From Nemertoderma westbladi (taxonomy: Eukaryota; Animalia; Xenacoelomorpha): 64,000 bases of DNA. Each line of letters starts with the position of its first letter. Position 1 is the first letter of the stretch. Of this stretch, positions 1 to 64,000 are shown one piece after another. A model generated the notes under the pieces. It ran no database searches and was not told the DNA's origin. It worked only from the letters and a program-made list of their open reading frames with translations. The stretch lies in assembly GCA_032718475.1 (NCBI GenBank), contig JAUCBJ010004412.1, positions 20,813-84,812 of the forward strand, written 5' to 3'. The position numbers were made by a program, and so were the translations under genes.

Positions 1-376
1 ATGTTATATAGTGTCTGGTTGGAGATGTGTGCATTGTACTTGACACAATGAACCCGGCGTAGCATTCTTATGAATGTGCCATCCAGAGATTTGGTGTCCT
101 CAGCAGTTAGAGCCCAGCATGGACTCCCATAGAGGAGTACTGGAACTACTGCTGCTCTAAATAATCGGACCTTAAGTTTCCGATTAATTCTTGGTGACTT
201 CCAAATCCTGGAAAGCCTATTCAAGGCTGCCCATGCCTTTCCCTTACGTATTCGAAGGTCCTCACCTGACTTCCGGATCCATGATCCCAGGTAACAAAAG
301 TCATCCACATGCTCAAGCATACCATATTTTGAGCTTATTCTCATCCGATCAGAGACTTGCTGAGGACTTTCAAAAA
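1..376 (-). mobile_element. Decayed LINE (RTE-like) reverse-transcriptase C-terminal fragment
   Basis: Nearly identical to 23024-23366, whose minus strand encodes LINE RT C-terminal motifs (VDDFCYLGS, AWTAF). Runs off the window start. Confidence 0.75.
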
Positions 377-439
377 CTACTCTAAAACTACTAAACATAA
401 CCGCTGTCTGCTATAGTAGTTTCACCTGCTATTTTGTAG

Positions 440-972
440 GATCACTAACCATTAACGCAACAACTGAGAAGCTAGAAAAGGAGGTAAATGACAAATATAC
501 TACACTATACAATAATAATGAGGAATGGTTAGAATCCAATCGCGTCACCAGCCACATTGAGCACGATTGCGAAGAATGTGCCTATTACTTCTATCGAAAC
601 ATCGCTGTTGATGGTGAGACAGGGGATGAGGTCATGTTCGAGGCTCTCCTGGAACTCTGCATAAGGAATGAGAGCGAAAGAGCCTTTGAGAGGATCTGCC
701 TAGCTCTGGATGAAGACAGATGTCCAGCATTTATGCAAAAGTATGAAAAAGGGTTTAAAAATAACCAGAAGAGTTACAAGGACGTGGAAACAGACCAGGA
801 TGATTTCATGAGAGTTGTGTTTATTATTAGAGACCATGTGCTACACGGATTCGAAGAGAAGCATAAATCGTGCCAGATTAACTGTTGTCCCGGTGAGTGT
901 CCTACTCCAGTCTGGGAGCGGGAGGCGAACCTAGCTACAACTACCAGGGTGGAGGAAGAAATAATTAATTAA
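440..972 (+). CDS. Putative terminal coding exon (~177 aa), acidic and Cys-containing, function unknown
   Basis: Acceptor TATTTTGTAG|G at 439/440 opens a frame continuous with the 112-aa ORF at 634-972. The TAA stop overlaps AATAAA (971-976). No family recognised. Confidence 0.4.
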
Positions 973-1009
973 TAAAATCTCGAAACTTAAAAATAAAACG
1001 ACATATTCG

Positions 1010-2205
1010 TGTAAAAGCTTTTGCGGAATTAGCCGGTTATTTTATTTTCCCCGTAAAGTACTCTGTAGTTGGTTTAACAGGCATAAAAGGCCGTATCCTT
1101 ACTGTACTGGTGTTTTAGGGGACACAAAAAGCTATTTCTTCTGTATGTGTACTTTAGCGGACATAATTAGCAATTCTATGACGCAATGCGCTAGATCCTC
1201 TTGAAACAGTGTAGTTACTATGACGACAGCTAACAGCTGAGCTGTACACGTGTAGATTTTCCTTTGTTCTCTGGTGTTTCTTTGTTCGGTCAACCAATCA
1301 GAGCGATTCTCTTGCTTTTTGTACAGAAACCTCCGAGAAATCACGCAATGCATTATGGGTCAATGTTTACATTTTGTCCTGAGCCTAGAAGACCGGCTTC
1401 GGAATCTCTGTGTTTTTCAGTCTTTAGCCCAACATCAGTAGGCTTAATTATAGAACGTATATCTGTTATCTTAACAATTTCATATCAAATCAAACCTCAC
1501 TCACCTAATCATATTGTCAACTACAAACACCTCATTTTACTGCTATTTACTGTCAGTTATTCATTATATCTGTTGATGGAATGTTATTATATTGGAGAAT
1601 ATCAATCAATAATCAGACACCCCAATCTTCTTGATATACTGAAGGTTAGAGAGACCGGTTACATATAACGATTGCGACTTACATTAAAGTGGTTTTGAAT
1701 TGAATCTAATGCTATTTCATAGGCACTACATGTATTGGCTGTTGTTCTCTTTATATGTGACTAAAATTAGTGAAGGTCGGCAGATCAGTGTGCAGCATTG
1801 TGCAGTATTGTGTATGATTGTGACTGATAACAAAGCATCTCCTAAAGAATGCGCCATATACGTGAATCTATAGCCATCCCGTTGTGTCTAGTTTAAGTCA
1901 TAACTCTGTTTACATATTTAGAGCGCCACGTCCTAAAGGAACTGTTAATATTTCCCGAAAGTGAATAATATTTGTCAGAGATTATATATTACGATCAGTC
2001 GAATAATACAGTAGGCCTACACCGCAATACGGTTAGGCTTCCGAATCCAGTCTCCCGGGTATATCCAGCGGGTGAATGATCGCGCATAGACTGGCTTCGG
2101 CTAATGTAGTGTATCAAATACTTGTCATAGGCTAAAGACGATCTATTATCTAGAAGACATCCCAATTTGGCAGGTTAAACTGCTAAAGGTCTGAAAGCGC
2201 GAACA
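1010..2205 (+). repeat. 5' LTR of element A (1196 bp)
   Basis: TGTAAAAGC...GCGCGAACA, a direct repeat of 15512-16702 (13 substitutions and one 5-bp indel by manual comparison). Confidence 0.95.
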
Positions 2206-2217
2206 ATAACAGATATA
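2206..2217 (+). promoter_or_regulatory. Non-tRNA primer-binding site candidate of element A
   Basis: ATAACAGATATA directly abuts the LTR and is the exact reverse complement of TATATCTGTTAT at 1458-1469. No TGG-type tRNA PBS is present. Confidence 0.65.
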
Positions 2218-2470
2218 GCTTCTGTATTGCAGTAGGCATTGAAGCTGAAGTACCGGCAACCGGTACCTAGTAGGCCTGACAACCTAACAACCCGGACCGG
2301 TACCTACAGCAGTATTATTCGAATTTGATAATTATATACCGGTAGGCCTTAATAATTAATCAGGGACGGCCGCCCTGGTTTTTTATTGAGATTTTACTTG
2401 TTTCTGTCAGGTTTTATTTATTTGTAGGTTTATATTGAGCAGAAGACGTGTAAGCCTGCTCAGATTGTAC

Positions 2471-3050
2471 AGATAATTTGTAGGCTGGACTGTTGTCTGA
2501 CTGTCGTTAAGTCTGAAGGGACTGTAGTGTGTGTAGAGTGTATGTCCGATAAATTACTAGTTAGGAAAGTAGGGGCTTCCAGTGCTGTGAGGTAAACCCC
2601 CTCGAAAGAATAAGTCGTACTACTCGGTTAGAACGCATACTAACTAACCATTTCGGAGTCTGCATATACTGTAGTTTATTTAGGCTTGATAGTAGTCTGC
2701 CAGCGTTTGGTCTGTACTCTGTTTGTGTAGTCTGTACGGGTAGCGTAATATTTCTTATTTAGATAATTTGTAGGCTGGATTGTTGTCTGGCTGTTGTTGG
2801 GTCTGAAGGATTGCGGTGTGTGTAGAGTGTATGTCCGATAAAGTGCCAGTTGGGAACGTAGGGGCTTCCAGTGCTGTGAGGTAAACCCCCTCGAAAGAAT
2901 AAGTCGTACTACTCGGTTAGAACGCATACTAACTAACCATTTCGGAATCTGCATATACCATAGTTTGTTTAGGCTTGATAGTAGTCTGTCAGTATTTGGT
3001 CTGCATTTTGTTTGAGTAGTCTGTACACGTAGCGTAATATTTATTATTCA
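2471..3050 (+). repeat. ~290-bp tandem duplication in the element A leader
   Basis: Units start AGATAATTTGTAGGCTGGA at 2471 and 2761. An equivalent dimer lies at ~28252-28830 in element B. Confidence 0.85.
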
Positions 3051-4337
3051 GAGTTTATGCGATTATTCGCAACATTCATATCCCCAAGTTTATTCCTACA
3101 GTAATTGTGCTTGTTATATATACAGTTATAGTTAAACTAACCCCGGTACTACATCAGGGCTGCTTGGCATAGGTAAAGAATGGTGATTTTGTGCCCCGGT
3201 CACTCCAGCAGATACCGTGGTTCTTTTAGCTGTTCAAGTATTTTTAACTACTGATTATTTGTTGTATAAGTGTGTATAAGTGTGTAGGCAGTATATTTGT
3301 GTTGTAAAGTGGTTAATAGGCACGTTGGTTCTGGTAGACCGCGGTAATTAACTTCTAGGTAGGAACACTCCGTGATACATAACGTAGTACTTATAGCGAT
3401 ACGGCTATAAGTCGTCAGACGGTGGTATTTTTCCTATCTGGACAACGCAGTATATTTACTACTGCTTAGTTATTTTCAAATACCGTAGTACTCTGTTCGT
3501 TGTAATAACCGTATATTCTAACCCTTTGTTAGGCTGGTTTGTAGACTTCTTGTAAAATTACCCTAAAAATTCGTACGTGTAATTTTTGTGTTTATTTAGA
3601 GATTGTAATCTCACACCGAATTGTATGTAATTAGTAGTATTAAGTAACTTAGGTAAATTAGAATTATTTGTTTTAGTGTCCAACAAGTAGCACTTCACTG
3701 AGAGCGCACAGCTTCTGTGTAGTGACTCCCCCAGAAATAATAACATTTATTTCAAATATTGACAAAACCCATTATAGGGGTATATATATTATAAATCAAC
3801 TCAAACCGATTTATAAAATAGTAGGCCTGTCATACAACAATTAGGTCTAAAATATCAGTTGGACTACTGCTTAAATAACGGTAATCAAGTAAAGCAAAGT
3901 AACCAAGTAACCCCTGAAATTCAGAAATTCAATTATTCTAAAATAATTGACATACCGGTATCTACAATAGGCTTATTATATTTATTTCCATAAATTTAGG
4001 CCGAAATTATACCGGTATTCTGTAATTAATTCTAGTCCATATTTATACTTATATATACTATAAGTGTAGGATGTATACCGGTATTACGATAGGCCTATTA
4101 TATATTTATATATATTTGTGCTGAAATTACATACCGGTATTCTGTGACAAACCTAGTCTGTAATAATACTTATATATATACTATAAGCATACAGGTATTC
4201 TAATATATTATATATATATATCACGCTACACTGAGTAGCAGTATCGGTAATTAATTACTAGGCTAACAGTTGATACTGAATTACTAGACTTGCTTTAACT
4301 GTAATACAGCAGTAGGCATTAAACTGTACAAACAAAC

Positions 4338-7300
4338 ATGTCTGACACAAAGCAAAACCTGTCAGACAGCCTCCTAGATACAACCATCTGTGACCCAGAC
4401 AGGAGTGTGGAACGTGTGAGACCGAAGTTCAATTCACCTCCTACTGTAAGAAAGATCATCCCTCCAGTAGTAGTATCAGACCCTAGGCTAGTCCAACACC
4501 GTAGGTCTATCATAGGCACTCGAGCTCAGGTCAAGCGGGACCAAGAAGCAGCGGAACAGCAGCAACACTCGAGCCGAGAACTTATTTCTCAGCGGCCCAA
4601 CAGCTCCAGTAGTGAGGATACTGTAGAGCTGACACCCGAGCACGGAGCAAAAATGACAGATGCGGTTTATTCGGATCCCCTTCTCATCCTTCCTGCAGCC
4701 GTACTCACTAGGGTATTGATTGCGGTGGAGGAACACCAGATTGATTGGACGAGAAGTAAGCGATCGCCTAAGGATAGTTATGCGGGATACACAAGGGAAG
4801 AACTGAAGTCTATTGTCGAGTCGCAATGGAACTTCCCCGGACCCGGACTCCCGTTTGACTTATCGGAAGCTGCCTGGGAAGACATACACAGGATGGGAGT
4901 AACAAAGGAAACCATCGATCCAGCTGTGTGGAAGAGGTCCGCAGCAGGATACGTACAGGGATTCTTCAGCTCTTTGGAGAGATTAGAGGAACAACTGTTT
5001 CGACAACCACAAGGACCTCAAGAGCAGGGAGAGCTGCTTTATCAAGTTCGAGAAAGAATTCTAAGAATCAGACTAATCTTATCGGCCTTTGAGGAGGCTT
5101 CGAAAAGAAGACAAGACACATCGTTGCAAGTTGCCGTAAAGACTTGGTTTCAGCGAGTGAGTCTCAAAGTTCAAGGAACTGCCCAGTGGAAATCTCATCT
5201 GGCTGAGCGCTCAACTCATGGAGAATCAACAGATGCTACCTTTTCCCAAGTGGAAAGCGAAGCGACAGCAGAGAAACCGCATAAGAGGGATGCTATTGAC
5301 ACATATCTGTCAGACTATCAACGCTTTTTAGGTGATGAAGAGTTGAGGAGAAGGCTGGAGGGACTTAGCCCTAATAGTGAAGGAGCCAAGCTTGTGTTGG
5401 ACGCAATCGATGCGGATATGATAGCTGCGAACCAAGCTAAATTTGATGAACAACTCCGCATCGCTAGAGTCCAAGAAGAACAAATAAAGAAAAAACGTAT
5501 AGAAGACAGAAAGACAGCGGCAGTGGCAGCAGCAGTGGCAGCGGCAGAAGCGGAAAGAAAAGCAGCAGCAGCAGTGGCAGCGGCAGAAGTGGAAAGAAAA
5601 GCGGCAGTGGCAGTGGCAGCGGCTGAAGCGGAAAGAAAAGCGGCAGCAGCAGTGGCAGAGGCCGAAGCGGAAAGAAAGGCGGCAGTGGCAGCAGCAGAGG
5701 CAGTGGCAGAAGCAGAACGGAGAGCATCTGAAGAAACCACCCAACTGGAATTGGAAAACATTCAAGAGAATCAAGACTGCATAAATAAACAATTAACAGC
5801 TAGTCAAATGCAGATGATGAGGCGATCTACTCCCAAGAGGCAGGGATATACATCATCTGAGGAAGGCGATACCACCGATCCTGAAGGCGGAGGAAATAGA
5901 TCTCGTCTAAGCAGACGTAGAAGAATATCCCACCGTCAGAAATTGCCTGATTTGCCCCCAGCTGTTAGAAGGCAACTAACTAACACAAACTTAGGTAGTA
6001 CAGAACCCACAGACCAAATAATTAAAATAGAAAGACTCCCTACTATAGTAGATGAGCCTGAAATAATTAGGCCTGTTCTCGAAGCCACCCCTTCGGTGAT
6101 AGAGACACCTGTACTCCCTGAACCTACCTCTAAATTCCCTTTGCATAGCACTAAGCTACCTGTGCCCAGCAGAACAGCCCAGGAGACAGTTCATGTCCTG
6201 GACTCCGAGCGAAATATTAATGATTTGTCGCCCGTTGTCCCTCGTCCGCCCAATACAACGTTGGTGGCTCCCGCTTCGGCGGTCGAGTGGGTAGATGAGA
6301 GACGGCGGGGGATGGATCTCCTGCTCGGGCAGATGCAGGAGACTGTTAAGCAGTTCAAGGGCACAGTAAGGGAAAGTAGGTTAGAGTTGCAAGAAGTGCA
6401 GCAAAGTATCGCGTTAGAACACGATAAATTAGTAAATACACAAAAGGGTATACCACCACCCCCTGTAACAATGTGTCAACCTGTTAGGTCTGAAGTATTT
6501 CATGCGCAAGGTGTGGAGCCTACACGCATCTATACTGCTAGCGAAGTGGAAACTCCTATAGTAAACCCTATTAAGGGTAATTATAAACCTGTTGACAATG
6601 ATATTCCATATAGACTTGATAATAATCCGAGAAATTTATATACCGATAACTCGATATTAAATAACACGATGGCCCAAGAAAGTTTTACGCGTCAAATGGC
6701 TAGAACCGAAGCCCGTCAAGCGGTAAAGGTGGGAGAGATCGTCAAGTTCAATGGAGATGAGATGAAATGGTTACCTTTTAATGAATATTACAAAGATAAC
6801 ATACAGAACTCTGTGCTATCAAACGGAGAGAAACTTAGATTCCTCATCGAGTGCTTGGAAGGATCTCCCAAGTTAATGGCGTTAAAGTTTATTGGACATC
6901 CAGATGGATTAAGACAAGTTTGGGATACCATAAACATCAGGTATGGTAATAGGAATAACATCGCTAGGTATTTGTATGCAAAATTGGTAGCGCCCCGAAA
7001 ATTTATTAGCAGCGGGATTTAGAGTTTTCCGATGAGATTCAGGAGATCTGTAGACAATTAGATTGGCTAGGTATGTCTCATGAATATCAGAGTTCTATGG
7101 TTATTGGAGCCGTGGCTTCTACTTTACCGAAGGGTGGAGTAGGTACACGCTGGGATAAGAAAGTGTTATATATGATGGAACAACAACGACGAGACCCTAC
7201 CATGGCTGATCTCATGTCATTCTTAGATGGAGAAGTGAAATTACAGCTCCTAAGACAGTCCAGAGAGAAGACACCGGAAAACAAGGTAAGTGAGAAACCC

Positions 7301-10300
7301 GTTTCTAGGAGAAAGGTAACACCAGTGTGTTATACCGACGACGGCGAAAGCCAGGCTTCTCAAGGAGAAGACAGCGGGAAAGACACTGAAAGATCTTATT
7401 ATGTCAACAAAACGCCCAAAGACGTAAGTAAATTCAGGTCTCGAACCAATGACAGGAGAGAACAGGTAAGAAAAACCCCTCCTATGTCTCCTAAGAGAAT
7501 TCAGGTAAGAAAGCCCGAAGAAAGAACGAGTGTGCACAACGTTACTCAAAATAAGGTAAGTAACATCAAACCGAAATGTGCGCTGTGTGACGGGCCCCAC
7601 CGTTTGAATGTGTGTGATGAATTCCTAAAGAAACCATTAACGGAGAGACGGGAAGTCATGTGGGATAAGCGGTTGTGTTATAATTGCCTCAGACAAGGAC
7701 ACCAACGGCGAACCTGTTACTCCGACACAAGGTGTGCAAAGTGCGGTGCTAAACATCATATCTTGTTGCACACTGAATTCGAACGAAACAGCAAGTAACA
7801 GTAAGTAATTCCGAACTACATGTCGAATTCAGTGATGTGAACGACACTGACCAAAGTTCTGAGATGGAAGGATTCTATACGGATGAATTCTCCGACGAAG
7901 ATGAATCCTGTTACATGATAAATACCGCAGTGTATCGAGCACTTACGTATGAAAAAGACACAGACAGCGACCTCACCCTAACTACTTCTGATCGACAACC
8001 ATCTTGGAAAGCGCCAACTTCCAATGTAGGAATCCGAGAATTTCCAGTAGTGCAGTTAAGGGTCCACGGACCTAAAAGGAGTTATATAGTGAACGCCCTT
8101 CTTGACTCCGGTAGCACAGGAACATTCATCGACAAAGAACTAGCCGAAGACATCTTTGCTGGACAACCCAAGTGCCGAACTAAGCTAAATATGTCAGGAA
8201 TTATGCAGGTTTGGAAATCTACAGTAGTAGCGGATTATTATGTAGGTACGTTGTCCACCCCCCAGGATGAACTAGGAGAACATAGTATAAGGTCAGTAAA
8301 AATGGTGGCGATAAAGAACTTCGCTACCAGCCAAGTGGAACCTTATAACTGGGATGAGGACGATTTCACCCAGCAGCTTGAAATACCTAGATTCAACACC
8401 GATTACCCTGGAGAGCAAATACTCATCGTTCAAAACGCGCATGAAGCGCTCGAGACATTGGAGAAACGGCCTGCTCAACCGCAACCACTACAAGCTTATG
8501 CGGGAAGAACTAGAGTGGGTTGGTAGTTTACTGGCCCTTCCCGTAGAACTCTCATGGAAAGATTACCGAAAGATCAGGTATATCAAGTAAGAGAATGGGA
8601 AGTGGAGAGTAGTGAGTTAGACGATCCAACTGAGGGAACACCATACTCTTCAGATAACGACGATATCCACCAACTCTTCGACGAGGAGAATACCATTGAT
8701 CTCCTTAAGGAAAACGAGACTTGGCAAAACCAAGTGAACTTATGTCAGCTCCTTCGTCCATCAGAACGAGACGACTATAACGACGAACTGAATGACGTCA
8801 TTGAACGTTATAATGCCAAGACTCGGGATGAACACGCCGTACGATTCTTTACTCAAGAGGCTGTAGAGCCCAATTCCTACGATAAGGCCCTATCGGTAGA
8901 AGAAGAAAGAGCCAAGCAGATCCAAGAGACAACTACACGTTTTCTTAAAGATCAAGGTAGATATGAAATCGGTCTACCTTTCCGAAAGCGAGAACCAAAG
9001 TTCATAAACAACAAACCCTTGGCGGAGAAAAGAATTGCTCAACTACATCGACGCCTTACGGCAAATTCTTCAGCTAAAGAAATGTATCAAACGCAGTTGA
9101 AGAAATTTATTAGCAAGGGATATGCGGAGCGAGTACCAGAAGAAACACCTATAACTGAGAGAACATATTATTTAACTCACCATTACGTTCCCAAACCTGG
9201 TAAACCCCATGAGGTACGAGTAGTGTTTGACGGCTCCGCCCTCTACATGGGCCAATCCCTTAATTCCGAATTGTTACCCGGACCCAACTTACTCCAATCC
9301 TTGTTGGGAATACTCTTAAGATTACGTCAATATTCAATCGCTTTCGCCTCAGATATAGAAGGCATGTTCTTACAAGTCAAGGCGCTGGATAGGGATCGAG
9401 ATAGCCTACGATTTCTGTGGTGGCCTGAAGGAGACCTCAACCAGAAACTGGTGGAGTACTGGATGACCATCCAGGCTTTTGGGATAATCTCAAGCCCTTC
9501 AAACGCCTGTTCAGTGGTGCGCACCACTGCGGATGACAACCGAGAAGCCTTCTCTAAAGAGGTGATTGACAACATCAAACGGGATATATACATGGACGAC
9601 AATCTAAAGTCCCTTCCATCAGTCGAAGAAGCCATTGATGTCGCTAAAGGAACGGTAGATTAAAGGAACGGTTAAAAAGAGGTGGATTTCGATTAACTAA
9701 ATTCACCAGCAACTCCCGTGAGTTTCTGGAGTCGATCCCTGTAGAAGATCGAGGAGCGAAAGACCTAGATCTAATCAAAGATGATCTTCCAGAAACCAAG
9801 ACACTTGGTTTGAAATGGGACACAGAGAGAGATATCCTGTTTTTCCAGCTAAAACAGCGAGATAATCCAGTTCGGACTAAACGGATTTGTTTAAGTATCC
9901 TGAGCACTTATTTCGACCCATTGGGATTTATTAGCCCAGTTATATTGATTGCTCGGAGTTTAGTACAACAAATGTGGCTTGAAAACCACTCATGGGACGA
10001 TCCACTTAAGGGAGAATTATTAAAGAAGTGGATGAAATGGGAAGATTCTCTACCAGCCATCGAGAACTTTATAATTTCCCGTTCATACTTTGGTCATGTT
10101 CTCCCTACGTATTCCTACCAACTCCATATGTTTGGAGACGCCAGCGATATGGGAATAGGTATAGTAGCCTACCTAAGAGTGGAAACTCCGGATGGAATCA
10201 AAGTCGCCTTGGTTACCTCTAAGGCATTGATAAACAACAAGTTGAAGAGTTAAAAGGAGTTAAAAGCGGAGTTAAAAGCGGCTCTATACGCTACAGCCAT

Positions 10301-12461
10301 CGGCTGGAATGTAACAGAACAGATCGACTATCCACTGGAGAAAACTGTCTATTGGACCGATGCTTTACTCGTGTTGGAGTATATAACCAATGAAGTCTGT
10401 CAGTTCAGCGTCTTCGTTACCAACAGAGTAGCCATTATACTTAGTCGCACGACGATGGATCAATGGAGACATTGCCCCGGAACGATTAATCCAGCAGACA
10501 TCGCCTCCAGGGGAGCAACTCCACAAGAACTGGTAGATACTCCAGACTGGTTAGGTGGACCCGACTTCCTCTACAAAGAAGAAGAAGAATGGCCTCCTCA
10601 TCTTACTACAGCAGAGATTAGACAGGCCAAAACTCGGGCGAGTAAATCGAAGTTATTTAAAACTATAGTAGATCTGTCTGTACTACATACTTCCGGAGAC
10701 GACGCTTTGGATCAGAAACCCACAGCCACAAATAAGTCTGTAGTGGAAATCCGTGAGAAGGATTGGAAATCTGGAATACCAGACGTCTCGCAAGGACTCT
10801 CACCTCTCCTGCAGAGAGCGATACATCACTACAGTTCCTGGAATCGGCTCTGTAAGGCCGTCACATATTTAAAACGATGTTTTCATCATCACTACTCCGG
10901 GACGAAGACCAATAGTGATACCGCTCCACTAACATCGGTGCAGGTCCATGTTGTTAAAGATCTTCCCAAATATAAGATATCCAACAGGTTTCTGAAGGAG
11001 AAGATCAGTTATCAGGAGCATGAAGAAACCAACAAGCAGATGCTGAGACTCCTGCAATGCTATGAGGATTCCGATAAGTATTTCCTGTTGTTGAGAAATC
11101 CACAGATGCGCTTAAGGGATCGTTTCTCTAGCACAATGATAGATGGGTTGATACGTGTTGGAGGAAGATTAACGAATGCTCCATTATCCTTTGACACTAA
11201 GTTTCCCATACTCATTAGAAATCTTGAGATACAAGTCAAGATGATTGTAGATGTTCACAGCAAACTTTATCATGCTGGTAGAGAACGAGTTCTTAGCGAA
11301 ATTCGAACTCGCTATTAATTTTATAAACCCCGTAGAGCTCTGAACCAAGTTCTTAGGAACTGTATACCCTGTAGGAAAGCATTCAGTAGGCCTTTAACAC
11401 AGCGAGAGGCAGAATTACCTAGGGAACGAGTAAGCTTCTATGAACCACCCTTTACTAATACCGGTGTAGATTTATTTGGCCCTATTGAAGTATATCGTGC
11501 TAGGACTATAGTCAAGAGATGGTGTGTCATCTTTGTTTGTATGACTTGTAGAGCTATCCATCTCGATATGGTGAACGATTTATCTACCAACAGCTTCCTA
11601 TTAAGCTTACGACGACAGATCGCTCGCTTTGGCACTAGTAACACGATGAGATCTGATAAGGGAACAAACTTCATTGGTGCCAACAATGAAATCAAAGCTT
11701 ACGTCAAGGATTGAAACCAAAGACAGGTGGACGATCAGCTACGAGTAACAGCGTCTAGCTGGAGCTTCAACGCCGCCGACGCCCCTTGGTGGGGAGGAAG
11801 TTGGGAGAGATTAATAAGAAGTGTGAAGACCGCATTTCACTTTATAGTGCCGTGCCGCGCGTATCTCACCGACGAACTTTTGAGGACGTTAATGGAGGAA
11901 ATCTATCTCAACGAGAGACCGCTTATGCCAGTCTCATCGAGTCCCGATTCCCTGGAAGCGCTAACACCCGCGCACTTCCTACTGAAGAAACCTGTAGCCA
12001 TGCTCCCCCAATCGGAAATCACAGACGGAGACGAATACTGCCGGAAAACTTGGCAACTCATGCAGTTGTTATCCCGTCGTTTCGCTGACCATTTCGAAAA
12101 ACATTATCTGCCCACGCTACAACTTCGAACTAAGTGGTTTGCGCAGCAAGAAAACGTCAGCGCTGGAGACATGGTCCTTATTGTGGATTCAGATCTTCCA
12201 CGTAAGCGGTGGCAGACAGGTCGTATCATCGAGACTCACATCTCGGATGATGGTTTGGTGCGATCGGTAGAACTCGTCGTCATGCGACGTAACTTCAAGA
12301 AACCGGGAATTGTCTTCGAGACACAGCAGCTCAATCGCCCAGTTGGTCGTTTATGTTTACTGGAAAGAGACAGAGAACTCTCCGGAAACTATGGCAGGCA
12401 AGATACTCTTCCCACGACCACCTCCCTAATCCAACAAACATCTAGGGACTCCCCAACTTAA
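4338..12461 (+). pseudogene. BEL/Pao gag-pol of element A, broken by stops and frameshifts
   Basis: Gag DUF1759-like KFNGDEMKW..LSNGEKLRFL; triple Zn knuckle ending CAKCGAKHHILLH; protease ALLDSGS; RT DIEGMFLQV and YMDD; RNase H FGDAS and NPADIASRG; integrase GVDLFGP, SDKGTNF and WWGGSWERL; C-terminal WQTGRI..DGLVRSV. Lesions near 7020, 7796, 8524, 9661, 10251, 11316 and 11712. Confidence 0.95.
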
Positions 12462-14075
12462 CAACGGCTGGAGTGGGTGTGTGACTATATTTGTATTTGT
12501 TTTTATTCTTTTATATTTATGTATGTATTATTATGTAATTTTATTATAATCGTTTTCTTTAATTTTATTTAGTAGAATGTTATTTTAGCGATTATTTAGT
12601 AGATTAGTGCAATATATATTAGTGTTTATTACTTAATTACTTATATATTATATATTTACAGCGACGGCGAGAAATAATTCTTTTTCTCCTTCCTTACTGT
12701 CCGTATTACATTACAAATACGTAACTACAGTAAGATGAAATGTCCATACTTATTAAAGTACAATAAAGCTCCTACTATATTCAAGTATTATTGGTAAGTA
12801 GAGTATTAGGAATGCAAAATTCAGATCCTCGTGTCTTGGCTAAACCAAGCTCTGGGTAGACCTTGGAAACGACTTGCCTCTTCTCACTGACATTGCTTCG
12901 TGCGATATTGCTCTCATACCGTATATTAAATAATACATATAATAGCGTGATGTCCCTTTAACAGTAGCGTATAACGCAAAATAAATCTGTTAAACCCTTT
13001 GACCATCTGCAATTCTAGTCGATTAAGATATCGCGGCACCCACCGATATACTTGAAAGACAAAATTCTAGAATCAGTGGTTAACGTCCCCAGACAAGTTC
13101 TGGAATAAACAGGTGCCCATCCTAAATGTTAATTATTAATATTTATAAAATCTGTCAAATTTCAGATCCTTTAAAATTCTAGTCTATTAAGATATCGTAG
13201 CACTTACCGATACTCTTAAAAAGACAAATTTCCTAGAATCAAGGATCTCAGTCCCCAGACATGTTCTGGAATAAAATTGTGTCCATTTAATATCAAATAA
13301 TAAAATTTGCGGGAATAAATTTAAATTCATATTTTAATGAATTTGATAAACTTTATACAATTTATAACATTCCCAATATTCCATTAATTAATAGATCATG
13401 GGAGCGGAGATTCACCCTATTAAGTGCATTAGTGTGCGAGAATATAGTCAACAGCCGATAAAATTCATAAAATCATGTATAGAGAGGATATTGACCATTA
13501 AAGAATTACTATTAAATAGCATCCCAGATTTGTATGCATGAGAATTACCCTAATTCTACCGCTAGTTTTCCATAATGTCACCATGGCAACAATCACGCTA
13601 GAATTAGAAGTGAGTTAAAAGAACAATAAAGCTTGCCCATTGAATAGCATAAGGAATAAATAGCACACTGCTAGTATCCCAGGATACCCAATAATAACGT
13701 GGCATTCTGGAAGGCACTGACTAACGGACAAATGGCCCGAATGTGTGCGATTTGTGATAGTTGTGTGGAGTTTGTGTGTTTGTAGGTGAATGTTACTACT
13801 AAAGTGTGTTTACAGTAGCGAGTCGCAATTGTGAAAGTAGCCCTAACTCTCCAGAAAGAACCTGAAGTACATCTAAGCCTTTGGGACGGACAGTGGAGTG
13901 ACTTGTGCCGGTTATCGTTGTCGTTGTGTAGCTACATCGTTGGCGAAAGCATAGCGACGACGGTACATCGGCGCTGAGGATCTTGCACTGTCCGGGGGCA
14001 GAGAGGGGTAGGCAGCGACGCCCGCTAGCCTAAATATAAACTCATTATAATATTGATAAACTCGTATAGCAGATA

Positions 14076-15433
14076 TGACTGAGTTGATAGAAGATGATCT
14101 TGGTATCAGGGAGTGATATACTCTACCTTTACAAGCGTTTGCTGATAGCTTGATACGCGGCGACGCTGGTCCAACTACTACGGAGAACGATGGTTGTTAT
14201 ATCGAACCGCCGATGTCCCAGGAGCAACTTACGCGTGAATTGGACTATCGAAAATTCACTGCTCGCTATACGCATTGTAATGGTACGTATATGGACTTCT
14301 TAACTACTGTCCATCCTATCGATTTACACGATACGGACGATATCGACACCGAAAGGGAAATGGTCCTATTTTAATATCATACCCAGCGGAGTCGGAATGA
14401 TAAATTGAGAATCGAATGCGAAAATTCTATTCGAAATCGACTCGAAAGAGAAGACGTTAAAGAACCGGATAAACGCGGTAACTCCAACGTATATTTGGAA
14501 TTCTTGAGAGAAACATTGTGAAACCGAATAAATATCACCCGCGTTTCCCCTACAAGACGTGCGTCTTTGGTATTATTGCGATGAATGCCCAAGATCCAAC
14601 CAACAAACGGAAAGACATAAATATCCGTAGAGACGTTGCTTTAAACACGGTTTTACTCGCTATATTTATGGGAGTTTCGAGCGAAACTTGTTCGATGTAT
14701 CATCTACGCTCGCTCGATTCAAACAATCCTTAAATAAACCTATAATCAGAGTTCCGGAATACTCGGTCAGACCTCCTCATTCCCTAGTTAGACCTCAGAC
14801 TCTTGATCCTAATAGTATCATGGATCCTCCCGAACTGTACTCACGTTTCAAAGATCTTGTGTTACCCGAACAGTTAGTCGGTGGCACTCCGGTTGTGGGC
14901 TCCCTAAATATTCGCCCATCTTACCTAGTCGGATTGGGACGCGGACATCTAATATCGCCATTCAACCGTATCATCGTCCCTGTTTAACCCGATACAACCT
15001 GTCACCGAGGCGGAGGAAATAGTTATACGAAACGCGTTGGACACTATTCGTCAAAAGATCGGAAAATGAACCTACAATTGTTTAGAGAAACGTAAATTGC
15101 AGTAGCAAGTCCAAGCGGTAAACGAATTAACTTTATCTCAGTTCGATCAGGAAATTCAGAATCTCTAAGAGGATATCGAACTTGGACGACCCTATTCTCT
15201 GCAAGAGTTTTGGACGAACGCATCCAACGATGAGCGGAGGAAAATCAGCTCGAGGAGAAGCATATCGAAATGGACGAGACATCGACCATAACCCTAAACC
15301 TTCTGATGTAATTGTATTGCACCCTTCACCCAGGAGTTATGGCCCTCCTAGTAAAGTGGCTCGCCCCAAAGAGAAAAGGACTCTTGCTAGCCTCAAAAAA
15401 CTGCGTAAACGCCGTCCGCGCAAGAAAAACTAA
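14076..15433 (+). pseudogene. Degenerate extra 3' ORF (ORF3) of element A
   Basis: Begins MTELIEDDLGIRE* (homologous to 23579-23956) and ends KKLRKRRPRKKN just before the PPT. Several internal stops. Confidence 0.6.
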
Positions 15434-15500
15434 CTGTTTAGAGTATTTTTATATTTTAGAAACTGTGATTTTTTATATTTTATAGACTTAAATCCCATTT

Positions 15501-15511
15501 TCTGGGAGCGG
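15501..15511 (+). promoter_or_regulatory. Polypurine tract of element A
   Basis: TCTGGGAGCGG immediately before the 3' LTR TGT. The same motif precedes the LTRs at 26709 and 50059. Confidence 0.75.
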
Positions 15512-16702
15512 TGTAAAAGCTTTTGCGGAATTAGCCGGTTATTTTCCCCGTAAAGTACTCTGTAGTTGGTTTAACAGGCATAAAAGGCCGTATCCTTACT
15601 GTACTGGTGTTTTAGGGGACACAAAAAGCTATTTCTTCTGTATGTGTACTTTAGCGGACATAATTAGCAATTCTATGACGCAATGCGCTAGATCCTCTTT
15701 AAACAGTGTAGTTACTATGATGACAGCTAACAGCTGAGCTGTACATGTGTAGATTTTCCCTTGTTCTCTGGTGTTTCTTTGTTCGGTCAACCAATCGGAG
15801 CGATTCTCCTGCTTTTTGTACAGAAACCTCCGAGAAATCACGCAATGCATTATGGGTCAATGTTTACATTTTGTCGTGAGCCTAGAAGACCAGCTTCGGA
15901 ATCTCTGTGTTTTTCAGTCTTTAGCCCAACATTAGTAGGCTTAATTATAGAACGTATATCTGTTATCTTAACAATTTCATATCAAATCAAACCTCACTCA
16001 CCTAATCATATTGTCAACTACAAACACCGCATTTTACTGCTATTTACTGTCGGTTATTCATTATATCCGTTGATGGAATGTTATTATATTGGAGAATATC
16101 AATCAATAATCAGACACCCCAATCTTCTTGATATACTGAAGGTTAGAGAGACCGGTTACATATAACGATTGCGACTTACATTAAAGTGGTTTTGAATTGA
16201 ATCTAATGCTATTTCATAGGCACTACATGTATTGGCTGTTGTTCTCTTTATATGTGACTAAAATTAGTGAAGGTCGGCAGATCAGTGTGCAGCATTGTGC
16301 AGTATTGTGTATGATTGTGACTGATAACAAAGCATCTCCTAAAGAATGCGCCATATACGTGAATCTATAGCCATCCCGTTGTGTCTAGTTTAAGTCATAA
16401 CTCTGTTTACATATTTAGAGCGCCACGTCCTAAAGGAACTGTTAATATTTCCCGAAAGTGAATAATATTTGTCAGAGATTATATATTACGATCAGTCGAA
16501 TAATACAGTAGGCCTACACCGCAATACGGTTAGGCTTCCGAATCCAGTCTCCAGGGTATATCCAGCGGGTGAATGATCGCGCATAGACTGGCTTCGGCTA
16601 ATGTAGTGTATCAAATACTTGTCATAGGCTAAAGACGATCTATTATCTAGAAGACATCCCAATTTGGCAGGTTAAACTGCTAAAGGTCTGAAAGCGCGAA
16701 CA
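15512..16702 (+). repeat. 3' LTR of element A (1191 bp)
   Basis: Direct repeat of 1010-2205, followed by TSD ATTCG. Confidence 0.95.
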
Positions 16703-16866
16703 ATTCGATTTAACCCTGTATTTCACTTTCAGTCTCTCGTTTCAAATTTCCCACTAGACTCGGCGTGAAATACAGTGCTACTTTATTTAATCGAATATAT
16801 AGAAATATAGTTATTATTTTTATTGTACTTCATTCAATTATCTGAAATCACTAAATAATGATGAAC

Positions 16867-16983
16867 TTACAGTACCACATCAACTATTTGTATTAGCGTG
16901 AGGTTATGACTTACCACATCAACTATTTGTAATAGCGTGAGGTTATAACTTACCACGTCAACTATTTGTATTAGCGTGAGGTT
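16867..16983 (-). repeat. 3 x 39-bp tandem repeat of the exon end plus splice donor
   Basis: Minus-strand unit AACCTCACGCTAATACAAATAGTTGAYGTGGTAAGTYAT, present three times (third donor degenerate). Confidence 0.9.
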
Positions 16984-17084
16984 GAATTCAACTTTCGTCG
17001 TGCTATTTGGGTTTTCCACTGGACGTATTCTCTTGTTGTATTCATTTTCTTCCATAAGATATTTGTATAACTCTTTCTCTCCAC
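16954..17084 (-). CDS. Internal exon of a Cys-loop ligand-gated ion channel subunit (nicotinic acetylcholine receptor-like), N-terminal extracellular domain
   Basis: tccacag|GT GGA..GEKELYKYLMEENEYNKRIRPVENPNSTTKVEFNLTLIQIVDV|gtaagt, 131 nt, phase 1 to phase 0. Matches the YNK..RPV.N...L.QI.DV exon typical of nAChR subunits. Confidence 0.85.
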
Positions 17085-17620
17085 CTGTGGATAAATGTAA
17101 TAAAAAAAATACCAGGACATATTTAGAGACAGGTCATTTTATTCCCTGCAGGTAATATTTAATTTACACAACCATTATCTTTACTTTTAAGTCATAAAGA
17201 CCATTAATATAGGAGCGGTGTTCATAAAATATTAATACTTTGTTTTTTTTATATTTATAGATACAATTTTTGCAATCTATAAATAGAAATATATTAAGTG
17301 GTGTTTTGATCTCTGTTTGTCGGGATATTTGAAATCATTGTTATCTGCACTCCTGCGGGCCTGAAATTGATCTGCAACGACACACTCCAACCAAGTTAAT
17401 TAATAATGAATATCTTAAGTGAAGAGAACGGCCGACAAAGCTGCACAGGTGGGCTTTCTATCTATTTTTTATCACTAATTTAGTGAAATAAAGTATTTCG
17501 ATTGCAGGACTAATAGTGAAAGAAACCTACTTCCTTTTAATGTTCTTCCAAATTGAATTGCAAGATAAAGTGAATATCTTTATGGGGTGCAGTCAATTGC
17601 CCAATATACAATTTTCCCAA

Positions 17621-18392
17621 TGAGTCACTTGCCCAATAAAAATCAGACAAGTCACTCGCCCAATAAGAATCAGATGAGTCACTCGCCCAATAAAAATCAG
17701 ACGAGTCACACGCCCAATAAAATCAGACGAGTCACTCGCCCAATAAAAATCAGACGAGTCACTCGCCCAATAAAAATCAGACGAGTCACTCGCCCAATAA
17801 AAATCCGACGAGTCACTCGCCCAATAAAAATCAGACGAGTCACTCGCCCAATAAGAATCAGACGAGTCACTCGCCCAATAAATATCGGACGAGTCACTCG
17901 CCCAATAAAAATCAGACGAGTCACTCACCCAATAAAAATCAGACGAGTCACTCGCCCAATAAAAATCAGATGAGTCACTCGCCCAATAAGAATCAGACGA
18001 GTCACTTGCCCAATAAAAATCAGACGAGTCACTCGCCCTATAAGAATCAGACGAGTCACTCGCCCAATAAAAATCAGACGAGTCACTCACCCAATAAAAA
18101 TCAGACGAGTCACTCGCCCAATAAAAATCAGATGAGTCACTCGCCCAATAAGAATGAGACGAGTCACTTGCCCAATAAAAATCAGACGAGTCACTCACCC
18201 AATAAAAATCAGACGAGTCACTCGCCCAATAAAAATCAGACGAGTCACTCGCCCAATAAAAATCAGACGAGTCACTCGCCCAATAAAAATCAGACGAGTC
18301 ACTCGCCCAATAAAAATCAGACGAGTCACTCGCCTAATAAAAATCAGACGAGTCACTCGCCCAATAAAAATCAGACGAGTCACTCGCCTAAT
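17621..18392. repeat. 27-bp minisatellite (~28 copies)
   Basis: Unit GAGTCACTCGCCCAATAAAAATCAGAC, with degenerate shorter units on both flanks. Confidence 0.95.
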
Positions 18393-18680
18393 AAAAAATA
18401 AAACAAAAACTAAAAATGAGTCACTTTCCCAATAAGTCATTTCCCCAATAGGTCACTATTGCCCAATAAGTTGCTAAAAATCACCCGATTCTACAAAATT
18501 AATTACACTCTCCAAACATAGGTTGTTACATGTCTCATTTTGATAATTCTGTTCTGGGAATTGGATTTACTCAAAAATTGTTTATTATTTCGCATAAACA
18601 ATACATTCTACAAAGTTAATTTCAAAAATTACAAACATTCAAGACCTGTTATCGCAATGCAGTCCCTTTTATACTATACT

Positions 18681-18742
18681 ACACACACAAACACACACAC
18701 ACACACCCCTACACACACACGCACGCGCACACACGCACACAT

Positions 18743-18824
<82 letters not shown>

Positions 18825-18830
18825 CACGCA
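18681..18830. repeat. (CA)n / (CACG)n microsatellite
   Basis: Direct reading. Confidence 0.95.
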
Positions 18831-20635
18831 CCCTAAGATTGTTATTGTACTGATATTATACCCTTCTGACTGTTTTTTCTGTCGGCAGTATTGTTTTACG
18901 CTAGTGTTATCAACCCACTGGCTCGTTTATACCCATATAAATCACACCACGGCAAGTCTACAGTAGTTTAGGTCCATTAGCGGTAGTTAGGATTCGCTAT
19001 GCGGGGATTGTTTTCTCGCGAGTTTGGTCTGTTTCTGTAGACTGTACTTCTACCTCAACGGTTAGGGACTGGTCACCCTGATTCTCGAGTTAGCCCGGGC
19101 AATTGATTCACCCAAGTTTAGTGGAAGACATGAGGCACCGATCTCGCCAGTAGTAGTTTGTGTACTTTAGTATCTATTATTAGGCCCGATTACGTTGGGA
19201 TTTTACTGTAGATAGTACAACCCCTGATGGATTCTTCATAGTTAATATATTTTGTTCAAAAATTGTAACGTTATTCAACGTCGTTAGTATTAACAGCGAG
19301 TTGTTATGCGAGTTGTAAAACTAATCAAATATTTGAATCGAATGCATCGAATCGAAAATATAACGTAGCTGATTGTGACATTCTCTACACAATTCTGACC
19401 GCGAGTTGCAAGGCCACAAAGGATGTTATTGCAATAACAACTTAACTGTTACTGCTTAAACGCTGTTGTTACGTGAATATCCCTATATGCAATTCGCTAA
19501 CCCAGAAACCAATATAACACCCTATTACCCATCAGCCGTATAACGGCAGCAATTATTATCAACATCCCCTAAAGGGGACTGCTACCTAGCAAAGTTAAGG
19601 TAGCAATATGGCCTGGCAGCCAAATAAAGGAAGGATCACGCGTTGCGCAATCTATCAAATTGTCATAGGGTAAGCGTGTTGTGCATAAACAAAAAATATA
19701 TGGTTTATATCCATTGTGCACAGATTATATAGGGATGAACCATATAGGTGAGTCCCCAATATTGTGTTAGTTAGTGCCTCACTAAGAGAGAGCTGGCAAA
19801 TCGATCAGATAAACCGATCGATTTGTCACACATTAACAGCTACTACCTAATGAGAATAGTAGTGCAGATCTGGCTGGCTGCCTTACTGATGGAGGAAACA
19901 GCTATAGGTAGTCAAAATTACTGCCATAGTGGCGGCCGATCTGGGGACCCTGACCTGACCAAAATGGTTCAATGTAGGTATATAATATTAATGGTTTTAA
20001 CCATTAATATTATATTATTATTATTATTAATTATATTATTATTATATACAACACAATAGCATGTGAAGGTGACACTAATGATGAGAAACCCAAAACGGGA
20101 ATTTTTCAATCTGAAAAAATTGAATTATGGCAACATCTAAGGGAAAAACGGTTGCCACCATTATTGGATTCAGGAAATCTGAAAGCGCCTCTCTCTCAAG
20201 CCTAATATTGAATGGACTGATGAGTCACCTACTCCCAACTTCTACAATCTCATAACCAATTTACCCTACAGTTGTAGTGGTTTAGGCAATATAGAGTTAG
20301 AGTTCACTGTGCAGAAGGACTTAACTGATACCACATGTCGATAGTATAATTAACATGAATACATTTCATTAGGATTAATTGCTTCACAGCATAGCACAGA
20401 AGCAAAAAAATGGATCAATAATATAACTTTATTTTACAGTGATGTGTTATTGTATGTAGTATACACTGTAATATACATACAACATTAATCATATACAATA
20501 TACATTATATATTGTTATAAAAAATATAATAATTTACATTATTTTTCTCTCTGATGTATTTTGGCACATTACGTTTTTGCCTTTTATCTCGTGAACTAAC
20601 TAGCAGCCAGCTGACAGTCCCGACTCACAAAAATT

Positions 20636-21243
20636 AACTACAACAGCTAGTCAGTATCGGGAGGGTGTAAACGTTACGCCTACAGCAGACCACCGACTGC
20701 CGACAGCACACAACAGTCACTCGATAGCAGACAACCAAAGTAAATAACCGACAACAGCCAACCGACAGGTGACAACCGACAGCAGACAACCAAAGTAAAT
20801 AACCGATAGTAGCCAACCGACAGGTGACAACCGACAGCAGACAACCAAAGCAAATAACCTATAGCAGCCAATCGAAAGCAGACAACCAACGTCAACAACC
20901 GTCAACAAACAGCAGCAGACAACCGAGAGCAGGCAACAGACAACCGACAGCGCACTTCCGACAACATACAACCGACAGCTGGCAACCGAAAGCAGACAAC
21001 CGACAACAGACAACCGACAGCGTACAACGACAGCACACAAACACAACCGACAGCAGACAACCGACAGTAGACATGTGACAGCATATATATAAACGCTATA
21101 AAATACTTTAAGGATAAATTTAAAAATGACAAATTCTTCATATTTAATTTTTCAATAAAATTTCGACCGAAAAGTGAAAACCTGATATTCTTTACATGGG
21201 CGTGCATTCTTAAAAATGCAGCTGCAATCCAGCATGCCGATCC

Positions 21244-21275
<32 letters not shown>

Positions 21276-21745
21276 AAGTCGGTTGTTTACTGTGTGCTGT
21301 CGGTAATCTGTTGTCGTTTATTTTCAGTCGGTTGTCTGTTGTCGTTTGTCTATGATGAGCTGTCGGTTGTCTGCTGTCGGTTATTTACTATCTGCTGTCG
21401 GTTATCTGTTCTCGTTTGTTTTCAGTCGGTTGTCTGCTGTCTTTTGTCTATGATGAGCTGTCGGTTGTCTGCTGTCGGTTGTTTACTGTCTGCTGTCGCT
21501 TATCTGTTGCCATTTGTTTGCTGCCGGTTGTCTGCTGTGAGTTGTTTACTGCCTGCTGTCGGTTATCGTCGTCGCTTGTTTGCTGTCGGTTGTTTGCTGT
21601 CGGTTGTTTACTGTCTGCTGTCGCTTATCTGTTGTCATTTGTTTGCTGCCGGTTGTCTGCTGTGGGTTGTTTACTGTCTGCTGTTGGTTATCTGTTGTCA
21701 TTTGTTTTCAGTCTATTGTCTGCTGTCGTTTGTCTAACTGAGCTA
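20636..21745. mobile_element. Foldback-like non-autonomous element with inverted arrays of degenerate short repeats
   Basis: Left arm (~20680-21075) is built of CAGACAACCGACAG-type units. Right arm (~21277-21735) is built of the complementary CTGTCGGTTGTCTG units. Ends and TSD not resolved. Confidence 0.55.
21204..21273 (+). mobile_element. Severely 5'-truncated LINE 3' end with (TAG)n tail
   Basis: GCATTCTTAAAAATGCAGCTGCAATCCAGCATGCCGATCC(TAG)10 matches the reverse complement of the LINE 3' UTR at ~22701-22743. Confidence 0.75.
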
Positions 21746-21780
21746 CTGATGGAGTGGATCAGCATGCATTCTTAAATTTC

Positions 21781-22400
21781 CTGGGAGACTTTAATGCAAG
21801 TCTGCATCAATCACCTACCTACATCGCCCTGGGTCTATAGCGATAGTATTAACTGAAATTCCGTCCATCTTCAAGATTTTATCTCTGGAAATGGATTGTT
21901 TTCGGACCCAGTGGTCACAAGTCCCAGATAGACCATATCCTGTTTCGTAGGAAATACAGGAGCTCTATACAAGACTGTAATGCATTTAAACTTCGACCCT
22001 TCTCCAGTGATCACCGCCATATTGTGGCAAAGATAAAACTTAGTCTGCGTGCTAGCAGAACAACGAAATCTGCCTTGCCGCGGCATGACTGGTCCTCTCT
22101 GTTGCAACAGCCAAGTGTGAGATCCAGCATCACACTACAGCTGAGCAACAGGTAAGAGGTTCTTGCCTCTGAGGCGGCAGATCACTGCGAGGACTATAAT
22201 GCCTTTACAGAAACAGTTAGGTTAGCAGCTGCAGAAACAGTTCCTGTATACCCTCGAAACAGGAAAAGGCCCCCTGGACTGACAACAAAATTTAGAAGTG
22301 CCGAAATTACCTCTATAAGGCGCAGAAAGAGTCCCGATTCAAACAGACTACAGCAGCCAAGAATGCAGTTAAGGCAATCTCGTTCGAACTACTTTACAAA
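21781..22400 (+). mobile_element. Decayed LINE apurinic-like endonuclease fragment
   Basis: Plus-strand translation shows LGDFNA, QIDHIL and SDHRHIVAKIKL motifs across frame breaks. Confidence 0.75.
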
Positions 22401-22700
22401 ACTCCGGAAAACAAAAGTTTGTGCCAATTAGATTTGTTTCCCCAGGTTTGGTAAAGTCGCTCGAATTGCTACATAATTTGAACTTAAAGATGAATGACAA
22501 TGCAACTAAACCTAACCAAAATACTAAACCTAACCTACCAAACTTAGTTTGTCCTGTAAAGCCCCTTACTGTACTATTGCGTACATGTATACATGTGACT
22601 GCCTGTCAAGTAAATGTTAAAGTATTTAAAGCATACAATTCCACTGGAGGTCCGGCCTATAGTACAGTGCAAACTGCACAGTAGTTATGAGGCGGGTGGG

Positions 22701-23440
22701 CTAGGATCGGCATGCTGCATTGCAGCTGCATTTTTAAGAATGCTGTGCTGGCTTGTCAACAAAATTGCACCGCCACAACTCCCTATCACCCATGACATTT
22801 GCTAGATCATCCGCATCTTCAAGTCCAGTGTCCTTTAAGATGCGTCTCAAGAAAGTCATGGGCTGTCCACCATGCTTATTCACTCCATGAGGCTGCCAAA
22901 GTACAAGATTATGCACTGGCTGGTCCTCACGGCGAAAGCAATGTCCTGCAAAGCGGAGGCGATTTTGTTCTAGTGTCAAGCTTGGGGGAACCAATGAGAC
23001 ACCTCCAATGTTACTATACACTATATTATAGTGTCTGGTTGGAGATGTGTGCATTGTACTTGACACAATGAACCCGGCGTAGCATTCTTGTGAATGTGTC
23101 ATCCAGAGAGCTTAGTTAGAGCCCAGCATGGACTCCCATAGATGAGTACTGGAACTACTGCTGCTCTAAATAATCGGACCTTACGTTTCCGATTAATTCT
23201 CGGTGACTTCCAAATCCTGGAAAGCCTATTCAAGGCTGTCCATGCCTTTCCCTTACGTATTCGAAGGTCCATGATCCCAGGTAACAGAAGTCATCCACAT
23301 GCTGAAGTATACCATCTTTTGAGCTTATGCTCATCCGACCAGAGACCTGCTGAGAACTTTCAAAGTTAACTGTCAAAATTTTGGTCATTCTGGAGTTAAT
23401 AAAAAGACCAACACTAGAAGCAGCATGTTCTAATGTTCTA
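22701..23440 (-). mobile_element. RTE-like LINE 3' fragment (RT C-terminus plus 3' UTR)
   Basis: LEHAASSVGLFIN..TK, VDDFCYLGS and RLRFAGHCFR..DRELWR motifs. Truncated at 23440 by the BEL segment. Confidence 0.8.
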
Positions 23441-23578
23441 ACATGTTGGCGTAAACACCGCGACGACGGTACATCGGCGCTGAGAATCCCACTGTCCGGG
23501 GGCAAAGAGAAGTAGGCAGCGACGCCCGCTCGCCTAAATATAAACTTATTTTGATATTAATAAACTCAGATAGCAGAT

Positions 23579-23956
23579 ATGACGGAGTTGATAGAAGATG
23601 ATCTTGGTATTAGGGAGCGATATACTCTACCTTTGCAAGCATTTGTGGATAGCTTAATACGCGGTGAAGCCGATCCAACCATTACGGAGGACGATGGTCG
23701 TTATATCGAACCGCCGATGTCCCAAGAGCAACTTGCGCGTGAATTGGATTATCGAAAATTCACCGCTCGCTATACGAATCGTAATGGTACGTATATGGAC
23801 TTCTTAACTACCGGCCATCCTATCGATTTACATGACACGGACGATGTAGATACAGAGAGGGAAATGGTTCTATTTAAATATCATACCCAGCGGAGTCGTA
23901 ATGATAAACCGAGAATGGAACACGAGAATTCTATTCGAAAACAACTCGAAAGATAG
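23579..23956 (+). CDS. 125-aa N-terminal part of BEL ORF3 (unknown function)
   Basis: Identical protein at 46929-47306 and a diverged homolog at 14076. TATAAA about 40 nt upstream in all copies. Confidence 0.55.
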   Translation: MTELIEDDLGIRERYTLPLQAFVDSLIRGEADPTITEDDGRYIEPPMSQEQLARELDYRKFTARYTNRNGTYMDFLTTGHPIDLHDTDDVDTEREMVLFKYHTQRSRNDKPRMEHENSIRKQLER

Positions 23957-24855
23957 AACGTGGAAGAAAGCTTGTAAAGACAAATAGAGGAGAACACTGA
24001 AGAAGAGACATGGGTTAATGTCCAGGGTCCATGATGTGAATAGTTTTTCCCCGGGGCACGGGTGCTCGCGGGCGGTCTCCTTCGGGAGGCTGTAATTTCT
24101 CTTCCTTCATCGTTTTCCTGTAATTATTGTGATCAGTGTCACAATTAAAGGGCAAGAATGAATGATGATGTGACGGAAACATGTCCATTGTGGTATCTTA
24201 TGGATACTACCATATATCCTCCCTCCTCTTTACTCCCTTTATCCCTCTATACATCGCTATTGAAAATACAACATACTTCGTCCCACCTTCTCTTCCCAAT
24301 GTGCTCGGAGCTTTGGGAGACGATCGACCAATCATTGCCGTATCGTGGTATGGATCATACCGCCTCCTAATAAATCCCCCCACCCCTTACTGTTTATTTG
24401 TATGCTCATATTGGTGTCCGCACCTCTTGTCCATGTCACATTCCACATTCTGTTGATATTTATGATATCAACTTCCACCCTCTCGTTGTTGATTAGAAAA
24501 TCAACCACCAATAATTTCCTTAAGTCCGCAACCGTGATACAAACAAGGACTGAAAGGACACGAGGATAGTTTGTGAACAACTGGTACCATTATGTGTCAT
24601 AAATCTGGTTGTTCACCTCCCTCAATGATTGGAGATATAAATCTTATGTAGAACAACTGAGACAAACATATCCTTGAACTGGTGTTTATCTCCTCGCACT
24701 AGGGATAAATTCATTTGGAGATAGTCTTCGAACGATTGAATCCTCCAACTGAGAACTGAGATCGTATTTCTGAATATTTCTGAATACGACATAGGTCTTC
24801 CCCTGCTCTCTACCACTACCATCAATGGAAGACATATTAGGCATACAACGGGAAT

Positions 24856-26385
24856 ATGGAGAACATTCCATACCCTTTCGTTGATACTCAGCTGATTGCT
24901 CCCTGGGCAGAAGGTCGAGGTTTCTTCCGCACCATGTATGCTAATACGTCTAGCAACATTACAAAGGTGCAACGAACTTCCATCGGACATCTTGCCTTTC
25001 AGGAATACGGAAGGAATTTCAAAGTCGGAAATCCCATTAACTATCAACAAGTATACGGAGACCATTATTCTCGATTATACTTCGATGGACCATTGACCGC
25101 ACCTGGCGCTGTGTATAGCTTCATGAGTGTTCCACTCCGTCCCTCCTTAGCTATATACACAATCTTTGAAAACACCGCACTTGCCGGTTGGCTAGCCGAT
25201 GTGTGCAGTCGTACTATACGCGCCCATCCATTAATACTTGGGACCAAACTCGCTAAGCTAGATGAACATAATAAATTCATCCGCTTCGAATGTTTCCGGC
25301 GATTTTTAACCCCATTCCGCAACGTGGATAGCCAATTTAAAGACCGCGCTTTGACCAAGCTCAGCCTAAGAAACTCAGCTGCAGAGAAGTTGGATAGCGC
25401 TGGATTCGCCGTTTTCAAAGAGATTTGTATATCGAACTTGCACTCCTCTGTTATACAAAGACCTCGAATCCCCACAGGTTATTCTGTCGTGGAAATTCAG
25501 ACAATAGGTCCACCTGAAGAGACAGACACGCCCACCTCAGCTATGCACGTGGAAGACGAACCAATATGTCTAGAATCTGAGGAGATTCAGCCTATCGCGC
25601 CCCGGAACAGCGACAACGATTACATCATAGAATGGTATCAAGGTCCACAGTGTCTCACTGCGTACGATTATCGACATGCCAACTATGTTTCTAGGCAACG
25701 TTGTCGGTTATGTGCGTCGAGAGATCACGATACGCCCATGGACACAAACGTCCGCTGTTCCTATTTCCAAGAACAACCGACTATGGAAATTTATTGCGCA
25801 TATTGCAGACTCAATAACTTGCACATATTTGCGGTTTGCCCTCAATTTATGACTCAATGTCACCATTGTCAACTAAAGGGACACGCCAGTTTCGATTGCC
25901 CTTTTAATCGCGATTTGGAAAGCGTAGATGAAATGATCACACTACGTTACATCAGAGCTTGGGAAGCGAACGCTGATTTACATTGTGATTCGCGCCATCG
26001 TTATTATCCCGGACGCGCTTACGAAGGAGTTTATGCGTTCCATCCTTATCTATTCGCTTCGGTCGAACAGAAATCACGCATATCGAGTTACGAGCTACTG
26101 AAGCGCGTCGGAGAATGTATTTCAACCAAATTCGTACGCAAATTTCTCAGGAGTGTTAATCCTAGCGACCTTCATTCCTATAACTTAATCAATTATATCC
26201 GTCAGGATCCGGACTATGGAGACTTGTTTGTTAACTCACACCCCGAGTTACAGGAAGTATATCGACGGCCTTACGAATACCGAGCCCGCGAACGCGAGTT
26301 GGAAAGAACCATTAAACCCCGGAGGTTTCTAACTGCCTATGGTCCACCCACGGCCCTCGTTCAGACCTTCGTAAAGGACCCGTAA
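24856..26385 (+). CDS. 509-aa retrotransposon accessory protein with three Cys/His zinc-knuckle-like motifs
   Basis: Long intact ORF with CX2CX4HX9C, CX2CX5HX4C and canonical CX2CX4HX4C at ~25702-25899. Second copy at 48206-49735. Confidence 0.7.
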   Translation: MENIPYPFVDTQLIAPWAEGRGFFRTMYANTSSNITKVQRTSIGHLAFQEYGRNFKVGNPINYQQVYGDHYSRLYFDGPLTAPGAVYSFMSVPLRPSLAIYTIFENTALAGWLADVCSRTIRAHPLILGTKLAKLDEHNKFIRFECFRRFLTPFRNVDSQFKDRALTKLSLRNSAAEKLDSAGFAVFKEICISNLHSSVIQRPRIPTGYSVVEIQTIGPPEETDTPTSAMHVEDEPICLESEEIQPIAPRNSDNDYIIEWYQGPQCLTAYDYRHANYVSRQRCRLCASRDHDTPMDTNVRCSYFQEQPTMEIYCAYCRLNNLHIFAVCPQFMTQCHHCQLKGHASFDCPFNRDLESVDEMITLRYIRAWEANADLHCDSRHRYYPGRAYEGVYAFHPYLFASVEQKSRISSYELLKRVGECISTKFVRKFLRSVNPSDLHSYNLINYIRQDPDYGDLFVNSHPELQEVYRRPYEYRARERELERTIKPRRFLTAYGPPTALVQTFVKDP

Positions 26386-26708
26386 GAGCGGCTGTCTTAA
26401 AACGAGCTCTCAAAGCCGTTAGACCCCTCTCCCCCGACGTTGATGTCAATCAACCCGGTACTTCGACTGGCGGATACACCGACCATAATCCTACACCCTC
26501 TGATGCAATCATATTGCACCCTTCACCCAGGAGTTATAGCCCTCCTTGTAAAGTGGCTCGCCCCAAAGAGAAAAGGACTCTGGCTAGCTTTAAAAAACTG
26601 CGTAAACGCCGTCCGCGCAAGAAAGACTAACTGTTTAGAGTATTTACATATATTAGAAACTGTGATTTTTGTATATTTATAAACTTGAATCCCATTTTCT
26701 GGGAGCGG

Positions 26709-27887
26709 TGTAAAAGCTTTTGCGGATATACTCAGTCCCCCTCGCCCGCAAGGTACCGTTATAGGTGTTTTAACGGACATAAAAGTCATTCTTCTATATA
26801 CGTGCTTTGGCGGACATGGTAAGGCAAAAAACCCGCAATGCACCAAATACCCTTGCACAGCTTAGCCTTGATGATTCAGATTACGACATCTAACAGCTGG
26901 TTGCTGACATGGAAACGGCCATTGGACACATGGTTCTTTGTTTAGCTTAACAGCCAATCAGAGCGATTTTTTCTGTCGATGTGGAGATATTTTGGCAGAT
27001 CATACTAGGAGTGTTCAGTCTTACTGTTTTTCTTGATACTGTTGTGTTGTTTCTATCTAGGCCAGGAACACCGGCTCTAGAGTCAACTCGTTTTCATACT
27101 TTAGAAGAAACATTAGTAGGCTTAAATTATAGAGCGTATAACTGTTATCTTATCTCAGTTCAGTCTTACATTATCGGTTCAACATACATTATTATACTGC
27201 TATTTACTGTTGTCATTATTTGTATCCGATGGTTGAATATTATTTGGAGAACATCTATAAAGAACCCAAATTTCCCAATTTTCTTGATACACTACAGGTT
27301 AGAGAGACGGGTTATATATAGCGATTGCGACTTATATTGTTGTGGTTTGTAGTGAATTTAATGCTATTTGATAAGCACTACATGAGTCCGTTGCTGTTCG
27401 CTTTATATATGATAAAATTCATTGACGGTCGGCAAATTAGTGAGCAGTATTGTGTGTTACCGGTAGTGTGCCTGATTGTGACTGATAACTAAGCATTTCC
27501 TAAAGAATGCGCCTCATACGTGAATCATAAGCCTTACCGACTTGCCGTTGTGATTAGTATAAGTCATATCTCTGTTTACCTAGATAGAGCACCACGTCCT
27601 AAAGGAACTGTTAATATTTCCCGAAAGTGAATAATATTAGTCAGAAATTATTTATTAACGATCAATCGAATAATACAGTAAGCTTACACTGCAATAATAA
27701 TCTAAGCCCTCAGAATCCAGTCTTCCGGGTATATCCAGCGGGTGAATGGACGCGCACTAGGCTGGCTTCTGCTAATGTTGTGTTTATTGGTATTAAATAT
27801 TTGTCAACTTCTAAAGTCTATTTATAAACCAAAAGACATATAAATTTTGGCAGGTTAAACTGCTAAAGGTCTTCAAAAGCGCGTACA
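26709..27887 (+). repeat. LTR of element B (1179 bp), shared between tandem copies
   Basis: TGTAAAAGC...GCGCGTACA, preceded by the PPT and followed by the PBS-position sequence. Confidence 0.93.
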
Positions 27888-27898
27888 ATAACAGTTAT
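27888..27898 (+). promoter_or_regulatory. Non-tRNA primer-binding site candidate of element B
   Basis: ATAACAGTTAT abuts the LTR and is the reverse complement of ATAACTGTTAT at 27138-27148. Confidence 0.65.
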
Positions 27899-29940
27899 TG
27901 ACTTTATTGGAGTAAGCAATAAAGTATAAAGTACCGGTCGACCGGTAAACCTGAACCGGTACTTCTGTAGGTCAGTAGGCCCAACTGCCAGAACCGGTAC
28001 TGCTGTAGGTCCGTAGGTCCAACTGCCAGAACCGGTACTTCTGTAGGTCCATAGGCCCAACTGTCCTAACCGGTACTTCCAGTATAAGTACATTAGTATT
28101 ATTCGATTTTGATTATTGTATACCGGTAGGTCTCGATATTAAATCGGGGACGCCTGGTTTTTATTGGGATTTTACTTAGGTCTATTTCTGTCAGTTTTAT
28201 TTCCTAGTAAGTTAATATTGAGCTGAAGACGTGTAAGTCTGCTCAGATTGTTCAGATAACTGTAGGCCGGACTGTTGTCGGATTGTTGTTGGGTTTGGAG
28301 AGATTACGGCGTGTGTAGAGTTTGTCCGATAGAGTGCCAGTTAGTAAGTTGGGGCAGCCATAGCTGTAAGGTCAATCCCCTCTTAAAGAATAAGTCGTAC
28401 TACCGTGTTAGAACGCATACTAACTAACCATTTTGGAATCTGCACATACTGTAGTTTATTTAGGCTTGACAGTATTCTGCCATCGTTTAGGCCTGTGTTT
28501 GTTTGTGTGGTCTGTTCAGGTACCGTAATAGTTATTACTCAGATATTTTGTAGGCTGGATTGTTGTCTAGCTATTATTAGGTCTGAAGAGATTGCTGCGT
28601 GTGTAGAGTTTGTCTGATAAAGTGCCAGTTAGTAAGTTGGGGCAGCCATAGCTGTAAGGTCAATCCCCTCTTAAAGAATAAGTCGTACTACCGTGTTAGA
28701 ACGCATACTAACTAACCGTTTCGGAATCTGCACATACTGTAGTTTATTTAGGCTTGGTGGTAGTCTGCCAGCGTTTGGTTTGTATTTTGTTTGAGTATTC
28801 TGTACGGGTAGCGTAATATTTATTATTCAGAGTTTATGCGATTATTCGCAACATTCATGTCCCCAAGTTTATTCCTACAGTAATTGTGTTTGTTACACAT
28901 ACCGTTATAGTTAAATTAACCCCGGTACTACACGGGCTGCTTGGCGTAGGAAAAGACTGGTGACTTTGTGCTTCGGTCACTCCAGCAGATGCCGTGGTTC
29001 TTTTAACTGTTCAAGTATATTTAACTACTGATTATTGTTGTACCAGTACTTGTACCTAATCTAGGGTTTAGTGTACAGTGCTTTCCGAAGGTAATTAGTG
29101 TGTAGGCAGTATATTTGTGTTGTAAAGTGGTTAATAGGCACGTTGGATCTGGTAGTCCGCGGTAATTAACTTCCAGGTAGGAACACTCCGTGATACATAA
29201 CGTAGTACCTATAGCGATACGGCTATAGGTCGTCAGGCGGTGGTATTTTCCTATCTGGACAGTGCAATATATTTTTACTACTACTTATTATTTTCAAATA
29301 CCGTAGTACCCTGTCCGTTGTAATAACCAGAATTCTAACCCTTTGTTAGGCTGGTTTGTAGACTTCCTGTAAAATTACCCTAAAATTTCGTACGTAATAT
29401 TTTTGTTGTGTTTAATTAGAGATTTAATCTCACCCATATCGTAAGTAATTTGTAGTATTAAGTAACTTAGGTAAATTAGAATTATCTGTTTTAGTGTCCA
29501 ATAAATAGCACTTCACTGAGAGCGCACAGCTTCTGTGTAGTGACCCCCCAGAAATAATAACATTTATTTCAAATATTGACAAAAAAACCCATTTTAAACG
29601 GGTATATAAATATTATAAATCAACTCAAACGATTTATAAATAGTAGGCCTGCCATACAACAACTAGGTCTCAATATAAGTTGGACTACTGCTTAAATAAC
29701 GGTAATAAAGTAAGTTAAAGTAACCAAGTAACCCTAAAATATTCAGAATTTCAATTATTCTAAAATAATTGTCATACCGGTATTTACCATAGGCTTATTA
29801 TATTTATTTCTATAAATTTGGGTTGAAATCATACCGGTATTCTGTAATTAATTCTAGTTCATAATTATACTTATATATACTATAAGTGTAAGCTGTATAC
29901 CGGTATTCACGATAGGCCTATTATATATTTATATTTACAA

Positions 29941-32900
29941 TTGTTTCGACAACCCCAAGGACCTCAAGAGCAGGAAGAGCTGCTTTATCAAGTACGCGAA
30001 AGAACCCTACGTATTAGACTAATCCTATCAGCCTTTGAGGAAACTTCCAAAAGAAGACAGGACACGTCGCTGCAGGTTGCTGTCAAGACTTGGTTCCAGC
30101 GGGTAGGTCTCAAAGTGCAAGAAACGGCCCAGTGGAAATCCCAGCTGGCTGAGAGACCAACCTATGAAGAACCAACCGATGCCACCCTTTCTCAAATGGA
30201 AAGTGAAGAAACACCAGCAGAGAAGCCGCCCTCGAGAGACGCCATAGACATCTATCTGTCAGACTATCAACGCTTCTTGGGTGATGAAGAGTTGAGGAGA
30301 CGGCTGTCTGGACTTTCACCTAATAGTGAAGGAACAAAGCTTGTGTTGGACGCAATCGATGCGGAAATGTTAGCTGCAAACCAAGCTGAATTTGATGAAA
30401 AACTCCGCCTCACTAGAGTCCAAGAAGAACAAGTAAAGAAAAAACAGATAGAGGACCGAAAAGCAGCAGCAGTAACGGCAGCAGAAGCAGAAGCAGCAAA
30501 GGCAGCGGCAGAAACAGAAGCAGCAAAGGTAGCGGCAGCGGCAGAAGCAGAAGCAGCAAAGGTAGCGGCAGCGGCAGAAGCAGAAGCAGCAAAGGCAGCG
30601 GCAGAAGCAGAAGCAGCGAAGGCAGCAGCAGCAGCAGAAGCAGAAAGAAAGGCAGCGGTGGCAAAAGCAGAACTGAGAGCGTCTGAGGGGACTACCCAAC
30701 TAGAGTTGGAAAATCTGCAAGAGACGCAAGACAACATAAATAAACAGTTAACTGCTAGTCACATGCAGATGATGAGAAGATCTACTCCCAAATGCCACGG
30801 ATATACATCATCGGAAGAAAGCGAAACCACCGATCCTGAAGGCGGAGGAAATAGATCTCGTCTAAGCAGGCGTAGAAAAACATCTTACCGTCACAAATTA
30901 CCTGATTTGCCCCCAGCTGTTAGAAGACAACTAGCTAGCACAGACTTAAGTAGTATAGAACCTACAGACCAAATTATTAAGGTCAAAAAACTCCCTACTA
31001 TAGTTGATGAGCCTGAAATAATTAGGCCTGTCGTTCCCAAAGTCACTCCTGTGTTAGAGACCCCTGTACTTCCAGAGCTTAACTCTAAATTCCCTTTACA
31101 CAGTACTACACTGCCTGTGCCCGGTAGAACAGTCCATGAGAATATCCCTGTCCTGGAAGCTGAGAGAGAAATCAAAGATTTGTCTCCTGTCGTCCCGCGT
31201 CAGCCCGCTACAATGTTGGCGACTCCCGCTTCGGCGGTCGAGTGGGTAGAGGAGGGACGGCGGGGGATGAATCTCCTGCTCGGACAGATGCAGGAGACTG
31301 TCCACCAACTTAAGGGAACCGTAAGGGAAGGTAGGGCAGAATTGCAAGAAGTGCAGCAAAGTATCGCGCTAGAACGCGACAAATTAGTCAACATACAAAA
31401 TGGTATACCAATACCCCCTGTAAAATTGTGTCAACCTGTTAGGTCTGAAGTATTACATGCACAAGGTGTGGAGCCTACACACATTTATACTGCTAGTGAA
31501 GTAGAAACTCCTATAGCAAACCCTATTAAGGGTGATTATAGACCTGTTGTTAATGATATTCCCTATAGACCTGATAATGATCCGAGAAATTTATATACCG
31601 ATAATTCGATATTAAATAACACGATGGCCCAAGAAAGCTTTACGCGTCAGATGGCTAGAACAGAAGCCCGCCAAGCGGTCAAAGTGGGAGAGATCGTCAA
31701 ATTCAATGGAGATGAGATGAAATGGTTACCTTTCAACGAATATTACAAAGACAGCATACAGAACTCTGTCCTATCTAACGGAGAGAAACTTAGGTTCCTC
31801 ATCAAGTGCTTGGAAGGACCTCCCAAGTTAATGGCGTTAAAGTTTATTGGACATCCAGAAGGATTAAGACAAGTTTGGGATACATTAAACATCAGGTATG
31901 GTAACAAGGATAACATAGCTAAGTATTTGTATGCAAAATTAGTAGCCCCCCGAAACTTCCTTAGTAGCGGTATTATAGAGTTTTCCGATGAGATTCAGGA
32001 GATCTGTAGACAATTGGACTGGTTAGGTAAGTCTCATGAATATCAGAGTTCCATGGTTATTGGAGCAGTAGTCTCTACTTTACCAAAGGGTGGAGTATGT
32101 ACGCGCTGGGACAAGAAAGTATTGTACATGAATGAACAACAACGACGAAGCCCTACCATGGCTGATCTCATGTCCTTCTTAGATGGTGAGGTAAAACTAC
32201 AACTCATCAAGCAGTCCAGAGAGAAAACATCGGAAAATAAGGTAAGTGAGAAACCCGCTTCTAGGAGAAGAGTAACACCGGTGTGTTACACTGACGACGG
32301 CGAAAGCCAAGCTTCTCAAGAAGAGGACAGCGGGAAAGACACTGATACCTAAAGAGGTGAGGTCTCTATAGGGGTGTCAGTAACAGGCGGCGGCGGACTC
32401 GTGAGGGTCTGGGGGCACGTTAAATCGTCTTTATAGTGCAAGGGAGTTACTGAAGGCCCTCGTGTCTTGCGAACCATGAATCAACATGGTGCCGTGGTAC
32501 CGTCTAGTCGGCCTGTTGCCGTACTGCCAGTCCTGTACACAGTAGGGGTGGTGGCATGGCGTGATTTGTGGTTTATATGGTCTATGTGGTAGGTCTATGT
32601 TTGGTATGTATGTGTTGACCAGACTCTTTACTGTCTCCGATCGGTTGCCAAAACGTGTCTTTTCCCAGGGTAGCACTATTGGAATGGAGGTGTTGCATCG
32701 GAATGGACAGGTTCCTGATGATTCTGTTGGTACTACTATTGGAATGGAGGTGGCACCCGGAATATCGGCTGCAAGGAGGGGTTGGTGTTGTAGTATGGTC
32801 CGAGTGAATGATACTCTGGTATCTGTGGTTTGTGTGTGTACGTGGTATACGTGAGTGTATGTATGGCCACTGCGAGTGGGTATGGGAACCCTTACCGGTT

Positions 32901-35900
32901 GGTTCAGTCGCCGCTGGTTATTAGTAGGACCATATTTTACTGCGCCCCAGCATACTTTGTGCACACAAAGTTATTTTACCCTGTCGGTAAAATAAAGTAC
33001 TCTCGACTTTTTATTAGTCGATACAATTTTGTCCCCTCTGATTTTGTCACCGATTTTGTCTTCCCCGATTATGTCCTCTGTGTGTGCGTGGTATGCGTCA
33101 GATTTTGTGTTTACCGTAGTGTACTTGATATTGTGAACATCTATTGAGTACACGTGTACAGTGACTGGTAAGTGGTTACTTGTTCCTAGCTTTCGAGCTA
33201 GTCAGTATTGTTTGCGGAACCGACTTCCCCTCAATACTGCCGGCGAGGCGGGTGAAAACGGTCAATATTCCATGTGGGTAGCGCAAGCCCGCTTGGGACA
33301 AGACCGTCGGTTTGGCTCAAGGGCGACCTTGATGCTCGATCGCTATCGACTGGTCCACCCACCGGTTGACTCTCTGAGTTGGCTCAATGTACAGTCAGGC
33401 CACAGCAAGTTGACAGTAGCCGACCATCTGGCTACACCGACGAGTTGTGCCGGTGTGATCGGGGGATTGAAAAGTGAACCCGGGAAGCATCGGGCTACCC
33501 TCCAGCCCGGTCTGATAAAAACATCAGTCGGACTGGCCCCAAGGGTGGTGGGACAGCGTCCGCCTCATGGGTGCGCCTCGGAGTCATCAGAGAGGAGCCC
33601 AGAAGGACTCAAGCGCGATCTTACTATATTGACAAAACCTCAAAAGACGTAAGTAAATACAAGGTTCGAAACAACGATAGGAGAGAACAGGTTGCCAAGA
33701 CCCCTCCTCAGACTCCTAACAGAATGCACCGAAGAAAACCCGAAGAAAGAACGAGAGTGCATCAAGTTACCCAAGGTAAAGTGAGTAACATAAAACCTGA
33801 CTGTGCGCTGTGCGACGGGACCCACCGTTTGAGTGCGTGTGCTGAATTTCTAAAGAAATCCCTTGTAGACAGACGTGCAGTCGTGTGGGATAAGCGGTTA
33901 TGCTATAATTGCCTCAGACCAGGACACCAACGGCGAACCTGTTACTCCGACATAAAGTGTGCAAAGTGTGGCGCGAAACATCACATCTTGTTACACAGTG
34001 AGTTCGAACGAGACAAACAGAGTCAGGTAAGTGAGCCCGAACTACATGTCCAATTCAGTGATGTAAATGACACTGATCAGGAGTCTGAGATGGAAGGATT
34101 CTATACTGAAGAATTCTCCGACGCCAACGAATCCTGTTACCTAATCAATACCGCGGTGTATCGAGCACTTACTTATGAAAAGGACACCGAAAATGAGTTC
34201 CCCCCAACTACCTTTGACAGACAACCATCTTGGAAAGCTCCAACTTCCAATGTAGGAATCAGAGAATTTCCTGTAGTGCAGGTAAGAGTTCACGGTCCTA
34301 ACAAAAGTTACATAGTGAACGCACTCCTTGACTCCGGCAGCACAGGAACATTCATCGATCAAGAATTAGCCGAAGATATCTTTGCTGGACAACCCAAATT
34401 CCGGACTAAATTGAATATGTCAGGAATTATGCAGGTTTGGAAATCTACCCTAACGGCAGATTACTATGTAGGTGTGTTGTCCACCCCCCAGGATAAGTTA
34501 GGAGCACAAGGTATAAGGTCGGTAAAAATGGTGGCTATAAAGAACTTCGCTACTACTCAAGCAGACCTTTATAATTGGGACGAGGATGAGAGCATCCAAC
34601 ATCTTAAGATACCTCGATTCCAGACAGATTATCCTGGAGTGCAAATACTCATCGGCCAAAACGCGCATGAGGCGCTCGAGACATTGGAGAAACGGCCTGC
34701 TCAACCGCAGCCACTGCAAACCTATGCGGTAAGAACTAGAGTAGGTTGGTACTTTACTGGCCCTTCCCGCAGGACTCTCAAAGAGAGAATGCCACAAGAA
34801 CGAATATACCAAGTAAACGATTGGGAAGTGGAGAGCAGTGAGGTGGACGAACTAACTGAGGGAACACCATACTCCTCAGATAATGACGACATCTACCAAC
34901 TCTTCGATGAAGAGAACACAATCGACCTACTTACAGAAAACCAAACTTGGAAAAATCAGGTGAACCTATGTCAACTGATTCGCCCATCGGAACCCATTGC
35001 TTACAATGACGAACTAAACGATGAGATAGAGCGCTACAACGCTAGAACTCGGGACGAACTAGCCGTACGATTCTTTACTCAAGAACTGGTAGAGCCCAAT
35101 TCATACGATAAGGCTCTATCGATAGAAGAAGAAAGAGCCAAGCAAATCCAGGAAACAACTACACGTTTTTTAAAGGACCAAGGTAGATATGAAATCGGCC
35201 TACCATTTCGAAAACGAGAACCTAGATTTATAAATAACAGACCCTTGGCAGAGAAAAGAATCGCTCAATTGCATCGACGCCTTACGGCTAATGCTTCAGC
35301 TAAAGAAATGTACCAAACTCAGCTGAAGAAATTTATAACAAAGGGATACGCGGAGCGAGTACCGGAAGGAACACCAGTGACTGAGAGAACGTATTACTTA
35401 ACACATCATTACGTTCCCAAACCCGGTAAACCCCATGAAGTACGAGTCGTATTCGATGGCTCCGCGCTATATATGGGCCAATCCCTCAATTCCGAGTTGT
35501 TACCAGGACCCAACTTACTCCAATCTTTGTTGGGAATACTTTTAAGATTAAGACAATATTCCATCGCGTTCGCCTCCGATATAGAAGGAATGTTCTTACA
35601 AGTCAAGGCGCTGGATAGAGATAGAGACAGCCTGAGATTTCTGTGGTAGCCTGAAGGAGACCTCAATCAGAAACCGATAGAGTACTGGATGACCATCCAG
35701 GCTTTTGGGATCATATCTAGTCCTTCCAACGCCTGCTCCGTGGTGCGAACCACTGCGAATGACAACCGAGACTCCTTCTCAAAAGAGATGATAGACAACA
35801 TCAAGCATAATATATACATGGACGATAATTTAAGGTCCCTTCCATCAGTAGAAGAAGCCATTGATGTCGCGAAAGGAACGGTAGAGTGTTTGAAAAGGGG

Positions 35901-38699
35901 TGGATTTCGACTGACGAAATTCACCAGCAACTCCGGTGAGTTTCTGGAAGCGATACCGGTAGAAGACCGAGGAGCGAAAGACCTAGACTTAATAAAGGAC
36001 GATCTTCCTGAAACCAAAACGCTTGGCTTGAAGTGGGACACTGAAAGAGACATCCTGTTTTTTCAGCTAAAACAGCGAGATAATCCAGTTCGGACAAAAC
36101 GGATTTGTTTAAGTATCCTGAGCACTTATTTCGACCCATTGGGATTTATTAGCCCAGTTATATTGATTGCTCGGAGTTTAGTACAACAAATGTGGCTTGA
36201 AAACCACTCATGGGACGATCCGCTTAAGGGAGAACTGTTAAAGAAATGGATGAAATGGGAAGATTCTCTACCTGCCATCGAGAACTTTATAATTTCCCGT
36301 GCATATTTTGGTCATGTTCTTCCTACGTATTCCTATCAACTCCATGGGTTTGGAGACGCCAGCGACATGGGAATAGGTATAGTGGCATATCTGCGAGTCG
36401 AAACTCCGGATGGAATCAAAGTCGCCTTGGTTACCTCTAAGGCATTGATTAACAACAAGTTAAAGGTTCCTCGAGCGGAGTTAAAGGCGGTTTTATACGC
36501 TACAGCCATCGGCCGGAACGTAACAGAACAGATCGACTATCCACTGGAGAAAACGGTTTATTGGACCGACGCTTTACTCGTGTTGGAGTATCTAACCAAT
36601 GAAGTCTGTCAGTTCAGCGTTTTTGTTACTAACAGGGTAGCTATTATTCTTAGTCGCACAAAGATAGATCAATGGAGACATTGCCCTGGTACGATTAATC
36701 CAGCTGATATCGCCTCCAGGGGAGCAACTCCACAGGAACTGAGAGATACTCCAGACTGGTTGGGTGGACCCGACTTCCTGAGCAAGGAAGAGGATGAATG
36801 GCCTCCTCACCTTACTACGGCGGAGATTAGACAAGCCAAGGGAGCGGAGACAGTCAAACCTAAAACCCGGGCGAGTAAATCGAAGTTATTTAAACCGACT
36901 ATCAATCTATCTGTATTACATGCTTCCGGAAACGATGCTTCGGATCCACAATCCCTCGCCACAAATAAGTCTGTTGCGGAAATTCGAGATAGAGATTGGA
37001 AATCTGGAATACCAGACGTCTCGCAAGGAATCTCACCCCTGCTGCAGAGAGCAATGCATCACTACAGTTCCTGGAATCGGCTCTGTAAAGCCGTCACATA
37101 TTTAAGACGATGTCTTCATCATCACTACTCCAGGACTAAGACCACTAGTGATACCGCTCCATTGACATCTGCGCAAGTTCATGTTATTAAAAATTTACCC
37201 AAATACAAGACATCTGACCGTTTTCTAAAGGAGAAAATTAGTCACCAGGAGCATGAAGAAACCAATAAGCAGATACTGAGACTCCTGCAATGCTATGAGA
37301 ATTCCGAAAAGTATTTCCTGTTGTTGAGAAATCCGCAGATGCGCTTAAGGGATCGATTCTCTAGCACAATGATAGATAGGTTAATACGTGTTGGAGGAAG
37401 GCTCACCAATGCGCCCTTATCCTTTGACACTAAATTCCCCATACTCATTAGAAATCTTGAAGTACAAATCAAGATGATTGTAGATGTTCACAGTAAACTT
37501 TATCATGCTGGTAGAGAACGAGTTCTTAGCGAAATTCGAACTCGCTATTATTTTGATAAACCCCGTAGAGCTCTGAACCAAGTTCTTAGGAACTGCATAC
37601 CCTGTAGGAAAGCATTCAGTAGGCCTTTAACACAGCGAGAGGCAGAATTACCTAGGGAACGAGTAAGCTTCTATGAACCACCTTTTACTAATACTGGTGT
37701 AGATTTATTTGGCCCTATTGAAGTATATCGTGCTAGGACTATAGTCAAGAGATGGTGTGTCATCTTCGTGTGCATGACTTGTAGAGCCATCCATCTCGAT
37801 ATGGTGAACGATCTATCTACCAACAGCTTCGTCTTAAGTCTACGCCGACAGATCGCTCGCTTCGGGACGAGTAATACCATGAGATCGGATAAGGGAACGA
37901 ACTTCATTGGTGCCAACAACGAAATACAGGCTTACGTGAAGGACTGGAACCAAAGACAGGTGGACGACCAGCTAAGGATAACAGCGTCTAGCTGGACCTT
38001 CAACGCCGCCGACGCCCCTTGGTGGGGAGGAAGTTGGGAGAGATTAATTCGAAGTGTCAAAACCGCATTTCACTTTATAGTGCCATGCCGCGCGTATCTC
38101 ACCGACGAACTTTTGCGGACGTTAATGGAGGAAATAGCTGCCTATCTCAACGAGAGACCGCTTATGACAGTCTCATCGAGTCCCGATTCCCTGGAAGCGC
38201 TAACACCTGCGCACTTCCTACTGAAGAAACCTGTAGCCATGCTCCCACGATCGGAGATTGCCGACGGAGACGAATACTGCCGTCAAACTTGGCAACTTAT
38301 GCAGTTGCTATCCCGTCGTTTCGCTGACCATTTCGAGAAACATTATCTGCCCACGCTACAACTTCGAACTAAGTGGTTTGCGCAGCAAGAAAACGTCAGC
38401 GCCGGAGATATGGTGCTTATTGTAGATCCAGACCTCCCACGTAAACGGTGGCAGACAGGTCGTATCATCGAGACCCACATCTCGGATGATGGTTTAGTAC
38501 GCTCGTAGAACTCATCGTCATGCGGTGTAACTTCAAGAAGCCAGGCATAATCTTTGAGACGCAACAACTTAATCGCCCAGTTGGTCGTTTATGTTTACTG
38601 GAAAGAGACAGAGAACTCTCCGGAAACTATGGAAGGCAAGACACTCTTCCCAAGACCACCTCCCTAATTCCTCAAACATCTAGGGACTCCCCAACGTGA
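29941..38699 (+). pseudogene. BEL/Pao gag-pol of element B, lacking the gag start and interrupted
   Basis: Same motifs as element A. A ~0.9-kb deletion removes about the first 220 codons; insertion at ~32346-33615; stops at 35647 and 38506. Confidence 0.93.
32346..33615. mobile_element. Unclassified 1.27-kb hairpin-rich insertion in element B gag
   Basis: Absent from element A, where GKDTE-RSYY is contiguous. No convincing TSD or TIR. Boundaries uncertain by 1-2 nt. Confidence 0.7.
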
Positions 38700-39563
38700 T
38701 ACGTCTGGAGTGGGTGTATGACTATATTATTTTATCTATTTTATGATATTTTATATGCGAACATTATTATGTACTTTATTATAATCGTTTTTATTCAATT
38801 TTATTTAGTAGAAGGTTATTTTAGATTATTTGGTAGATTAGTGCAATATATTAGTGTTTATTACGTAATTACATATATAATATATATTTAGTGTGACGGC
38901 GAGAAATAATTTTTTCTCTTTCCTTACTGTCCGTATCATATTATAAATACGTGACTACAGTAAGATGAAATGTCCGTACTTATTAAAGTACAATAAAGCC
39001 ACTACTATATTCAAGTATTATTGGTAGGCAGAGTATTAGGAATGCAAAGTTCAGATCCTCGTGTCTCGGCTAAACCAAGCTCTGGGTAGACCTTGGAAAC
39101 GACTTGCCTCTTCACACTGACATTGCTTTGTGCGATATTGCTCTTCTACCTTATATTAAATAATACATATAGTAGCGTGATGTCCATATAACAGTAGCTG
39201 TTAAACCTTTTGACCATCTGTAATTCTAGTCGATTAAGATATCGCGGCACCCACCGATATACTTGAAAGACCAATTCTAGAATCAGTGGTTAACGTCCCC
39301 AGACAAGCTCTGGAATAAATCGGTGCCCATCTTAAATATTAATTTAATATTTATTAAAATCTGTAAAATTCAGATCCGTTAACAATTCTAGTCTTTTAAG
39401 ATATCGTAGCACTTACCGATACTCTTAAAAAACAAATTTCATAGAATTAAGGATCCTATGTCCCCAGACCTGCTCTGGAATCAAATTGTGTCAATTTTAA
39501 CATCAAATAATAAAATTCATGGGAATAAATTTAAATTCATATTTTAAATGAATTTCATAAATT

Positions 39564-40019
39564 GTGGCTGGCCACGAGAAAAGGGACCTTATGTCGCAAA
39601 ACCTGATTCTGAGATAATCGCGTTTAAAGTTTCCCTCTATTTTTGAACAAATTTAATTGGATTATCAAGTTAGAAATGTATAAAATGATGCGGGAAATTC
39701 AAATTGGTTCTGATATTCAAGATACCTAGGAAAGAACTAATTACAGGAAGCAATATAAGATGTTGCAGTGTTGTATATAACACTGTTTTAGTGTTTTCAT
39801 GTCTGAATTTAGGACTTTAATAAAAGGTACTAATACGGGTAGGTAGGAAAAGAGCTACCCGAATCACCTTCACATAAATCGCTATAACTTTTTTTTGGAA
39901 ATAGATATTGAGACACCGTTTTTTTTGTTAAAATCTCTGTAAAATTCTGCATGTCATAGGCCTAATAACTCCAAATCGACCTCCGGTAACATAAGGTCCC
40001 TTTTCTCGTGGCCAGCCAC
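39564..40019. mobile_element. 456-bp MITE, Sola1-like
   Basis: Perfect 31-bp TIR GTGGCTGGCCACGAGAAAAGGGACCTTATGT with AATT on both flanks; absent at the equivalent site in element A (~13340). Superfamily inferred only from the 4-bp AWWT TSD. Confidence 0.85.
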
Positions 40020-40714
40020 AATTATCGTTTTGTGCAATTTATAACATTCCCAAAATTCCATTAATTAATAGATCATGGGAGCGGAGATTCATCCTATTGA
40101 GTGTATTAGAGTGCGAGAATCTCCAACATATAGTCAAAAGCCGATAAAATTAATAAAATCATGCATAAAGAGAATATTGACAATTAAAGAATTATTATTA
40201 AATAGCATCCCAGATCTGTATGCATGAGAATTACCCTAATTCTACCGCTAGCATTCCATAATGTCACCATAGCAACACCCACGCTAGAATTAGAAGCAAG
40301 TTAAGAGAACAATAGAAAGCTTGTCCCATTGCGTAGCATAGCGCCAGCCGGTTTAGGCCCTGCCCGTCTATCTGCCATCCCTGGTACTGACGGCACTGCC
40401 AACTACCAGATAGAAGTATAGGTCTGTCTGTGTAGTACTGGTACAGCAGAACGTGTTGCGTACCGATGACCGATCTGTTGTTGTTACTTCTTCTGACTGT
40501 GTTTGCGTTATATATATATCTATGCTTACTCGTGTAATTGATCAATACAGTTAACCCGCTTCACTCACCACATTGTTCCTTACGCTATTGCTTCACTTCT
40601 GGCGTGGTGTCACCGTGTGCTTCGTTTCCCACTCCTCGCCATCTACTACAATAACAGATCCATCCACTCAGCCCTCCTTACGTCACAGACTTACGCTACC
40701 TACTTACCGTTATC

Positions 40715-43700
40715 ATGGCGTTTAACGGCTCACTGAAGCCCCCCAAGCTGGCTCCACTCAATAAATCTGAGACGATCAACTCCTTTGAGGTTTGGCGCCA
40801 CAACATAACGTATTCGCTTGCGCTCCAACCTCAATTTGCGCAGTTTACGGTCCCGGGCACAACCTGGTTGCGCCACACCCGCGCTATACCCTTCCGCGGT
40901 TTTGCCGACGACCCGGACACTGTGGTCCCAGCCGACCGCCGTACTGCCCTTCAAAAGACCACGGCTCTAGATCTTATGCTCGGTCAGATCGCCAATTACG
41001 CCCCCGTTATCGCACATAACTCGATCATTCGAGACTCCACGTCCTTGCCCTCCATATGGCAGGCCATACGCCTCCATTACGGCTTCCAAGCGACTGGAGC
41101 TCATTTCCTCTCCTTCTCCGATATCTCCCTCCTTCACGAGGAGCGCCCCGAAGACCTCTTCCAGCGTTTATCGGCTTTCGTGGACGATAATTTACTCCGA
41201 CGGGACGGTGGAATTTCCCACCACGGAATTCTCCCCGATGACGACGAGGAGCTGTCCCCCTCTCTCGAGAACTTCGTTGTACTCATATGGTTCCGCCTTA
41301 TCCACCCGGATCTCCCTCGATTGGTTCAACAACGGCATGGCACAGAGCTCCGGTCCCGTACGCTGGCCAGTATCAAACCCGAGATCTCCCAGGCTCTGTC
41401 GTCTCTTCTCAACGAGCTCCACACTGCCGCGGAAGTGCGTACCTTCCGTGCCCAGACGCGTCGGACCCCACCTACATCCTCAGGTCTCGGTCCGAGTCCC
41501 ACTGGCCGCGGACTTTCCCGTTCCGTTCGCCGGTGTCCCCTCTGCTCCCAGACTAAACGCACTCCCACCAACCACTTTCTCAGTGCATGCCCATTCCTTC
41601 CCCCTGCTGACAAGCGCTTTATCTCACGTGCCCATCTCGTCTACGTCGATGGCGACAACGACAACGACGCTTTCTATGAACAACCGGATAACGATAACGA
41701 CTCCGTCGCCAGTCCACCTCCCGATCCGACGGTTAATATCGTCGCTGTACGCCCGAGTCCCACCTTTACAGCGCGTTATAAAGGTAAACCCATCCAGGTT
41801 CTCCTCGATTGCGGCGCCGAATCCGACCTCATTTCACACGACGCTGCACTCCGACTCGGCGTTCCGATCTCGCGTGGGTCCCGCCAGATCCCGATCGGGG
41901 CCGACGGTTCCCCTGTTTCAGGTGTAGTTGGGGAGAGTTCCTTCTCCCTCACCCATAACGACCTTCAGTTTAGCTTCCGTGGACTCGTTGTCGACAGCCT
42001 CAACGTTCCCCTACTCGCTGGCGTTCCGTTCCTATCCACCAATGATATTGGTATCCATCCGGCCCAGTCGCTGATTACCTTCGCGGATGGCAGTTCCATC
42101 CGGTACCCCCCGGCAGGTCATCCCCGACCCACTATCCGTCGGACGACGACCCAGATTCTGCTCGCCCCTATACGATCGTCCATTCTTCTCCCCGGCGACG
42201 CCCTCACATTACAGCTTCCAGCCCATCTCTCGGATTCCGACTCTCTCCTTGTGACACCCCATGTGATTAACCAACGGTCGCACGTAACTCCCCCCAAGCC
42301 TTGGTTCCCCCCCATGCAGCTCCAACCCGCAGCCGGTTCCATTACCATTCCAAACTCTGCTCCCTACCCCATCTTCATTCAACGGAACTCCCATGTCTGC
42401 TCCGCCCTACCCACTGCAGCTACCCCCATGAAACAACTTGAACAGTCCTTACCCTGTCCCCAAATCCGCTCTGCTTCCGTTGTCTCCCATGACCCTCCAC
42501 CTATAAAGGCAGTCCAGATCGACCCACAGGGCATCCTCTCTTACCGTGAGCGCGCTGCCTTCCACGATCTACTCGAGGAGTTTTCTGACGTCTTCGATCC
42601 CACGTATCCCGGATACAATGGGTCTGCCGGCCCATTCGAAGCTGTCGTCAACGTTACCCCTACGTTGCCACCTCAACGTAAGGGTCGTGTACCGCAATAC
42701 TCCCGTGACCGACTCGTTGAACTGCAGGAGAAGTTTGACTCTCTCGAGCGGCTTGGCGTCTTCATTCGCCCAGAACTAGCCGGTGTCACCATAGAGTACT
42801 TGAACCCAAGCTTCCTTGTCGCTAAACCCAATGGAGGAACTCGGCTCGTTACGGCGTTCACAGAGATTGCCCAGTATTGTAAGCCCCAACCCGCACTCCT
42901 CCCAGATGTTGAATCCACCATTCGAGCCCTGGGTCGGTTCAAGTTCCTCGTTAAGGCAGACCTCACGAGCGCCTTTTACCAAATCCCACTCCATCGCAAC
43001 TCCATGCGTTTCTGCGGCGTATCCACACCATTTCGTGGTGTCCGTGTCTACTGCCGCTGTGCCATGGGCATGCCCGGCAGCGAAACGGCTCTCGAGGAGT
43101 TGATGTCTCGCGTCCTCGGCGATCTCCTCGTCCAGGGATCCGTCGTCAAACTCGCCGATGATATCTACTGCGGTGGCGATACCATCCCCGAACTCCTCCT
43201 CAATTTCGCCGCCCTCCTCCGCGCCCTACACCTTGCCGGGTTGCGTTTGTCCCCAAAGAAAACCATCATTTGCCCCCAAACTACCACCATCCTTGGTTGG
43301 GTATGGTCTAGCGGTTCCTTATCTGCTTCCCCACATATCACAGCCGCCTTATCCCACTGTCCTACACCATCCACCGTCCGCGACCTACGGTCGTTCCTCG
43401 GTTCCTACAAGGTTCTCTCCCGCGTACTCCCCCGGTGTTCTGCCCTTATCTCTCCGCTCGAGGCCCTCCTTACCCCCAAGGCCGGCGACCCTGTCGCTTG
43501 GACCCCCGATCTCGAGTCTACATTTCGACGATCCCAAGCCGCCCTACAATCCTGCAGGTCAGTAACGATCCCGCGTCCTACTGACGAACTCTTCCTTGTC
43601 ACCGACGCCGCCTCGTCCGTCGATGGTCTAGGTGCAGTCCTCTACGCGAAACGTTCCAAAGAATTACTCATCGCCGGGTTTTATTCCTGCAAGCTCAAGG

Positions 43701-45505
43701 CCCACCAACATACATGGCTTCCTTGCGAGTTGGAGGCACTCGCTATAGCGGCCTCCGTTCAACATTTCCTCCCATATCTTATCGCCTCTTCACGCCAACC
43801 ACACGTTCTCACGGACAGTAAACCCTGTGTCGAGGCATTCAAAAAGTTGTCCCGCGGCGCATATTCGAATAGCCCACGTCTATCGACGTTCCTCGCCAGC
43901 GCCAGCCAGGCCCGTGTCACAGTATCCCACATCAAGGGTTCTACCAACCTCCTGGCAGACTTCCAAAGCCGCAACGTTCGGCCGTGCTCTCTACAGTCAT
44001 GCCAGGTGTGCGCGTTCGTCGCCTCCGCTATAGAGTCGCCTATTGTCCGTCTCGTTGCAAAGTCAACCACCCCCTCCTCCTTACCACACGACAACCATTC
44101 CCCAATGTCCCTCGTTAACACTGTCACTACCCCCCTCCCGAATTGCTTTATCGCTTCCGATAGCCCGAATCCCCGTCCCCTTTACGCCAGTCGTCCTGCG
44201 TGGCTCGCCACACAACGCGAGTGCCCCGACCTAATCCGTGTCGCCGAAAACCTCGCATCCGGCACCCGTCCCTACAGACGCGATACACATAGCCATGATA
44301 TCAAGCGTTACCTGGGCGTATGTTCTCTGTTATCCTCTGGCCTTGTCGTAGTCCATCGACAGCGTCCCTTCACGTCACCCTATGACGTCATCGTCGTTCC
44401 CCGCTCTGCTCTTATTGGCTTACTAACCTCACTACACATCGAACTCCAACACCCTTCGCGTTCCCAGCTGCGTACCACCTTTTCCCGATATTTCTATGCC
44501 CTGGACCTCGACCGCGCTCTCAATGAGATTACCGTGCAATGTCACCAGTGCGTCGCCCTCTCAACTGCCCCCAAGCGTACCGTACCCCAGTCATCCATTG
44601 ATCCTCCCCCCATCGTCGGCCTATCATTCGCTGCCGACGTCCTGCGCCGCCATTCCCAACGTATCCTCCTGTTACGGGAAACTGTATCGTCGTACTCAAA
44701 TGCCGTTATACTTCCGGATGAACAGAGCGATACCCTACGTGATGCCTTAATCACCCTTGCCTTTGGCATGTGCCCCCTTAGTGGCCCCCCGGCTATCATC
44801 CGCACCGACCCAGCCCCAGGGTTCCAAACCCTCGCCAACGACCCAATCCTCCTATCCCACCACCTCCTCCTTGAGATCGGATCCCGCAAGAATGTAAACA
44901 AAAACCCAGTCGCCGAACACGCTATCGGCGAACTACTCACCGAACTCCTCCGACTCCGTCCCACTGGCGGCCCATTCTCATCCACATCTCTCACAATCGC
45001 TGTTGCAAACCTTAACTCTCGTCTACGCTCCCCTGGCCTATCCGCCCGCGAGATTTTATTCCAGCGGGACCAATACACGGGCGAACAGATTCCTCTCGTC
45101 GATACCGAGCTCATAGCCTCCCAACATGAGCGCCGCCTAGCCAACCACACCTCCAGCGCCCGCTCTAAGACCCCCCACCCTATGGTACTCCCAGGATTTA
45201 CCTCCCTCAAGGTGGGCGACCTCGTCCATTTATATGCCGATTCCCCCCGTGCCGGCGCTCGTCCACGATATATCGTCAGCGCTATCGATGACACATTGGG
45301 GGTTCCGTTCGTAAGTTCGCGGGCAGCCAGCTCCGCGCTCACGCATACCGCGTCCGCCAGGCCGATTGTTTCCTTGTACCTCGTCTCCAACCGCCATCCA
45401 CGTCATACACTGAGGATTCTGATTCCGAGACTGATGAGTGTTCCACACTCCACGCTCATGCTACACCCGGCGTGGCACCCCCTGTCGCGTTCCAACCAGC
45501 CCTAG
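40715..45505 (+). CDS. Single gag-pol polyprotein of the Troyka-like element (1596 aa as read; true end probably 45627 after a 1-nt frameshift near 45297)
   Basis: Zn knuckle CPLC..HFLSAC; protease LLDCGA; RT DLTSAFYQIPL and KLADDIY; RNase H LVTDAA, CELEALA and LTDSKP; integrase H..H..CHQC, FAAD, RTDPAPGF and NPVAE. The alternative frame continues SVRKFAGSQLR..RPRRERRPPQYYGFP*. Confidence 0.92.
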   Translation: MAFNGSLKPPKLAPLNKSETINSFEVWRHNITYSLALQPQFAQFTVPGTTWLRHTRAIPFRGFADDPDTVVPADRRTALQKTTALDLMLGQIANYAPVIAHNSIIRDSTSLPSIWQAIRLHYGFQATGAHFLSFSDISLLHEERPEDLFQRLSAFVDDNLLRRDGGISHHGILPDDDEELSPSLENFVVLIWFRLIHPDLPRLVQQRHGTELRSRTLASIKPEISQALSSLLNELHTAAEVRTFRAQTRRTPPTSSGLGPSPTGRGLSRSVRRCPLCSQTKRTPTNHFLSACPFLPPADKRFISRAHLVYVDGDNDNDAFYEQPDNDNDSVASPPPDPTVNIVAVRPSPTFTARYKGKPIQVLLDCGAESDLISHDAALRLGVPISRGSRQIPIGADGSPVSGVVGESSFSLTHNDLQFSFRGLVVDSLNVPLLAGVPFLSTNDIGIHPAQSLITFADGSSIRYPPAGHPRPTIRRTTTQILLAPIRSSILLPGDALTLQLPAHLSDSDSLLVTPHVINQRSHVTPPKPWFPPMQLQPAAGSITIPNSAPYPIFIQRNSHVCSALPTAATPMKQLEQSLPCPQIRSASVVSHDPPPIKAVQIDPQGILSYRERAAFHDLLEEFSDVFDPTYPGYNGSAGPFEAVVNVTPTLPPQRKGRVPQYSRDRLVELQEKFDSLERLGVFIRPELAGVTIEYLNPSFLVAKPNGGTRLVTAFTEIAQYCKPQPALLPDVESTIRALGRFKFLVKADLTSAFYQIPLHRNSMRFCGVSTPFRGVRVYCRCAMGMPGSETALEELMSRVLGDLLVQGSVVKLADDIYCGGDTIPELLLNFAALLRALHLAGLRLSPKKTIICPQTTTILGWVWSSGSLSASPHITAALSHCPTPSTVRDLRSFLGSYKVLSRVLPRCSALISPLEALLTPKAGDPVAWTPDLESTFRRSQAALQSCRSVTIPRPTDELFLVTDAASSVDGLGAVLYAKRSKELLIAGFYSCKLKAHQHTWLPCELEALAIAASVQHFLPYLIASSRQPHVLTDSKPCVEAFKKLSRGAYSNSPRLSTFLASASQARVTVSHIKGSTNLLADFQSRNVRPCSLQSCQVCAFVASAIESPIVRLVAKSTTPSSLPHDNHSPMSLVNTVTTPLPNCFIASDSPNPRPLYASRPAWLATQRECPDLIRVAENLASGTRPYRRDTHSHDIKRYLGVCSLLSSGLVVVHRQRPFTSPYDVIVVPRSALIGLLTSLHIELQHPSRSQLRTTFSRYFYALDLDRALNEITVQCHQCVALSTAPKRTVPQSSIDPPPIVGLSFAADVLRRHSQRILLLRETVSSYSNAVILPDEQSDTLRDALITLAFGMCPLSGPPAIIRTDPAPGFQTLANDPILLSHHLLLEIGSRKNVNKNPVAEHAIGELLTELLRLRPTGGPFSSTSLTIAVANLNSRLRSPGLSAREILFQRDQYTGEQIPLVDTELIASQHERRLANHTSSARSKTPHPMVLPGFTSLKVGDLVHLYADSPRAGARPRYIVSAIDDTLGVPFVSSRAASSALTHTASARPIVSLYLVSNRHPRHTLRILIPRLMSVPHSTLMLHPAWHPLSRSNQP

Positions 45506-45928
45506 AGTCCACCCCACAGTTAGACGACGTCCCTGAGCAGCCATTGCACAGTGCTTCTTCATCTGACCCACCCAACACCCGTCCTCGTAGAGAACGCCGC
45601 CCTCCGCAATACTACGGGTTTCCCTGACGCACCTCCCACGTTCCCGGACAGTTGCACCTTGTCACATGACTCGCCCCAACGCAGCCTGTCTCCAGTTCCA
45701 TTCACAGTTCTGAGTTTGTTCTACTTACATACGTCCTACCCGACTTATAATGGACTCCCAATTCTAAACTAGCTTTCGCCCTACCATTAGGTTGTTTCGT
45801 TGTACCCCACCATAGTTTTGGTCATGCTTTATGTGTTGTCATAAATTCAAATTTATATTTTTAGCGCAATCATTTTTGAGTGATATTTTACCATGTAAAA
45901 TTTACTACTGATTTAGTTGACCTTAATA

Positions 45929-46014
45929 ACCCCTGTAGCTCAGGTGGCAGAGCGCCCGAACCGCAACCTGTCGGTCTCGAGTTCGATCCTTAGGAAAGCC
46001 AACTGTTTTTTTTT
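45929..46014 (+). ncRNA. tRNA-derived Pol III cassette (not a functional tRNA)
   Basis: A box TAGCTCAGGTGG with D stem GCTC/GAGC, B box GAGTTCGATCC, and a T9 terminator at 46006-46014. The acceptor stem does not pair. Confidence 0.6.
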
Positions 46015-46928
46015 GTTACTAAAGTTTTTGTTAGCAGTCTCATAACTCCCTATCTATCTATCTTAGTTATGCGCTTACATATTATTTACGCTAGTTTAAT
46101 TGCTTCGTTTGTATTTTTGAATTTGTTTTCGTTTGTTAAGTACGAGTCCTTTCCTAATTGCGTAATATTCGTTACAAACCGATAGTTTGTGTTGTATACC
46201 GAACAGGAGAAATACCCAGAGGTAAAAAGACAAAAGAAATTGCGCCAGCCGGTTTAGGCCCTGCCCGTCTATCTGCCATCCCTGGTACTGACGGCACTGC
46301 CAACTACCAGATAGAAGTATAGGTCTGTCTGTGTAGTACCGGTACAGCAGAACGTGTTGCGTACCGATGACCGATCTGTTGTTGTTACTTCTTCTGACTG
46401 TGTTTGCGTTATATATATATCTATGCTTACTCGTGTAATTGATCAATACAGTTAACCCGCTTCACTCACCACATTGTTCCTTACGCTATTGCTTCACTTA
46501 TGGCGTAGAGAATACATAGCACACTGTTAGTATCCAAGGATACACAGTAATAACGTGACATTCTGGAAGGCACTGACAAACGGACAAATGGCCTGTATGT
46601 GTACAATTGGTGACAGTTGTGTGGAATTTGTGCGTTTATAGGTGAATGTTACTGCTAAAGTATGTTTACAGTAGCTAGTCGCAATTGTAAAAGTAGCCCA
46701 ACTCTCCTATAGAAAGAACCTAAGTGGATCCAAGCCTTTAGGACGGACAGTGGAGTGACTTGTGCCGGTTATCGTTGTCGTGCTGTTGCTACATGTTGGC
46801 GTAAACACCGCGACGACGGTACATCGGCGCTGAGAATCCCACTGTCCGGGGGCAAAGAGAAGTAGGCAGCGACGCCCGCTCGCCTAAATATAAACTTATT
46901 TTGATATTAATAAACTCAGATAGCAGAT

Positions 46929-47306
46929 ATGACGGAGTTGATAGAAGATGATCTTGGTATTAGGGAGCGATATACTCTACCTTTGCAAGCATTTGTGGAT
47001 AGCTTAATACGCGGTGAAGCCGATCCAACCATTACGGAGGACGATGGTCGTTATATCGAACCGCCGATGTCCCAAGAGCAACTTGCGCGTGAATTGGATT
47101 ATCGAAAATTCACCGCTCGCTATACGAATCGTAATGGTACGTATATGGACTTCTTAACTACCGGCCATCCTATCGATTTACATGACACGGACGATGTAGA
47201 TACAGAGAGGGAAATGGTTCTATTTAAATATCATACCCAGCGGAGTCGTAATGATAAACCGAGAATGGAACACGAGAATTCTATTCGAAAACAACTCGAA
47301 AGATAG
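46929..47306 (+). CDS. 125-aa N-terminal part of BEL ORF3 (element B)
   Basis: Identical to 23579-23956. Confidence 0.55.
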   Translation: MTELIEDDLGIRERYTLPLQAFVDSLIRGEADPTITEDDGRYIEPPMSQEQLARELDYRKFTARYTNRNGTYMDFLTTGHPIDLHDTDDVDTEREMVLFKYHTQRSRNDKPRMEHENSIRKQLER

Positions 47307-48205
47307 AACGTGGAAGAAAGCTTGTAAAGACAAATAGAGGAGAACACTGAAGAAGAGACATGGGTTAATGTCCAGGGTCCATGATGTGAATAGTTTTTCC
47401 CCGGGGCACGGGTGCTCGCGGGCGGTCTCCTTCGGGAGGCTGTAATTTCTCTTCCTTCATCGTTTTCCTGTAATTATTGTGATCAGTGTCATAATTAAAG
47501 GGCAAGAATGAATGATGATGTGACGGAAACATGTCCATTGTGGTATCTTATGGATACTACCATATATCCTCCCTCCTCTTTACTCCCTTTATCCCTCTAT
47601 ACATCGCTATTGAAAATACAACATACTTCGTCCCACCTTCTCTTCCCAATGTGCTCGGAGCTTTGGGAGACGATCGACCAATCATTGCCGTATCGTGGTA
47701 TGGATCATACCGCCTCCTAATAAATCCCCCCACCCCTTACTGTTTATTTGTATGCTCATATTGGTGTCCGCACCTCTTGTCCATGTCACATTCCACATTC
47801 TGTTGATATTTATGATATCAACTTCCACCCTCTCGTTGTTGATTAGAAAATCAACCACCAATAATTTCCTTAAGTCCGCAACCGTGATACAAACAAGGAC
47901 TGAAAGGACACGAGGATAGTTTGTGAACAACTGGTACCATTATGTGTCATAAATCTGGTTGTTCACCTCCCTCAATGATTGGAGATATAAATCTTATGTA
48001 GAACAACTGAGACAAACATATCCTTGAACTGGTGTTTATCTCCTCGCACTAGGGATAAATTTATTTGGAGATAGTCTTCGAACGATTGAATCCTCCAACT
48101 GAGAACTGAGATCGTATTTCTGAATATTTCTGAATACGACATAGGTCTTCCCCTGCTCTCTACCACTACCATCAATGGAAGACATATTAGGCATACAACG
48201 GGAAT

Positions 48206-49735
48206 ATGGAGAACATTCCATACCCTTTCGTTGATACTCAGCTGATTGCTCCCTGGGCAGAAGGTCGAGGTTTCTTCCGCACCATGTATGCTAATACGTC
48301 TAGCAACATTACAAAGGTGCAACGAACTTCCATCGGACATCTTGCCTTTCAGGAATACGGAAGGAATTTCAAAGTCGGAAATCCCATTAACTATCAACAA
48401 GTATACGGAGACCATTATTCTCGATTATACTTCGATGGACCATTGACCGCACCTGGCGCTGTGTATAGCTTCATGAGTGTTCCACTCCGTCCCTCCTTAG
48501 CTATATACACAATCTTTGAAAACACCGCACTTGCCGGTTGGCTAGCCGATGTGTGCAGTCGTACTATACGCGCCCATCCATTAATACTTGGGACCAAACT
48601 CGCTAAGCTAGATGAACATAATAAATTCATCCGCTTCGAATGTTTCCGGCGATTTTTAACCCCATTCCGCAACGTGGATAGCCAATTTAAAGACCGCGCT
48701 TTGACCAAGCTCAGCCTAAGAAACTCAGCTGCAGAGAAGTTGGATAGCGCTGGATTCGCCGTTTTCAAAGAGATTTGTATATCGAACTTGCACTCCTCTG
48801 TTATACAAAGACCTCGAATCCCCACAGGTTATTCTGTCGTGGAAATTCAGACAATAGGTCCACCTGAAGAGACAGACACGCCCACCTCAGCTATGCACGT
48901 GGAAGACGAACCAATATGTCTAGAATCTGAGGAGATTCAGCCTATCGCGCCCCGGAACAGCGACAACGATTACATCATAGAATGGTATCAAGGTCCACAG
49001 TGTCTCACTGCGTACGATTATCGACATGCCAACTATGTTTCTAGGCAACGTTGTCGGTTATGTGCGTCGAGAGATCATGATACGCCCATGGACACAAACG
49101 TCCGCTGTTCCTATTTCCAAGAACAACCGACTATGGAAATTTATTGCGCATATTGCAGACTCAATAACTTGCACATATTTGCGGTTTGCCCTCAATTTAT
49201 GACTCAATGTCACCATTGTCAACTAAAGGGACACGCCAATTTCGATTGCCCTTTTAATCGCGATTTGGAAAGCGTAGATGAAATGATCACACTACGTTAC
49301 ATCAGAGCTTGGGAAGCGAACGCTGATTTACATTGTGATTCGCGCCATCGTTATTATCCCGGACGCGCTTACGAAGGAGTTTATGCGTTCCATCCTTATC
49401 TATTCGCTTCGGTCGAACAGAAATCACGCATATCGAGTTACGAGCTACTGAAGCGCGTCGGAGAATGTATTTCAACCAAATTCGTACGCAAATTTCTCAG
49501 GAGTGTTAATCCTAGCGACCTTCATTCCTATAACTTAATCAATTATATCCGTCAGGATCCGGACTATGGAGACTTGTTTGTTAACTCACACCCCGAGTTA
49601 CAGGAAGTATATCGACGGCCTTACGAATACCGAGCCCGCGAACGCGAGTTGGAAAGAACCATTAAACCCCGGAGGTTTCTAACTGCCTATGGTCCACCCA
49701 CGGCCCTCGTTCAGACCCTCGTAAAGGACCCGTAA
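48206..49735 (+). CDS. 509-aa zinc-knuckle accessory protein (element B)
   Basis: Differs from 24856-26385 at two residues (S/N, F/L). Confidence 0.7.
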   Translation: MENIPYPFVDTQLIAPWAEGRGFFRTMYANTSSNITKVQRTSIGHLAFQEYGRNFKVGNPINYQQVYGDHYSRLYFDGPLTAPGAVYSFMSVPLRPSLAIYTIFENTALAGWLADVCSRTIRAHPLILGTKLAKLDEHNKFIRFECFRRFLTPFRNVDSQFKDRALTKLSLRNSAAEKLDSAGFAVFKEICISNLHSSVIQRPRIPTGYSVVEIQTIGPPEETDTPTSAMHVEDEPICLESEEIQPIAPRNSDNDYIIEWYQGPQCLTAYDYRHANYVSRQRCRLCASRDHDTPMDTNVRCSYFQEQPTMEIYCAYCRLNNLHIFAVCPQFMTQCHHCQLKGHANFDCPFNRDLESVDEMITLRYIRAWEANADLHCDSRHRYYPGRAYEGVYAFHPYLFASVEQKSRISSYELLKRVGECISTKFVRKFLRSVNPSDLHSYNLINYIRQDPDYGDLFVNSHPELQEVYRRPYEYRARERELERTIKPRRFLTAYGPPTALVQTLVKDP

Positions 49736-50058
49736 GAGCGGCTGTCTTAAAACGAGCTCTCAAAGCCGTTAGACCCCTCTCCCCCGACGTTGATGTCAAT
49801 CAACCCGGTACTTCGACTGGCGGATACACCGACCATAATCCTACACCCTCTGATGCAATCATATTGCACCCTTCACCCAGGAGTTATAGCCCTCCTTGTA
49901 AAGTGGCTCGCCCCAAAGAGAAAAGGACTCTGGCTAGCTTTAAAAAACTGCGTAAACGCCGTCCGCGCAAGAAAGACTAACTGTTTAGAGTATTTACATA
50001 TATTAGAAACTGTGATTTTTGTATATTTATAAACTTGAATCCCATTTTCTGGGAGCGG

Positions 50059-51230
50059 TGTAAAAGCTTTTGCGGATATACTCAGTCCCCCTCGCCCGCA
50101 AGGTACCGTTATAGGTGTTTTAATGGACATAAAAGTCATTCTTCTATATACGTGCTTTGGCGGACATGGTAAGGCAAAAAACCCGCAATGCACCAAATAC
50201 CCTTGCACAGCTTAGCCTTGATGATTCAGATTACGACATCTAACAGCTGGTTGCTGACATGGAAACGGCCATTGGACACATGGTTCTTTGTTTAGCTTAA
50301 CAGCCAATCAGAGCGATTTTTTCTGTCGATGTGGAGATATTTTGGCAGATCATACTAGGAGTGTTCAGTCTTACTGTTTTTCTTGATACTGTTGTGTTGT
50401 TTCTATCTAGGCCAGGAACACCGGCTCTAGAGTCAACTCGTTTTCATACTTTAGAAGAAACATTAGTAGGCTTAAATTATAGAGCGTATAACTGTTATCT
50501 TATCTCAGTTCAGTCTTACATTGGTTCAACATACATTATTATACTGCTATTTACTGTTGTCATTATTTGTATCCGATGGTTGAATATTATTTGGAGAACA
50601 TCTATAAAGAACCCAAATTTCCCAATTTTCTTGATACACTACAGGTTAGAGAGACGGGTTATATATAGCGATTGCGACTTATATTGTTGTGGTTTGTAGT
50701 GAATTTAATGCTATTTGATAAGCACTACATGAGTCCGTTGCTGTTCGCTTTATATATGATAAAATTCATTGACGGTCGGCAAATTAGTGAGCAGTATTGT
50801 GTGTTACCGGTAGTGTGCCTGATTGTGACTGATAACTAAGCATTTCCTAAAGAATGCGCCTCATACGTGAATCATAAGCCTTACCGACTTGCCGTTGTGA
50901 TTAGTATAAGTCATATCTCTGTTTACCTAGATAGAGCACCACGTCCTAAAGGAACTGTTAATATTTCCCGAAAGTGAATAATATTAGTCAGAAATTATTT
51001 ATTAACGATCAATCGAATAATACAGTAAGCTTACACTGCAATAATAATCTAAGCCCTCAGAATCCAGTCTCCCGGGTATATCCAGCGGGTGAATGGACGC
51101 GCACTAGGCTGGCTTCTGCTAATGTTGTGTTTATTGGTATTAAATATTTGTCAATAAAGTCTATTTATAAACCAAAAGACATATAAATTTTGGCAGGTTA
51201 AACTGCTAAAGGTCTTCAAAAGCCCGTACA
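50059..51230 (+). repeat. 3' LTR of element B (1172 bp)
   Basis: Direct repeat of 26709-27887 (3 substitutions plus 3-bp and 4-bp indels seen). Confidence 0.93.
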
Positions 51231-52076
51231 GTAACACAAAGTTTAACTAAGTTTTCCCTTCCCTTTCTCAAAATTGGCCCCAGCATGAAAAAAATGGCGC
51301 AAAACATTGATCTGCCACTGACAATGGCAATGTAAGAACGCTCCTAAATGGAGTAAAAAAACAAATAGAGGCCAATATAATTATTATTGTGCCTAATACT
51401 GTAAGTAAAACAGAAGAGTAGGCACGACAATAACAAATTTGTTTGTATCATTTTTTGTAGCCTTACCCTAAGTCCTAGTACATCGTGGCTCCTACTTGAT
51501 GTATTATTACCTCCAGGCAGTTCAATATTATATTAGGCTTATGTAAAATTACCATTTAAATGTGCTGTAGGCCTAATGTAATACAGATTAGATAGCCAGA
51601 TTAGACCTGGAACTGTAGTGCACCCATAAAACCGTCATAGTAGCGTACCATGTAAGCGTAATCAACTGAATGGGAGCTTTGCAGTAGGCCTACGCACCAG
51701 CCAGATCCAGGAAGGGGTTAATGGCAGGCCTACTGTATAGTATTCAGAGTATAAAAACTAATAAAAATAGAAATTAAAATTTTGAGGATATTTTCTGAAA
51801 TATATGTGATCTTCATGAATTTTTTTATAGTGTCTTTATATCAGAGATTGATATGAAGTTATTACAGTATGTCTGTTATGATTATTCCAGTTGAATTTCT
51901 TCCATCTAAATGCACGCTTACCCTACTTCCTTTGATATTTCTACTTTTTGTCCCGCACTTTACGTAAAGTGCGGGACACCTGTTTACCACATAACACGAA
52001 ACACCACAAACAAACTAAGTACCCCAGATTAATGATACATATATTTGTGCTTTGCAAACGACATAACATCATTCTA

Positions 52077-54505
52077 CAGTCCCGCTCACCAACAGAGTGC
52101 CATCGGATCCGATCGGATCCAACACACTCCGACAGCTTCAAACAAGCACAATGCTAACCTACGGAGATTTAGTACTGTTTGATTCTGTTGGAGAAAATAT
52201 TTCCAACAAGTTTAGTCTGTTGGAGCCCATCTGAATCTGTCTGAAATCCGTCTGAAAGTGTTTGAAATTTCTGTTGGATGTTGTTGGAAGCTATCTGAAG
52301 TTGTCTGAAGCTGTTTGAAATTGTCTGAAACTGTTGGAAGTTGTCTGAAGATGTTTGACGCCATCGGAATTTGTTGGAATTTGCCAATGCCTTACAAAAG
52401 CGTAGTTCATTAACAAAATGTCAATCACTTTTACTCTCAATTTGAAGTGATTGTGAGGGTGTGCTATTGTCAATTATAAACCGAAACAAAGATTTGTTTC
52501 ATTTAACAATTTTTATTTACATAATTATGTCGTTAATTATATCAATTAATTAACTAGAATGCATAAACGAATAATAAATTCCTATAATATAAATTCCGAT
52601 AAATGAATATAATAACACCAACACGTTTTTAATTCCTTAATTTAATTAGAAATGTAAATAATGCTATAAATATATTAGTTTCTTTGACGTAGGGCACTAA
52701 ATACTGCACATAAACAGATATAAACACAAACAGATTAAGCAAACAGTAAATATAATTACAATGAGTGAAAAAAATATTTTTGGTTAATTTTATTAGTTGT
52801 GTTGAAAGAGCATCGAAATGAAAAGGTTTGCACGTAATACTTCTAGCCCAACTATTTTTTCGCGCACCTACCCTATTTGAGTAAATTACATTCACACACT
52901 CAAAAGTTATTGCAACTTTAGTCTCTGCAAGGCGAACTTCGAAACGGAACTCCATATCCAATATTGGTTTATAGTTAAGCGGTTCCCTAGTTACGAAATA
53001 AATATTCGAGAACAATAAATTATTTAACATTGAGTAAGGCAGCATTTAGGCAGAATTTAGGAACAAACAAGTACCTATTTAAGAATAAAATTACGTATAC
53101 ATGGGAAAACTTATTTTGAATAATAATTATCACTACCCTTTAGTAATGATGGGTCGAAAGTCCCCCCTAGCCCTTCACAAGGGAGGGTGGACGTAGGGAC
53201 GGGGCCCAACGCCAACATATCGTGATAGTTTGTCACATTGGAAGGGGAGGGGGGGGGGGGGGGGGGGGTTGATGAAACGTGGCTGTTAATGTTAAACGTG
53301 AATGAATTAATATCATAAAGTAGTATTGAGCATTACGCACAACCATAATAGATTAGATAGAGAATTGGGAATGTGAAGGCCCTTGTTTTCACGTGACTGC
53401 CATGCCATATTATGATGTAATGTATATCCGCCATGGGAGAAACGAAATTGCGACAACTATGGAGAATCGGGAAGCCTGGAAGGATCTCATTTCCACTGTC
53501 CGAGTTCGCTCGACTTTAGTAGTAGTAGTATATCCGCCATTGACGTACTGTTGTTATGTAAAAGGTAGACCTAATCACACCAGATACTAATTAAAATAAT
53601 GTCTTAATAACTAATTATATTCATTCATACAATAAGCAATGTAGCCAATTAAGGCTGTGATTGACAAATTAACCGCACAATTAATTAATTGACAAAACAA
53701 AAATCAAACTAGTAGAGATCATATCCAAACCTGTATAAATATAAATAAACGCAACGATATAACTAACACATGTACGTACACTATATTAACTGTAGAGGGG
53801 GATACTGTCCCTCCTGCGAAAAGCAAAATATATTTATCAGTATTTTAATTAATGTAACTTAAAGAAATTGAGCCTTATTCGAAGAAATTCTACATGGGCA
53901 TTTTGGACCTATACCGCCACTGCTTGGCTCTTTGGAAGTGTATTTCCGTAAAGCTCTATTGTATGGCTCTAGACCAACCCAAAGCAACATTAGTATGTGA
54001 ACACAGAATTCCATTCCCCATTCATTTCAATGGTAGCCAACTTGTCTTTCTTGTATTGGGGGTAGACCACTGGTTAGCTTTCTGCTATTGTGTTATTCAA
54101 AGATAGCGGCAGGAATAAAGAGAAATACCGACCTCACTAATGGGCTGTTCCTTCAGGTCAGCTTAAGTTACAGTGTGAATGTTCAAGGGCGCCGCCAGTG
54201 GCCAGTCCACTCTGTCGTTATTGTGGCTTTATGAATGGAGTTCCTTTAGTAGTTTCAAAAGCTTTCATTCTATCTGCGCGCAAGAAGATGGGAGTTGAGT
54301 TGGGGTTGCGGTTGAGTGTGGGTGGAGTGATTGACAGGTTGTTGGAAGTTGTCTGATTCTGTTTGAAACTGTCTGAATCTGTTTGAAACTGTCTGAATCT
54401 GTTTGAAGTTGTTGGACTGTTGGAGTTTGTCTGAAAGTGTTTGAAGCTGTTGGATCCGATCGGTTCAGATCGGATCCGATGGCACTCTGTTGGTGAGCTG
54501 GACTG
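52077..54505. mobile_element. Non-autonomous Tc1/mariner-like DNA transposon (2.4 kb)
   Basis: ~38-bp TIR CAGTCC(C/A)GCTCACCAACAGAGTGCCATCGGATCCGATC with TA on both flanks and subterminal GT(C/T)TGAA repeats. No transposase ORF. Confidence 0.8.
53430..53530 (+). mobile_element. Short RTE-like LINE 3' end with (TAG)n tail
   Basis: Encodes EIATTMENREAWKDLISTVRVRST, followed by TAGTAGTAGTAGTA. Confidence 0.6.
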
Positions 54506-55294
54506 TACTATAATACAGTATGTCTATCTTGTACAAACAAAATATGGTGTTCAGCGTAAAGTGCGGGACATTATGATGTAAGCAGATTTTGAGCTCTGAA
54601 TTTTTAGACACAACGTTGTTTTAATTGACAGCAAATGATTTCATTAGAAATTATGATTGTTGGGGAGCAGATATTATTTATAGAAACAAATTGTGTTCTG
54701 GAACTTAAGAAACTAGTAATTAGTTTAAGAGGAATACCACGGATACCGTACGCGTTTAGTTTGTTAAGTAGGATTTAGTGGTTTAGGGTTTCAAATGCTT
54801 TGCGTAAATCTAAATAGATCGTACTGACAGGCTGATACTTATTGCCCAATTAAAAGGCCCAAAAATCCCTTTATGGGCCTTTTTTGTCTAAAATGGGCCC
54901 TAACCATTGTCAGTTAAAAGCGTTCAGAATAATTTTATACAAGGGTCTTCTGAACTTATATTCTGAATTTCGACAAATTCTAATAATATTAGTTGGCGTT
55001 TTGGCCTTTGACACAAAAAGCTACCTTTGGCCATTACAGGGCCATGTTGGGGTCAATTTTTAAAATATTAGGTTTGGCTATTTTTAAACAAACCCAGACG
55101 ATGTTTAGTAGTACAAAAAATAATTTCCACCCAATTTTAGGGTCCAGAGACACCAAAATGTGAGCTTATATTTGTGGGTGCCCCCCCCCCCCCCCCCCCC
55201 CCTTAACTGGTTAACTGCATTACGTGAAATCCATGCGTAGAGGAGGGGGGGGGGGGGGTTCAGTTCACAGACCACACTAATAAAAATGCTTTAA

Positions 55295-55873
55295 TTACAT
55301 TATTGGAATAACAGTATCATTGGCGAAAGGAAAGGACCAATGAGATACTGTGTCGAAGTTTGTATAATTAGTTATTGTATTTGGATGTGTCTGATTGGCT
55401 GCGTTGAGTAGAGCTAACTTCCTGTGTAGGTCAATCACATTGAGTATTCCCAATCCGAGACAAACGACAAGTACCGCTAGAAACAATAGGTACAATGCGG
55501 GTTTATTAATCTTCTGGTCGCGTTGGTCTACCTCAACTGTCCATGTTGGCACAACCCTTCTTGCGCGATTAACTAAGGGCTTTCTTTCCTGTGATTGATC
55601 TTGTTTAGGGGTTGACAGCTGTTTGAACTTGTTATTTGTTGAGTCACCTTCCGGTGGGGATACAAAGTATACGGATGGGGAATTTTTTCTAGTGATCAAA
55701 GGGGAGCATGTGTCGCTGTTTAGTCGAGCCGGAACACTTGGCGTACGGTGGATGTAGCTATGGAAACTGGGAACAACTAAAACTTCGTCATGGTGTGATA
55801 TGTCGATCACAGCTGGTTTGGTATTAGAAGTTGGTATTTTAGAGTACTTTGTCGTTATACCATTGTCAGCCAT
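55295..55873 (-). CDS. Putative single-pass type II membrane protein, 192 aa, host gene of unknown function
   Basis: ATG-to-stop ORF in unique AT-rich DNA. Ser/Pro-rich N-terminus, one hydrophobic segment (ALYLLFLAVLVVCLGLGILNVI), then sequons NQT, NYT and NDT. Confidence 0.6.
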   Translation of the reverse strand: MADNGITTKYSKIPTSNTKPAVIDISHHDEVLVVPSFHSYIHRTPSVPARLNSDTCSPLITRKNSPSVYFVSPPEGDSTNNKFKQLSTPKQDQSQERKPLVNRARRVVPTWTVEVDQRDQKINKPALYLLFLAVLVVCLGLGILNVIDLHRKLALLNAANQTHPNTITNYTNFDTVSHWSFPFANDTVIPIM

Positions 55874-57476
55874 TCTTTAAATCATAATACGATTCCAAAA
55901 ATATACTTATTCCACAAACATAAATATATTACAATGTATTAAAAAATGTTTGTTTTTACATCAGCACATAGGCGTATAAAATATGTAGGGGCCTACTGTA
56001 CATTAGTTTCAGTTTGAATAATAATTAAAAAATATATATATAATACTAGTGCCTCTCATGACATCAACTCCAACTGTAGATTTTAACTCTTCAATAACAA
56101 TTTTTGTCCATAAATTATTGCTTTGATTTGGAAGGCACTGAAGAGCTCGCTGCTAAATTATTATTAGGCCTTTCAATAGTGAAAATGTAGCTGGAACAAA
56201 TCCGTTGTTATAGAAACAAAGCTAACATCCACCAATAAATACTGTACCAGCAGCATTCAAATGAGTTACAGTACGAGGCTTAGGATTTGCTATTGAGCTG
56301 CTCTTACAGTAGCGGTAGCTATGTTAAGATCAGCAATCTCATAAAATGATCTGAATTATAAAATGGGGAATATTATTAACATACAGGACGATTAGGATTA
56401 GTTAGGCTGTCCTCCAATAAGCTTCATTATTGCCGAAACAGTAGGTGTTTGACAGGTTTCTTTTGATGGATTGGATTTTTACTCAGCCATGAATTATTCC
56501 CCAAGGTGCAGTACATTATTTATCAGGCCCTGTGTTTGATTACATACGATATCTTAACGGGACTTCCTCTATTGAGTTAGCACATTACCGTGCTGATCAC
56601 AGCACAGCATGCACCTTAACGTAGAGCCCTTTGGACGTACGTGTACTTTATATTCTGGGGATAATAACACGGTTATAAATAGGGGAAAATGGAGTGGGTG
56701 AAGGGAAGGATCAAGAAAATACAGTTTCGTAGAGGAGGGAGACTTTTCTTGAATGTTTGATCGATTGATGTCACGGCTTGAATTTTCGAAAGATTAGTTT
56801 TCAAAAGGAAATTATTTACTAATACCAAATATGCCCTTTAAACGTGCAATTTCCCCATGGGACAATTCATTCATCTCACCCAAACCCCCCATTACCATTG
56901 CAAATAGGGGTGGGGGGTAATCCCAGCCACCCCCCCCCCCCCCCCCCCCCCCCAAGAAAATTTCTAGAGGGAGAAATTATAGGCATTCAACAGTAATGAG
57001 GGGCGACACTTTTGATATTAAAGCTCTTTCCTACAGTATATATTAATAGCGACAACGCATTGTCTGCGAATTATACAATTTTTAAAATATATTTTTTTTT
57101 TGTTGGTTGGGGAAGGGGGAGGGGAGAGGGGGTGATTAATAAGGGGGGTGCGAAAATTTGGCATTTGTCCCCCAATGGAAATGGTTCCCTTACGCATATG
57201 GACTCAATCATTATTCATACATCCCCTAGCATGTTCTATTAGTTTATTGTTTGGATTGGAATAATGTGCCACTATAACCCCTTAATTAATAATTCAACAT
57301 TGATGAGAAATATTAATTTTCTGAGATGGATTATTAAATCAAAAATATATACTTCATATACTGTAGCAAATTTTCAGCATCAAGAAATGGTCAAATAATA
57401 ACTTTACATAACGCACTATACAGTACTTGTGTTTAAAGCAGCTGTTTGTACTTGTTCATAACAGTGCGTTTGTAGT

Positions 57477-60400
57477 CGTCACCTTCAAGGCAGAACCCCC
57501 TAAGTCGATTTTTTTCGATTTTCATGTTTTTGACATTTTGGGTAATTCGATATCGGCTTTTTCGTCTGGCAGAACGCTTTTCTACTGTACCAGCCATTTT
57601 TGAGTTATAAGAAAAAGACAGTTCCCTGTAACTTATGCCCGCTTCGAGGCAGAACCCCACAAGTCAATAATTGGCTTGCAAAACACCGTAAATTCAAGTA
57701 AATGAAATTCAGTCCACCTGGCAAAACCCCTTAAATCAGAAATAACAACCTGTAAAACCCCTTAAATCAGAAACAATAACCTGACAAAACCCCGTAATTT
57801 CTCGTTTATATACTGGTTTGTATTGCGGCCATGACACAAACATTATTGGAGGGAACACAAACATTAATGAGGGACACAAATATTTATCAGGGACACTAAC
57901 ATTAATAAGGGACACAAACATTAATCAAGGGCACATTCATTAATAAGGGACACAAATATTTATCAGGGACACTAACATTAATCAGGGACACACATTAAGT
58001 GGCACAAACATTAATAAGGGACAAAAACATTAATTAGGGACACACATTAATCAAGGGCACATACATTAATAAGGGACACAGATATTAATCAGGGTCACAA
58101 ACATTAATGAGGGACAAACACATTAATGAGGGACACACATTAATGAGGGACACACATTAATAAGCGAGACACATTAATGAGGGACACAAACATTAATAAG
58201 CGAGACACATTAATGAGGGACACACATTAATGAGGGTCACACATTAATAAGTGGCACAAACATTAATGAGGGATACAATCATTAATGAGGGACACACATT
58301 AATAAGGGTGACACATTAATGAGGGACACACATTAATGAGGGACACACATTAATAAGGGGCACAAACATTAATGAGGGATACAATCATTAACGAGGGATA
58401 CACAGTATTCAGGGAGACAACCATTAATGAGGGACACAAACATTAATGAGGGACACAAACATTAATGAGGGACACAAACATTAATGAGGGACACAAACAT
58501 TAATGAGGGACACAATCATTAATGAGGGATACAATCATTAATGAGGGACACACATTAATAAGGGAGACACATTAATGAGGGACACATATTATTGGGGGAC
58601 ACACATTAATAAGGGGCACAAACATTAACGAGGGACACAATCATTAATGAGGGACACACATTAATAAGGAGACACATTAATGAGGGACACACATTAATAA
58701 GGGGCACAAACATTAACGAGGGACACAAACATTAATGAGTGACACACATTAATGAGGGACACACATTAATGAGGGACACACATTAATGAGGGACACACTT
58801 TAATAAGGGGCACAAACCATTCACACAAACATTAATGAGGGACACAAACATTAATCTGGGATACAAACATTTATCAGGGACACAAACATTAATGAGGGAC
58901 ACACATTAATGAGGGGCACACATTAATAAGGGGCACAAACATTAATGAGGGAGACACATTAATGAGGGACACAAACATTAATGAGGGACACACAGTATTC
59001 AGGGAGACAACCATTAATGAGGGATACAATCATTAATGAGGGACACACATTAATGATGGACACACATTAATAAGGGGCACAAATATTAATGAGGGATACA
59101 ATCATTAATGAGGGACACAAACATTAATGAGGGACACAAACATTAATGAGGGAGTAAAGCAGTAATCATAGACACTAAATTAAATCTGGGACACAAGCAT
59201 TAATGAGGGATTTACATTAGTAAGGGGCACAAACATTAACGAGGGTCACAATCATTAATGAGGGACACACATTAATAAGGGGCACAAACATTAACGAGGG
59301 ACACAATCATTAGTGAGGGACACACATTAATAAGGGGCACAAATATTAATAACGGATACAACCATTAATCAGGGACACAAACATTAATGAGGGACACAAA
59401 CATTAATGAGGGACACACATTAATAAGGGGCACAAACATTAATGAGGGATACAAAAATTAATGAGGGATTTAATCATTAATGAGGGACACACAGTATTCA
59501 GGGAGACAACCATTAATGAGGGATACAATCATTAATGAGGGACACAAACATTAATGAGGTACACACATTAATAAGGGGCACAAACATTAACGAGGGACAC
59601 AATCATTAATGAGGGACACACATTAATGAGGGACACACATTAATAAGGGGCACAAATATTAATGAGGGATACAATCATTAATGAGGGACACACAGTATTC
59701 AGGGAGACAACCATTAATGAGGGATACAATCATTAATGAGGGACACACATTAATAAGGGGCACAAACATTAACGAGGGACACAATTATTAATGAGGGACA
59801 CACATTAATGAGGGACACACATTAATAAGGGGCACAAATATTAATGAGGGATACAACCATTAATGAGGGACACAAACATTAATGAGGGACACACATTAAT
59901 AAGGGGCACAAACATTAACGAGGGACACAATCATTAATGAGGGACACACATTAATGAGGGACACACATTAATAAGGGGCACAAATATTAATGAGGGATAC
60001 AATCATTAATGAGGGACACACAGTATTCAGGGAGACAACCATTAATGAGGGATACAATCATTAATGAGGGACACACATTAATAAGGGGCACAAACATTAA
60101 CGAGGGACACAATTATTAATGAGGGACACACATTAATGAGGGACACACATTAATAAGGGGCACAAATATTAATGAGGGATACAACCATTAATGAGGGACA
60201 CAAACATTAATGAGGGACACAAACATTAATGAGGGACACACATTAATAAGGGGCACAAACATTAATGAGGGATACAAAAATTAATGAGGGATTCATTCAT
60301 TAATGAGGGACACACATTAATAAGGGGCACAAACATTAACGAGGGACACAATCATTAATGAGGGACACACATTAATGAGGGACACACATTAATAAGGGGC

Positions 60401-62207
60401 ACAAATATTAATGAGGGATTCAACCATTAATGAGGGACACAAACATTAATGAGGGACACAAACATTAATGAGGGACACACATTAATAAGGGGCACAAATA
60501 TTAATGAGGGATACACATTAATAAGGGGCACAAACATTAACGAGGGACACAATCATTAATGAGGGACACACAGTATTCAGGGAGACAACCATTAATGAGG
60601 GATACAATCATTAATGAGGGACACACATTAATAAGGGGCACAAACATTAACGAGGGACACAATCATTAATGAGGGACACACATTAATGAGGGACACACAT
60701 TAATAAGGGGCACAAATATTAATGAGGGATTCAACCATTAATGAGGGACACAAACATTAATGAGGGACACAAACATTAATGAGGCACACACATTAATAAG
60801 GGGCACAAATATTAATGAGGGATACACATTAATAAGGGGCACAAACATTAACGAGGGACACAATCATTAATGAGGGACACACATTAATGAGGGACACACA
60901 TTAATGAGGGGCACAAACATTAATGAGGGATTCAACCATTAATAAGGGACACAAACATTAATGAGGGACACAAACATTAATGAGGCACACACATTAATAA
61001 GGGGCACAAATATTAATGAGGGATACACATTAATAAGGGGCACAAACATTAACGAGGGACACAAACATTAACGAGGGACACAATCATTAATGAGGGACAC
61101 ACATTAATGAGGGACACACATTAATAAGGGGCACAAACATTAACGAGGGACACATTCATTAATGAGGGACACACATTAATGAGGGACACACATTAATAAG
61201 GGGCACAAATATTAATGAGGGATACAACCATTAATGAGGGACACAAACATTAATGAGGGACACAAACATTAATGAGGGTCACACATTAATAAGGGGCACA
61301 AACATTAATGATGGATTCAATCATTAATGAGGGACGCAAACATTAATGAGGGACACAAACATTAATGAGGGACAAAACATTAATGAGGGGCACAAACATT
61401 AATGAGGGACACACATTAATAAGGGGCACAAATATTAATGAGGGATACAACCATTAATGAGGGACACACATTAATGAGGGACACACATTAATAAGGGGCA
61501 CAAATATTGATGAGGGATTCAACCATTAATGAGGTACACAAACATTAACGGGGGACACAATCATTAATGGGGGACACAAACATTAATGAGGTACACAAAT
61601 AATAATGAGGGACACAAACATTAATGGGGGACACAAACATTAATGAGGTACACAAACATTAATGATGGACACAAACATTAATGAGTGACAAAACATTAAT
61701 GAGGGACACAAACATTAATGAGGGACACACATTAATAAGGGGCACAAACATTAACGAGGGACACATTCATTAATGAGGGACACACATTAATGAGGGACAC
61801 ACATTAATAAGGGGCACAAATATTAATGAGGGATACAACCATTAATGAGGGACACAAACATTATTGAGGGACACAAACATTAATGAGGGTCACACATTAA
61901 TAAGGGGCACAAACATTAATGATGGATTCAATCATTAATGAGGGACGCAAACATTAATGAGGGACACAATCATTAATGAGGGACACACAGTATTCAGGGA
62001 GACAACCATTAATGAGGGTTACAATCATTAATGAGGGACACAAACATTAATGAGGGACACACATTAAGAAGGATATTAATTCTATTTAGTTGTCAAAAAG
62101 CACAACAACAAGTAAACTGAGGCATCTATCTAAATAATAAACAGTATTTATCGATTATCTCAGAACTACAAAAATCGACTTAAGGTATTTCTGCCTTGAA
62201 GGTGACG
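57477..62207. mobile_element. Non-autonomous TIR DNA transposon (Sola-like) carrying a satellite array
   Basis: ~37-bp imperfect TIR CGTCACCTTCAAGGCAGAA..TAAGTCGATTTTT. 4-bp TSD TAGT at 57473-76 and 62208-11. Confidence 0.85.
57832..62066. repeat. 4.2-kb satellite of 17/19-bp units with higher-order structure
   Basis: Units GGGACACA(AA)CATTAATGA with recurring variant blocks. Confidence 0.95.
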
Positions 62208-62930
62208 TAGTGTACTTTTTAGTACTTTTTCACAAACTACAGTATAACTTAGACTAGTGAAAAAAGGTCGTGCTAATACTGTTAAAGTAAGGCCAACATA
62301 ATTTGTAACAAATACTCTTATGTTTGCTGTTTTATCCCACATTTTTACACTAGGATTTAATAATTTAAACAAACGCATTATATTTATTCAAATTCTTCAT
62401 GGTTTGGTTTTGAAAATAGCTTGATAATATATTAATGTTATTTAGTAGAACCTTCACATCGGCTATAAGGAAAAACCGTAAAACTGCTGGTAGGAAAAGT
62501 AAGTACTGTAGCTGTCTTATTTATTGTCAAATGGTTGAAAGAGTCAAAGGGTCGAAACGCTGTGTCAAAATGTCGAAACGATTTTGCCAATGTGTAAACG
62601 TTGGCTTGTAGTGAAATATATAGATAATACTGTAATAATAATGTCAATATATTTATCAACCCCTCGACAATCTGTCCGACCAACCTCAACCAACCAACTC
62701 AGTTGGGGACTGACGAATCTCTTTCCGACGGATCTATTTTTTTAGAGCGTCAGACTTCCAATCCTGAAGCCCCAGTTCGATCCCACCTGGACGTCATTGC
62801 CGACGTTGCAAAGCTGTGTCCAAAAAACGTTATAAATCTCTTTCTGGCAGACAAAAATACAGTAGGAAGCACCGAACCGGACTTTCTGTCAGACAGAAAT
62901 ATAGAAGATCTGAATTGTAGCCTCCTACTG

Positions 62931-63398
62931 TACTCAGTTTTTCTCCTCCTACTCAGTTTTTCTCCTCCTACTCAGTTTTTCTCCTCCTACTCAGTTTTTC
63001 TCCTCCTACTCAGTTTTTCTCCTCCTACTCAGTTTTTCTCCTCCTACTCAGTTTTTCTCCTCCTACTCAGTTTTTCTCCTCCTACTCAGTTTTTCTCCTC
63101 CTACTCAGTTTTTCTCCTCCTACTCAGTTTTTCTCCTCCTACTCAGTTTTTCTCCTCCTACTCAGTTTTTCTCCTCCTACTCAGTTTTTCTCCTCCTACT
63201 CAGTTTTTCTCCTCCTACTCAGTTTTTCTCCTCCTACTCAGTTTTTCTCCTCCTACTCAGTTTTTCTCCTCCTACTCAGTTTTTCTCCTCCTACTCAGTT
63301 TTTCTCCTCCTACTCAGTTTTTCTCCTCCTACTCAGTTTTTCTCCTCCTACTCAGTTTTTCTCCTCCTACTCAATTTTTCTCCTCCTACTCAGTTTTC
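62931..63398. repeat. 19-bp near-perfect minisatellite (~24 copies)
   Basis: Unit TACTCAGTTTTTCTCCTCC. Confidence 0.95.
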
Positions 63399-64000
63399 CC
63401 ATCCTACAGTACTCAGTTTATATTGGCAGTCATTCAGAATCCCACTTTCATTAATCGCCTCAGTAAAGATTTTATAAATTTGTTTTTTATTGCATCTAGA
63501 GCAGAATTAAATGGGGACTTAAATCTGAAAACAGCATAAGGAGATCTGAGTCAGGCTTTTCTAACAAAAACAACATCAAAACGTATAATAACTGGGTTTC
63601 AATTTCGACTCTTTGACAAGGCCTTTCGGCCCTTTTTGGCATGGTATTTTGACTTTTCGGACCTTTGAAACGTCTTTTCGATCCTTTGACTCTTTTGATC
63701 ATTTGACTCTTTCGAACCTTTGACTCTTTCGAACCTTTGACCAGAAACGTTTTGCTGCGGGCTTCCTGCATTTCTGTTCAAAGGAGGATCGAAAGTGTCA
63801 TACTGTAGTTATAATTTTATTACCATAGGCATACACCTTTCCCTCAATTGTTAACGGCTGGACTGAAAAAGTAACTAAGTTGGCTAAGTTGGTTTGACGT
63901 GTGTTTATTGATCTTTCAGGAAAAGTCCTCTTCATTTATGAAAAGTAAGCATTTTGGAATGATGCACAAACGAATCATGACAATATTATTTTGCGTGATG

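Follow-up and report, generated by a model that had tools for sequence, protein, structure and literature searches.

How do BEL/Pao retrotransposons without a recognisable tRNA primer-binding site (PBS) begin reverse transcription? For Belpaoviridae (Semotivirus) the ICTV profile describes an 18-nt PBS for tRNA-Arg or tRNA-Gly, with the host tRNA as primer (PMC8742986), in agreement with the premise of the original prediction for this locus that BEL/Pao elements are normally tRNA-primed. The window analysed here, the whole 64-kb stretch of Nemertoderma westbladi DNA, holds two BEL/Pao elements, A and B. Neither carries an 18-nt PBS for host tRNA-Arg or tRNA-Gly, a feature that is a description and not a phylogenetic criterion, and the predicted lack of a TGG-type tRNA PBS after the 5' LTR holds for both. 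No tRNA genes were found in the window. Comparison of sequences indicates that A and B probably start reverse transcription from their own RNA and not from a tRNA (self-priming).

The two elements are assigned to BEL/Pao because Pfam finds DUF1759, Peptidase_A17 and DUF5641 in both, which bears out the placement for which an RT tree had been proposed as the check. They share with Belpaoviridae DUF1759, protease, RT, Peptidase_A17/RNase H, an integrase zinc finger and DUF5641, the domain order PR-RT-RH-IN, TG..CA LTRs (1.2 kb in A and B), a polypurine tract and a 5-bp target site duplication (TSD), the last in A only, B being in a tandem arrangement; both exceed the element length of 4-10 kb in the ICTV profile (PMC8742986). 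All 120 of the homologues listed carry PF05380. Pfam found no chromodomain in either element, which speaks against membership of the Ty3/gypsy chromoviruses (Tf1/sushi), and a PDB sequence search with the B RT-RNase H returned nothing useful. The parts of the elements are:

1005-1009, no strand: left TSD of A (ATTCG), identical to the 5 bases at 16703-16707
1010-2205, + strand: 5' LTR of A, TGT...ACA, 98.5% identical to 15512-16702
1294-1298, + strand: CCAAT box-like motif in A, with a B counterpart at 26954; a presumed promoter element
4323-12461, + strand: gag-pol of A in several frames, with stops and frameshifts; DUF1759, protease, Peptidase_A17, DUF5641
15504-15511, + strand: purine-rich tract of A, adjoining the 3' LTR and identical in B
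15512-16702, + strand: 3' LTR of A, holding a second copy of the complement described below (15955-15966)
16703-16707, no strand: right TSD of A (ATTCG), matching 1005-1009
23441-26708, + strand: duplicate of the 3' internal region of B, preceding the B 5' LTR, 99.6% identical to 46791-50058; tandem, with the LTR shared
26709-27887, + strand: 5' LTR of B, 99.2% identical to 50059-51230
29848-38508, + strand: gag-pol of B, interrupted by stops and frameshifts; the RT YMDD motif and the acidic motifs of RNase H are present
50059-51230, + strand: 3' LTR of B, holding a second copy of the complement (50488-50498)

Both elements are young, since their LTR pairs differ by few substitutions (13 over 1196 columns in A, 3 in B). 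Pol is broken in both, with RT and RNase H motifs retained in B. As predicted, the A LTR end is fixed by the ATTCG TSD, present on both flanks; that of B was set by where its two copies diverge. The B 5' LTR has no TSD because it belongs to a 4.45-kb segment (23441-27887) that duplicates the 3' end of B itself. These near-identical copies (23441-27887 and 46791-51230) differ by 8 substitutions and represent either tandem elements with a common LTR or an assembly duplication.

Several further features of the window were recorded. Between pol and the 3' LTR, B has an additional 514-residue open frame (24841-26385; 48191-49735) that A does not have; with Cys/His knuckle-like motifs, a weak match to zf-CCHC_3 (E 0.13) and Atlas matches below 0.9 to CCHC proteins, it looks nucleocapsid-like, not envelope-like. 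The 2-kb leaders of A and B contain a 290-bp tandem duplication (2471-3052 and 28248-28831), and short palindromic repeats directly after the PBS are expanded in B (27929-28078). A 47-bp block of U5 is identical between the elements (1925-1975; 27594-27640) and has the highest coverage of any part of the LTR in each of the four runs aligned. Nested in B at about 40341-46506 is a Gypsy-like element with a 1616-aa protease-RT-RNase H-integrase frame (integrase by Atlas, 0.95), flanked by direct repeats of about 265 bp that end in CGCCA..TGGCG, not TG..CA, with TAG on both flanks; its PBS is of TGG type and finds no complement within the element's repeat. A tRNA-like stretch lies in the 3' non-coding part of this nested element (about 45930-46000); it has A-box and T-loop-like motifs, is uncalled by ARAGORN and Rfam, and could be a decayed SINE head or the remnant of an element-borne primer. 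Inverted minisatellite arrays with terminal inverted arms, possibly foldback or MITE-like, occupy 20670-21740 and 52060-54520, and satellite arrays of 27-bp and 17/19-bp units lie at 17590-18400 and 57800-63540.

In A and B the sequence next to the 5' LTR is the perfect complement of a site inside that LTR, and the coordinates predicted for these sites proved exact:

1458-1469, + strand: PBS complement in A, the predicted 3' end of a self-primer
2206-2217, + strand: PBS of A, adjoining the LTR, not of TGG type; exact reverse complement of 1458-1469
27138-27148, + strand: PBS complement in B; host contig alignments stop at 27149
27888-27898, + strand: PBS of B, exact complement of 27138-27148

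The match is 12 nt long in A and 11 nt in B, the two LTR sites are homologous, and complement and PBS lie about 740 nt apart. This is the Tf1-type arrangement, a PBS next to the 5' LTR that is complementary to LTR-derived RNA over about 11 nt. It is specific to each element: the A PBS against the B LTR, and the B PBS against the A LTR, give a longest match of 7 nt, the LTRs being about 76% identical over R-U5. A complement recurred in 8 of 20000 dinucleotide-shuffled LTRs for A and 29 of 20000 for B, and matches of at least 11 nt were reached from 5 of 13276 internal positions in A and 8 of 12420 in B. No intron was found within the complement of either element: the best split in A gives 7 nt, and B offers no split at all. 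Predicted duplex energies are modest (-10 to -12 kcal/mol), and B is unexceptional against shuffled LTRs (13-25 of 200), a comparison that discriminates poorly. The original prediction leaned on covariation, and the lone difference between A and B within the 11-mer is indeed mirrored in the PBS; as evidence this is weak alone, since the helix survived in 161 of 500 simulations in which the same differing columns were kept and their letters redrawn at random. Divergence of the leader downstream, also claimed, holds for the first bases after the PBS but not beyond, where identity is 85% (2305-4114 vs 28089-29937).

With the covariation between A and B this weak, the test needed independent families, and distant BEL relatives supplied them. 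These relatives are 31-43% identical in protein, and the nearest full-length proteins 36%. Scanning metagenome contigs with a profile yielded 79 BEL loci; searches with exact LTR motifs found no match in metagenome or viral contigs, and protein scans of viral contigs were empty. Twenty-six of the 79 loci were typed, the others having no LTR or PBS, duplicating typed loci or being unreadable. The LTR end was fixed independently of the PBS in 12 of them (11 by two-copy divergence, L017 by the 3' LTR of a sibling), which with A and B makes an anchored set of 14. In thirteen of the 14 (11 of 12 without A and B) the element's own LTR holds a perfect complement of its PBS, 10-14 nt long, and the PBS pairing begins 0-5 nt past the LTR end. 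This complement is contiguous in four (A, B, L005, L006); in the other nine (L001, L014, L017, L030, L038, L041, L045, L059, L064) it exists only across a predicted GT-AG intron of 77-366 nt. Donors in eight of these nine read GTAAGT, GTAAGC, GTAAGG or GTGAGT, and pyrimidine tracts precede the acceptors. In L038, for example, the donor follows base 833, exon 2 runs from 912, and the joined exon ends are complementary to 1017-1030 (14 nt); the predicted junctions of L045 and L059 are 907/985 and 4182/4281. L064 was counted once the rule for donors had been relaxed, a change made after this locus had been seen; with the first, stricter list the count is 12 of 14, and the controls were repeated under the relaxed rule. 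From downstream leader/gag positions the same search reached at least 10 nt in 26 of 2131 cases (1.2%). Each PBS against the LTRs of other elements did so in 40 of 756 pairs, 32 of them inside two sets with the same or nearly the same PBS. One 11-mer is common to four of the 13, which have about ten independent, unrelated PBS strings among them, so that no single host RNA fits. The predicted tRNA-independent self-priming in BEL/Pao is strongly supported, by the distant relatives and not by the lone A/B change.

The single exception, L073, has a TGG PBS and belongs to an insect clade, grouping with Aedes and Ochlerotatus (mosquito) BEL proteins with a support of 100. In trees built without named reference elements (Sinbad/Sparrow/Surcouf, Suzu, Tas, Dan and Flow were absent), the branch of A and B is long and unresolved and falls outside this mosquito BEL group, with L001 and L005 as weakly placed neighbours; eleven loci were left out of the first tree and two out of the second on account of short overlap. 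Contiguous L056 nests among split L013, L036 and L021 (support 98.7-100), which suggests intron loss. The PBS of L059, a split locus, has the same first six letters as those of A and B. Fourteen further loci with inferred LTR ends, picked because a match was seen and hence illustrative only, show matches of 9-14 nt (11 split, 3 contiguous), and among loci with inferred ends paired two-sided changes separate the close relatives L025 and L027, and L021 and L036. At four loci (L037, L065, L067, L074), some of them near A and B in the tree and all with LTR ends that are not fixed, no match was found at a recognisable PBS. A poly(A)-like hexamer lies 3-124 nt after the complement in 18 of 25 relatives, which places the complement in R; in the LTRs of A and B AATAAA is absent and ATTAAA occurs at non-homologous places, none common to the two. 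Two other observations concern the relatives: a PBS-like 13-mer in about four tandem copies directly follows the LTR of L009 (1067-1180), and in L036 (1-15821) three or more identical BEL units stand in tandem with common LTRs.

The A/B family is also abundant in DNA runs of the host, where summed contig depth does not equal copy number. On B, depth falls between bins 27145-27149 and 27150-27154 from 94082 to 18535 in run X1, from 71510 to 10346 in X3 and from 290 to 120 in X4, that is about five-fold or more in X1 and X3 and about two-fold in X4 (DNA contigs from three studies). Many contig pieces end at 27149, and in all three studies unlike loose ends start there. The drop in depth and these loose ends indicate that conservation stops one base past the complement, where the primer is predicted to have its 3' end. 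On B the conserved stretch of the host contigs starts near 27092, and on A four joints depart from the reference at 1470-1475. Among the 40 of 379 rows listed for contigs aligned to A, no variant was seen at either site and no GT-AG joint. No substitution is listed inside the 11-mer, which is not a count because contigs break at variants. Two contigs of run X5, which has no alignment over the B LTR site, carry a further PBS variant. The single run presumed to be RNA likewise gave no alignment at the B site.

If the complement is the 3' end of a primer, where does the RNA start? The LTR and leader of A contain five perfect helices of at least 9 bp, three of which recur at homologous places in B: that between complement and PBS, and two termed H1 and H3:

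1417-1422, + strand: initiator-like motif, candidate start near 1419; imperfectly kept in B
1420-1429, + strand: 5' arm of H1 in A, pairing with 2130-2139; upstream of the start originally proposed
2130-2139, + strand: U5 arm of H1 in A, pairing with 1420-1429
27098-27107, + strand: 5' arm of H1 in B, pairing with 27808-27817
27808-27817, + strand: U5 arm of H1 in B; 4 bases are missing here in the B 3' LTR
1999-2009, + strand: U5 arm of H3 in A, pairing with 2312-2322 and enclosing the PBS
2312-2322, + strand: leader arm of H3 in A, pairing with 1999-2009
27664-27676, + strand: U5 arm of H3 in B, pairing with 28096-28108
28096-28108, + strand: leader arm of H3 in B, pairing with 27664-27676

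H1 is 10 bp long and perfect in both elements despite three two-sided changes, a pattern that survived in 19 of 500 null runs; it was singled out of the five helices after the fact, and two sequences only are compared. The sequence of H3 is the same in A and B, so its covariation is uninformative. In A the 5' arm of H1 lies about 30-40 nt upstream of the complement, next to the motif at 1417-1422, which we take to be initiator-like. In retroviruses another segment of the primer also pairs with U5, upstream of the PBS, in a helix that crosses the main duplex (the primer activation signal). H1 resembles this signal by analogy only: the retroviral primer is a tRNA, whereas here the element's own leader would serve.

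The H1 arm upstream of 1459, the initiator-like motif and the conserved block from about 27092 together argue for a longer leader and a primer of about 50 nt. On these sequence features the primer is more likely to be a capped leader, about 50 nt long and paired with the PBS through its last 11-12 nt, than to consist of the first 11 nt. Synthesis would then begin as follows. RNA polymerase II would start in the 5' LTR some 40 nt before the complement, probably near 1419 in A and 27097 in B. The complement, an exact match, would fold back on the PBS beside the LTR end, with the 5' end of the leader likely paired to U5 (H1) and the U5:leader helix H3 enclosing the PBS. By analogy with Tf1, the element's RNase H would cut just 3' of the duplex to leave a 3'-OH; B retains RNase H motifs, and it is as the source of the primer that this cleavage is proposed. 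As in LTR elements generally, where RT copies U5 and R and then jumps to the 3' end, RT would copy U5 and the remaining R and transfer to the 3' end, and the 3' LTR copy would restore the leader that was cut off. In tRNA-primed elements, plus-strand synthesis copies the primer into the PBS. Here the same step would recopy the primer into the PBS every cycle and keep both sites matched, and such recopying would account for perfect matches whose letters change freely, even over splice junctions. In the split relatives the complement would arise only on removal of the predicted GT-AG intron in the LTR, A and B being the intron-less form of the same design. The intron would be restored from the unspliced 3' LTR copy; if the 3' copy were spliced too, it would be lost, giving the contiguous form of A and B. 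Complementarity, position, specificity and splice-like signals can be read directly in the sequences, and this scheme as a whole is likely to be the best explanation of them.

The original prediction differs from this scheme only in the start site: as in Tf1 itself, transcription would begin at 1459 in A and 27138 in B, and the first 11-12 nt would be the entire primer. The duplex has the Tf1 length, the PBS adjoins the LTR and the complement is contiguous, all as that version requires, and the 27 nt upstream of the complement are 90% identical between A and B, as a core promoter could be. In nested folding, moreover, the primer:PBS helix reaches a probability of 0.92-0.94 only for RNA that spans the complement to just past the PBS, and at most 0.02 once the RNA is extended either way. 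However, folding a fragment inherently favours any helix that joins its two ends, and the folding program cannot model crossing helices, as the primer helix, H1 and H3 are. H1 requires 1420-1429 to be within the RNA, and no TATA-like hexamer was found about 30 nt upstream of the complement in A or B. In the split relatives a start at the complement would make the first exon 4-8 nt long; 6 of 20 split loci have a TATA-like hexamer, 39-171 nt upstream of the donor. We regard the Tf1-like start as rather unlikely and, given self-priming, a leader longer than the duplex as moderately probable.

Two explanations would dispense with self-priming. The pairing may be regulatory or structural, serving to hide the PBS or in dimerisation or packaging, while the primer is a host tRNA fragment or other small RNA; half-tRNA priming is known in Copia lineages, according to the text consulted of PMC6317226. 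A host primer would keep the letters of the PBS constant, whereas they vary freely among families and always track the family's own LTR, splice junctions included, and the helix starts within 0-5 nt of the LTR end, the place at which priming has to begin. This makes a regulatory role without self-priming improbable. A chance match in AT-rich sequence, arisen in the ancestor of A and B and passed on to both, could be entertained for two related copies with LTRs of about 76% identity over R-U5, a mirrored change that a third of null runs retain (161 of 500) and a duplex as modest as that given above, unexceptional in B. It is largely refuted by the relatives, 11 of 12 of which, when anchored, have the same design against a control rate of 1.2%; the position-specific probability is about 0.1% per element, and conservation of the host copies stops at the 3' edge of the complement. 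We give chance hardly any weight, and self-priming remains the preferred reading.

How does such priming compare with known systems? Tf1, Tf2, Tj1 and the Tf1/sushi group resemble A and B, in the text consulted, in having no tRNA PBS and an 11-nt duplex between LTR-derived RNA and a PBS beside the 5' LTR. Tf1 is a Ty3/gypsy chromovirus, whereas A and B are BEL/Pao by their domains. The available text on Tf1 describes a 'pretzel' of three helices around the PBS (bioRxiv 10.1101/2022.12.06.519325; PMC7175516), a number shared with A and B, and cleavage by RNase H 3' of the duplex (PMC7175516). The two PBS-adjacent side helices of the pretzel have as partners LTR sequence downstream of the primer (bioRxiv 10.1101/2022.12.06.519325). 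This geometry is absent from A and B, whose two further conserved helices are not PBS-adjacent but lie 66-200 nt from the PBS; and while the Tf1 primer is, in the same text, the first 11 nt of the mRNA and the side helices use the downstream LTR, one arm of H1 lies upstream of the complement. An intron-spanning complement, as in the relatives of A and B, is undescribed for Tf1 in the text consulted (bioRxiv 10.1101/2022.12.06.519325, PMC7175516). The portions available of PMC6317226 and PMC4600332 describe or predict self-priming in Tf1/sushi, Tcn1 and Copia TAR elements, and those of PMC3601003 and PMC5445492 mention it in other groups. In the Copia TAR lineage (Houba, Osr-1) and the Tcn1 clade it was predicted from PBS-LTR complementarity; these are plant Copia elements or Gypsy chromoviruses, and the relevant text of PMC6317226 does not mention an intron-split primer. 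For BEL/Pao, no passage on the PBS occurs in the available text of PMC3118150, PMC554778, PMC6238403, PMC8556966 (main text) and PMC4131045, and those seen in PMC8220671 are generic only. No report of BEL/Pao self-priming was found in the literature searched; subscription journals, Repbase or supplements may hold one.

On balance, and with some reservation, we favour a large, mostly aquatic branch of BEL/Pao that does without tRNA priming. Its LTR exons would be joined by the spliceosome to make a capped-leader primer, so that splicing would gate reverse transcription; the intron would be recopied from the unspliced 3' LTR and occasionally lost, and A and B would be intron-less descendants with a leader:U5 helix acting like the retroviral primer activation signal. 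Such priming would explain why PBS finders fail on elements of the A/B type, and it offers a simple rule for their annotation. It also gives testable form to the question, raised in the part available of PMC3601003, of whether self-priming predates tRNA priming. If true, each of the three LTR superfamilies would include self-priming elements, and over a wide part of BEL/Pao such priming would be the rule; a primer formed by the end of a longer leader, and in most relatives by a splice junction, would couple host splicing directly to the onset of reverse transcription.
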